DNA of 37,092 nt, taken from NCBI GenBank assembly GCA_032718475.1, contig JAUCBJ010001881.1, forward strand, positions 1 to 37,092. Reading direction: 5' to 3'. This document shows positions 1 to 37,092 of this stretch, one piece after another. The notes beneath the pieces were generated by a model. The model ran no database searches, was not told the origin of the DNA, and was given only the letters and a program-made list of their open reading frames with translations. The position numbers were made by a program, and so were the translations under genes. Within the stretch, counting starts at the first letter, position 1. Every line of letters starts with the position of its first letter. Source of the DNA: Nemertoderma westbladi (taxonomy: Eukaryota > Animalia > Xenacoelomorpha).

Positions 1-1
1 G

Positions 2-1858
2 GACAGGGATATTCTCTTGGACTGTTCCACCGGGTACAGGCAGTGTAGTACTATGTAAAGGGAATTTAGAGTTAAGCTCTGGAAGTACAGGGGTCTCTAA
101 CACAGAAGTGACTTTGGGAACGACAGGCCTAATTATCTCAGGCTCATCAACTATTGTAGAGAGTCTTTGGACCTTAATACTTTGGGCTGTAGGTTCTATA
201 CTACTCAAGTCTGTGCTAGCTAGCTGTCTTCTAACAGCTGGGGGCAAATCAGGCAATTTGCGACGGTAAGATGTTTTTCTACGCCTACTTAGATGAGATC
301 TATTTCCTCCGCCTTCAGGATCGGTAGTCTCGCCTTCCTCCGAGGATGTGTATCCCTGGCGCTTGGGAGTAGATTTTCTCATCATCTGCATTTGATTAGC
401 AGTAAACTGTTTATTTATACTGTCTTGCGTCTCTTGCAGATTTTCCAACTCCAATTGGATAGTCTCCTCAGAAGCTCTACGTTCTGCTTCTGCCACTGCT
501 GCTTTTCTTTCTGCTTCTGCTTCTGCCGCCTTTCTTTCGGCTTCTGCTTCTGCCGACTTTCTTTCGGCTTCTGCTTCTGCCTCTGCCGCCTTTCTTTCGG
601 CTTCTGCTTCTGCCGACTTTCTGTCGGCTTCTGCTTCTGCCGCCTTTCTTTCGGCTTCTACTTCTGCCGCCGCTGCTGCTGCCACCTTTCTTTTCTCTAT
701 CCGTTCTTTCTTTACTTGTTCTTCTCGGACTCTAGTGAGGCGGAGTTTTTCATCACATTCAGCTTGGTTTGCAGCTAACATTTCGGCATCGATTGAGTCC
801 AACACAAGCTTGGTTCCTTCACTATTAGGGGAAAGTCCAGACAGCCGTCTCCTCAACTCTTCGTCTCCTAGGAATCGCTGATAGTCGGACAAATAAATGT
901 CGATAGCGTCTCTAGTTCGCGGTTTCTCGGCGGTCTCTTCGCTTTCCGCTTGAGAAAGGGTGACATCAGTTTGTTCTTTATAGGTTGATCTCTCAGCCAG
1001 CTGGGATTTCCACTGGGCCGTTTCCTGTACTTTGAGATCTACCCGATGTAACCAAGTTTTGACAGCAACCTGCAGCGACGTGTCCTGTCTTCTTTTGGAA
1101 GTTTCCTCAAAGGCTGAGAGGATTAGTCGTATGCGTAGGGTTCTTTCGCGTATTTGGTATAGCAGCTCTTCCTGCTCTTGAGGTCCTTGAGGTTGTCGAA
1201 ACAGTTGTTCTTCCAATCGCTCCAAGGAGCCGAAGAATCCCTGCACATATCCTGCTGCCGACCTCTTCCAAACAGCTGGATCCATTGTATCTTTAGCCAC
1301 TCCCATCCTGTGTATATCTTCCCAAGTAGCCTCGGACAGATCCAACGGGAGTCCGAGTCCGGGAAAGTTCCATTGTGACTCGACAATAGACATCAATTCT
1401 TCCCTGGCGTATCCCGCATAATTATCTTGGGTCGCTCGCTTATTCCTCGCCCAGTCGGCTTGATGTTCCTCCACCGCAATGAATATAGTAGTTAGCACTG
1501 CAGCAGGAAGGGTAAGAAGGGGGTCCGAGTAGACTGTAGCAGCCCTCTGCACTCCGCGTTCGGGGGTCAGCTCTACAGTATCCGAACTGCTGGAGCTATC
1601 GGGTCGCTGGGAAGTAGGTTCTTGACCAAGATGTTGCTGCGATAGGACAACTGCCTCTTGGTTCCGTTTGACCTGTGCCCGAGTGCCTATGATGGACCTA
1701 TGGTGGATTAGCCTAGGGTCTGATACTACTGGAGGGATGACCTTTTTTGCAGTAGGAGGTGAGCTGAACTCCTTTCTTAATCGCTCCACACTCCTATCTG
1801 TGTCACAGATAGTTGTATCGATCAGACTGTCTGACAGGTTTTGCTGAGTGTCAGACAT
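2..1858 (-). CDS. gag-like ORF of at least 619 aa with an EAEAERKAA-type coiled-coil repeat; 3' end outside the window
   Basis: Reading the frame from ATG at 1858 (MSDTQQNLSDSLIDTTICD...) I found no stop to the window edge; an in-frame TAG lies just upstream. The ORF track omits it, probably because it has no stop. The gag call rests on position and composition only. Confidence 0.7.
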   Translation of the reverse strand, partial: MSDTQQNLSDSLIDTTICDTDRSVERLRKEFSSPPTAKKVIPPVVSDPRLIHHRSIIGTRAQVKRNQEAVVLSQQHLGQEPTSQRPDSSSSSDTVELTPERGVQRAATVYSDPLLTLPAAVLTTIFIAVEEHQADWARNKRATQDNYAGYAREELMSIVESQWNFPGLGLPLDLSEATWEDIHRMGVAKDTMDPAVWKRSAAGYVQGFFGSLERLEEQLFRQPQGPQEQEELLYQIRERTLRIRLILSAFEETSKRRQDTSLQVAVKTWLHRVDLKVQETAQWKSQLAERSTYKEQTDVTLSQAESEETAEKPRTRDAIDIYLSDYQRFLGDEELRRRLSGLSPNSEGTKLVLDSIDAEMLAANQAECDEKLRLTRVREEQVKKERIEKRKVAAAAAAEVEAERKAAEAEADRKSAEAEAERKAAEAEAEAERKSAEAEAERKAAEAEAERKAAVAEAERRASEETIQLELENLQETQDSINKQFTANQMQMMRKSTPKRQGYTSSEEGETTDPEGGGNRSHLSRRRKTSYRRKLPDLPPAVRRQLASTDLSSIEPTAQSIKVQRLSTIVDEPEIIRPVVPKVTSVLETPVLPELNSKFPLHSTTLPVPGGTVQENIPV

Positions 1859-3230
1859 GTTTAGCTATACAGTTGAATGTCTACTACTATATTTTCAGTT
1901 AAAGCAAGTCTGGTAATTCAGTATGACCGCAAGCCTAGCGATTTATTACCGATACCGTTACTCGGTGTAACGTGATATATATACAATATATTAGAATACC
2001 GGTATGCTTATAATATATATAAGTATTATTACAGACTAGATTTGTCACAGAGTACCGGTATATAATTTTAGCACAAATATATATAAATATATAATAGGCC
2101 TATAGTGAATACCGGTATACAGCTTACACTTATAGTATATATAAGTATAATTATGAACTAGAATTAATTACAGAATACCGGTATGATTTCAGCTCAAATT
2201 TATAGAAATAAATATAATAAGCCTATGGTAAGTACCGGTATGTCAATTATTTTTAGAATAATTAAATTTCTGAATATTTTAAGGTTACTTGGTTACTTTA
2301 ACTTACTTTATTACCGTTATTTAAGCAGTAGTTCAACTGATATTGAGACCTAGTTGTTGTATGGCAGGCCTACTATTTATAAATCGTTTGAGTTGATTTA
2401 TAATAGATATATACCCGTTTAAAAGGGGTTTTGTCAATTTTTGAAATAAATGTTATTATTTCTGGGGAAGTCACTACACAGAAGCTGTACGCTCTCAGTG
2501 AAGTGTTACTTATTGAGACACTAAAACTGATAATTCTAATTTACTTAAGTTACTTAATACTACAAATTACTTACGATACGGGTGAGATTAATTCTCTAAT
2601 TAAAACACAACAAAAATATTACGTACGAAATTTTTAGGGTAATTTTACAGGAAGTCTACAAACCAGCCTAACAAAGGGTTAGATTTCTGGTTATTACAAA
2701 GGACAGGGTACTACGGTATTTGAAATAATAAGTAGTAGTAAATATATTGCACTGTCCAGATAGGAAAATACCACCGCCTGACGACCTATAACCGTATCGC
2801 TATAGGTACTACGTTATGTATCACGGAGTGTTCCTACCCAGAAGTTAATAGAGCTAACGAATGTGCCTATCAACCACTTTACAACACAAATATACTGCCC
2901 ACACACTAATTACTTCGGAAAGCACTGTACACTAAACCCTAAATTAGGTACAAGTACCGGTACAACAAATAATCAGTAGTTAAATATGCTTGAACAGTTA
3001 AAAGAACCACGGCATCTGCTGGAGTGACCAGAGCACAAAGTCACCAGTCTTGTCCTACGCCAAGCAGCCCGTGTAGTACCGGGGTTAATTTAACTATAAC
3101 GGTATGTATAACAAGCACAATTACTGTAGGAATAAACTTGGGGACATGAATGTTGCGAATAATCGCATAAACTCTGAATAATAAATATTACGCTACCCGT
3201 ACAGAATACTCAAACAAAATACAAACCAAA

Positions 3231-3745
3231 CGCTGGCAGACTACCACCTAGCCTAAATAAACTACCGTACGTGTAGCTTCTGAAATGGTTAGTTAGTATG
3301 CGTTCTAACACGGTAGTACGACTTATTCTTTAAGAGGGGATTGACCTTACAGCATATGGCTGCCCCAACTTACTAACGGCACTTTATCAGACAAACTCCA
3401 CACAAACAGCAATCTCTTCAGACCTAATAATAGCTAGACAACAATCCAGCCTACAAAATATCTGAGTAATAACTATTACGGTACCTGAACAGACCACACA
3501 AACAAACACAGGCTAAAACACTGGCAGACTACGATCAAGCCTAAATAAACTACAGTATATGCAGATTCTGAAATAGTTAGTTAGTATGCGTTCTAACACG
3601 GTAGTACAACTTATTCTTTAAGAGGGGATTGACCTTACAGCATATGGCTGCCCCAACTTACTAACGGCACTTTATCAGACAAACTCTACACACGCCGTAA
3701 TCTCTCCAAACCCAACAACAGTCAGACAGCAGCTCAGCCTACAAT
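3231..3745. repeat. direct duplication of about 210 bp (offset about 289 bp) in the retroelement leader
   Basis: ctggcagactac...gttagttagtatgcgttctaacacggtagtac...ggcactttatcagacaaactc occurs at about 3233-3400 and again at about 3521-3690. Confidence 0.85.
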
Positions 3746-3920
3746 TATCTGAACAATCTGAGCAGGGTCACACGCCTTCTGCTCAATATTAGCCTACTAG
3801 TAAATAAAACCGACAGAAATAAGTAGAATCTCAATAAAAATTCAGGGCTGCAGTCCCTGATTAAGTACTAAGACCTACCGGTATACACTAATCAAATTCG
3901 AATAATACTAATGTACTGAT

Positions 3921-4052
3921 ACAGCAGTACCGGTTAGGACAGTTGGGCCTACAGACCTACAGAAGTACCGGTTCTGGCAGTTGGACCTACGGACCTACAG
4001 CAGTACCGGTTCTGGCAGTTGGGCCTACTGACCTACAGAAGTACCGGTTCAG
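3921..4052. repeat. short tandem repeat of about 39 bp (acagcagtaccggttctggcagttgggcctacagacct), about 3.5 copies
   Basis: Directly visible tandem copies. Confidence 0.8.
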
Positions 4053-5732
4053 GTTTACCGGTCACTACGGTATTTTGCAACCTTATTGCTTACTGCAATA
4101 AGATCGATAACTGTTATTGTTCGCGCTTTTGAAGACCTTTAGCAGTTTAACCTGCCAAAATTTATATGTCTTTTAGTTAATTAAAACACCTTTAGCATAC
4201 GACAATATTTTATGCTAATAAACAAAACATTAGCCGAAGCCAGCCCATGCGCGATCATTCACCCGATGGCTACGCCCGGGAGGCTGAATTCGGATGCTTA
4301 AATTATTATTATTGCAGTGTAAGATTGCAGTGTAAACCTACTGTATTATTCGATTGATCACTAATAATTAATTTCTGACAGATATTATTGGCTTTCGGGA
4401 AATATTAACAGTTCCTTTAGGACGTGGCGCTCTATCTATTTAAACAGAGCTAGGACTTATACTAAACGCAACGATACTGCTTATGATTAAAGTATAAGGC
4501 GCATTCTTTAGGAAATGCTTTGTTACCAATCACAATCATGCACACTATTCTGCCGACCGTCAGTAAATTTGATCACACATAAAGAGAGCAGCAATTGACT
4601 CATGTAGGGTCTGCTAAATAACATTAGATTCAATACACGCCACATTGATATAAATCGCAATTGTTATGTATAGCCTGTCTCTCTAACCTGTAGTGTATCA
4701 AGAAAATTGGGAATTTTGGGTGATTTATCCGTATTCTCCAAAGGGCAATAATTCATCAACAAATAGATACAATTAATAACTGACGGTAAATAACAGTACA
4801 AACAATATAATTAATAAGTAAAGTTCGGAAGAATAATATGATTACCAGTGAGTTAGTTAGATAGGTCGGTAGGTTGATTAGATAACAGTTATACTTTCGA
4901 TAATTTAAGCAGTTTTACTAGAGTTCTTCCCAAAAGCCGGTGGTCTGGCGAAAAATGGGAACACAACAACAGAATCATATGAAGAATCATATGACTACCT
5001 CACTATACGAGGATACCAACTACCCTTATTCCCCGAAGTTCCCGTCCAACACAGAGGATGAGCATACAGATAGGAAATTCAGTTCAGTAGCTCTGGGATA
5101 GGTCAAAATCAACGCCCACTCAAATTCTATTGGCCGATACGGACAGCAGGGCTGAGGCAACCTCCCTAAGCTGGTTGGCCGATCGAACAGAACCCAGATA
5201 CCTTCGTACAGCCCATCAGCCAATAAGCTGGTAGCTTGCACTATTTTAGCTATAGATCCCTTTTAGAGTATTCTAGCGACTGGGGGGGAACTGGCCAGCA
5301 AGGCAAACGAATCAGTTATCCCACAAAAGCTTTTACAAAGTGCGGGACATTATGATGTAAGTAGACTTTGAGCAAATAATTTTTAGACACAACGTTGTTT
5401 TAATTGACAGCAAATGATTTCATTGGAAAATATGATTGTTTTGCTTCGAAAAGTACTCTATTACGTTGCCTTCTGCCTAAAGCTACTCATAAAACGCGGT
5501 GATCACATTATGCACTCAGTTAACTTGCACTCAGTTAACTGTATTTTTGCAGTTTTAGAGGTAAGGGCGAATAACACCAGATTTCAGAAAGTTAACCAAT
5601 TTTGATGCGGTTTTTTGTATTAAATTTGTAAATCGCATCATATATTGGTTCTGAAAATTGATATGAGAAGCAATAATTCACTTTTTTCAAAATTGGCACT
5701 GCGGTTGACATTTGCGTGGAATGAGCCTAGAT

Positions 5733-6180
5733 CGTGTATTTTTGGAATAAATTCTATATTAGCAGTCTCGTATTTTTTGAATAAATTCTGTATTACCCCC
5801 CCCCCCCCCCCCGTCTCAGTAAACCATGTATTTTTGGAATAAATTCTGTATTACCCCCCCCCCCCCCCGTCTCAGTAAACCATGTATTTTTGGAATAAAT
5901 TCTGTATTACCCCCCCCCCCCCCGTCTCAGTAAACCATGTATTTTTGGAATAAATTCTGTATTACCCCCCCCCCCCCCGTCTCAGTAAACCAAGTATTTT
6001 TGGAATAAATTCTGTATTACCCCCCCCCCCGTCTCAGTAAACCATGTATTTTTGGAATAAATTCTGTATTACCCCCCCCCCCCGTCTCAGTAAACCATGT
6101 ATTTTTGGAATAAATTCTGTATTACCCCCCCCCCCCCGTCTCAGTAAACCATGTATTTCTTGAATAAATTATGTATTACT
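5733..6180. repeat. tandem repeat of about 55-59 bp with a variable poly-C tract, about 7 copies
   Basis: Unit gtatttttggaataaattctgtatta(C)n gtctcagtaaaccat repeated; mainly the C-run length varies. Confidence 0.95.
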
Positions 6181-6520
6181 CGTCGAACTATTATGTACTG
6201 ATTTTCCTGAAGATTACCTCCATTTGGAGTTCCAAAATGTAAAAGAAAAACTTTTAACTTAATTTTGAGACTGTCTCCAGTCTACCGCAGCGCATGCAGT
6301 ACAACACTCTGGAAGAATCTGCTCGGAAGAATATTTATTATTAAAATAACAAATATAGAGCGGCGACTGAATTAATAATAACATAGGCTAAAAAATGTAA
6401 ATCAACCAAAACAGAATCTATCTATGAAAATCGATGACAATGATTTATAGACCATGTATTGCTCTCTTCGATGTAGTTATGTCAATTTCTCCTTCTTGGG
6501 ATATAAATTCTAAATAGTGA

Positions 6521-9500
6521 ACCCCATGTGAGATATCCCACCCAATCTGATACAATGCCACCCAATGTGATACATTGCCTCCCAATGTGATACAATGATA
6601 CCCAATGTGATACAATGATACCCAATGTGATACAATGATACCCAATGTGATACAATGCCTCCCAATGTGATACAATGCTACCCAATGTGATACAATGCTA
6701 CCCAATGTGATACAATGCCACCCAATGTGATACAATGCCACCCAATGTGATACAATGCCTCCCAATGTGATACAATGCCTCCCAATGTGATACAATGCTA
6801 CCCAATGTGATACAATGCCTCCCAATGTGATACAATGCTACCCAATGTGATACAATGCTACCCAATGTGATACAATGCCACCCAATGTGATACAATGCTA
6901 CCCAATGTGATACAATGCCACCCAATGTGATACAATGCCTCCCAATGTGATACAATGCCTCCCAATGTGATACAATGCTACCCAATGTGATACAATCCTA
7001 CCCAATGTGATACATTGCCTCCCAATGTGATACAATGCTACCCAATGTGATACATTGCCTCCCAATGTGATACATTGCCTCCCAATGTGATACAATGCTA
7101 CCCAATGTGATACAATGCTACCCAATGTGATACAATGATACCCCATGTGATACAACGCCACCCAATGTGATACAATGCTACCCAATGTGATACAATGCCA
7201 CCCAATGTGATACATTGCCTCCCAATGTGATACAATGCTACCCAATGTGATACAATGCTACCCAATGTGATACATTGCCTCCCAATGTGATACAACGCCA
7301 CCCAGTGTGATACAAGGCTACCCTATGTGATACAACGCCACCCAATGTGATACAATGCCACCCAATGTGATACATTGCCTCCCAATGTGATACAATGCTA
7401 CCCAATGTGATACAATGCTACCCAATGTGATACAATGATACCCAATGTGATACAATGCTACCCAATGTGATACAATGATACCCAATGTGATACAATGCTA
7501 CCCAATGTGATACAATGATACCCAATGTGATACAATGCTACCCAATGTGATACAATGATACCCAATGTTATACAATGATACCCAATGTGATACAATGCTA
7601 CCATACAATGCCACCCAATGTGATACAATGATACCCAATGTGATACAATACTACCCAATGTGATACAATCCTACCCAATGTGATACAATGCCACCCAATG
7701 TGATACAATGATACCCAATGTTATACAATGATACCCAATGTGATACAATGCTACCCAATGTGATACAATGATACCCAATGTTATACAATGATACCCAATG
7801 TTATACAATGCTACCCAATGTGATACAATGCTACCCAATGTGATACAATGATACCCAATGTTATACAATGATACCCAATGTGATACAATGATACCCAATG
7901 TTATACAATGCTACCCAATGTGATACAATGATACCCAATGTTATACAATGCTACCCAATGTGATACAATGATACCCAATGTTATACAATGATACCCAATG
8001 TGATACAATGCTACCCAATGTGATACAATGCTACCCAATGTGATACAATGCTACCCAATGTGATACAATGCCACCCAATGTGATACAATGCCACCCAATG
8101 TGATACAATGCTACCATATAATGCTACCCAATGTGATACAATGCTACCATATAATCCTACCCAATGTGATACAATGCCACCCAATGTGATACAATGCCAC
8201 CCAAAGTGATACAATGCTACCCTATGTGATACAACGCTACCCAATGTGATACAATGATACCCAATGTGATACAATGATACCCAATGTCATACAATGATAC
8301 CCAATGTGATACAATGCCACCCAATGTGATACAATGATACCCAATGTTATACAATGATACCCAATGTGATACAATGCTACCCAATGTGATACAATGATAC
8401 CCAATGTGATACAATGCTACCCAATGTGATACAATGCCACCCAATGTGATACAATGATACCCAATGTTATACAATGATACCCAATGTGATACAATGCTAC
8501 CCAATGTGATACAATGCTACCCAATGTGATACAATGATACCCAATGTGATACAATGATACCCAATGTTATACAATGATACCCAATGTGATACAATGATAC
8601 CCAATGTGATACAATGCCACCCAATGTGATACAATGATACCCAATGTTATACAATGATACCCAATGTGATACAATGCTACCCAATGTGATACAATGCTAC
8701 CCAATGTGATACAATGATACCCAATGTTATACAATGATACCCAATGTGATACAATGATACCCAATGTTATACAATGCTACCCAATGTGATACAATGATAC
8801 CCAATGTTATACAATGCTACCCAATGTGATACAATGATACCCAATGTTATACAATGATACCCAATGTGATACAATGCTACCCAATGTGATACAATGCTAC
8901 CCAATGTGATACAATGCTACCCAATGTGATACAATGCCACCCAATGTGATACAATGCCACCCAATGTGATACAATGCTACCATATAATGCTACCCAATGT
9001 GATACAATGCTACCATATAATGCTACCCAATGTGATACAATGCCACCCAATGTGATACAATGCCACCCAATGTGATACAATGCTACCCTATGTGATACAA
9101 CGCTACCCAATGTGATACAATGATACCCAATGTGATACAATGATACCCAATGTGATACAATGCCACCCAATGTGATACAATGCCACCCAATGTGATACAA
9201 TGATACCCAATGTGATACAATGCCACCCAATGTGATACAATGATACCCAATGTTATACAATGATACCCAGTGTGATACAATGATACCCAATGTGATACAA
9301 TGATACCCAATGTGATACAATGATACCCAATGTGATACAATGATACCCAATGTGATACAATGCTACCCAATGTGATACAATGCCACCCACTGTGATACAA
9401 TGCTACCCTATGTGATACAACGCTACCCAATGTGATACAATGCTACCCAATGTGATACAATGATACCCAATGTGATACAATGCTACTCAATGTGATACAA

Positions 9501-9601
9501 TGATACCCAATGTTATACAATGCCACCCAATGTGATACAATGATACCCAATGTGATACAATGCCACCCAATGTGATACAATGATACCCAATGTGATACAA
9601 T
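6521..9601. repeat. 20-bp minisatellite (cccaatgtgatacaatgcta and variants), roughly 150 copies
   Basis: Continuous array; variants end in gcta, gata, gcca or gcct; a few 7-bp-deleted units. Confidence 0.99.
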
Positions 9602-9704
9602 ACAGTCTACTTAGTCATTATATAAAATTATGTGCTATCTTTATTGGTAACTTTATTGTAGACTTTGTTTGCCGTTTGTAACACTTAGCTCTATTATTTG
9701 TTCA

Positions 9705-9738
9705 TTGATAATGGTTTAAGTAATAAACCGAAACGTCT
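9705..9738 (+). other. degenerate minimal hammerhead-like motif of the Penelope pLTR type
   Basis: TTGATAA T GGTTTA-agtaa-TAAACC GAAA CGTC: perfect 6-bp stem II and GAAA-CG-UC, but two changes in the CUGANGA box and a poor stem I. Confidence 0.4.
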
Positions 9739-10208
9739 GCAGTTATCTCAATGAAATTCGAAGTTTTATCGCTATGGCATTTATTTTCCTCATAACTCTT
9801 CGATTCCACAGTTTGTTATCCATTTACTGTAATTGATAATAAATACTAGATCATTGATTTACAACTCGACGCAGGGTAGTGGGGGATTTCAAACAATGAC
9901 ATTAAAACAATGACAATAAAAACTAAATTTAATTATGTTCGATATTACAACGCGAGTCCAATAGACGACTCAAATATATTAAAGAGGACAAACAAACGGT
10001 CTTCAACATTCATTTATGGGCAGTTTGTAACCTCTCAAATAACTGTGCACTGAAATCATAGTTAGGAAGGGGGTTTACTGTGAAATCAATAAAATTCTAG
10101 AACACTCTTATGGCTTGAGTTTATAATTCTAGAATGGGAGAATGAGTTATGATCTTCCAATGGACGTAAATGGGGGGCGGGGCATCCGATTTCATAAGTA
10201 GAGGGAGT

Positions 10209-10326
10209 TTATTTATTGTAATGCTGTTTGGTACTGCGTGGTCGAATAGCGGAGGAACGGCTACGTGATTGGGCAGCTTGTTCTTGAAGCTGATACGCCA
10301 TTGGATGGATCTTGAAACCAAACAAT
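10209..10326 (-). CDS. CSNK2B: casein kinase II beta, coding exon 5 (last)
   Basis: ttttag| acceptor, then (R)LFGFKIHPMAYQLQEQAAQSRSRSSAIRPRSTKQHYNK*, matching the conserved RLYGFKIHPMAYQLQ; phase fits exon 4. Confidence 0.95.
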
Positions 10327-11224
10327 CTAAAACGTAAAATTAAGATATTTTAGCTGTTTTTTAGAATCAGCTGTTTTTTAGAATCTTTATTTCTCAAATC
10401 ATGAAGTTTAAGTTATTTGCGCTGTTTATTGTTGCCTTAATAATCTAAAACGTAAAATTAAGATATTTCCAGCGATGATCTTAACCGACGATAACTGTCT
10501 TACGTGCTATAGGTTACAACTATGAGAACGAAATTTTATTCAAAAATGGTTATATTTATTTAAAATTTCTAAAAACTATGTGAAAAACGTTTAATAAATT
10601 ATTATGATGGAGGGGCTAGCGAAATAAAAAGATGAAATTGTTACAAAAGTACCAAATTTTTGTGAATACCTGCGGGTAGATGCAAAAATCTCATGTCCAA
10701 AAAATATGATATATTCAAATTGAATATTAATATTTTTAATGCCATGCTTAGTTTCCCCCCCTATCTGCCCTGACAACATAGATTTTACATAAGAACAACG
10801 TACTATTGCATTGGTGGGTTTTTTCTCAAATTTGGTGCAGACGAATTTTAGTCCGATAACTATCGACTGACGAAACTATAAACTTCTACATATAGTTACC
10901 AATTTAGTTTCCAGATCAACGGAAATTTGTCTAGAGTAATAATTAAATAATTTTTATTATAATTTGGCTGGTACAACCAAGGCGGACATTATTGCAGTCT
11001 TTATTGCCCGCACTTTTGCCGACAATAAAGATAATATTTTCACGAAAACAAATCAATTAATTACACCTAAAATCAATACAGCAACCTAAGGCCCAAACTC
11101 ACAAAAAGTGGCCAAAAACGTTTCCCACACGAGCATGGGATTATTGCAATCTATAGATCCATAATTACTCACAAAAAACCTTTGTGACTTTTGTAACTTT
11201 ATTAATTTTATTTTATATTTTATT

Positions 11225-12290
11225 TTTAATTTATCATTAAAATTAATCATTCTTCCACTATTTTTATTGCGTTTTTTTCCATAAATTTAATCATTCTCCA
11301 CTAAAGTTAATCATTCTCCACTAAAGTTAATCATTCTCCGCTAAAATTAATTATTCCATCTTAATTATTGGCATGGGATTCGAAGTACCGGTTCATATTT
11401 TGTTGGTTATGAAAGCCTACCTCTGTAACCTGCTCCTTTCCCCAAATTGGTAACAACATTGCTTATTGTTTTGGTTATAAAAGCCTACCTCTGTAACCTG
11501 CTCCTTTCCCCAAATTGATAACAACACTGTTTACTGTTTTGGTTACGAAAGACTACCTCTGTAACCTGCTCCTTTCCCCAAATTGGTAACAACTCTGCTT
11601 ATTGTTTTGGTTATAAAAGCATCTGCTCCTTTCCCCCAATTGGTAACAACACTGTTTACTGTTTTAGTTATGAAAGCCTACCTATGTAACCTGCTCCTTT
11701 CCCCAAATTGGTAACAACTATGTTTATTGTTTTGGTTATAAAAGCATCTGCTCCTTTCCCCCAATTGGTAACAACACTGTCTACTGTTTTGGTTATGAAA
11801 GCCTACCTATGTAACCTGCTCCTTTCCCCCAATTGGTAACAACATTGCTTATTGTTTTGGTTATAAAAGCCTACCTCTGTAACCGGCTACTTTCCCCCAA
11901 TTGGTAACAACATTGTTTGTTTTGAATATAAAAATCGACCTCTGTAACCTGCTCCCTTTCCCCCAATTGGTAACAACATTGTTTATTGTTTTGGTTATAA
12001 AAGCCTACCTCTGCAACCTGCTCGTTTCCCTTAATTGGTACAACATTGTTTATTGTTTTGGTTAGAAAAACCCCACCCTGTAACGTGCTCTTCTCTTTCA
12101 ATTGGCAACTTCAATATAATTATAGACTATATAGTATATCGTAATTATATAAATATAGTTAGGAGTTGATTTAATTTGGTGGAAAATTAATTAATTTTCG
12201 TGACAAGTGATTAATTTTAGTGATAAGTAATTAAATTTAGTGAAAATGATTAAATTGAGAGAAAGTTATTTTTTTAGTGATGGATAAAAT
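11225..12290. mobile_element. foldback-like composite: inverted arrays of about 20-bp subrepeats flanking an internal satellite
   Basis: Left arm repeats ttaatcattctccactaaa (about 11230-11350); right arm repeats the degenerate complement tttagtgataagtaattaa (about 12170-12270). No TSD identified. Confidence 0.45.
11396..12110. repeat. tandem repeat of about 62 bp, about 11-12 copies
   Basis: Unit ttgttttggttataaaagcctacctctgtaacctgctcctttccccaaattggtaacaacattg with variants. Confidence 0.95.
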
Positions 12291-12321
12291 AAGTGCGCTT
12301 TTGTAATAATTTTTTCATTAA

Positions 12322-12705
12322 AGGCCTATTTACACGACGTGGCAACTTATAGAGTAACTTTCTCTGCAACTTGTAGAGCAACCCAAGTTGCCGATCAAGT
12401 TTCTCCGTGTAAACACGTAAGTTGCTGAAAAAAGTTGCTCAACTTTTGCGGCAACTTGAAGGAATTTGCGTTGGCGAATTAAAGCGGGTTAATCAAATTA
12501 AATTATCAAAAATTAGCTAGTAGATAAAATGACCCACTATTTTACAGTCAAACTATCCAAGTTGCTTTAAAAGTTGCCGGCAGAGTTGCTGGTGAACTTG
12601 CTGGTAAGTTGCCACGTGTAAACAGCGATTAAATTAAGTTGCTCCAAAAAAAGTTGCTAGTTGCCGAGAAAGTTGCTCTAAAAGTTGCCACGTGTAAACA
12701 GGCCT
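12322..12705. mobile_element. MITE, PIF/Harbinger (Tourist)-type
   Basis: TIRs AGGCCTATTTACACG / CGTGTAAACAGGCCT, 3-bp TAA duplication at 12319-12321 and 12706-12708, many internal gcaactt/aagttgc motifs. Confidence 0.85.
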
Positions 12706-13087
12706 TAATTCAACCTATCAATTAGCTACGGTATTTAGGGTAGGCTACCGTTACACCGGTACAACACAGTAAAATGAGAGGAAGTGATACAGTATACCGG
12801 GTGTAACTGTAACGAACCTAACTCATTTGCTGTGCCCTAACGGGACGCTACTGATTTCCACCAGCCGTAAAAACAATTCTTACCCGCCGCATAAAGTTAT
12901 GCATTATATATATCCTCTTCTACCTACCGAGTTACATAATATTTCCATTTCGAAAAATAGTCATTTATTGAATTATAAATATTTAAAACTCTGTGTAGGC
13001 CTGTGGAATGGGATCGGAATCAGTCAGAGTCCTGCCCCCGCACCCATTACAATAATAATTATTAACTTAATAATATTTTTGACTTAC

Positions 13088-13187
13088 CTGGGTACATAAA
13101 TATTTGGACTCCTTGCCGGTCGCAGTTCTGGGTGCACCATGTACAACATATGGGGGAACCCGGTGCCAAAGTAAGCTCCGTCAATAT
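13088..13187 (-). CDS. CSNK2B: casein kinase II beta, coding exon 4
   Basis: (H)[32 protein letters not shown](R); donor AG|GTAAGT; the acceptor is AC with an upstream U12 branch point. Confidence 0.96.
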
Positions 13188-13274
13188 GTAAAAACAGATG
13201 GTTAAGGAAAAATATCGTAGTTCGAATTATCAGGATTATAATTATCAGAATTATAAGGAATATATTATTGTAAC

Positions 13275-13740
13275 GCCTAGACTTTATTGTATGAATATTA
13301 GCAGTTTATCAAAAATGGAGACCATCTGGAAATCAGTCCTCAACGACTCTACCTGAACGCAGACTACGATTCAGTGGACACTGCTTGAGAAGTAAGGACT
13401 GGGTCATACCAGATCTACTTTTGGGGACAGAGTAAAGCGCGGATCCGGATTCTACATTTAACATTGTCCCTACGGAAGTCGATTTTTTTTACATTTTTAT
13501 AACACCCAAAAATAAAAATATAACCTGTTCTATTGACTTTAGTTTATTGCTTTGGTTAAAATAATCTGCCACTGTAACCTGCTCCTTTCCCTTAATTGAT
13601 AATTTTGGAATCCGGATCCGCGTTTTAGACCTACCCCTACTTTTGTAACGCAACACAAGGAAAGCGTAGCTGTGGACGACCTGATGTAACATATATAGAC
13701 CAACTTGAAAGCGTTACTGGACTATGGAGAATAGGAAAGG
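13275..13740 (+). mobile_element. 3' fragment of an RTE-type LINE, interrupted by a MITE
   Basis: Translates to RRLRFSGHCLRSKD...DLLL and, after the insert, QGKRSCGRPDVTYIDQLESVTG, paralleling the C-terminus of the RTE ORF at 31876-32940 (NRLRFAGHCFRR...NLVLW). Confidence 0.75.
13424..13636. mobile_element. small MITE with 9-bp TSD (Mutator-like)
   Basis: CTACTTTTG duplicated at 13415-13423 and 13637-13645; imperfect TIRs GGG...TAAAGCGCGGATCCGGATTC / GAATCCGGATCCGCGTTTTA...CCC. Confidence 0.85.
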
Positions 13741-14474
13741 CCACATTTCCATTGTCGGAGTTCAATCAGACAGTGTAAGTTGTATGAATATTAAAAACGA
13801 CTAAACGAGAGTGTTTAAGATATTCATGAATAGGATATTCCCATTATTTATCCACAGACACTAACCCAATCGCATCCTTTTGACAGTATTACGTACGATA
13901 CAATGTTATTGAGATCGATTGCGAATGAACTCGTTAAGAAAAAAGAGTATTAGCTAGAGTAGTATCTATAATTACAAAACTCCGCCGGCGGAGGGACATT
14001 ACTCTTTCTGGGAAAACAGTTAGGATAAGAAGATTATTCAAAGAAGCCCGTAATGCTGGTCGGGTGGGTTATAATGAACATAAGATATATCCTACTGCGA
14101 AGGTGTAATTTGAATGTGGTAATAATTAGGTAAAACTTAGGAAGTACAGAAGTAATTAGGTGTCTGTATGTTGCATGTTGTCACGCCCCAGGAAGCAATT
14201 GACGTAAAGAATCCGTGCGCACGATAATAAGGGACACGAATTTAAAGTAAAATTAATTATTACAACAGTGATATCTGTACAGAGTGGGCTTGGTAGTAAA
14301 CCACTAAAGGTGTCGCGATTAATTTGAGTGAGGGAGATATTTATATGGTGGAAGCGGAAACTATCGGCTGTTACAATAACAACAACTTATCTTCTAGTTT
14401 GTATTTACAAGTAGAAGTTGAAATCAGAGTGCATTCATTTATAGGTGAAGTAAAGTGAAGTTTTCTTCGCCTGT

Positions 14475-14670
14475 TAATAATAATAAGTTAGGCCAGGGAT
14501 TACGCACAAAGTCTGACTGCGACTTGTGCGGTCCCCCCAGAACTATACTCCCCAGAGGTAGATGGTTCACATCTAGAATGGAAGGCATAGATGCGCCCTG
14601 GCTGGTTCCTTTAAAGCATTAGAAATCGAACCTGGCCCGCTTGCAGGGAATGAACCCAAGACCTCCGGAG
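14475..14670 (-). mobile_element. 5'-truncated tRNA-derived SINE-like element
   Basis: Minus strand: B-box-like GGAGGTCTTGGGTTCATTCCC, a 3' hairpin CGCACAAGTC-gcagtca-GACTTTGTGCG and a short (TTA)n tail. Confidence 0.55.
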
Positions 14671-15074
14671 AAGATAATACAACGGATTTAAAAACAAGTG
14701 CTATGAAACCATATTTAGTAATTCACAACACACAAAGAGAAAATCGAGTCCAATCATTCACTCTCTGATGGGGTCATGCTATAAATAGAAGACGCCACAC
14801 TTAAACTAAAACAAGCACTAAAATTTAGACACAAAAAGTACCAAACCATAAAAATTATTAAAATTTCACAAAAACGATAAACGTTTAACTAAAGTAAAAC
14901 CAGTTGTAATGTAATATTAAACTTTGGAAAAGAAAATATTTTTGAATGTCTAACACGATAAATAAAACACTAAAAAATAGAGTGCACTTAAAAGGGTTGT
15001 TCATAAATGACGTCACGGCCAATGGGGTGGGGAAATTGGGAGAGTGAGAAAAGCTGAAGTTATATAATATCGAG

Positions 15075-16085
15075 TTAATTATTACAACAATCAATATTAG
15101 ATATTTCGGATGATTTCACTGATGTATGCGGCACGTGAGTGGCAAAGTGTTTTCTAAGAGTATTTATAGCGAGTCTACTAATATTGTGATCATCTTGTTC
15201 TCTCCGCAGAGCATCTTCTAACTCCTTTATATCAACCTTCAACTTATCGACTACCACCATATGGGTGAAGCTTAACGACTCTCGAACATTCTTTAAATCT
15301 AATTCGTGACGTTTCGTTATATTAGTTAGTTTTAAACTCAGTTTGTCTGTCTGTGTCAATGAGTTCGTGAGTTCGGTGTTGGCTTTAGATAATCGGGATT
15401 GTAATTCTTCAACATTATTGCGGAAATGCTCCAACTCTTTCTGCCGCAGTTCAGCGCTTTTATTGATTACTTTAGATTGTTTCTCCAATTCGCGGGATTT
15501 GGCGCCACTTTCTCGATTTTTCCTTATCGATTTCACCAATTTACTATTTCTGTCTTCCAGTAAATCCGTGGTTTGTTTTAATTGGCGCTCTAACTCGGAT
15601 ACCTTAGCGACGAGCTCCCTATTGGTTGTTACTAAGGACTTGTTTACATCACTTAACGACGTATAATGACGTCGCAATGCGTGCAGCTCCGCGGGCGACC
15701 ATATAGACCAGTCGTGGTTGTCGGGTTGCAGTGCGTGACGTCGCCCTGGGAACTGAGTTTTCACTGACCTCCGTTTAACTTTTGTAACCCGACATGCCGG
15801 CTCGGCATCCGTCGTAACATCTACGGTTTGGGTGTCGCGAGGAATCGATTTACTTCCTGGTGGGTAAAATCTATCAATTTTTTTCAGTATTTCGTAGAGT
15901 TCCTTGGTTTCCTCATTATCGACGGAGGCCGGAGTGGTTTTCCCGTCCGCGGGAACGTAGAATTCGGATAACGAGGTGTCGATTTTATGCGCGAAATCCT
16001 CCAAACTGTATTGGTAAGTCGGAGCGAAGAGTTTCCCGATCCAATTAGAATCATATTCTGTGATGCCATCAGTTTCGTTTGCCAT
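15075..16085 (-). CDS. single-exon coiled-coil protein, CCDC160-like (336 aa)
   Basis: Intact ORF with a long C-terminal coiled coil. N-terminal W..LFAP..S.ED, central W...EL..LR and C-terminal A...LRKHF resemble CCDC160 as I recall it; not verified by search. Confidence 0.65.
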   Translation of the reverse strand: MANETDGITEYDSNWIGKLFAPTYQYSLEDFAHKIDTSLSEFYVPADGKTTPASVDNEETKELYEILKKIDRFYPPGSKSIPRDTQTVDVTTDAEPACRVTKVKRRSVKTQFPGRRHALQPDNHDWSIWSPAELHALRRHYTSLSDVNKSLVTTNRELVAKVSELERQLKQTTDLLEDRNSKLVKSIRKNRESGAKSRELEKQSKVINKSAELRQKELEHFRNNVEELQSRLSKANTELTNSLTQTDKLSLKLTNITKRHELDLKNVRESLSFTHMVVVDKLKVDIKELEDALRREQDDHNISRLAINTLRKHFATHVPHTSVKSSEISNIDCCNN

Positions 16086-16448
16086 TGGCTGATGTAGCAG
16101 TGCCGAATATTCGATTTAAATAAAGTATTTTAATTTATTCTACCGGTACTAATCAAACTCCAAAGGATATAGCGCAATGGGAATAGGGTGAGCACGCGAC
16201 AGGTAAGGTTGGTAGCTTGGTACCGGTACTGTTACTGGTATTCTGTGCTTTTATATTGGCATAGTTGTCGGTTGCCTGGCAATCAATTTCAAACCAAAGA
16301 CAATACAGTTTGGCGGGATATTTAACTTTGAAACAGTTGGGCTGGGTACTGGGAATAAATTGCAGTACTTACTACAGTCGACAGTTTACAGTAGTGGTAC
16401 CAGAGCTACAAGCTACCGAATTCTGGTGATAAGAGATATGAATTAATA
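16086..16448. promoter_or_regulatory. putative bidirectional promoter between the CCDC160-like gene and PIG-W
   Basis: 363 bp between divergent ATGs; RFX X-box-like GTTGCCTGGCAAT at 16271-16283; E2F-like TTTGGCGGGA at 16309-16318. Confidence 0.55.
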
Positions 16449-17289
16449 ATGGTTCAATTTAAAGATGAAAGGGAGAGATTTGTGTCAAATTTAAGAGGAA
16501 CTACAATTGTCGAGATATTTCTACACATCGCAATTATTCCAGCATTGTTCCTCTTACAGTCTGCGGTGTCCACCACTCTACTACCACCGGTGCGATCCCA
16601 ATGGATTCACTTCGCAGTCGACTACCTATGTCTTAACGTGGCCCTCGCTCTAAGCGTCACCGTTCTAGCCGATAACATTGCGGAGCTGATCGGCTTCACG
16701 GTAGTCGTATCGATGTTTCTCCTGTGCGTCCAGCGGTTATTCATAACCGACCGTAGGCTCGAGCCCTACCATGGAGGGGAGCTTCTCTACGCGGATATGA
16801 AGCAATCCATCTCGCGATTTAAATGCGGCGCCAATGTTATTACCTCGCTGTGTATCCTGGCCGTCGACTTTCCGATATTCCCCCGCCGACTCGCTAAAAC
16901 CGAGACCTACGGTACCGGGTTGATGGACTTCGGCGTGAGTTTTTTCGTCGTTTGTAACGGGATAGTCGCCCCTGAAGCCAGACCGAACAAGATCTCACGG
17001 CGGGAGGCCGTGGGTAAAGCGATAAATTCATCAGTGCCCCTCCTATTCCTCGGAATGATTCGCGTTGTGGCGTTAAAGACGGTCGATTACCAGGAACACG
17101 TGTCGGAATACGGAACTCATCTCAACTTCTTCTTTATATTAGCCGGAGTAAAGATAATCTCGAGTCTTATATTCACTGTATTCCAACTTTCCTGGGCTTT
17201 CCTCGTGGCCGTCAGTACCGCTATATTCCACGAGGTGGCGTTGGATTTCGGTATCCGTGACTACGTGCTTCTCACGGAGACCCGTTTAG
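16449..17289 (+). CDS. PIGW: PIG-W / GWT1 GPI inositol acyltransferase, exon 1
   Basis: Motifs FVSNLRGT, CILAVDFPIFPRRLAKTETYGTGLMDFGV and YQEHVSEYGTHLNFFF are characteristic of GWT1/PIG-W; ends ...TRL-G at TTTAG|GT. Confidence 0.95.
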
Positions 17290-17292
17290 GTC

Positions 17293-18079
17293 ACATGAGA
17301 GTAAAAACCCAAGCGATCATTTTGTGAACATCCAATGATATTGCCTGTTTTATAAATGCTTTAAGTTGTTATGGGATGTTCTGTTTGATTGGTTGTTATG
17401 TGATTTACTTGCTAATCTTGGTCAGTATTAAATACATTAAATCAACAAGCACTGATCAATGTGTACAGATATACAGTAGGAGTCAATATGTTTCACAGGG
17501 GGCATGATGATTTTCGAAAACATATCTTGGTAAATTAAAAGCACATCCCGGCGAATTAGCAATGATAATTATTAAGTGAGGGAAAGTATTATTTATATTA
17601 TATCTGTATTACATATTATTTACCTACATTAAATGTCCAGTTACTGCTCATCTGCTGTGTATTGTACGATATGACAGTATTTTACAAAGATTAAAGCTGT
17701 AAAGAGGCCTGGCCTCTACAGCTCTATCCTAGAACCTAGAGGAAGAGTCCATCAATTGTATTATAATCTTAAGTACATTCCTGCATTCTTTCATTATTAC
17801 GTCAGTCACTGCAAACAATCACTCATAGCGTCATTGGTAAGTGTGTTAGAGTCTGAGAGTACATGTAGAGCTACCGGCATACTGCTAATATTTAAATGTA
17901 AACTACTAAGTTACATTGATCGCTTGTTGATTTAGTGCATTTAATACTGGCCAAGATTAGCAAGTAAATCACACAACAACCAATCAAACAGAACATCCCA
18001 TAACAACTTAAAGCATTTATAAAACAGGCAATATCATTGGATGTTCACAAAATGATCGCTTGGGTTTTTACTCTCATGT
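17293..18079. mobile_element. non-autonomous DNA transposon with TIRs of about 165 bp and 9-bp TSD, inserted in the PIG-W CDS and forming the putative intron 17290-18085
   Basis: ACATGAGAGTAAAAACCCAAGCGATCATTTTGTGAAC... at 17293 is the near-perfect reverse complement of the sequence ending at 18079; GTTTAGGTC at 17284-17292 and 18080-18088. An alternative reading is CAC..GTG termini with a 7-bp TSD. Confidence 0.95.
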
Positions 18080-18085
18080 GTTTAG

Positions 18086-18600
18086 GTCTCCTCGACGCCA
18101 ATAGAGAAGGTCTCGTCGCTACTATGGGATACGTCGCCATCTACATCGCCGGAGTCTGGCTGGGTCGTCAGTTACTTAGCGCCCAGAATTTCTCCGGAGT
18201 TGTTAGTCGACTAGCTTGGACCTGTCTGTGGTCCACCTTGGCTTATATCTTAGTTGTGGAGAATATCGACGAGGTTTCCCGCAGGCTAGCCAACCTATCC
18301 TTTATAGTGGCTTCGATAATGCTCTCAGTTACAACAATATTTCTATTGACTTTCGTGAATATTATAGTTAAATCGACCTCGGCATTCCAACCACGCTCAT
18401 TGCTAGAAGACAGCGTTAATAGAAACGCCTTAGCTTATTTCCTATTAGCTAATTTGGGAACGGGTCTAGTAAATTTCCTTTTCGACACGATTTACACCAA
18501 AGATCATCACGCCTTCATAATTATCTCTATTTACATGTTTATTCTCAGTCTTATCATATTTTCTATGCATATGTCGAACATTTCCACTAAGTTCTGGTGA
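18086..18600 (+). CDS. PIGW: PIG-W / GWT1, exon 2 (joined protein 451 aa)
   Basis: GLLDANREG, VSRRLANLSF and NRNALAYFLLANLGTGLVN match the GWT1 domain; 841+515 nt = 452 codons in frame. Confidence 0.93.
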
Positions 18601-19652
18601 TGGTAAGCGTATATGTAAGAAAACATTAACAACGTATTGTATATATCATTTGTATATCAGTTCAATATCAAATAATGGAGGCTTATGGAAGCGTTAACAG
18701 CTAGCTGCAAGACAACATGGGGCGGTATTAACACACAGCGACTGGTGGATTCATTATCGGAATTGTAAACAGAACCAACAACATATAAGCCCAGACAGGA
18801 TGTTAGTTATCTTTATCTACCACCCCAGTCAGCCAACCAACTGATAAAACTATGTCAACATAATAGGTAGGAAGTTTGAGCTGCTGACATGTTGAATTAT
18901 TGGACTAGGTATTAATATTTGATTAGAGAATTGATTGCCTGTATCTCTATAAGATCTGTTCAAAGCCTGTTTAACAACTCACTTCTTGTGCAATTTAGTT
19001 TGATTCGGTATTCTATATAAATTAATATTGCCATATCTGTAGTTTATCATAAATTATTTCTTCCTAGAGTATCATTATTGCTGTACTTTAAAAATCAAAG
19101 CCCAATTGGCCAATTCCAAACCAATTGGAGTAGGTTATCTTATTTGTGGCAACGGAAAGAATCACCAACTGTATTTATTACTTATTTATTCTTCAGATTA
19201 ACCTATAGGCCTAATGTTGTTGACATTTATGTATATCATAGCGCGGTCAGAGCCAGATCAGCAAATACATATGGTCGATTTCCATTGAACCTTCATTGTA
19301 TGTCGCCTTTTCGTAGCAACAGATGACCTGCTACATCCATTTTATTAAATCCCAGCTGGAGGCGGAAGGAATTAAACGACGTTAAATTAATATTCAGGGG
19401 TCAATAAATATATGGAAATGTATTACTCTGAACGTGCTAACAAATCCAAGTAAATCATTAAATTATCCTTTTTGTGGCTTTTGTAGGTGATGTGTACTTA
19501 CAATCTATCAATTGCGACCTTTTTTGAGCGGATAGAGCCTAATCAATCAATCGAATTATAATAACGAATCCAATCAATTATACAATGTAAATAGGACAAT
19601 AAGATAATGCTCTCCATAGCGAAAAATATCAACCGGCCCTATTGGGGCTCGA

Positions 19653-19696
19653 ACCCGGTACCTAGGTTTCAAACTTCTGGTTATCATCAGCCGGGT
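19653..19696 (-). ncRNA. type I hammerhead ribozyme motif
   Basis: Minus strand: ACCCGG CTGATGA TAAC-CAGAA-GTTT GAAA CCTAGG TA CCGGGT. Perfect 6-bp stem I, both core boxes, short stem II, palindromic stem III (ACCTAGGT), predicted GUA cleavage between 19659 and 19658. Confidence 0.85.
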
Positions 19697-21857
19697 GATA
19701 TTTGATTCACCGCGTCACTCGCCCCACAACAATTCACTTATTATTATGAATCCAATCAATCGAATTATAATCACTAATCCAAGTGAATTTCTGTGAATTT
19801 CCATTAGATACCATTTTTTGTAAACCAATTGAATAATAATAATTGGCGATTCACTACCCCATTAACAGACGAGTGTGTGTTGCACAGCAGGGCTGTTTAT
19901 TACTTAACGAGGAAATTAATTTCTTCACTTTGGAAATTTGATGTACATTTATCGAGTTTTATGTATAGAAATGTTGAGCTCCACTCCAATCTACATAGAC
20001 AGTGATTTATTATGTTGCAATAGTTTACTTTTCAGTCCATATTACAAAAAATTGAGAATGTGATTATTAATTATTGTGTAAATGCGTTTTGAAATGGCAG
20101 TTACACATCAAATCCTCATGCAGTATTTAGGACGTTGATAGACACCATTAAAGTTAGTTACTTAGTTACTGAGACCTGACACTTCCCTATTCAGGACGCC
20201 GTGCCAAAGAGCTCTAAGTGGACTGAGAGACTTTATGATTCTGACTTTAGGACAGTCGTAATTAATTACATAGTTCTAGTCTGTGAAAAGAGCCATATAT
20301 CACAAGTTTTAAGTAATTTTTTTTTAATATTTGCAGCCTTTTATTGTAGGAGTACAAAAAATAAATAATAAATTAGAATATATTTTTTTACGCCAGGTTC
20401 ACAGTCACAGTTATTATTTATGTACTTATTGGTACTAGTTATTGCCTGTTGCTGAACCATTAACGGCTTATTAATTTATATTTTATTTACACTCTGCCAT
20501 ATCACCGAGGATCGGGGTACTCGAATTGACTTTCTTAGAACAGTGACCCCCGGGTAATGACCAGTCCACTATAGGGTGGGCCGTGGCCGTTCATATTGAA
20601 CCATAATACCATATTATTACACGAAATATATTGGACTATGAATTGGTTGGTATGCGGCGTCGAGCAATGTTTTTTCTTTCAATCAATTCATCACAACTTC
20701 CTTCAAACCTTATATTGTGACTGGACTTTTACTATTGAGATTTCTCACTCACTATTGAGATAGCGTGTATAAACAATATAATTTAATCGGATTTCACAGG
20801 TTCAGTTCCAAACATTTGATGTTGAATCTTTGCACTATGCATGTGATAGATTACCACGAACCACGACAATGCAAGAGTTCGGTTGAATCCTGGGTCAAGG
20901 ATGTAAAATGATAACTAAATAATAATATTATTGCATTGTACTAAATAACCTCTAGATATGAGACTAGGTCGGGATATTTCCATATCACTAAAGTTATTGT
21001 CAACGAAACTGTTTTGAGTTGGAGATAACATAAGTATATAACAGCAGGAGAGCTCATACTCGCACCAATGTGCCACTAATATAATCATCCTGTGCCCTGC
21101 CTATCACTATATATAATTCAATTGTTATCCATATCCAGTGTAGTTATTATATTAGAACCATATTTAGCCGGTTAGCAGTACTTAGCAACACTTTACAATA
21201 TATATATATATTATTTACTGAAGGATAGAATGTTTGGTTATATTTTACTTAGGAATTGATTTTTATTATTTAACGAAACGATTTATTCGGAAAATAGGAA
21301 GTAAATCAAACGATAAGCCGAAACTCAAACCGACCGATCGACTTAGCCATTACCCCGTCCAATTGACTTGCTGAAGTTTTAAGCCATTAACGAATTGCAA
21401 GAACACGACTCATACAAACTTCACTCACGCGTATCATCAAACAAACTACGTGCATTTGAATAAAGGAAAGCCCGGCCGGGTCACAGTCCATTTTTACATG
21501 TGCCGGTATCCCAAGCAATTCCTCGCAGCCAAATTGCAAATTAGATTACCCGGTTAACACGGGAGTTTTTAACTAACCTAACCGTAGCACGAGGCATTCA
21601 TTACGTTACAAAACAATCATTCAATATAAAGGTAAAGGGGACGTTATTTACAAGATTGTTTAAATATGTCAGCGAGATAACATTTAATTGGCTGCAAAGT
21701 GCAAATGTATCAGATAACAATTTATAAATATGATTGATTTCTTGAATACGTGGAAAATTATGTATAAATTGGAAAATATTCTCTATTGTAAAACATTTTG
21801 ATAGTCATTGCCGAATTTTTAACACGATTTGATTGGGTGATATTGAAAAATAACTAA

Positions 21858-22565
21858 ATGATGTACAGCGTTTTGTTGTCATTACTTGTTGCCATGGTAT
21901 CAACAACTGCGAGCGGTGAGAATGCCCCGGTATATATACGGCTAGTTAAACCGGATGCTGAGACCGCAGATGTGGAGTTTGTGGACGTCAAAGACCCGAT
22001 TACTGGCGACGTCATCGGAACAACCGCGGTGTTCGCCAACGAATCTGCCGTAGAACACAACTCTCTTAGAATTTCCTGTTTCACTCCGAGTCTAACAATG
22101 ATTAAAAGATTGATGGCATTGTATTATTTCAGCGATTTGGAAGGACCTTACCCGAATAACTTAAGAGACTTGACTGTTTATGGGAATAACCTTTCAACAA
22201 CATGGGAATTTAACGGAGTGCCTGTCTACGAGTGGATTCTAGGTATAGACGTGAAGCTCATTCGAGGTCGCTATTTCTACGTGTGCGGCGGTTACTCTAA
22301 TGAAACGTGGGTCTACTCGAGAGGGAAACACTATACAAACCAACCAAGGTATCGGGGGAACCAATCAAGGTATCAGGTAGTTCATGCAACCTTCCAAGAC
22401 TCAATGGAGAAAGAGCTAGATACGAGCGACAAAGATAAAAGTAAACCTAACAACCCAGCCGTTCAAAGGCTATACAATGAAGGGAACACTTTACAGCGAT
22501 GTTATTGGAGGAATGTTTTACTATCAATTCTTACACTATCTGTCTTTATTCTCTCGTATGAATAA
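21858..22565 (+). CDS. single-exon protein of unknown function with signal peptide and C-terminal hydrophobic tail (235 aa)
   Basis: Intact ORF; N-terminal MMYSVLLSLLVAMVSTTASG, C-terminal VLLSILTLSVFILSYE, several N-X-S/T sites; AATAAA overlaps the stop. Confidence 0.7.
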   Translation: MMYSVLLSLLVAMVSTTASGENAPVYIRLVKPDAETADVEFVDVKDPITGDVIGTTAVFANESAVEHNSLRISCFTPSLTMIKRLMALYYFSDLEGPYPNNLRDLTVYGNNLSTTWEFNGVPVYEWILGIDVKLIRGRYFYVCGGYSNETWVYSRGKHYTNQPRYRGNQSRYQVVHATFQDSMEKELDTSDKDKSKPNNPAVQRLYNEGNTLQRCYWRNVLLSILTLSVFILSYE

Positions 22566-23133
22566 ACATTGGGTATGATTATTGAGGGAAGATGTTTTGA
22601 CCTTTTTTTTAACGAGTCAACAGCTAGTCAATGGGATGTAAATATATTTCGGTTATAAAAAGGTTTACAACAGACAGACAGAAAAAACACGATATTTTGA
22701 TTGAAACCGTTATTAATGGCGGAACCATCATAAAGAACCTTAACTAATTGTGCTAACGTGCAGTAAGATTTGTAAGGCTTGAGTACACAATTGTAATTAT
22801 ATTTTAAATGTAAATGTTATGGTTGGGGTTTAGGGGCGGTTCAACAAAAAAGTTAAACAATTAATTTTGTTGCAGAATGTGACATTGAGGGTAACTTTAT
22901 ATAGCTGAAAACTCATGATGGCATTTATGAACGACCCTTAGTTTCAGTTACTATTTGAGAATACTCAAAAATTAATGTGAATTTGGAATTTTGAACAGCC
23001 CTGAACCCTGATGTTATAATAATTTACCCGTTTGGTATACCGGAAGTTAACTAATACTACATACCTGTAATATAACTTATTTATAATGAAACATTAATTT
23101 ATAATTTATACTTTCTGTGTAAGTAAAGGATAT

Positions 23134-23223
23134 GATGATGACGCGATGACTTTGGAGAGTAAACGTCTTGACATTTAGGGCAGTAAAGTTTTACCATAGC
23201 TTCCCCCGGTACATCTGATAATC
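23134..23223 (-). CDS. CSNK2B: casein kinase II beta, coding exon 3
   Basis: tttgcag| then (G)[29 protein letters not shown](H), with the second zinc-finger CPKC; followed by a U12 donor. Confidence 0.97.
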
Positions 23224-24469
23224 CTGCAAATAATAACATTTAATTTATAATATAAATGTTATATACCAGCACAGCACCACATACGGTACCAAAAATAGGA
23301 GATAATAATTATGCTGTTCTGAATTATTGTGATGGGCCCTTTTAAATGGTTATTTATTATCCTAGTCGAATTTATGGTGGTCTGGAGCATAAGGCACTGC
23401 CAAAATATTAGCCACCCATATCCATTCTCAAGCCCACCCGCATTAGGAGAAACCGTTGGGAATCTTTGATTAAAATAGGGTTGGCACTTGCCACAATATT
23501 TCAGTTTCAATTTTCCCTGATCTGTAAAAGGCAAGGTAATAGATAGACAGAGCATGATTCAGTGATCAGCAGCTGAATTTAGTGGGTGTCAAAAGGTTCA
23601 ACTTAGCTTCCTTCTTGTCTCCAGTTTTCCGCTGATTTTTGGACATGAAGAACAACATGTTCTGGCATTTAGCTCCCTGCTGATTGGCTTGAGCTACAAT
23701 AACATGTATACTCTACTACAATCATATATTTTAGTTGGCATAATATATATAGTAAAAAACAAGATCAATAATTATGTGCCGCCTTCTGTTCATTAACTCT
23801 TAGAGAACATAACAAAGGTAATTTATGTGATATACATTATTGAACAATTATATATGTTCGAATGGAACTCTATATAATAGAGTAATACATAATGATTAAT
23901 TGAAAGGTCGATGTACTTCAATGTGACAGCTACCTGCCTCTAGTATTATTATACAAAGGTCAATAATCCTCTAAAATGTAATCTGTGCATTAAAGTGAAC
24001 AATGCAATCAATAACGGGTGTTAAGTGATTGTCAATTTGAGGTCATCAAACCGCATCATCATGAAGCCGCGTTCTACCTAGAAAAAATTTGTCAAGGACT
24101 ACAGTATATCGGTTCATTATTATATTTAAATTTAAAATTCTTGCACGGCATTGTTTTTATAGCGAATAAAGAAAATATTTTGAGTGAAACTTGAACGAAG
24201 ACTTGAACAGTTGAACAGTCGTTCAACTGTCCACGAGAGCTTCTGCTAGAGATCTTCTTTCGCAGTGCGCTAGTTACAGTAGAGCAGTATTGGTTAAATT
24301 AAAAAAAGTAAAAAGAAGTTGTATAATTTGCAGTATACACACTACACAATACATACATAGTTAACGCGTAATCTGGTGAACATTTTTCTAAAACAACATC
24401 TCCACTTGGTGAAAACTCAAACGAGGTTTGCGATTGTCAGTTGTTCTTGGTGGGAATTATTTATGAAAT

Positions 24470-25480
24470 CTATTCTGACTGCGGCAGGATTTGAGGCTTG
24501 GCGTTTAGCTAGTGTGGATTGTGCACCGGTGAGCATTCCTGTGTTTTTCCTCAACTGCGGATTGTGCACCGGTGCTCAACCATTTACTTTTTGTTAATTA
24601 CATTATGTGGGAATGCCTTTGGGCACCGGTGCTCAAATTCACTATCATTGTACCACCATGGAAGAAACTGCAACTCAATAGCTCCGTCCAGTCCAGAGAT
24701 AGTAGTTTGAATTTCATAAAAATTATACATATTTTTTTAATGTATTTAGGCTTACGAATTAACAATTTTCAAAACTGTACCAAGAATAATCCCATCACAT
24801 TAGTAAATGAATTTGGCCACTTCCAAAATTTCAGGGGGCCCCATAGCCTCCCCTCCCTTGGGTCCGAGCCTGTGTATGGGCGGGTGTATGATCGAGTGGA
24901 AAATGTCTTGGGAGTTGACCCCACCGCCACCACCCCATTAATCATTTGGGTTTTAAAAACATTTAGAAAGTAAAACATTATAAAATAACATTGTTATTGT
25001 TACAGCACGCTCATGCAATATAAATTAACACATGAAAAGTAAACAAAACAGTTCTTGCTTAACTAACAATGAACTAAATCAAATAGGCCTAATAGCTAAT
25101 CCTAAATCATTTTAAAAATCCCGCCATAATTATATAAGTGGAAATGTTGAGCACCGGCGCTCAATCCACACTGGCACTTGTGTAGTACGGATTGTGCACC
25201 GGTGCACCAACTTAAAAAAAATATATGTTTTTGAGTCCTATAGAGATCACAGATACCAAATATGACAATGGCTAATGTATTTGAGCACCCACCGGTGCTC
25301 AACTTATAGCCTCCGCACTAAGGGCTAGTTAAGCCAAAATAGCTCCGCACTACAGGGTTGCACAGGTCGTGTTCACCGGTGCTCAATCCGCAGTAAGAAG
25401 TTGACAGGGAGTAGAACCTGCCGCAGTAAAGTTAAAACACGAATTGTGCACCGGTACTCAATCCGCAGTTAACGTGTTTT
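24470..25480. mobile_element. non-autonomous DNA transposon-like element with inverted subterminal repeat arrays
   Basis: actgcggattgtgcaccggtgctc-type motifs on the left and caccggtgctcaatccgcagt on the right; exact termini and TSD not resolved. Confidence 0.5.
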
Positions 25481-27700
25481 AAAGGGGAGATGGAACCCTT
25501 AGATTTTCCCATACATTAGCCTTTTTTACAAAAATGTCCCGGTTTCTCCGGAACTACTAGTTAGATTTTTCTGAAATTTGGTCTGCTTTTACAGTAGACA
25601 CTCCGACAGATATGGAACCTAAAAAAATCGAAATTCTCGTATTATTTTTCACAGTTTTGAAGAAAAGGTCACAAATTTTGAATTTGGTCCTATTATAACA
25701 CAATGAATGAGGATGAGTTAACTACGATAATTATAGGTTCCAGTTATGCGCCTTAGCGCCACGGATCATGTGAAATTTCAAGAAATTTCATTAAGCCGTT
25801 CTCGAGATAATGGGGCATTTGTAACCAAAATAACACTGAAAAGTAACATAGGAGAAAAATGCATTCAACGTTTTTAAACCATCCCGCCAAATTTCATAAA
25901 AGGAGGAAATTTTCAAACATACCAATATTGTCCAATTTTGTAGGACAATATAAAAGGACATTTTTTCAAACTTTAACTAAAACCTTCGCAATGGGGTTTC
26001 CCTGGTCCGTGATTTCATTTCCGACGTCAGTTTTTACGAATGTCGGGTTCGCTGTCTGAATTTTGGTTTGTCCGTCAAAATATAAAAAAATTAGAGCACT
26101 TAACTAAAAGTATTGCTATGGGGTTTTCGTGGCCGGTGATTTCATTTAGGACGTCAGTTTTCACGATTAATGGTATTGGTATATCTGGTGTATTTTTTAT
26201 ATTTTGACAGACAGACCGGAAAAAACAGACAGACCGACAAACGTACGTACAGACAGGATTAGAATCCGTAAATAACACAAATTGATAGCAGAAACGAAAT
26301 CACGAAAACACCTGGCTAACTTTAACATCGGCACTTTTTTAAGATGCGCCCCAACGAGGTAAGACAATTTATTTTATTCATTAATTATTAGTAGAAACAG
26401 AAACAATAAAATGAATATTATTATATTATTATAAGTACGGATTAGTGTTTAGTGTGGTTTGTTTATAATTAGTAATTTAAAAGTTGTTATAATATAAAAC
26501 TTTATAACATCGGCAGTTTACAAGAGCTGGTGGAAGTAAAACGGACAACAATAAGGAGTCAGTGAGGGAGAGTGGAATTCGGGTTATTGAAAACTAAAAT
26601 CGATTTTGAGAAAAAGATTTTGGAGGACTAAAAATCAGCTTAATTTGTTTATATTCAAGATTCTACAAATTAAAGTGGCCTGCTTATTTGTATTGCCTTC
26701 AATGCATTGTCATTACTGTACTGTAATTATTTTCACTGAAGAGAGATATAAAGTCCCCTTCGTGCTCTATAGTCCCCTACGGTACGTCATGCTGCTCACT
26801 TCGTTTCTTTAGTTCTGTTTGAATCTTAGTAGTTGCTACTACTACAACACTATTACGTTGAATCACAATATCATAATCGCCTAAAATCGACTCATAATTT
26901 CCAACAAAAAATCCCAAAAACTATTTAAAAATTAATCTTATAAAAAATGTATTAAAAATATTCGTATTTCGTATTCGTATTTTACTTAAAAACCCTCCTC
27001 CCTACAGCCCACACACATTTAAGGGCGCGTGTTTGTGATAAAAATTAAAAAAAATCAAAACGATTTTACGATTTTTCAATTTTACGGATTCTGGACCATC
27101 ATCTCTTTTAGTTCTTGATATATCGAGTTATAGCTGTCTGTCTGCATGTCAGTCGGTCAGTCTGACAAAACTAAAGAAACACATGCATTGTATAATTTTC
27201 GCTGCAGGATTTTTCATGTTTAGTGATCGCATTTCTAATGTCAGTTTTAATGTTTTAAGGACCAAATTGCACGAAATTTTCAATATATGTTTTTCTACTA
27301 ATCCTTTATAGGTTGTACCGGTACCATATTTAGACATGTAGGTTTTTAGAAATTTCAAAAGTTACATAAAAAAACTATAAAAATACTTTATTCACTTTTT
27401 AAAAATAAGATTTTTCACTTTGAAAAGTTCTGGCGATTAAAATAATTTTTTTTATTTATTCTGTTAGGGCCTACCACGTCTGAGACACATTCAAATTTAA
27501 ATCACCACGAAATTTCAAGCCATTCTGTTCAACCAATTCCTCAGAAGGCTTAAAATTTTAGCAAAACGATTCTGAAATTTTCTGTTAATACTATTTGCAA
27601 CGCCACCTAGTCGCGAAAAACATTTATTCGTAAATTTGCCTTAGAATAGTTACGATGACCTTCTATCATTTAACAAAACTTGAATCATTTAACGAAACCA
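25480..27700. repeat. cluster of interspersed repeats with (ACAG/CTGT)n tracts, possibly Helentron/HINE-like or MITE remnants
   Basis: acagacagac tracts with a ggatt-ag-aatcc hairpin at about 26205-26270; inverted relatives at about 27080-27170; similar tracts at about 29410-29500. Confidence 0.4.
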
Positions 27701-27988
27701 AGAAACCAGAGTCACTTAGGTTACAGTTGGGGAATCACGTCACAAACCACATCATAGTTTGTTTTATAGGACAACCACGAGTAGACAGAACTGACAGATA
27801 GGGGAAGACTGTGTCTAGGCCTACCTAAAAAAACAGCTGATTTCGAGAACTAATTAAACTGTAATCTGTGTTTATAATTATCCACTGTGACCTGGTTATT
27901 TCCCTCAATTTATATGTATCATTGTTAATTAGCCGATATGGGATTTGCGACGTCAAGCTGCCCCATAATATGTGCCCCCCCGACCCAC

Positions 27989-28180
27989 CTATAGGCATAA
28001 CTGGTTGGTTTTCGCAGTAAACCCGCATACAATGTCCGAAGTCTCCTTGCTGCCATTTCTCCACCATTTGTGCTATTCCTCTGTTGGTTAGAATGAACCG
28101 AGCGTGTATCAAACCATACAGCATCTCCGCTGCCTGTTCGATAAGATCGCTCTGGTTGGGATTTTCTTCCAATTCGTCGT
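27989..28180 (-). CDS. CSNK2B: casein kinase II beta, coding exon 2
   Basis: ctatag| then (D)[34 protein letters not shown]...[19 protein letters not shown](G); donor G|GTGGGT. Confidence 0.97.
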
Positions 28181-28399
28181 CTATAGTAAGAAGAAAAATA
28201 ATCTTCGGTTAATATCCACGTAGTTCTATTTGAACCTCACAGTCACAAGTAGTGCGCGTTGGTATTCAAAATACCTATACCGGTAAAAGTTTAAATATTT
28301 AAAAAATATATTTGCATTTCCGTAGACAGATTTAACGTCACGTCTATGTTTATAGTTTTATATTATTAAAATCAATTCACATAACATTATCGTCCGTCT

Positions 28400-28560
28400 A
28401 CCTATACCACTTCAAACAACTATTAGTCCGTTGCTCCGTTCACATAACGTTATAGTCCGCTCAAACAACGTTTTAAATATTTCACACAACTTTATAGAAC
28501 TTCACATAACTTTATAGACCGTTCACATAACTTTATAGACCGTTAACACAACGTTATAGT
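28400..28560. repeat. degenerate minisatellite of about 21 bp (cgttcacataactttatagac)
   Basis: Several visible tandem copies. Confidence 0.7.
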
Positions 28561-28929
28561 TTATGATTATAAAATGTAATGGTTATTAATTTTAATAACA
28601 AAGCATTTTAGATAATTTTAGTAAATTTTTTGAGTTCTCTTTCTTCTATAATTTTAAGTGCACTGTGCAAATTGACAATAGCGGGTGCTAGTGCTGTCAA
28701 TTCCTGACATTGGTCAATTGGTTGGGGGGGGGGGGGGGGGGGGGGGGGGTGGTACTGGAAAAAGGGAAGGGGAGGGCAGAGCGGGGGAAACAAAACAACG
28801 CGGATTGGGTTTGTTTTCTCTGTCGATTACTTTATGTTTAGCGTTATTTGAGGTAAATATTATATAAGTATAAAAAATGTATATATATAAAATATAAATG
28901 TAAAAAAATATGTATATATAAAAAAAAAA

Positions 28930-30530
28930 GTATGGCCCCTGGGTGGTTCCGCAGGGGGCTAGAACTGGTTCTGAGTGTGTGTTTCCTATGTAGACGGTGT
29001 GTGTTCGGTTGTGTAGGAAACTTGTGACCAGTTTGTTACGAATCCTTCGTATACCGTAACTATCTAATTTATTTAGTAATATATTGTGCTGCAAGGTATC
29101 AAAAGCTTTTTAAGGTCTATCGATATTAAGAGTTCTGATTCTTGTAATTCTAGAATATTTATTAGTTTTTCAGTTACAGTAAGTATGGCGTCAGTAGTTG
29201 TAGTGCGCTTTCTGAAACCGTATTGATTGTGAGTAAATATTGAGTTTGAGTACTTGTCTAACTGACTGTCTGTAGTCTGTTAATCGGGTCAGTAATGTTT
29301 GACACTATGGCTTCATACCAACTCACTAAAATGATCAATACAATATGGGGGTTTTCGGGGTCGGTGATTTAATTTCTGCTGTCACTTTTAATGTTTGGTG
29401 GTATCTAAAATGCATGTCTGACAGTTTGTCTGTCTGTCTGGCTTCTGAATTTTGACGGACAAACTGATAGACGGAAAGACAGCGATAACTCGAGAACTAA
29501 AAAAGATATTGTCAAACCGTTTTAAGATTTGAACTCCCCAGTAAATTATGCATCAGATGAAATAAAAAACTAAAAATGTGAAAAGTTAACACAAGGAGGG
29601 GGTTACCCCCCCCCCCCCCCACCTTAATTAAAATTAGAATAATCGTAAAAGTAGCGGCTATCGGGAGGGTTAAAAATGCATGAGTAATTTTGGACTCTCA
29701 TAAATGTACCCAAGTAATCAGTAGTGCCTATTCCTGTCAGAAAAATACCGCCAGAAAAACACCAGGAGTAACTATATATTCGGTCACGTATATCTGTAGA
29801 TATATGGTCGATCAATGACTTTGAAATCTGTGTAATTCTAGATGGAACTATAATTGTTGAAGGGAGTGAGATTCTATGGTGTGTAAATATTTCATGGAGT
29901 TATTAGTTTTTTAAAAGGTCTATGTTAAAGTCCCCTGTTAAAATTATATATAGATTTTGAGTAAGTAAATTGTAGATGGTTTTATTTAAGTTTTCCAAAA
30001 AATTGTTTCATCCGATTAATGTTGGTTTTGCAATTTTTTTTTATCGTGATATACTAACCCACGAAGATTTGCAGTGTTCAATTGAAATGTCAGTTCGGTG
30101 TATGTAGTATGGCTGCACCCCTCGGTTTCGCTTTCCGTATTGTCGGTTGTCTGTAAGTGGAGTTGAGTAGCCATGTATCTTCAAAGTTGTAAGATCAGTA
30201 TTGTCAGTTAAAAACGTCTTAGTCAGTTAGTAAAAGCAAGTACGTCAAATTATTGGTCTAGATTAAAGTAATCAATTGTAGCTTACAATTTTTATTAAGG
30301 CTCCTACAGTTTAAGTGATATACTGAAAATGAGTTGTTTTTAGGGAGAACGTTAAATTTAGTATCAGAAAAATATTTACCGTGAGTATTATTAGAATCTA
30401 GGTTTTGATTTGGATCTATATTTTGAAATGTGGCGTCGTAATCGTCAAAGTTAGCAGGTAAGTCAAAGTCGACTTCGACATTGTAAAGCGAAAATCACAC
30501 GTTGTTTGGTTTTGGAGGCTCATAGGGTAA
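28930..30530 (-). mobile_element. decayed CR1/L2/Jockey-group LINE (endonuclease and RT fragments) with nested insertions
   Basis: Minus-strand QYGFRK...KAFDTLQHNILLNKLDSYGIR...GTTQG at about 28935-29230 and ILTGDFNIDLL at about 29915-29945; frameshifted. Confidence 0.75.
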
Positions 30531-30619
30531 AATCAATAATCGAAAACTTATTGAGCGAGGTCGTCTCTAAAATGCTTACAAGGGAAAGGGAGTAATAAAC
30601 ACACAGCCTTGTAGTTTTG

Positions 30620-32958
30620 GTCTCTGGAAATGTATTGTTTTCGGCTGGAACCCAGTTTAAGAAGCGAACTGGAAAGCTATGGACTCATAGTGGAGCCAGT
30701 GGTCACAAGTGACAGATAGACCACATCCTGTTTCGTAGGAAATACAGGAGCTCTATACAAGACTGTAATGCATTTACACTTCGACCCTTCTCCAGTGATC
30801 ACCGCCTTATTGTGGCCAAGGTAAGACTTAGTATTCGTGCCAGCAGAACAACGAAATCTGCCTTGCCGCGGCATGACTGGTCCTCTCTGTTGCAGCAGCC
30901 AAGTGTGAGATCCAGCTTCACACTAAAGCTGAGCAACAGGTATGAGGTTCTTGCCTCTGAGGCGGCAGATCACTGTGAGGGCTATACTGCCTTCACAGAA
31001 GCAGTGAAGTTAGCAGCTGCAGAAACAGTTCCTGTATAACCTCGAAACAGGAAAAGGGCCCCCTGGACTGACAACAAAATTCAGAAGTGCCGAAATGACC
31101 CCTATAAGGCGCAGAAAGAGTCCCCACTCAAACAGACTACAGCGGCCAAGAATGCAGTTAGGGCTGCATCTAGGTCCCTGAACAGGCAGTACTCTGTTAA
31201 TCTACAGGAGCTAATAAACCAACAGGTTGATGCCATCAATGATGCTGACGACAGCAGGCAATCATCCCAGGCATGGAAATCGATCAACTTGCTTACTGGT
31301 CGGAAAAGCCAACCAACCACCAAGGTTAAGGCTGAATCACCAGCCGATCGCCTCAATGGTTGGAAGGCCTACTTTGAAAAGCTCCTCAATAATGACAGGG
31401 TATTGCCTGATAACTTTATAGAAGTAAAAGTGTCTTAGTCTGTAGGCCTACTCCCAGAAATTCCCATTGGCGATATCTCCCTTGAAGAAGTGAATGCTGC
31501 TGCAAAGAGCATTAAGACAAATCGTGCCAGTGGAGTAGATGGTGTTCCCCCGAGGTCTTTAAAATACCCGAGTGTTTAAAGCTCATCTATCCCATCATAG
31601 TAGACATGTGCCGAACAACAAGAGTCCCACAAGAAATGAAAACAAATAAGTTGGTGCCAGTTCCCAAGAAGGGCAACCTAACACTCTATGGTTCTTTTCG
31701 GGGAATCTCATTGATCTCGATTGCTGCAAAGCTATACAATAGAATTATATTAAATCGCATCAGGGATCCCATTGAGAGACTGATCCGTGGAAATCAGAAT
31801 GGGTTCCGTAGAGGTCGTGGGACCATAGAGCCCATTTTGGCACTTAGAATGATAATTGAAGATTGAAGATCACGTATGCTCAGCATACTTTCATTATATG
31901 GGATTCCTGATGAAATTATTGCAGCAATCAGATCAGTATACGATGGTTCGACAACATTTGTGTCTACTGTTGACGGTGACACAGAACCATTTGAAGTGTT
32001 ATGGGGCGTCCTCCAGGAAGACACACTTGCACCATTCTTGTTCATAATTGTGGTTGACTATGTTCTACGCATGTCCTTAGATCATCATAATGATGGTGGG
32101 GTGATGATAACTCCACCTACTGGCTCCAGAAGACGAGGAAATCCTGCCAAGTACCTAACTGATCTAGACTTTGCTGATGACTTAGGAGTACTCTCAGAAT
32201 CACTAGAGGGAGCCCAGCGGCTCCTCAGCTCATTAGAACATGCTGCTTCTAGTGTTGGTCTTTTTATTAACTCCAGAAAGACCAACATTTTGACAGTTAA
32301 CTTTGAAAGTCCTCAGCAAGTCTCTGATCGGATGAGCATAAGCTCAAAGGATGGTATGCTTGAGCATGTGGACGACTTCTGTTACCTGGGATCATGGATC
32401 CGGAAGTCAGGTGAGGCCCTTCGAATACGCAAGGGAAAGGTATGGGCAGTCTTGAATAGGCTTTCCAGGATTTGGAAGTCACCGAGAATTAATCGGAAAC
32501 TTAAGGTCCGATTATTTAGAGCAGCAGTAGTTCCAGTACTCCTCTATGGGAGTCCATGCTGGGCTCTAACTGCTGAGGACACCAAATCTCTGGATGGCAC
32601 ATTCGCAAGAATGCTACGCCTGGTTCATTGTGTCAAGTACAATGCACACATCTCCAACCAGACACTATATAACATTGGAGGTGTCTCATTGGTTCCCCCA
32701 AGCTTGACACTAGAACAAAATCGCCTCCGCTTTGCAGGACATTGCTTTCGCCGTGAGGACCAGCCAGTACATAATCTTGTTCTTTGGCAGCCTCATGTAG
32801 TGAATAAGCATGGTGGACCGCCCATGATTTTCTTGGGACGCATCTTAAAGGACACTGGCCCTGAAGATGAGGATGATCTAGCAAATGTCATGGGTGATAG
32901 GGAGTTGTGGCGGCGCAATTTTGTCGACAAGCCGGCATAGCATTCTTAAACACACACC
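30620..32958 (+). mobile_element. 5'-truncated RTE-clade LINE, inactive, antisense in the first CK2 beta coding-region intron
   Basis: End of the endonuclease domain, RT motifs VPVPKKG, FRGISL, NQNGFR, GVLQEDTLAPFLF, DLDFADD, FCYLGS; stops, frameshifts and loss of the D..KAFD block near 31862; short (CA)n tail. Confidence 0.9.
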
Positions 32959-33594
32959 CGGTAACCTACTCTTCTCTTTCAATTGGCAACCACGAGATAA
33001 GTGGCTTTTTTACTATTATTATTAGCGATTATTACTGGCGGGAATTCCCGAATTATCGGCAAACCCTTAGAAAAGTGTAAAGAAATGCCTGAGACTCCAA
33101 ATTCCCTGCAATATCAGAATGTATGATGAAAGTATGACGTACTTTTTTTTTTATAATAGCAGTACCAGTAACAATAAAAGGCAAACCATAACTATTCCAC
33201 TTTCAATTTCATAGCAACAACGAGGCATCTTGGACAGCAAACCCTATTCGTGCGATTTGAAAACAAAACAAGCATTATAATAAATAACAGAATAATGATG
33301 GCATTATGTCAATGGCTAACTGACCGGATCCATTCTGCCATTGCTCAATAGAGCGGACCCATTTACGGACACATTCAGACACCAGGTTACTTAATTGTGG
33401 TAATACAGTAATAAGGGTCCGGTCAATAATATACAAGTAAAATATAAATAAAATATAAAGTTTCAATACGGTATTTAGAGGGTCCACGGTCTGGGTCCAG
33501 TCAGTCAGTACAGTTACAGTACAGCAGTAGCCAGGTAGCTACTTCTAATAACGATATCGAGTTTCTGCAGTTCTGTCTTTATTGATAAACAAAC

Positions 33595-33769
33595 CTGGTT
33601 CGAGGTCTAAGATCATATCGAGTGCCTGCCTGTAATGAGGAACTTGTTCGTTGAGGCCAGTTAAATTGAACTTGTCTTGAATATAATCTTCGTCTACTTC
33701 ACAAAAAAATTCATTGCCCCGAAGCCCACAAAACCAGGATATCCAAGAAACTTCTTCCGAACTACTCAT
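33595..33769 (-). CDS. CSNK2B: casein kinase II beta, coding exon 1
   Basis: [58 protein letters not shown] is the canonical animal CK2 beta N-terminus; phase-1 donor G|GTTTGT. Confidence 0.98.
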
Positions 33770-33889
33770 TATGTAAGATTAAGGGTCAGTTTAAAAGGTG
33801 AATCGGTGCAGAGCTGCAGTGTAGACAACGAAAGAAGAACCGGCACGGTACCGGTACAAAAATAGAAGATAATTAATTATATAATTAAT

Positions 33890-34560
33890 ACCATATTACA
33901 GTTACAGACTGACAGAGTACGGTACAGAGAACGGCAGTACGGGTACCGGTACCTCTTGCATCCTGACCTTCCCTACTACAGTACTACTAGCTGACTAGTA
34001 CAGTAGTACTACCGGTACCGGTACTGCACTGTCAGACTGTACTGCTGTACTACCAGACTACAGTCAGACAGTACAGCAGTAGGCCTACTGCAGTACTACG
34101 AGCAGACGAGTAATCTGGTAATCAGGTAATTACAGAATTACTACAGTACAGCAGTACTACGGATACCAGACCTGTCTGCCACCAGCCACTGCCTGCAGGT
34201 GGCAGGGCATAGGGCCTACTAGCCAGCTAGCTACTAATTCGAGTACCGGTAGGGCAGTAGGGCTACCTAGCTGCTGAACTGCCCAATGCTGAACTGCCTA
34301 ATGCTGTAATGCATTGCTGCATTGCACAGTTGCAAACCGCAACCTGTCTGCCCTGCCTGTGCTGCTGTGGTCTGGCTGTCTGGTGGTCAGTGGTATGCCT
34401 ACTGCAGTACAGCAGTACTGGGTACATTAGATCGCAATTAGATCGTGATTAGATCGCATGCAATCGTGCTACTTACAGTTTATCGTTGACAGGGGTAAAT
34501 TATAAATATGAAAGAATGTACAGAGAACACAGAACATATTATAGTACAGTACAGCAGTAC
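33890..34560. repeat. low-complexity region rich in cagta/tactg/gtac motifs
   Basis: Dense short direct repeats without a fixed period. Confidence 0.6.
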
Positions 34561-34975
34561 AAAAAGGACAAGAACAATACAAGTACTATACGGTAGATAC
34601 GAGGACAGTTACGTAATGTAATAATAAATTGCAGCTATAATTAATTTGTACTATAGTTATTACTACGGTGGTGAGTTGTACAGCATGTATGTAGTGCACT
34701 ACTTTACTTTACTGCGTTACACTAACAGACTAAACACACCCTCATCCACAGTACAGTTAGCATCAGTGAACTGGTGAAAGACTCTACTCTTGAAGTTGGT
34801 GCCAGGTTTGTATAGGCCAATATGATAATAGGCCTTTCTTCCCTTCCCTACACATACCAACCGTACCGGTATCTACCTACAGCTAATATTATAATACAAC
34901 ACAGACTGAAGGGGAGACTGAAAGTGAAAATCTTTCGATAGGCCTTCTGTCTTCACATCAACAAGCCAGAAGAAA

Positions 34976-34990
34976 GCGGGAAATTCAAAT
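34976..34990 (-). promoter_or_regulatory. possible CK2 beta promoter element (CHR/E2F-like TTTGAATTTCCCGC)
   Basis: Motif about 1.2 kb upstream of the ATG; a candidate ctgcag acceptor at 33814 would imply a non-coding first exon. Inference only. Confidence 0.3.
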
Positions 34991-35000
34991 TATACTTTAT

Positions 35001-35230
35001 AAAACATTAATTTTTTTTTAGCAAAACATTAATTTTTTTTAAAACATTAATTTTTTTTAGCAAAACATTAATTTTTTTAGCAAAACATTAATTTTTTTTT
35101 AGCAAAACATTAATTTTTTTTAGCAAAACATTAATTTTTTTTAGCAAAACATTGATTTTTTTTAACAAAACATTAACTTTTTTTTAGCAAAACATTAATT
35201 TTTTTTAGCAAAACATTATTTTTTTTTTAC
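35001..35230. repeat. tandem repeat of about 21 bp (aaaacattaattttttttagc), about 11 copies
   Basis: Directly visible; T-run length varies. Confidence 0.95.
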
Positions 35231-35379
35231 AAACTTAAATAACTTTTTTTAAACGTTTAAAAAAAAATGCAATAATTGGCCGCAACTCACCACCGTATAT
35301 TACGGATGCAATATAAATTTTACATAATATATCAATACTATATGGTATTCCAAATTCACGTTATAGATTATGGATAGAT

Positions 35380-37020
35380 AGTTTTATAGCTTTCTTAAAT
35401 TTATACAGATTTATTGATTGTCGAACAGCGGTTGGTAGAGCATTCCAGACCTCTGGTGCCAGTGCCATATCACTCGTATAGATTGTTTAGCAACCAGTAA
35501 TCGTGTTCGGGGGACTGTGCACTTCCCACGTGCAGTCATTGTTGGTGGCGGTGCGCGTTCGGTGTTGGTGGGTTGTAGATGTGAATGTAAGAAGTGATGT
35601 GAACATGTCTAGAGGTCCTGTATAATCTTTTCTATGTGAGTGTAGCAAAGTGTTTGCTACCTGTTTGATGTATATGGACCGTATAGTTAGTGGGTGGAAA
35701 TTAGGGTTTCCCCTACTGATTACAATACATTCATTCTGCTTTCTGTTGTAATTTATGTAATGTTTTCAATGTTGTATCGGGTGAGTCAGTAGGTGACCGA
35801 GGTTTTCGTCGGCGTCTTGGGTGTGTGTGTCCGCGTCCGTGGTGTGAGTGTCCGGGGTGTGAGTGTTCGGGGTGTGAGTGTCCGGGGTTGTGTTGGGAGG
35901 AGACTGGGGGCATTGTACTGAATGATTTTGTTGACCATACGGCATTACAATACTGTAAGTAAGGGTCAACTAGTGTATTATATAGTATAATTAGTATTTC
36001 GGGCTTTACAAAGTTTTTTATTTTGTTAATTATACCGATGTTGCGGCTGAGTTTATTGAGAATGTGATAATGTGATATGGTATTTCCATGTCAAGTGTTC
36101 ATTCATCTATTAGAAATGCCAAGGAATTTAATCACTTTACATCGGTCAATAATATAATTATCGATTTTGATTGCGGTTTCAGGGTGGATGGAGCCTTATT
36201 TGTTTATTATGTGTATGGAATATTATGTAATTTGTTTTTTTTTTAATTTAGGGTCAATCTGCTACTGTATTAAGACTGAACCACTCAGTGAAAAGTTCTT
36301 CGTTTATGTCAGCAATTACTCGGTTTAAGTCCGTATCTGATTTGAATAAGTTAGTGTCATCAGCGAATAGTATAAACTTTACATGGTTTGATATATTGGT
36401 GACGTCATTCGTGTACAGTATATAATGAAAAGTAGAGGGCTAAGTAGACTACCCTGGGGCAGTCCTATTACAATTGTTAATCGAGCCGACTTTCCTGTTC
36501 TTATGGTAACAAACTGAACACGATCAGTGAGGTAGTTTGTTATCCAAGCTAGAACTATATCGGCTATTCCGTATCGTTGTAGTTTTTTAATAAGTATCTG
36601 GTGGTTCACTGTATCGAAGGCTTTGGACAGATCCAATGACACTCCTACAGTGAACTCACCCTTGTCGAGAGACCCTGTAACGTGCTCCAGTAGTGTTAGT
36701 ACACGTAGTGCATGTTGGGTTGATTGATTATGTCTGAAGCCAAATTGCGATGGCGAGTTTAGTTAAATAGTCAGGAAGTTCTGTATGTACGATTTTTTTA
36801 GAATTTTAATTTCGAGAAGTAACAGAGAACAGATATTGGCCTGTAGTTTTCTACAAAGAGGTAGGATTTGCAGCTTTGTATAAAGGTGTAACGCAAGCAA
36901 TTTTAATTTGTTTTGGCCTAGTTCCCCTGCAAAGGGAAAGGTTTATAATGTAAGCAAGTGGTTCTGCAATTAATGAAATTGTTTGTTGGGTGTGCACTTG
37001 ATGCAGCTAATTTATCATAC
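35380..37020 (-). mobile_element. decayed CR1/L2-like LINE (RT to 3' end), interrupted at 37020 by an LTR
   Basis: Minus-strand LDLSKAFDTVNH, GLPQGSLLSPLLF and LFADDT motifs with frameshifts; a 15-bp tandem repeat at about 35820-35890. Confidence 0.85.
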
Positions 37021-37092
37021 TGTAAAAGCTTTTGTGGGATAACTGATACGTTTGCCTTTGCTGGCCAGTTCCCCCCCCGGCGCTGGAATACT
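37021..37092 (+). mobile_element. start of a second copy of the same LTR family
   Basis: TGTAAAAGCTTTTGTGGGATAACTGAT...GAATACT is the reverse complement of 5267-5337 with a few differences. Confidence 0.85.

Follow-up and report, generated by a model that had tools for sequence, protein, structure and literature searches.

The CK2 beta message of Nemertoderma westbladi is spliced across a 9,946-nt intron that starts with AT and ends with AC. In our favoured reading, which we regard as probable when taken as a whole, this intron is likely removed by the minor spliceosome, is an old one kept here and in amphioxus and lost elsewhere, and has come to house three nested genes incidentally. The gene lies on the minus strand of the window, by which we mean the whole 37,092-nt stretch of DNA that was analysed, and has a product of 224 amino acids; its parts and the features within the intron are as follows.

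33595..33769, minus strand: CK2 beta exon 1 (first coding), 175 nt, ATG at 33769, donor GTTTGT
27989..28180, minus strand: CK2 beta exon 2, 192 nt, GT-AG introns on either side
23134..23223, minus strand: CK2 beta exon 3, 90 nt, ending one base into the third His codon
13188..23133, minus strand: AT-AC intron of CK2 beta, 9,946 nt, phase 1, in codon 153
23125..23133, minus strand: U12-type 5' splice site ATATCCTTT, the first bases of the intron, fitting RTATCCTT
21858..22565, plus strand: nested orphan gene, ORF of 235 aa
16449..18600, plus strand: nested PIG-W/GWT1 gene, 451 aa without 17290-18085
17293-18079, no strand assigned: inverted-repeat element in PIG-W, 787 nt, arms of 159 nt, 97%
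17284-17292 and 18080-18088: 9-bp duplication GTTTAGGTC flanking the PIG-W element
15075..16085, minus strand: nested CCDC160-like gene, single ORF of 336 aa on the host's strand
13188..13212, minus strand: U12-type branch sequence TTTTTCCTTAAC, then 13 nt to the terminal AC
13088..13187, minus strand: CK2 beta exon 4, 100 nt, donor GTAAGT
10209..10326, minus strand: final CK2 beta coding exon, 118 nt including the stop

The product of exon 1 matches the N-termini of CK2 beta proteins from many animals at 100% identity, and the end of this exon is spelled by a loose contig end of run X4 at 28182; exon 2, which holds human exons 4 and 5 in one, matches PF01214 (E 9.9e-23), and the start of the last coding exon is spelled by loose ends of runs X4 and X5 at 13088. 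The four coding introns measure 5,414, 4,765, 9,946 and 2,761 nt, the AT-AC intron being the largest. On the minus strand, it starts at 23133 with ATATCCTTTAC and ends with TTTTTCCTTAAC followed by CATCTGTTTTTAC, its last base being 13188; the branch motif, TTCCTTAAC, fits the consensus TTCCTTRAC near the 3' end. The preliminary description of this DNA had reported perfect U12 signals with a terminal AC shortly after the branch point, in an intron splitting the HHH-I-DG motif, and both claims hold: the coordinates are exact, the AC ends 13 nt past the branch sequence, and exons 3 and 4 (23223-23134 and 13187-13088) join in frame and restore the motif. Taken alone, the motif counts are within chance, ATATCCTTT occurring twice where 0.56 matches are expected, a count equalled in 12 of 100 shuffles, and the branch motif plus YAC once where 0.20 are expected (17 of 100 shuffles). 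We count the intron as real because the motifs are placed at the very codon where the frame is restored and because spliced contigs exist.

The spliced form comes from two runs of unstranded contigs, X4 (study P3) and X5 (study P2), which are labelled 'DNA?' and which we take as RNA from their exon-only joins, no matching run among those listed being recorded as RNA. One X5 contig (record 8; 1,139 nt, no mismatches, 96 nt per side) skips exactly 9,946 nt, and 12-nt loose ends in X4 spell the opposite exon at both sides of the intron, with two contigs each; the junction 23134/13187, at which a search allowing AT-AC ends had been advised, is thus exact in X5 and agrees in X4. The cut between exons 3 and 4 can be placed in six equivalent ways, of which one has known ends, AT..AC, and none has GT-AG or GC-AG. 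Splicing at nearby GT-AG sites, which had been named as the outcome contradicting the AT-AC intron, was considered and rejected: there is a single AG in 13150-13240, and the two in-frame options both lose the conserved RHHHIDGA and are absent among the joints listed for the X4 and X5 contigs. The other copy of ATATCCTTT, at 16170 and 85 nt before the start codon of the CCDC160-like gene, was likewise rejected, both as a donor that could be joined to 13187 and as a site of recursive splicing: no AC precedes it, no joint is listed and the count is within chance. An Rfam search of the window gave no match, and AATAAA is not depleted on the host strand of the intron, where it occurs 1.5 times per kb, the other CK2 beta introns having 1.1, 1.5 and 5.1 per kb. 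X4 is without cover at 13688-14375, and contig depth is no gauge of intron retention.

Motifs such as these at the 5' splice site and the branch site are recognised by the U11 and U12 snRNPs, and, judged from sequence, the minor spliceosome is the likely agent of removal. A few AT-AC introns are of U2 type, which counts in favour of the major spliceosome, but with both U12 consensus elements perfect and no long pyrimidine tract between the branch site and the AC, its involvement is barely credible. The intron is also likely to be old. In three Branchiostoma species, the gene models (P0047, P0054 and P0009) all break at the codon of the AT-AC intron and in the same frame; P0009 omits the 90-nt exon, and P0054 reads HHH-ILSYD...-DGAYFG at the break, the window's own read-through being HHH-ILY. 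The H-I-L read-through, seen in Branchiostoma at the level of protein models, fits C-AT ATC CTN. With the position, phase and first bases the same as far as these models show, the intron would therefore predate the split of the Nemertoderma lineage from chordates. In human, c.368-557 is a single exon, as indicated by the splice variants c.367+2, c.557+1 and c.558-3, and the cumulative coding length at the exon ends in the window is 367 and 557; the equality of 90 + 100 nt with a human CSNK2B exon of 190 nt, as given earlier, agrees with these variants. The preliminary description had called for a comparison of the intron position across orthologs, and the contrast between one 190-nt exon in human and a break at the same codon and in the same frame in amphioxus suggests that the intron is likely old and has been lost repeatedly, in vertebrates and in many other animals. 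As only 2 of the 168 retrieved CK2 beta proteins with the motif read H-I-L, retention appears to be rare. Of 62 parsed metagenome loci, 18 show the AG acceptor on the upstream side and an HHH-DG stretch without a break, in a set ranked towards unbroken genes that can show absences only.

An independent gain here and in amphioxus, or a recent origin in this lineage, could draw on the 160 of 168 proteins that read through the site, many of them mRNA-derived and uninformative on introns, on the lack of a break in all 80 metagenome loci retained from 192, where the ranking favours unbroken loci, and on the genomic ORF P0123, unbroken at the site and sharing a segment with an acoel protein. We nevertheless hold it to be highly unlikely, given that two distant lineages share the codon, the phase and the AT-type start and that minor introns are considered to be gained very rarely (PMC10639083). 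According to the same paper, they are commonly lost by deletion, and phase 1 is typical of them. In the preferred account of an old intron, exon 3 is joined to exon 4 at the AT-AC ends, as the contigs show, restoring HHH-I-DG, with U11/U12 snRNPs likely reading the 5' and branch motifs; the intron would have been present before the split from chordates and then, by precise deletion, have left the 190-nt exon; and the nested genes, one pair of them likely on a shared promoter, are transcribed from the host's largest intron, where their nesting would be incidental. CK2 beta would thereby join the genes that likely had a minor intron early in animal evolution. The expectation that standard gene finders fail at this intron is borne out by all three retrieved amphioxus models, which are wrong at the same codon and show a route by which minor introns vanish from catalogues. 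The apparent sharing with amphioxus had itself escaped the preliminary description.

The three nested genes are all present on the strands that had been given for them, their ORFs lying within 13188-23133 and being covered by X4 records 1 (CCDC160-like), 4 and 7; they are transcribed, if the exon-only joins do mark the contigs as RNA, and record 7 is the one contig to show a strand, through a joint of its own (GT..AG, plus strand). The CCDC160-like protein matches a Lytechinus 'CCDC160 homolog' over residues 5-324 in a full phmmer scan of 1.84 billion proteins (E 7e-6), where a word-based search gave nothing; identity to named CCDC160 proteins is only 23-25%, and the similarity is full-length and extends beyond coiled-coil bias, the shared motifs being W..LF.P near the N terminus, WS..E...LR in the middle and LR.HFA near the C terminus. 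PIG-W matches PF06423 at positions 2-268 and 252-435 of 437 (243.8 + 131.5 bits, cut-off 29.6) and the yeast Gwt1 structure 8xij (E 3e-36), and X4 contigs extend across it to 19614. It stands head-to-head with the CCDC160-like gene, the ATGs being 364 nt apart, and the two likely share a promoter; a plus-strand CAG/GTAAGG near 16202 was rejected as the donor of a 5' intron of PIG-W, X4 record 1 being unspliced there. The orphan gene has a spliced 5' exon ending at 21091 and a GT..AG intron to 21699 (X4 record 7). Its protein has hydrophobic N and C termini, with a predicted signal peptide and GPI-type tail; it matches no Pfam family, its best hit in the PDB has E 0.52, its single-sequence fold has a pLDDT of 36.8, and an Ig-like assignment in Atlas, at high confidence, serves as a lead only.

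Three short high-copy repeats in the intron (13384-13650, 14516-14590 and 19633-19704) are unbridged by the short-read contigs listed, and the placement of the CCDC160/PIG-W block therefore rests on the assembly. There is a very slim chance that the intron is shorter and that this block was misplaced inside it by mis-assembly across the repeats: the gaps at 14516-14590 and 19633-19704 are bridged by no contig listed, but they are only 75 and 72 nt long, in two DNA-like runs, unique contigs reach up to them in the same order, and a single contig (X2 record 13, 19705-23794) holds both the orphan gene and exon 3. Functional coupling, in which slow minor splicing and nested promoters affect each other and the output of CK2 beta depends on the nested genes, is unlikely. 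Polymerases that come from PIG-W and the orphan gene and converge on those of the host, together with the same-strand 3' end of the CCDC160-like gene, could delay or truncate CK2 beta transcripts before U12 reaches a branch site 9.9 kb away; nested-gene contigs of X4 cover 5,497 of the 9,946 intron bases, that of the orphan gene extends to 23093, 40 nt short of the 5' splice site, and interference by nested genes has reportedly been seen in other genes (PMC3192792). Yet the contigs listed carry no sign of interference, be it a joint, a loose end or a truncation; both X4 and X5 have CK2 beta in fully spliced form; the intron seems to go back further than the nesting is known to; and neutral explanations are favoured for the persistence of minor introns (PMC10639083). 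A bolder version, in which an AT-AC intron predating the animal-fungus split is now a gene cluster whose three promoters set the speed of CK2 beta splicing, with the PIG-W transposon becoming an intron through its 9-bp duplication, is distinctly unlikely; if true, there would be an old minor intron and a newborn major one, one within the other, the former hidden from catalogues by vertebrate loss and gene-finder breakage. We prefer incidental nesting, because the functions of the genes are unrelated and their location, the largest intron, follows the usual pattern: three unrelated genes likely took residence as in any large intron, with no regulatory link to minor splicing. Nested genes favour the host's largest intron (PMC11694760), and most are unrelated to the host (PMC4394429).

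The AT-AC introns of Trichinella are of U12 type (PMC2846911). The CK2 beta intron shares with U12-type animal AT-AC introns the RTATCCTT 5' site, the TTCCTTAAC branch near the AC, phase 1 and outright loss in related lineages, and differs in its host and in holding three genes over 9.9 kb. Eight supplementary files that list minor-intron genes for human and mouse, MAPK14 among them, have no match to CSNK2B, and neither CSNK2B nor casein kinase matched in the supplements of PMC11347168, PMC7367187, PMC6717393, PMC10639083 and PMC2846911. With the MAPK14 minor intron at 11.7 kb in mouse and 23.6 kb in human in those lists, a minor intron of about 10 kb is not exceptional. The three-gene intron of NF1 is of the major class. 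It likewise holds three coding genes (OMG, EVI2A and EVI2B) in a conserved host, all of them antisense (PMC4394429), whereas in CK2 beta one is on the host strand and belongs to a head-to-head pair. The architecture had been called unusual, which stands for the combination, not found in the literature searched, and falls for its parts, as long minor introns and three-gene introns are each known. Nor did the literature searched describe CK2 beta as having a U12 intron, or any minor intron as containing genes; online minor-intron databases, data archives and bioRxiv supplements may list such a case. Present understanding stands unless coupling or a new intron is demonstrated, and the locus is a natural test case for minor intron definition across 10 kb of active transcription, with one gene on the same strand, and so for the question of whether the slowness of minor splicing is of consequence to nested genes.

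The gap in PIG-W is not an ordinary intron but a 787-nt inverted-repeat insertion with a 9-bp duplication and an empty allele in DNA; the preliminary description had missed this polymorphic insertion. The empty site is joined in the DNA-like run X3, the DNA-like run X2 enters both arms, and many contigs pile up on the element, of which there is no second copy within the window; this transposon went in recently, and its presence is still polymorphic. X4 skips the element, as does X3, and may thus carry the empty allele, and X5 has no contig across the site. When retained, the element brings a stop after 292 aa; GT at 17290 to AG at 18085 would excise it exactly, with a weak donor, GTCACA. Like introners (PMC9860276), it has inverted ends and a target-site duplication, which holds AG/GT and could supply both splice sites and restore the message exactly; in contrast to them, it is a candidate intron at one site, with a weak donor and an empty allele, and is more probably a harmful variant of PIG-W than an established intron. 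The insertion is a polymorphic transposon that, by its predicted sites, would be splice-ready in a gene of GPI-anchor synthesis.

The AT-AC intron of CK2 beta with its three nested genes is real. It runs for 9,946 nt on the minus strand, from ATATCCTTTAC to exon 4, in a gene whose 224-aa product is pieced together from a 90-nt, a 100-nt and three other exons and is 86% identical to the best homologues retrieved:

23223-23134, minus strand: CK2 beta exon 3, 90 nt, with ATATCCTTTAC directly after it
21858-22565, plus strand: orphan gene, an ORF of 235 aa, hydrophobic at both ends
from 16449, plus strand: PIG-W, PF06423 positions 2-435, matched in two parts
16085-15075, minus strand: CCDC160-like gene, 336 aa, similar to a Lytechinus CCDC160 homologue
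13187-13088, minus strand: CK2 beta exon 4, 100 nt, with TTTTTCCTTAACCATCTGTTTTTAC directly before it

The motifs of U12-type introns are recognised by U11 and U12. Taken singly, the 5' motif and the branch motif each occur at a frequency within chance for an AT-rich 37-kb window; the case for the intron stands on motif placement and on transcripts. The U12-type motifs that the preliminary description had read at the intron borders are present directly next to exons 3 and 4, and these two exons are joined in transcripts; the remaining three CK2 beta introns are all GT-AG. A second ATATCCTTT at 16162-16170 (minus strand), within the promoter region that PIG-W presumably shares with the CCDC160-like gene, was rejected as a splice site, no joint being seen and its count being at chance level.

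Library type was unrecorded for all eight sequencing runs matched, five of which were compared with the window; contigs of X2 and X3 tile across the intron and behave like DNA, and those of X4 and X5, from two different studies, join exons and behave like RNA, a nature inferred from this joining. One X5 record (record 8; 1,139 nt, 0 mismatches) matches 96 letters on either side of the intron, leaves out exactly 9,946 nt and has five ambiguous letters, and X4 has 12-nt loose ends at both intron borders, each spelling the opposite exon, as well as loose ends at the remaining CK2 beta exon borders. Six cut positions yield an identical message; only one, AT..AC, has known ends, and none of the six has GT-AG or GC-AG ends. 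The junction claimed earlier also withstands the rival of splicing at nearby GT-AG sites, of which the contig joints of X4 and X5 give no instance; had a contig come from DNA with a processed gene copy, it would still attest to this junction. As to the assembly, the X2 and X3 contigs listed cover the intron bar 13384-13650, 14516-14590, 17322-18051 and 19633-19704, all high-copy repeats. A single X2 contig links the orphan gene to exon 3; among the contigs listed none bridges the CCDC160/PIG-W block to the host exons, the gaps being 72-267 nt, and mis-assembly of this block is unlikely. Very high-copy short repeats within the intron (13384-13650, 14516-14620, 19544-19780) reach depths of tens of thousands in the DNA-like runs, and one repeat, at 13433-13627, has 31-nt inverted ends.

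All three nested ORFs lie on the strands first assigned to them and are transcribed. A search of 1.84 billion proteins gave the CCDC160-like protein six relatives at E up to 0.001, with common motifs at the N- and C-terminal ends of the alignment; one cluster bears the name CCDC160 homologue in Lytechinus, and in another a single member is labelled chromosome segregation ATPase, the others having no name. One X4 contig spans this gene and PIG-W, which is no proof of a single transcript and is likely caused by overlapping 5' ends at a shared promoter, from which both genes would be driven. The orphan, whose contig is itself spliced at a plus-strand GT..AG joint, matches no Pfam family, and an Ig-like nature is a lead only. 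Its predicted signal peptide and GPI-type tail adjoin PIG-W, a GPI-anchor enzyme gene, probably by coincidence.

In excerpts of PMC8965697 and PMC9237577, human CSNK2B is spliced at c.175, c.291/292, c.367 and c.557/558, and the window gene at 175, 367, 457 and 557; the human 190-nt exon is thus the sum of two window exons, as the preliminary description had it, and exon 27989-28180 corresponds to human exons 4 and 5 fused, the human intron at c.291 being missing here. The tables of human and mouse minor introns searched include MAPK14 and have no entry for CSNK2B. We retrieved 228 CK2 beta proteins, 168 of them holding the HHH-I-DG motif that the intron splits, and 160 of these read straight through its position. 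Two, both from Branchiostoma, read HHH-IL, matching the window's unspliced frame, and a third Branchiostoma model is without the 90-nt exon. All three public models (P0047, P0054, P0009) go wrong at the AT-AC codon, where they read through, carry 13 additional residues or have lost an exon; judged from the protein models, these errors appear to be the footprint of gene finders failing at the same AT-starting intron. The other six (P0131, P0155, P0184, P0189, P0199, P0202) break two codons later, at HHHT-G, as a GT-type read-through; they are genomic ORFs, and their GT-type intron lies 6 nt further downstream than the AT-AC one. This break could reflect a slid U12-to-U2 conversion, as recorded in nematodes (PMC2846911, in part), or a separate gain at an AG|G site. 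The C-terminal tail of the window protein is nearest to that of an acoel, next to Ptychodera and Patiria, by which the animal is likely related to xenacoelomorphs or ambulacrarians and not a chordate. Many genomic CK2 beta sequences are without the AT-AC intron: among metagenome loci (the best 80 of 192, in a ranking that favoured unbroken genes), 18 of 62 parsed show an unbroken stretch together with the upstream acceptor. Deletion is the usual route of minor intron loss (excerpt of PMC10639083), and the simplest reading is that the intron is old and repeatedly lost through deletion: it would have been inherited from an ancestor and then lost in other lineages.

Minor splicing and nested transcription may be coupled, as had been suggested, but nothing observed here supports this; the three genes are likely nested incidentally in the host's largest intron, the usual pattern according to parts of PMC11694760 and PMC4394429. 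Minor introns of 12-24 kb are on record in the human and mouse tables, and three-gene introns are already known (PMC4394429, same part). Within published reports and minor-intron supplements, including those of PMC6717393 and PMC7367187, with online databases outside the search, we found neither a CK2 beta minor intron nor genes nested in a minor intron. The leads from this locus are the intron's age and an insertion in PIG-W.

The gap in PIG-W consists of an inverted-repeat element of 787 nt, whose arms are 159 nt long, flanked by two copies of GTTTAGGTC (span 17284-18088). The site is empty in X3 and contigs of X2 enter both arms, so the insertion is polymorphic. If the element is retained, the frame ends after 292 residues; because the 9-bp duplication holds AG|GT, excision between the GT at 17290 and the AG at 18085 would give back the exact 451-aa PIG-W. 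Introners are described that take both splice sites from the target duplication (PMC9860276, in part), and the duplication here could likewise supply both. The X4 contigs omit the element, though X4 may simply have the empty allele, no X5 contig crosses the site, and the would-be donor, GTCACA, is weak; we doubt that the element is spliced well enough for function to persist.

Elsewhere in the window, broken LINE-type reverse transcriptase pieces lie at 30713-32940 (plus), 28714-29109 (minus) and 36379-36762 (minus), the first two inside CK2 beta intron 1, with PF00078 matches at 31867-32940 and 36379-36762. An open frame of >620 aa with an AEAERKAA repeat (2-1864, minus), continuing past the window edge, matches no Pfam family above cut-off and is perhaps retroelement gag-like or a coiled-coil gene. 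Immediately downstream of CK2 beta, a 20-bp satellite of about 155 copies occupies 6540-9601.

What the first reader, a model, noticed from the sequence alone, without database searches (positions are those of the whole stretch)
17284..18088. Transposon-made intron in PIG-W: both splice sites come from the target-site duplication
Seen: a 787-bp element with nearly identical TIRs of about 165 bp sits in the PIG-W CDS, flanked by GTTTAGGTC on both sides. The duplicated word contains AG|GT, so the left copy gives a GT donor (17290) and the right copy a TTTAG acceptor (18085). The right TIR adds a pyrimidine-rich stretch, and I see no other AG for about 58 nt upstream. Removing 17290-18085 gives TRLGLLDANREG with no added or lost residue; unspliced, the protein stops at 292 aa and lacks the C-terminal GWT1 domain. 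Known: PIG-W/GWT1 acylates inositol in GPI synthesis, and introner-type transposons create introns in some lineages, commonly carrying at least one splice site themselves. Inference: a recent, scarless intron gain at a proto-splice site, possibly from an undescribed intron-generating family. TIR pairing could juxtapose the sites and offset the weak donor GTCACA.
Basis: partly seen in the sequence, partly recalled or inferred. Interest (0 to 1): 0.9.

Follow-up and report, generated by a model that had tools for sequence, protein, structure and literature searches.

The report
Transposon in PIG-W, possible new intron
A small jumping DNA element sits in the middle of an animal's gene for a GPI-anchor enzyme, and the bases copied on both sides of it would let the cell cut it out exactly like an intron, but the signals are poor, no RNA data could be examined, and this route to new introns is already known, so it is likely a leaky newborn intron or simply a damaged allele.

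Summary
A 787-bp non-coding element with 170/167-bp inverted ends (96% alike) and a 9-bp direct repeat (GTTTAGGTC) splits an otherwise intact PIG-W/GWT1 frame in an unplaced invertebrate. Removing 17290-18085 gives a normal-looking 451-aa protein; unspliced, it stops at 292 aa. Splicing is not shown: no genome was held and no RNA run was listed. The acceptor is good, but the donor (TAG|GTCACA) is far weaker than the host's own donors. A much stronger donor inside the element (17837) competes for the same acceptor and gives truncated proteins. The predicted 170-bp stem buries donor positions +3 to +8 and the whole branch-point/pyrimidine region, so it could as well block splicing as help it. 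AGGT lies in 1.8% of possible 9-bp targets in this gene: suggestive, but expected now and then in a large scan. No second copy was found, so no intron-making family is shown. The mechanism is in print (Yenerall and Zhou 2012; Florenciella introners, Gozashti 2022). Best reading: a young, leaky proto-intron (0.40); dead allele 0.35; efficient fixed intron 0.17. New member of a known kind, modest interest.

The parts
16449..17289 (+). PIG-W/GWT1 coding sequence, 5' part (codons 1-280 plus one base); holds D140 and K150, which align with yeast GWT1 D145 and K155
   Evidence: Pfam PF06423 E 3.5e-72; alignment to PDB 8xij; role of D145/K155 from PMC11502805 passages
17284..17292 (+). Left copy of the target-site duplication, GTTTAGGTC (7-bp reading: 17285-17291); supplies the candidate donor TAG|GT at 17290
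17293..17462 (.). Left terminal inverted repeat, 170 bp; holds a weak cryptic donor at 17301 and the in-frame stop at 17325-17327 of the unspliced frame
17463..17912 (.). Non-coding interior (loop of the hairpin); no Pfam match in six frames, no Rfam match; 17538-17585 resembles 27899-27946
17834..17844 (+). Strong competing donor TTG|GTAAGT (GT at 17837) inside the element
   Evidence: second-best predicted U1 pairing among 129 GT sites in 16150-18100; all 13 outcomes tested that use it stop at 283-357 aa
17913..18079 (.). Right terminal inverted repeat, 167 bp; supplies the T-rich tract and branch-point-like words of the candidate acceptor; cryptic acceptor CAG at 18027
18080..18088 (+). Right copy of the target-site duplication; supplies the candidate acceptor TTTAG| ending at 18085
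17290..18085 (+). Candidate 796-nt phase-1 GT-AG intron (predicted, not seen in RNA)
18086..18600 (+). PIG-W coding sequence, 3' part, to the stop; holds the NREG motif and the last membrane helices
   Evidence: Pfam E 5.5e-38 for the frame that holds it; match to yeast GWT1 296-323 and 355-483; 23 of 25 conserved columns kept
16203..16211 (+). Strong donor CAG|GTAAGG upstream of the start codon; likely a 5'-UTR intron of PIG-W (inferred)
   Evidence: best predicted U1 pairing of 129 GT sites
13188..23133 (-). 9,946-nt minor-class (AT-AC) intron of the CK2-beta gene, inside which PIG-W and the insertion lie on the opposite strand
   Evidence: ATATCCTT donor, CCTTAAC branch site, AC end; the five exons join into a 224-aa CK2-beta frame

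Best explanation
A young non-autonomous DNA transposon with long inverted ends (likely Mutator-like) has inserted at an AGGT site in the PIG-W coding sequence, and it likely behaves as a leaky newborn intron, cut out exactly in only a minority of transcripts. Shown: the insertion, the duplicated AGGT, and the exact restoration of the frame on paper. Inferred steps: (1) a transposase made a staggered cut and repair duplicated the target; (2) U1 would bind the weak left AG|GT while the RNA is still being made, before the right arm exists; (3) U2AF/U2 would have to load on the right arm's T-rich tract before the 170-bp stem closes; (4) most transcripts would instead stay unspliced or use the strong donor at 17837 and encode truncated protein; (5) the small exact fraction would give wild-type enzyme and soften selection against the allele, which would explain why an insertion is seen in a conserved gene.
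For: TIR, TSD and frame restoration. The exact model scores best of five against a profile of 120 homologs (410 bits; alternatives 385-394; unspliced 281), and its spacing before the invariant Asn (120 of 120) equals that of 46 of the 116 homologs scored. The acceptor is tied for the best pyrimidine count among AG sites in 16200-18120 (12 of 16; host acceptors 14, 10, 11) with a 58-nt AG-free zone. AGGT in the target has a chance of 1.8% (0.4% for YAGGT). No decay on either side: 57 of 66 conserved columns kept before the junction, 23 of 25 after. Young age: identical TSD copies, and all 4 substitutions lie in the inner 62 of 167 positions (P 0.018 if spread evenly). The model is described in PMC3443670 (passages). 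That exact splicing of maize Ds is only a few per cent is recalled from Giroux 1994, of which I saw only the title.
Against: No spliced read was seen. The donor matches 5 of 9 consensus positions, lacks +3 purine, +5 G and +6 T, and ranks 29 of 129 GT sites by a rough U1-pairing score (-4.0 kcal/mol against -7.5, -9.8 and -12.1 for the three major-class CK2-beta donors). It may not be used at all. The stem (-274 kcal/mol) is predicted to leave +3..+8 and acceptor positions -30..-6 fully paired; masking by stems suppresses sites in Drosophila minigenes (PMC2724269 passages). Restoring the frame is automatic for any TSD insertion, so a good-looking empty-site protein is no evidence of splicing. 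An intact frame is also expected of a very young dead allele. The finding was picked from a large scan because of this coincidence; one search lists 7 related reports from other genomes.
Confidence: 0.4

Rival explanations
1. Dead or nearly dead allele. The insertion is not spliced at the TSD sites; the AGGT is a coincidence. It survives as a recent heterozygous insertion captured in this haplotype, or because another PIG-W copy exists.
For: Weak donor and strong internal competitor; splice signals buried in the stem; very young element; 1.8% is not rare across the many insertions a large scan meets (inference); other inverted-repeat elements and retro-element remains in the window point to a transposon-rich genome. 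The 292-aa product would lack the part matching yeast 296-483, which includes pocket residues Y400/F404/Y408.
Against: A null in a conserved GPI enzyme should be short-lived, so insertions that are seen should be enriched for tolerated ones (inference; the same argument is in PMC9860276 section 10). The acceptor is good and the TSD holds YAGGT (0.4%).
Confidence: 0.35
2. Efficient, fixed intron: the element is removed in most transcripts and the allele is neutral.
For: Exact frame restoration; good acceptor; selection argument above; stems can bring distant splice sites together (PMC2724269 abstract passage); observed introners are generally spliced well.
Against: All three major-class host donors seen have +5 G and +6 T, this one has neither; no sign yet of decay of the stem ends or improvement of the donor; competing donor at 17837.
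Confidence: 0.17
3. Imprecise in-frame splicing from sites carried by the element: donor 17301 to acceptor 18027, leaving 69 nt (23 extra residues) in the mRNA.
For: In frame and stop-free here; the retained piece is stop-free in 2 of 3 phases; similar to Aureococcus introners that add codons (PMC9860276 Fig. 2F legend).
Against: Both sites are weaker (donor -3.6; acceptor 7 of 16 pyrimidines, 14-nt AG-free zone) and lie inside the stem; a 23-residue hydrophobic insert would land five residues before the invariant Asn and lowers the profile score to 392; a multiple of three arises one time in three.
Confidence: 0.05

Closest known systems
Intron gain by transposon insertion into AGGT (Yenerall and Zhou 2012, PMC3443670, Fig. 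1b and section 'Transposon insertion'; passages read)
   Same: Exactly this model: insertion into AGGT duplicates it, giving donor AG|GT and acceptor AG|G with no change to the coding sequence; 35 transposon-insertion gains are tabulated for Oryza, Drosophila, Oikopleura and Zea.
   Different: Their tabulated cases were accepted as introns; here splicing is untested.
Introners that take both splice sites from the insertion site (Florenciella sp. family 2; Gozashti et al. 2022, PMC9860276, Fig. 2E; passages and section 10 read)
   Same: The element carries neither splice dinucleotide; both come from the target; mRNA length unchanged.
   Different: Those are multi-copy families of short introns (the example spans about 67 nt; family medians 30-654 nt) in an alga. 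This is one 796-nt copy in an animal with 170-bp near-perfect arms. Introners were found in only two animal groups in that survey, later also in a sea urchin and a tunicate (PMC12130899 passages).
Maize Ds in shrunken2-m1 (Giroux et al. 1994; title seen in a reference list, text not held; content recalled)
   Same: Recalled: a TIR element plus one copy of its target duplication is spliced out exactly in a small share of transcripts, the closest model for a leaky allele.
   Different: Ds is a hAT element with 11-bp TIRs (abstract) in a plant; RNA evidence existed.
Non-autonomous Mutator/Foldback elements of animals, e.g. Tm1 (PMC3169594 passages)
   Same: About 1 kb, no coding capacity, long TIRs about 93% alike, mostly 9-bp TSD without target preference.
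   Different: Tm1 TIRs are built of repeated motifs and a transposase partner is known; here no partner was found and no sequence link was tested.
Galileo-type P-superfamily elements (PMC4168063 passages)
   Same: Long TIRs and 7-bp TSD, matching the alternative 7-bp reading.
   Different: Galileo prefers the palindrome GTANTAC; TTTAGGT is not a palindrome. The 7-bp reading needs two chance base matches (1 in 16), the 9-bp reading one (1 in 4).

Membership tests
Introner (Gozashti et al. 2022, 2025) | Derived from a transposable element (TIR and/or TSD) | tested here: met
Introner (Gozashti et al. 2022, 2025) | Splice dinucleotides at the element's boundaries that restore a frame | tested here: met
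   GT 17290, AG 18085, 451-aa frame
Introner (Gozashti et al. 2022, 2025) | Actually spliced in RNA | not testable with these tools
   no run was listed, so no reads could be laid; sequence predictors are mixed
Introner (Gozashti et al. 2022, 2025) | At least 4 similar introns in genes of different paralogy groups (PMC12130899 section 12) | not testable with these tools
   no genome held; one copy in the 37-kb window; 0 exact TIR matches in metagenome and viral contigs, which need not hold this animal
Introner (Gozashti et al. 2022, 2025) | Intron absent from orthologs or empty alleles | tested here: inconclusive
   nearest homologs are about 40% identical proteins without genomic context; no related locus. 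The intact TIR/TSD itself argues for a recent gain
Introner (Gozashti et al. 2022, 2025) | Element ends or target choice that favour splicing across insertions | tested here: inconclusive
   either end gives a T-rich tract, but the end sequence gives no donor consensus at any AGGT offset; target preference cannot be read from one copy
Mutator-like (MULE) non-autonomous element | 8-10-bp (mostly 9-bp) TSD | tested here: inconclusive
   9 bp under the likelier reading, 7 bp under the other
Mutator-like (MULE) non-autonomous element | Long TIRs | tested here: met
   170/167 bp, 95.9%
Mutator-like (MULE) non-autonomous element | MULE transposase in an autonomous partner with the same ends | not testable with these tools
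   0 Pfam families in 6 read-through frames of the element; no genome
Galileo-type P element | 7-bp TSD | tested here: inconclusive
   possible reading
Galileo-type P element | Palindromic target GTANTAC | tested here: not met
   target TTTAGGT against PMC4168063; a single site says little about a family
PIG-W/GWT1 inositol acyltransferase | PF06423 along the whole protein | tested here: met
   profile 2-268 and 252-435 of 437 on the two frames
PIG-W/GWT1 inositol acyltransferase | Catalytic Asp and Lys (yeast D145, K155) | tested here: met
   D140 and K150

The most novel reading that the evidence does not exclude
This is one copy of an active long-TIR Mutator-like family that is making scarless introns in an invertebrate genome, by landing in or being retained at AGGT sites, and the host spliceosome removes them efficiently although a 170-bp RNA duplex covers the donor tail, branch point and pyrimidine tract. 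It would be a rare animal introner family and a natural test of splicing through long double-stranded RNA.
Probability: 0.07. Interest if true: 0.7.

Novelty: new member of a known kind. Interest (0 to 1): 0.3.

Why it matters
New introns are rarely caught at birth in animals. If RNA confirms exact removal, this is a clean single-event example of the AGGT proto-splice-site model in a conserved enzyme gene. It is also a ready-made minigene for asking whether a long perfect stem helps or blocks splicing, and how a very weak donor competes with a strong internal one. If it is not spliced, it is an ordinary transposon hit. The mechanism is known either way, so only a multi-copy family or efficient splicing through the duplex would surprise a specialist.

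Tried and rejected
Genome: none held. Sequencing runs: no RNA holder listed for 16449-18600; this is no evidence either way. TIR-end patterns: 0 matches in metagenome contigs and viral contigs; only the two arms in the window with up to 3 mismatches. PIG-W loci in metagenome contigs: 0 of 90 pattern hits confirmed. Close orthologs: none; the best hits are about 40% identical over the query, with a few short stretches up to 52%. Exact look-up: 0 of 5 window proteins are in the collection, one of them given one codon too long. Earlier scan notes: nothing by place or sequence. Rfam: 0 hits in the window. Transposase remains: 0 Pfam hits in 6 frames. Host lineage: CK2-beta exon 1 is identical over 58 aa to the top PDB CK2-beta chain and exon 2 is at best 89% identical to lancelet and sea-star proteins; this says animal, likely invertebrate, and no more. 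The protein atlas gave no answer for two neighbouring ORFs. Giroux 1994 was not held. Searches for a paper on spliced Mutator insertions, on PIGW exon number and two others gave nothing useful; I make no claim that such papers do not exist. Rejected: an old intron later filled by a transposon (TIR and TSD reach exactly to the coding junction); tandem genomic duplication (the insert is not a copy of the exon); an assembly artefact (near-identical but not identical arms and a clean TSD; not testable without reads, about 0.02); long-dead pseudogene (no frameshift or loss of conserved residues). The U1-pairing and pyrimidine scores are rough home-made proxies, not trained splice-site models, and rest on three host introns.

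Full report
1. What is in the sequence. The window holds a PIG-W/GWT1 gene on the + strand whose frame runs from ATG 16449 to the stop at 18600 and is cut in two. Both halves match Pfam PF06423 (profile 2-268 and 252-435 of 437) and yeast GWT1 in the PDB. Between them lies a 787-bp insert, 17293-18079, flanked by GTTTAGGTC at 17284-17292 and 18080-18088. Its ends are inverted repeats of 170 and 167 bp, 95.9% identical, with 4 transitions and one 3-bp indel, all in the inner part; the outer 105 bp are identical. The insert is AT-rich (GC 0.34 against 0.50 and 0.43 for the coding parts), has no Pfam match in six read-through frames and no Rfam match. It is a non-autonomous cut-and-paste DNA transposon. 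The base next to each arm also pairs, so the boundary can be read as a 9-bp duplication with AC...GT ends or a 7-bp duplication with CAC...GTG ends. The first fits Mutator-like elements (PMC3169594 passages), the second Galileo-type P elements (PMC4168063 passages). The 9-bp reading needs fewer coincidences; one copy cannot decide.

2. The intron on paper. GT at 17290 and AG at 18085 both lie in the duplicated word under either reading. Removing the 796 nt between them gives 451 codons without a stop; leaving them gives 292 aa. Of 58 in-frame, stop-free GT/AG pairs around the element only this one restores the length exactly. Against a profile built from the 120 listed homologs it scores 410 bits; three alternative in-frame models score 385-394 and the unspliced product 281. 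This shows that the empty site was a normal gene. It does not show splicing, because removing an element plus one TSD copy always restores the original. What is special is only that the TSD contains AGGT: 24 of 1348 possible 9-bp targets in this coding sequence do (1.8%), and 5 of 1348 contain YAGGT.

3. The host. PIG-W lies, on the opposite strand, inside a 9,946-nt AT-AC minor-class intron of a CK2-beta gene (23133 to 13188). CK2-beta exon 1 is identical over 58 residues to the top CK2-beta chain in the PDB, and exon 2 is up to 89% identical to lancelet and sea-star proteins. PIG-W has no homolog much above 40% over its length. The host is an animal, likely an invertebrate from a poorly sampled group. 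Its three major-class CK2-beta introns are conventional: all have +5 G and +6 T. Nothing suggests a relaxed spliceosome like those reviewed in PMC11282704 (parts 1-2 of 5 read).

4. Would it be spliced? For: the acceptor is good. It has 12 pyrimidines in 16 positions, tied for best among AG sites in 16200-18120 and within the host range of 10-14, and no AG for 58 nt upstream. Against: the donor TAG|GTCACA matches 5 of 9 consensus positions and ranks 29 of 129 GT sites in 16150-18100 by predicted pairing to U1 (-4.0 kcal/mol; host donors -7.5, -9.8, -12.1). The element carries a near-perfect donor of its own, TTG|GTAAGT at 17837 (-11.0), 249 nt from the same acceptor. Using it alone leaves the stop at 17325 in place, and all 12 pseudo-exon routes tested through it stop at 283-357 aa. 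The arms form a stem of -274 kcal/mol (whole fold z -27). The stem begins at donor +3 and leaves only the last five intron bases outside, so U1-pairing positions, branch point and pyrimidine tract are predicted to be paired with probability near 1. Stems can both mask sites and bring them together (PMC2724269 passages); here the geometry is masking. Splicing would need factors to load on the nascent RNA before the stem closes. These scores are rough and rest on three host introns.

5. A second route. A weak donor in the left arm (17301) and an acceptor in the right arm (18027) give an in-frame product with 23 extra residues. Both sites are weaker and inside the stem, and the insert would sit five residues before an Asn that is invariant in 120 of 120 homologs. 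I give it 0.05.

6. Is the gene alive? The model keeps 57 of 66 highly conserved columns before the junction and 23 of 25 after it; median identity to homologs is 37% and 33%, as for two other invertebrate proteins used as controls (39/35 and 37/33). The catalytic Asp and Lys are present. A strong donor at 16203 suggests a 5'-UTR intron and so a transcribed gene (inferred). The unspliced product would lack the part matching yeast 296-483, with pocket residues Y400, F404 and Y408, and is probably inactive (inferred). No decay is what both a working gene and a very young dead allele would show; identical TSDs and identical outer arms say the insertion is young.

7. Weighing. Inference: null insertions in conserved genes are removed quickly, so those seen should be enriched for tolerated ones, and the AGGT match favours some rescue by roughly fifty-fold per insertion. 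But the finding was picked out of a very large scan for that very match, and 7 related reports from other genomes came up (unchecked AI notes, not support). The sequence signals argue against efficient splicing. I put a leaky newborn intron at 0.40, a dead allele at 0.35, an efficient fixed intron at 0.17, the +23-codon route at 0.05 and artefact or other at 0.03. No RNA run was listed and no genome was held, so none of these could be tested directly.

8. Comparison with what is known. Yenerall and Zhou 2012 describe this exact model, insertion into AGGT with both sites from the duplication, and tabulate 35 transposon-insertion gains including animals (PMC3443670 passages). Gozashti et al. 2022 show Florenciella introners that co-opt both sites from the insertion site (PMC9860276 passages). 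It works like such an introner if spliced; it cannot be filed as one, because the definition needs at least 4 similar introns in unrelated genes and RNA support (PMC12130899 section 12 and passages), and neither could be tested. The element's end gives no donor consensus at any AGGT offset, which speaks against a family specialised for making introns. What differs from the published examples I read is the animal host, where introners are scarce, and the long near-perfect stem over the splice signals.

9. Verdict. Observation confirmed; interpretation partly supported; new member of a known kind; interest 0.3. The boldest reading not excluded, an efficient long-TIR introner family in an animal, has a probability of about 0.07 and would deserve 0.7.

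Noticed in passing
window 33769-10212, - strand: A five-exon CK2-beta gene (224 aa) spans most of the window; its third intron (23133-13188, 9,946 nt) is a minor-class AT-AC intron that hosts three long ORFs, including PIG-W.
   Followed up: partly
window 16085-15075, - strand: An ORF of about 336 codons from its first ATG, rich in charged helical-looking sequence, head-to-head with PIG-W and on the same strand as the CK2-beta intron that holds it; no Pfam family and no homolog among 5504 candidates.
   Followed up: partly
window 21858-22565, + strand: A 235-aa ORF with hydrophobic stretches at both ends (could be a secreted or GPI-anchored protein; inferred by eye), no Pfam family, inside the same intron.
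   Followed up: partly
window 33785-33772 and 16170, - strand: A minor-class branch-site word followed by AC just before the CK2-beta start codon suggests a second AT-AC intron in its 5' UTR; a minor-class donor word ATATCCTT also stands at 16170, upstream of the 16085 ORF.
   Followed up: no
window 17538-17585 and 27899-27946: 48 bases of the element's interior match, at 79% (E 4e-6), a stretch near the start of CK2-beta intron 2 on the other strand; the match fades beyond that. A shared repeat fragment or captured host DNA.
   Followed up: partly
window 12322-12705: A second small inverted-repeat element, flanked by TAA on both sides, with AGGCC...GGCCT ends; Harbinger/Tourist-like by recall.
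   Followed up: partly
window 11275-12264: Degenerate inverted ends around an array of roughly 60-bp and 125-bp tandem units, foldback-like; no TSD found.
   Followed up: no
window about 6450-9450: A long 20-bp tandem satellite, copies about 90% alike.
   Followed up: no
window 30713-32940 (+), 28714-29109 (-), 35731-36762 (-): Broken non-LTR retrotransposon reverse-transcriptase frames; RVT_1 confirmed for 31867-32937, the others judged by eye.
   Followed up: no
window 2-1864, - strand: A 621-aa open frame running off the window, with Glu/Ala/Arg/Lys-rich repeats and no Pfam family.
   Followed up: no
window 5267-5337 and 37021-37092: Two inverted copies of a 72-bp sequence, 93% alike, 32 kb apart; probably a dispersed repeat.
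   Followed up: no

Follow-up and report, generated by a model that had tools for sequence, protein, structure and literature searches.

A high-copy, tRNA-derived repeat with a hammerhead ribozyme set between its promoter boxes in Nemertoderma westbladi, likely copied by Penelope-like enzymes

SINEs are taught as parasites of LINEs. Here, we compare a locus of the xenacoelomorph Nemertoderma westbladi with the closest described hammerhead-bearing elements. In Schistosoma, the SINE-like elements Sm-alpha and Sj-alpha share with it a tRNA-derived, Pol III-type character, a type I hammerhead and a very high copy number (PMC6765202, PMC2770079), and Sm-alpha is drawn as promoter and then hammerhead (PMC6765202, Fig. 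6G legend). Metazoan non-LTR retrozymes are likewise short, non-coding and equipped with a type I hammerhead; they are proposed to depend on Penelope-like elements (PLEs), and are argued to be derived from them (PMC7229834; bioRxiv 10.64898/2026.07.22.740005). PLEs themselves, among them PAc of Anolis (PMC11167929), Pen2a of Adineta (PMC3846280) and carriers of minimal hammerheads (PMC4209133), have in common with the present element a hammerhead with a short palindromic stem III. Insertions of PLEs can carry, at their 5' side, a truncated copy in inverted orientation, and a tail of 30-40 bp that may be absent (PMC8557442, PMC3846280); their target-site duplications measure 8-10 bp (PMC3846280). 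In PAc, reverse transcription begins at two internal sites that enclose the tail, the first of them 85-92 nt beyond the cut, within AC-rich RNA, and both strands are nicked at ATT (PMC11167929).

The locus lies on contig JAUCBJ010001881.1, of which positions 1 to 37,092 were analyzed (hereafter, the window). By a PIGW search the host appears as a divergent eukaryote and no more closely than that, the best hits being mostly animal, at 34-41%. The reading that we prefer, at a probability of roughly 0.6, is that the insert is a 5'-truncated and partly inverted copy of a high-copy repeat in which a hammerhead is flanked by two tRNA-derived segments (positions 1-16 before it, 44-73 after it), and that the repeat is likely non-coding and copied by Penelope-like enzymes. 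Its outline in the window is as follows:

19579..19747: whole insertion, 169 bp, made of a truncated body (minus strand) and an inverted tail (plus strand); delimited by the 13-bp duplication, the loose ends of other copies and depth
19748..19760, minus strand: upstream copy of the target-site duplication, 13 bp, starting ATT, perfect match to 19566-19578
19566..19578, minus strand: downstream copy of the target-site duplication, perfect match to 19748-19760
19544..19573, minus strand: one arm of a 30-bp direct repeat (the other at 19753-19782), target DNA with a 27-bp period, outside the element
19698..19747, plus strand: 50-bp 3' tail of the family, with an AC-rich middle and a (TTA)n end, inverted to the 5' side of this copy
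19579..19621, minus strand: AT-rich 3' body, the end point of many copies (loose ends with long unlike flanks)

To place this copy within its family, we surveyed Logan contigs from four public DNA runs of three studies (X1-X4; X3 is from the same sample as X1). The perfect 13-bp duplication borders the insert 19579-19747 on either side, loose ends of other copies coincide with its borders at 19579 and 19747, and both outer junctions are spanned by contigs with unique flank. In X1, depth is 24 in the flanks, as for single-copy DNA, and 1e4-3e5 within the insert. Deleting the insert together with one copy of the duplication restores target DNA with a 27-bp period. An earlier note, made from the window alone, had taken the 30-bp repeat as the bracket of a 209-bp unit. 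The repeat itself is there, its arms being identical at 28 of 30 positions, but it has single-copy depth and stems from a 27-bp tandem duplication in the target combined with the 13-bp target-site duplication; the element unit is thus 169 bp, not 209 bp. The target duplication was seen directly for one copy, the present one, and the first 7 bases of its downstream arm (19566-19578) equal the family's continuation into the tail, a microhomology read from a loose end before 19572 in X4.

The family is abundant, dispersed and high-copy. Contigs placed on the element region numbered 1330 in X1, 737 in X2, 891 in X3 and 101 in X4, and summed depth in X1 reached 3.3e5 inside the element versus 24 in the flanks, a figure that is not a copy number. 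The family is also homogeneous: five positions vary at the 1% level, all of them in 19602-19641 and none in 19642-19697, with X4 adding single-contig changes at 19645 and 19650. Youth explains this homogeneity as well as selection does. No further copy or tandem unit was found within the 37,092-nt window. Pattern matches in metagenomes (10 loci) and viral contigs (12 loci) were rejected as copies, none being homologous, and the core pattern gave no match in GTDB. Run X6, presumed to be RNA and from organism B, contains one 181-nt contig at depth 3 that carries the tail and the 3' part, with unlike letters replacing the core; we do not take it as a sign of expression.

On the upstream side of stem I, the majority of copies depart from the window sequence, giving loose ends behind 19697 and 19698. 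The origin of the block beyond that point is revealed by other copies, in which body ends (19575-19603) continue into the plus strand of 19698-19716 through at least six distinct joints, including 19579-19701, 19582-19698 and 19590-19713, together with 19618/19627-19698 with inserted letters. Since other copies run from the body end into its plus strand, 19698-19747 is the 3' tail of the family, flipped in this copy. No contig crosses the inner junction at 19697 in X1, X2 or X4; contigs drop rare paths, so this is uninformative. Within the tail, 19716-19737 is 82% A+C. Tail depth in X1 is 5e4-7e4, about one fifth of core depth, with depth near block ends biased low. In the same run, loose ends before 19579, 19590 and 19603 comprise 10, 20 and 18 contigs, with agreement of 0.53-0.56. 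The family shows no single fixed end of LINE type: its 3' ends scatter across 19579-19603, and copies may lack the tail; these copy ends in the AT-rich body would mark internal start sites of reverse transcription. Several of the joints listed are head-to-head duplications of the body (19649-19691, 19634-19673, 19657-19697, 19659-19697 and 19653-19694). In two of these inversions an arm stops beside the predicted ribozyme cut, at 19657 and at 19659 (no more than 1 nt away), a small hint, noticed after the fact, that cut RNA sometimes serves as template.

The ribozyme occupies the upstream end of the body, as follows:

19653..19696, minus strand: type I hammerhead with a 6-bp stem I, a 3-bp stem II closed by U.U and a palindromic stem III
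19696-19691, minus strand: 5' strand of stem I
19690-19684, minus strand: core CTGATGA
19683-19671, minus strand: stem II, 13 nt
19670-19667, minus strand: GAAA
19667-19660, minus strand: stem III, an 8-nt palindrome
19659, minus strand: end of GUA, with the predicted cut after it (between 19659 and 19658)
19658-19653, minus strand: 3' strand of stem I

As proposed from the first inspection of this DNA, the minus strand holds a complete type I hammerhead core, in which CUGANGA, GAAA and NUH surround three helices and the ends lie in stem I, and the palindromic stem III is present at 19667-19660. A descriptor run over the whole window returned this motif and one poor second match; 300 random windows with matched dinucleotide composition yielded no match of this quality (6-bp stem I and three stem II pairs). 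In the Rfam check suggested earlier, the model HH9 matched at the hammerhead (19.7 bits, E 0.041), but far under its gathering score of 52, and at gathering score Rfam gave no match anywhere in the window. Stem II is the weak part. It has U.U, or A-U after a bulged U, at the place of the usual G10.1-C11.1 pair, which has been called highly conserved (PMC4209133); its pair probability in fold prediction is 0.05 or less, leaving it nearly unformed. The stems show no covariation, as no variant reaches 1% in 19642-19697, and unvarying pairs are uninformative. PLE hammerheads cleave poorly in vitro (PMC4209133), and the PAc ribozyme requires protein (PMC11167929). Judging from the predicted folds, the ribozyme of this family is likely slow, and dimer- or protein-assisted.

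We then examined the tRNA-like sequence around the core, using tRNA position numbering and the A- and B-box consensus. The features concerned are:

19634..19663, minus strand: tRNA 3' half, positions 44-73, in gap-free register with real tRNA genes (L025-L029)
19646..19655, minus strand: B box GGTTCGAGCC, the sole match in the window
19622..19626, minus strand: T5 run resembling a Pol III terminator, 7 nt after tRNA position 73, with no indel at 1% or more
19707..19717, minus strand: the A box of the earlier note, antisense of the tail, matching 6 of 9 consensus positions
19624..19636, minus strand: distal strand, formed by the end of the acceptor 3' strand plus the trailer, pairing in this copy with the 5' strand of stem I and junction bases

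The B box overlaps the 3' strand of stem I, as had been claimed, and is real: it is unique in the window on both strands, with a chance of 1.8e-4 of arising in a given 30 nt, and it shows no variant of 1% or more in X1 and X3, while one X4 contig with G57A retains the consensus. From 19663 to 19634 the minus strand reads, in order, an AGGTA variable loop, a CCGGG T-stem 5' strand, the T loop, a decayed T-stem 3' strand, the acceptor 3' strand and the discriminator. The two structures share strands, in that the variable loop AGGTA is at once the 3' strand of stem III and the cut triplet, and the T-stem 5' strand is the 3' strand of stem I. A pattern of 31 element letters in tRNA spacing found five loci in GTDB, all five called as tRNA genes (three Ile-AAT, one Arg and one of undetermined isotype). 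A tRNA-Ile guided the choice of the open positions of this pattern, and the pattern fixes nearly all of the 22-23/30 identity; the matches therefore show register, not isotype, and an Ile scaffold is only a lead from the sequence. Two viral loci matched by the 3'-half pattern were set aside, neither being called as tRNA, and the A-box-plus-3'-half pattern had no match in viral contigs. ARAGORN called no tRNA in the window, and the Rfam tRNA model, allowed E values of up to 10, gave no match to this copy, which lacks the head.

The A box first proposed for this copy did not survive: its 6 of 9 consensus positions are reached by 3.5% of minus-strand positions, and other copies carry the block in reverse orientation, beyond the 3' end of the body. 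Other copies have a better A box, TAGCTCAGT, in tRNA positions 1-16, as read from the loose-end consensus in all four DNA runs. Among the loose ends listed, the head reads on the minus strand as leader, GG(C/T)CTGG, the A box and four or five bases, followed by stem I. This head was found in loose ends behind 19698 comprising 11, 9, 9 and 4 contigs across the four DNA runs, with agreement of 0.67-0.97; a larger class behind 19697 (44, 32, 37 and 4 contigs) shows the same motif blurred, at 0.48-0.57. The head was read from 30-letter consensus rows, and its 5' end lies beyond them and may continue into a coding PLE. By inspection, the first nine positions of the family A box are present, G18-G19 and the second D strand are absent, and six of the seven acceptor pairs form. 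Changes at tRNA positions 3, 66 and 71 (C to T) preserve pairing, whereas the common C-to-G change at position 71, at 20-26% of depth, breaks its acceptor pair unless position 2 also changes. By this alignment, the ribozyme replaces the D and anticodon region, and the cut would fall at the tRNA bond 48/49. The earlier proposal of a ribozyme standing in for the anticodon arm between Pol III boxes thus holds for the family, by virtue of its A box and tRNA register, but not for this copy, which has lost the A box.

A helix competing with the active fold had also been proposed, and it is present in this copy, with 12 of 13 pairs, and predominates in it. Fold prediction for this copy gives 11 pairs of the distal helix a probability of 0.91-0.95 and the last pair 0.75, and places the active fold 8.2 kcal/mol above the predicted optimum, or 4.2 without the junction bases. 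When the trailer is blocked, stem I has a predicted probability of 0.38, against 0.58 for a helix between the stem II 3' strand and the B box. As a dimer, the minimum-energy structure has an 8-bp stem III (-34.6 versus -9.9 per monomer), but that form makes up 0.12 of the dimer ensemble and leaves stem II unformed. The competing strand opens with six bases from the start of the flipped tail, brought in by the inversion junction, and position 19636, the first pair of the distal helix, varies in about 40% of the family depth. A conformational switch as originally drawn needs those six bases and that pair, and so is unlikely to be a property of the family. In head-bearing copies, by inspection, the leader and the acceptor 5' strand can pair with the distal strand. 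Because the A box is absent and misfolding is predicted, this copy is likely dead.

How such a copy might arise can be outlined for the preferred reading of a repeat copied by Penelope-like enzymes. Pol III is likely drawn in by the A and B boxes, and would yield chiefly an RNA of about 100 nt that resembles a pre-tRNA and stops at the T5 run. The mobile RNA would read past the T5 run into the AT-rich body and tail and then be bound by a Penelope RT-endonuclease, which would nick both strands of AT-rich DNA. Reverse transcription would start at two places, the body end and the tail end. In this copy, one strand would have been copied from the body back to stem I and the other over the tail alone, and the two copied strands joined head to head within the 13-bp duplication. 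In head-bearing copies, the trailer would be taken up in a helix with the leader and acceptor strand, freeing the ribozyme to fold on the T-stem strand; the cut at bond 48/49 would then separate the A box from the B box, and uncut RNA alone could found promoter-bearing copies. One difficulty is that the T5 run lies upstream of both proposed starts of reverse transcription; either transcription of the mobile RNA continues through it, or that RNA has a different promoter.

Penelope mobilization is suggested by the optional tail, the head-to-head inversions and the variable AT-rich ends. Against this stands that no partner PLE was seen: the 11 long ORFs of the window that were scanned include no PLE protein, and a 39-codon frame through the body found no homologue. 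The body end is 80 nt past the predicted cut and the tail end about 127 nt past it. As in PLEs, the hammerhead stands some 80-90 nt upstream of an internal end, the tail is optional, an inverted copy lies at the 5' side and a short target duplication, here starting ATT, marks an AT-rich target. Unlike PLEs, the element has no ORF that we could see, tRNA-derived sequence flanks its core and its stem II is short and lacks G10.1-C11.1; the tail is 50 bp here against 30-40 bp in PLEs (PMC8557442). From Sm-alpha and Sj-alpha, which are tandem with the promoter upstream of the hammerhead (PMC6765202, PMC2770079), the element differs in that the ribozyme lies between the boxes with the B box 3' of the core, has strands in common with the variable loop and T stem, and would cut the promoter sequence in two, and in that a T5 run follows the tRNA end. 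From non-LTR retrozymes, whose tandem repeats yield circles of 170-400 nt (PMC7229834; bioRxiv 10.64898/2026.07.22.740005), it differs in being a single unit in the window, and word searches of those two texts found no tRNA-derived promoter. No published description of a hammerhead enclosed by A and B boxes came up in a literature search outside the primary Schistosoma papers, Lunse 2017, Dfam, Repbase and the supplementary alignments of PMC4209133 and PMC7229834.

The strongest competitor, though unlikely, treats the family as the terminal repeat (pLTR) of a coding Penelope-like element that captured a tRNA gene, the short copies being its truncated insertions and no independent non-coding element. 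All the insertion marks fit it equally, and a 39-codon frame with an ATG in the core is open through core and body, in keeping with PLE ORFs that begin at the hammerhead (PMC11167929, PMC3846280). Against it, this frame closes at the tail start (by inspection) and found no homologue among 1.84 billion representatives or in a word search, results that are weak at 39-40 residues, and the leader-trailer helix and T5 run close the tRNA part like a stand-alone gene.

We consider it improbable that the family is an ordinary LINE-driven tRNA SINE with a hammerhead, in which this copy arose by twin priming and (TTA)n is a priming tail of LINE type. On the plus strand, the first duplication is followed by the upstream part in inverted form, then by the 3' part with (TTA)n and the second duplication, and 3 bases overlap at the break; this order would suit it, as L1 twin priming gives such a layout, and the window holds LINE remnants at 30713-32940, which we take from their motifs to be of RTE type. 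However, many copies end in the body with the tail missing, the low tail depth in X1 points the same way, softly given its bias near block ends, and several inversions duplicate the whole 3' body, unlike twin priming. As a pattern of insertion, this resembles Penelope-like elements more closely than a SINE driven by a LINE.

Very unlikely is a 209-nt SINE/retrozyme unit that circularizes and has a conserved on/off helix switch, for which one may cite the strong inhibitory helix of this copy, the 7 of 8 inner helix pairs that could form in family copies (by inspection) and the self-paired circles of retrozymes (PMC7229834), but which meets a bracketing repeat of single-copy target DNA, outer helix bases (six) taken from the inversion junction, the variation at 19636 and the lack of a tandem unit in the window. 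No joint from the 3' end back to the head occurs among those listed, although the head is outside the window sequence and such a joint could be missed. Of the SINE/retrozyme hybrid of the earlier note, the tRNA-derived element with a hammerhead stands and the circular unit is not supported, its repeat being target DNA. A MITE, with leader and trailer as terminal inverted repeats, was set aside in view of the joints that reveal the tail.

This is a real and abundant family of tRNA-derived retroelements with an interleaved hammerhead; it is likely mobilized by Penelope enzymes, and the window copy is rearranged and probably dead. A bolder and tentative view, which we would hold only as a minority possibility, is that ribozyme and promoter are one interleaved object in a Pol III parasite that exploits Penelope enzymes: an active cut would split the boxes and set the number of promoter-bearing offspring, the hammerhead being built on a tRNA (probably Ile) scaffold. 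Cleavage is dispensable in vitro for PAc (PMC11167929), and the family bears on the role of PLE hammerheads: because its cut would part the two promoter boxes, the share of genomic copies truncated at 19658, set against head-bearing copies, would count how often cut RNA is the template. Few changes, as the element illustrates, convert the variable loop and T stem of a tRNA to hammerhead parts, and, if the interleaved reading is true, nature would here have remodeled a tRNA gene to a working ribozyme. More broadly, a tRNA-derived family that is young and abundant and bears the insertion marks of Penelope would extend SINE-type parasitism to a second enzyme class.

Within the hammerhead-bearing tRNA-derived element, a 39-codon open frame (19580-19696, minus strand) spans both the ribozyme and the AT-rich body, its ATG lying within the ribozyme core. 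Peptide searches with this frame gave no homologue, such searches being weak at 39-40 residues. On the same strand, the 3' strand of stem II together with GAAAC (19675-19666) looks like a second B box or T loop and may have arisen by duplication of the T loop. Fold prediction allows a helix between this stretch and the true B box. Three tRNA gene loci found in GTDB with the pattern of the element's letters in tRNA spacing (L025-L027) proved to be tRNA-Ile(AAT) genes on short contigs of bacterial genomes. The AAT anticodon of tRNA-Ile is of eukaryote type, and these loci are likely contamination of the bacterial assemblies.

Other features of the window
5770-6179, array of a 55-bp unit
6540-9601, satellite, 155 copies of a 20-bp unit
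11396-12090, array of a 68-bp unit
15075-16115, minus, open frame of 346 codons, coiled-coil-like in appearance
21858-22565, plus, open frame of 235 codons, hydrophobic at both ends
28714-29109, minus, LINE remnant
35001-35233, array of a 21-bp unit
35731-36762, minus, LINE remnant, Pfam reverse transcriptase match at 36379-36762

Neither long open frame had a Pfam match; the ends of the 235-codon frame resemble those of a secreted, anchored protein. A degraded LINE at 30713-32940, RTE-type by its motifs, retains pieces of reverse transcriptase and an endonuclease-like part. A run of 26 G (28724-28749) lies inside the 28714-29109 remnant.

At 17285-18087 the PIGW (GWT1) gene is interrupted by a 789-bp element with inverted ends of 159 bp that are 97% alike, flanked by a 7-bp duplication, TTTAGGT. 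Both the GT at 17290 and the AG at 18085 come from this duplication, and the PIGW frame is restored (ETRLG/LLDANREG) once the 796-bp intron is taken out. The insert is an introner-like transposon.
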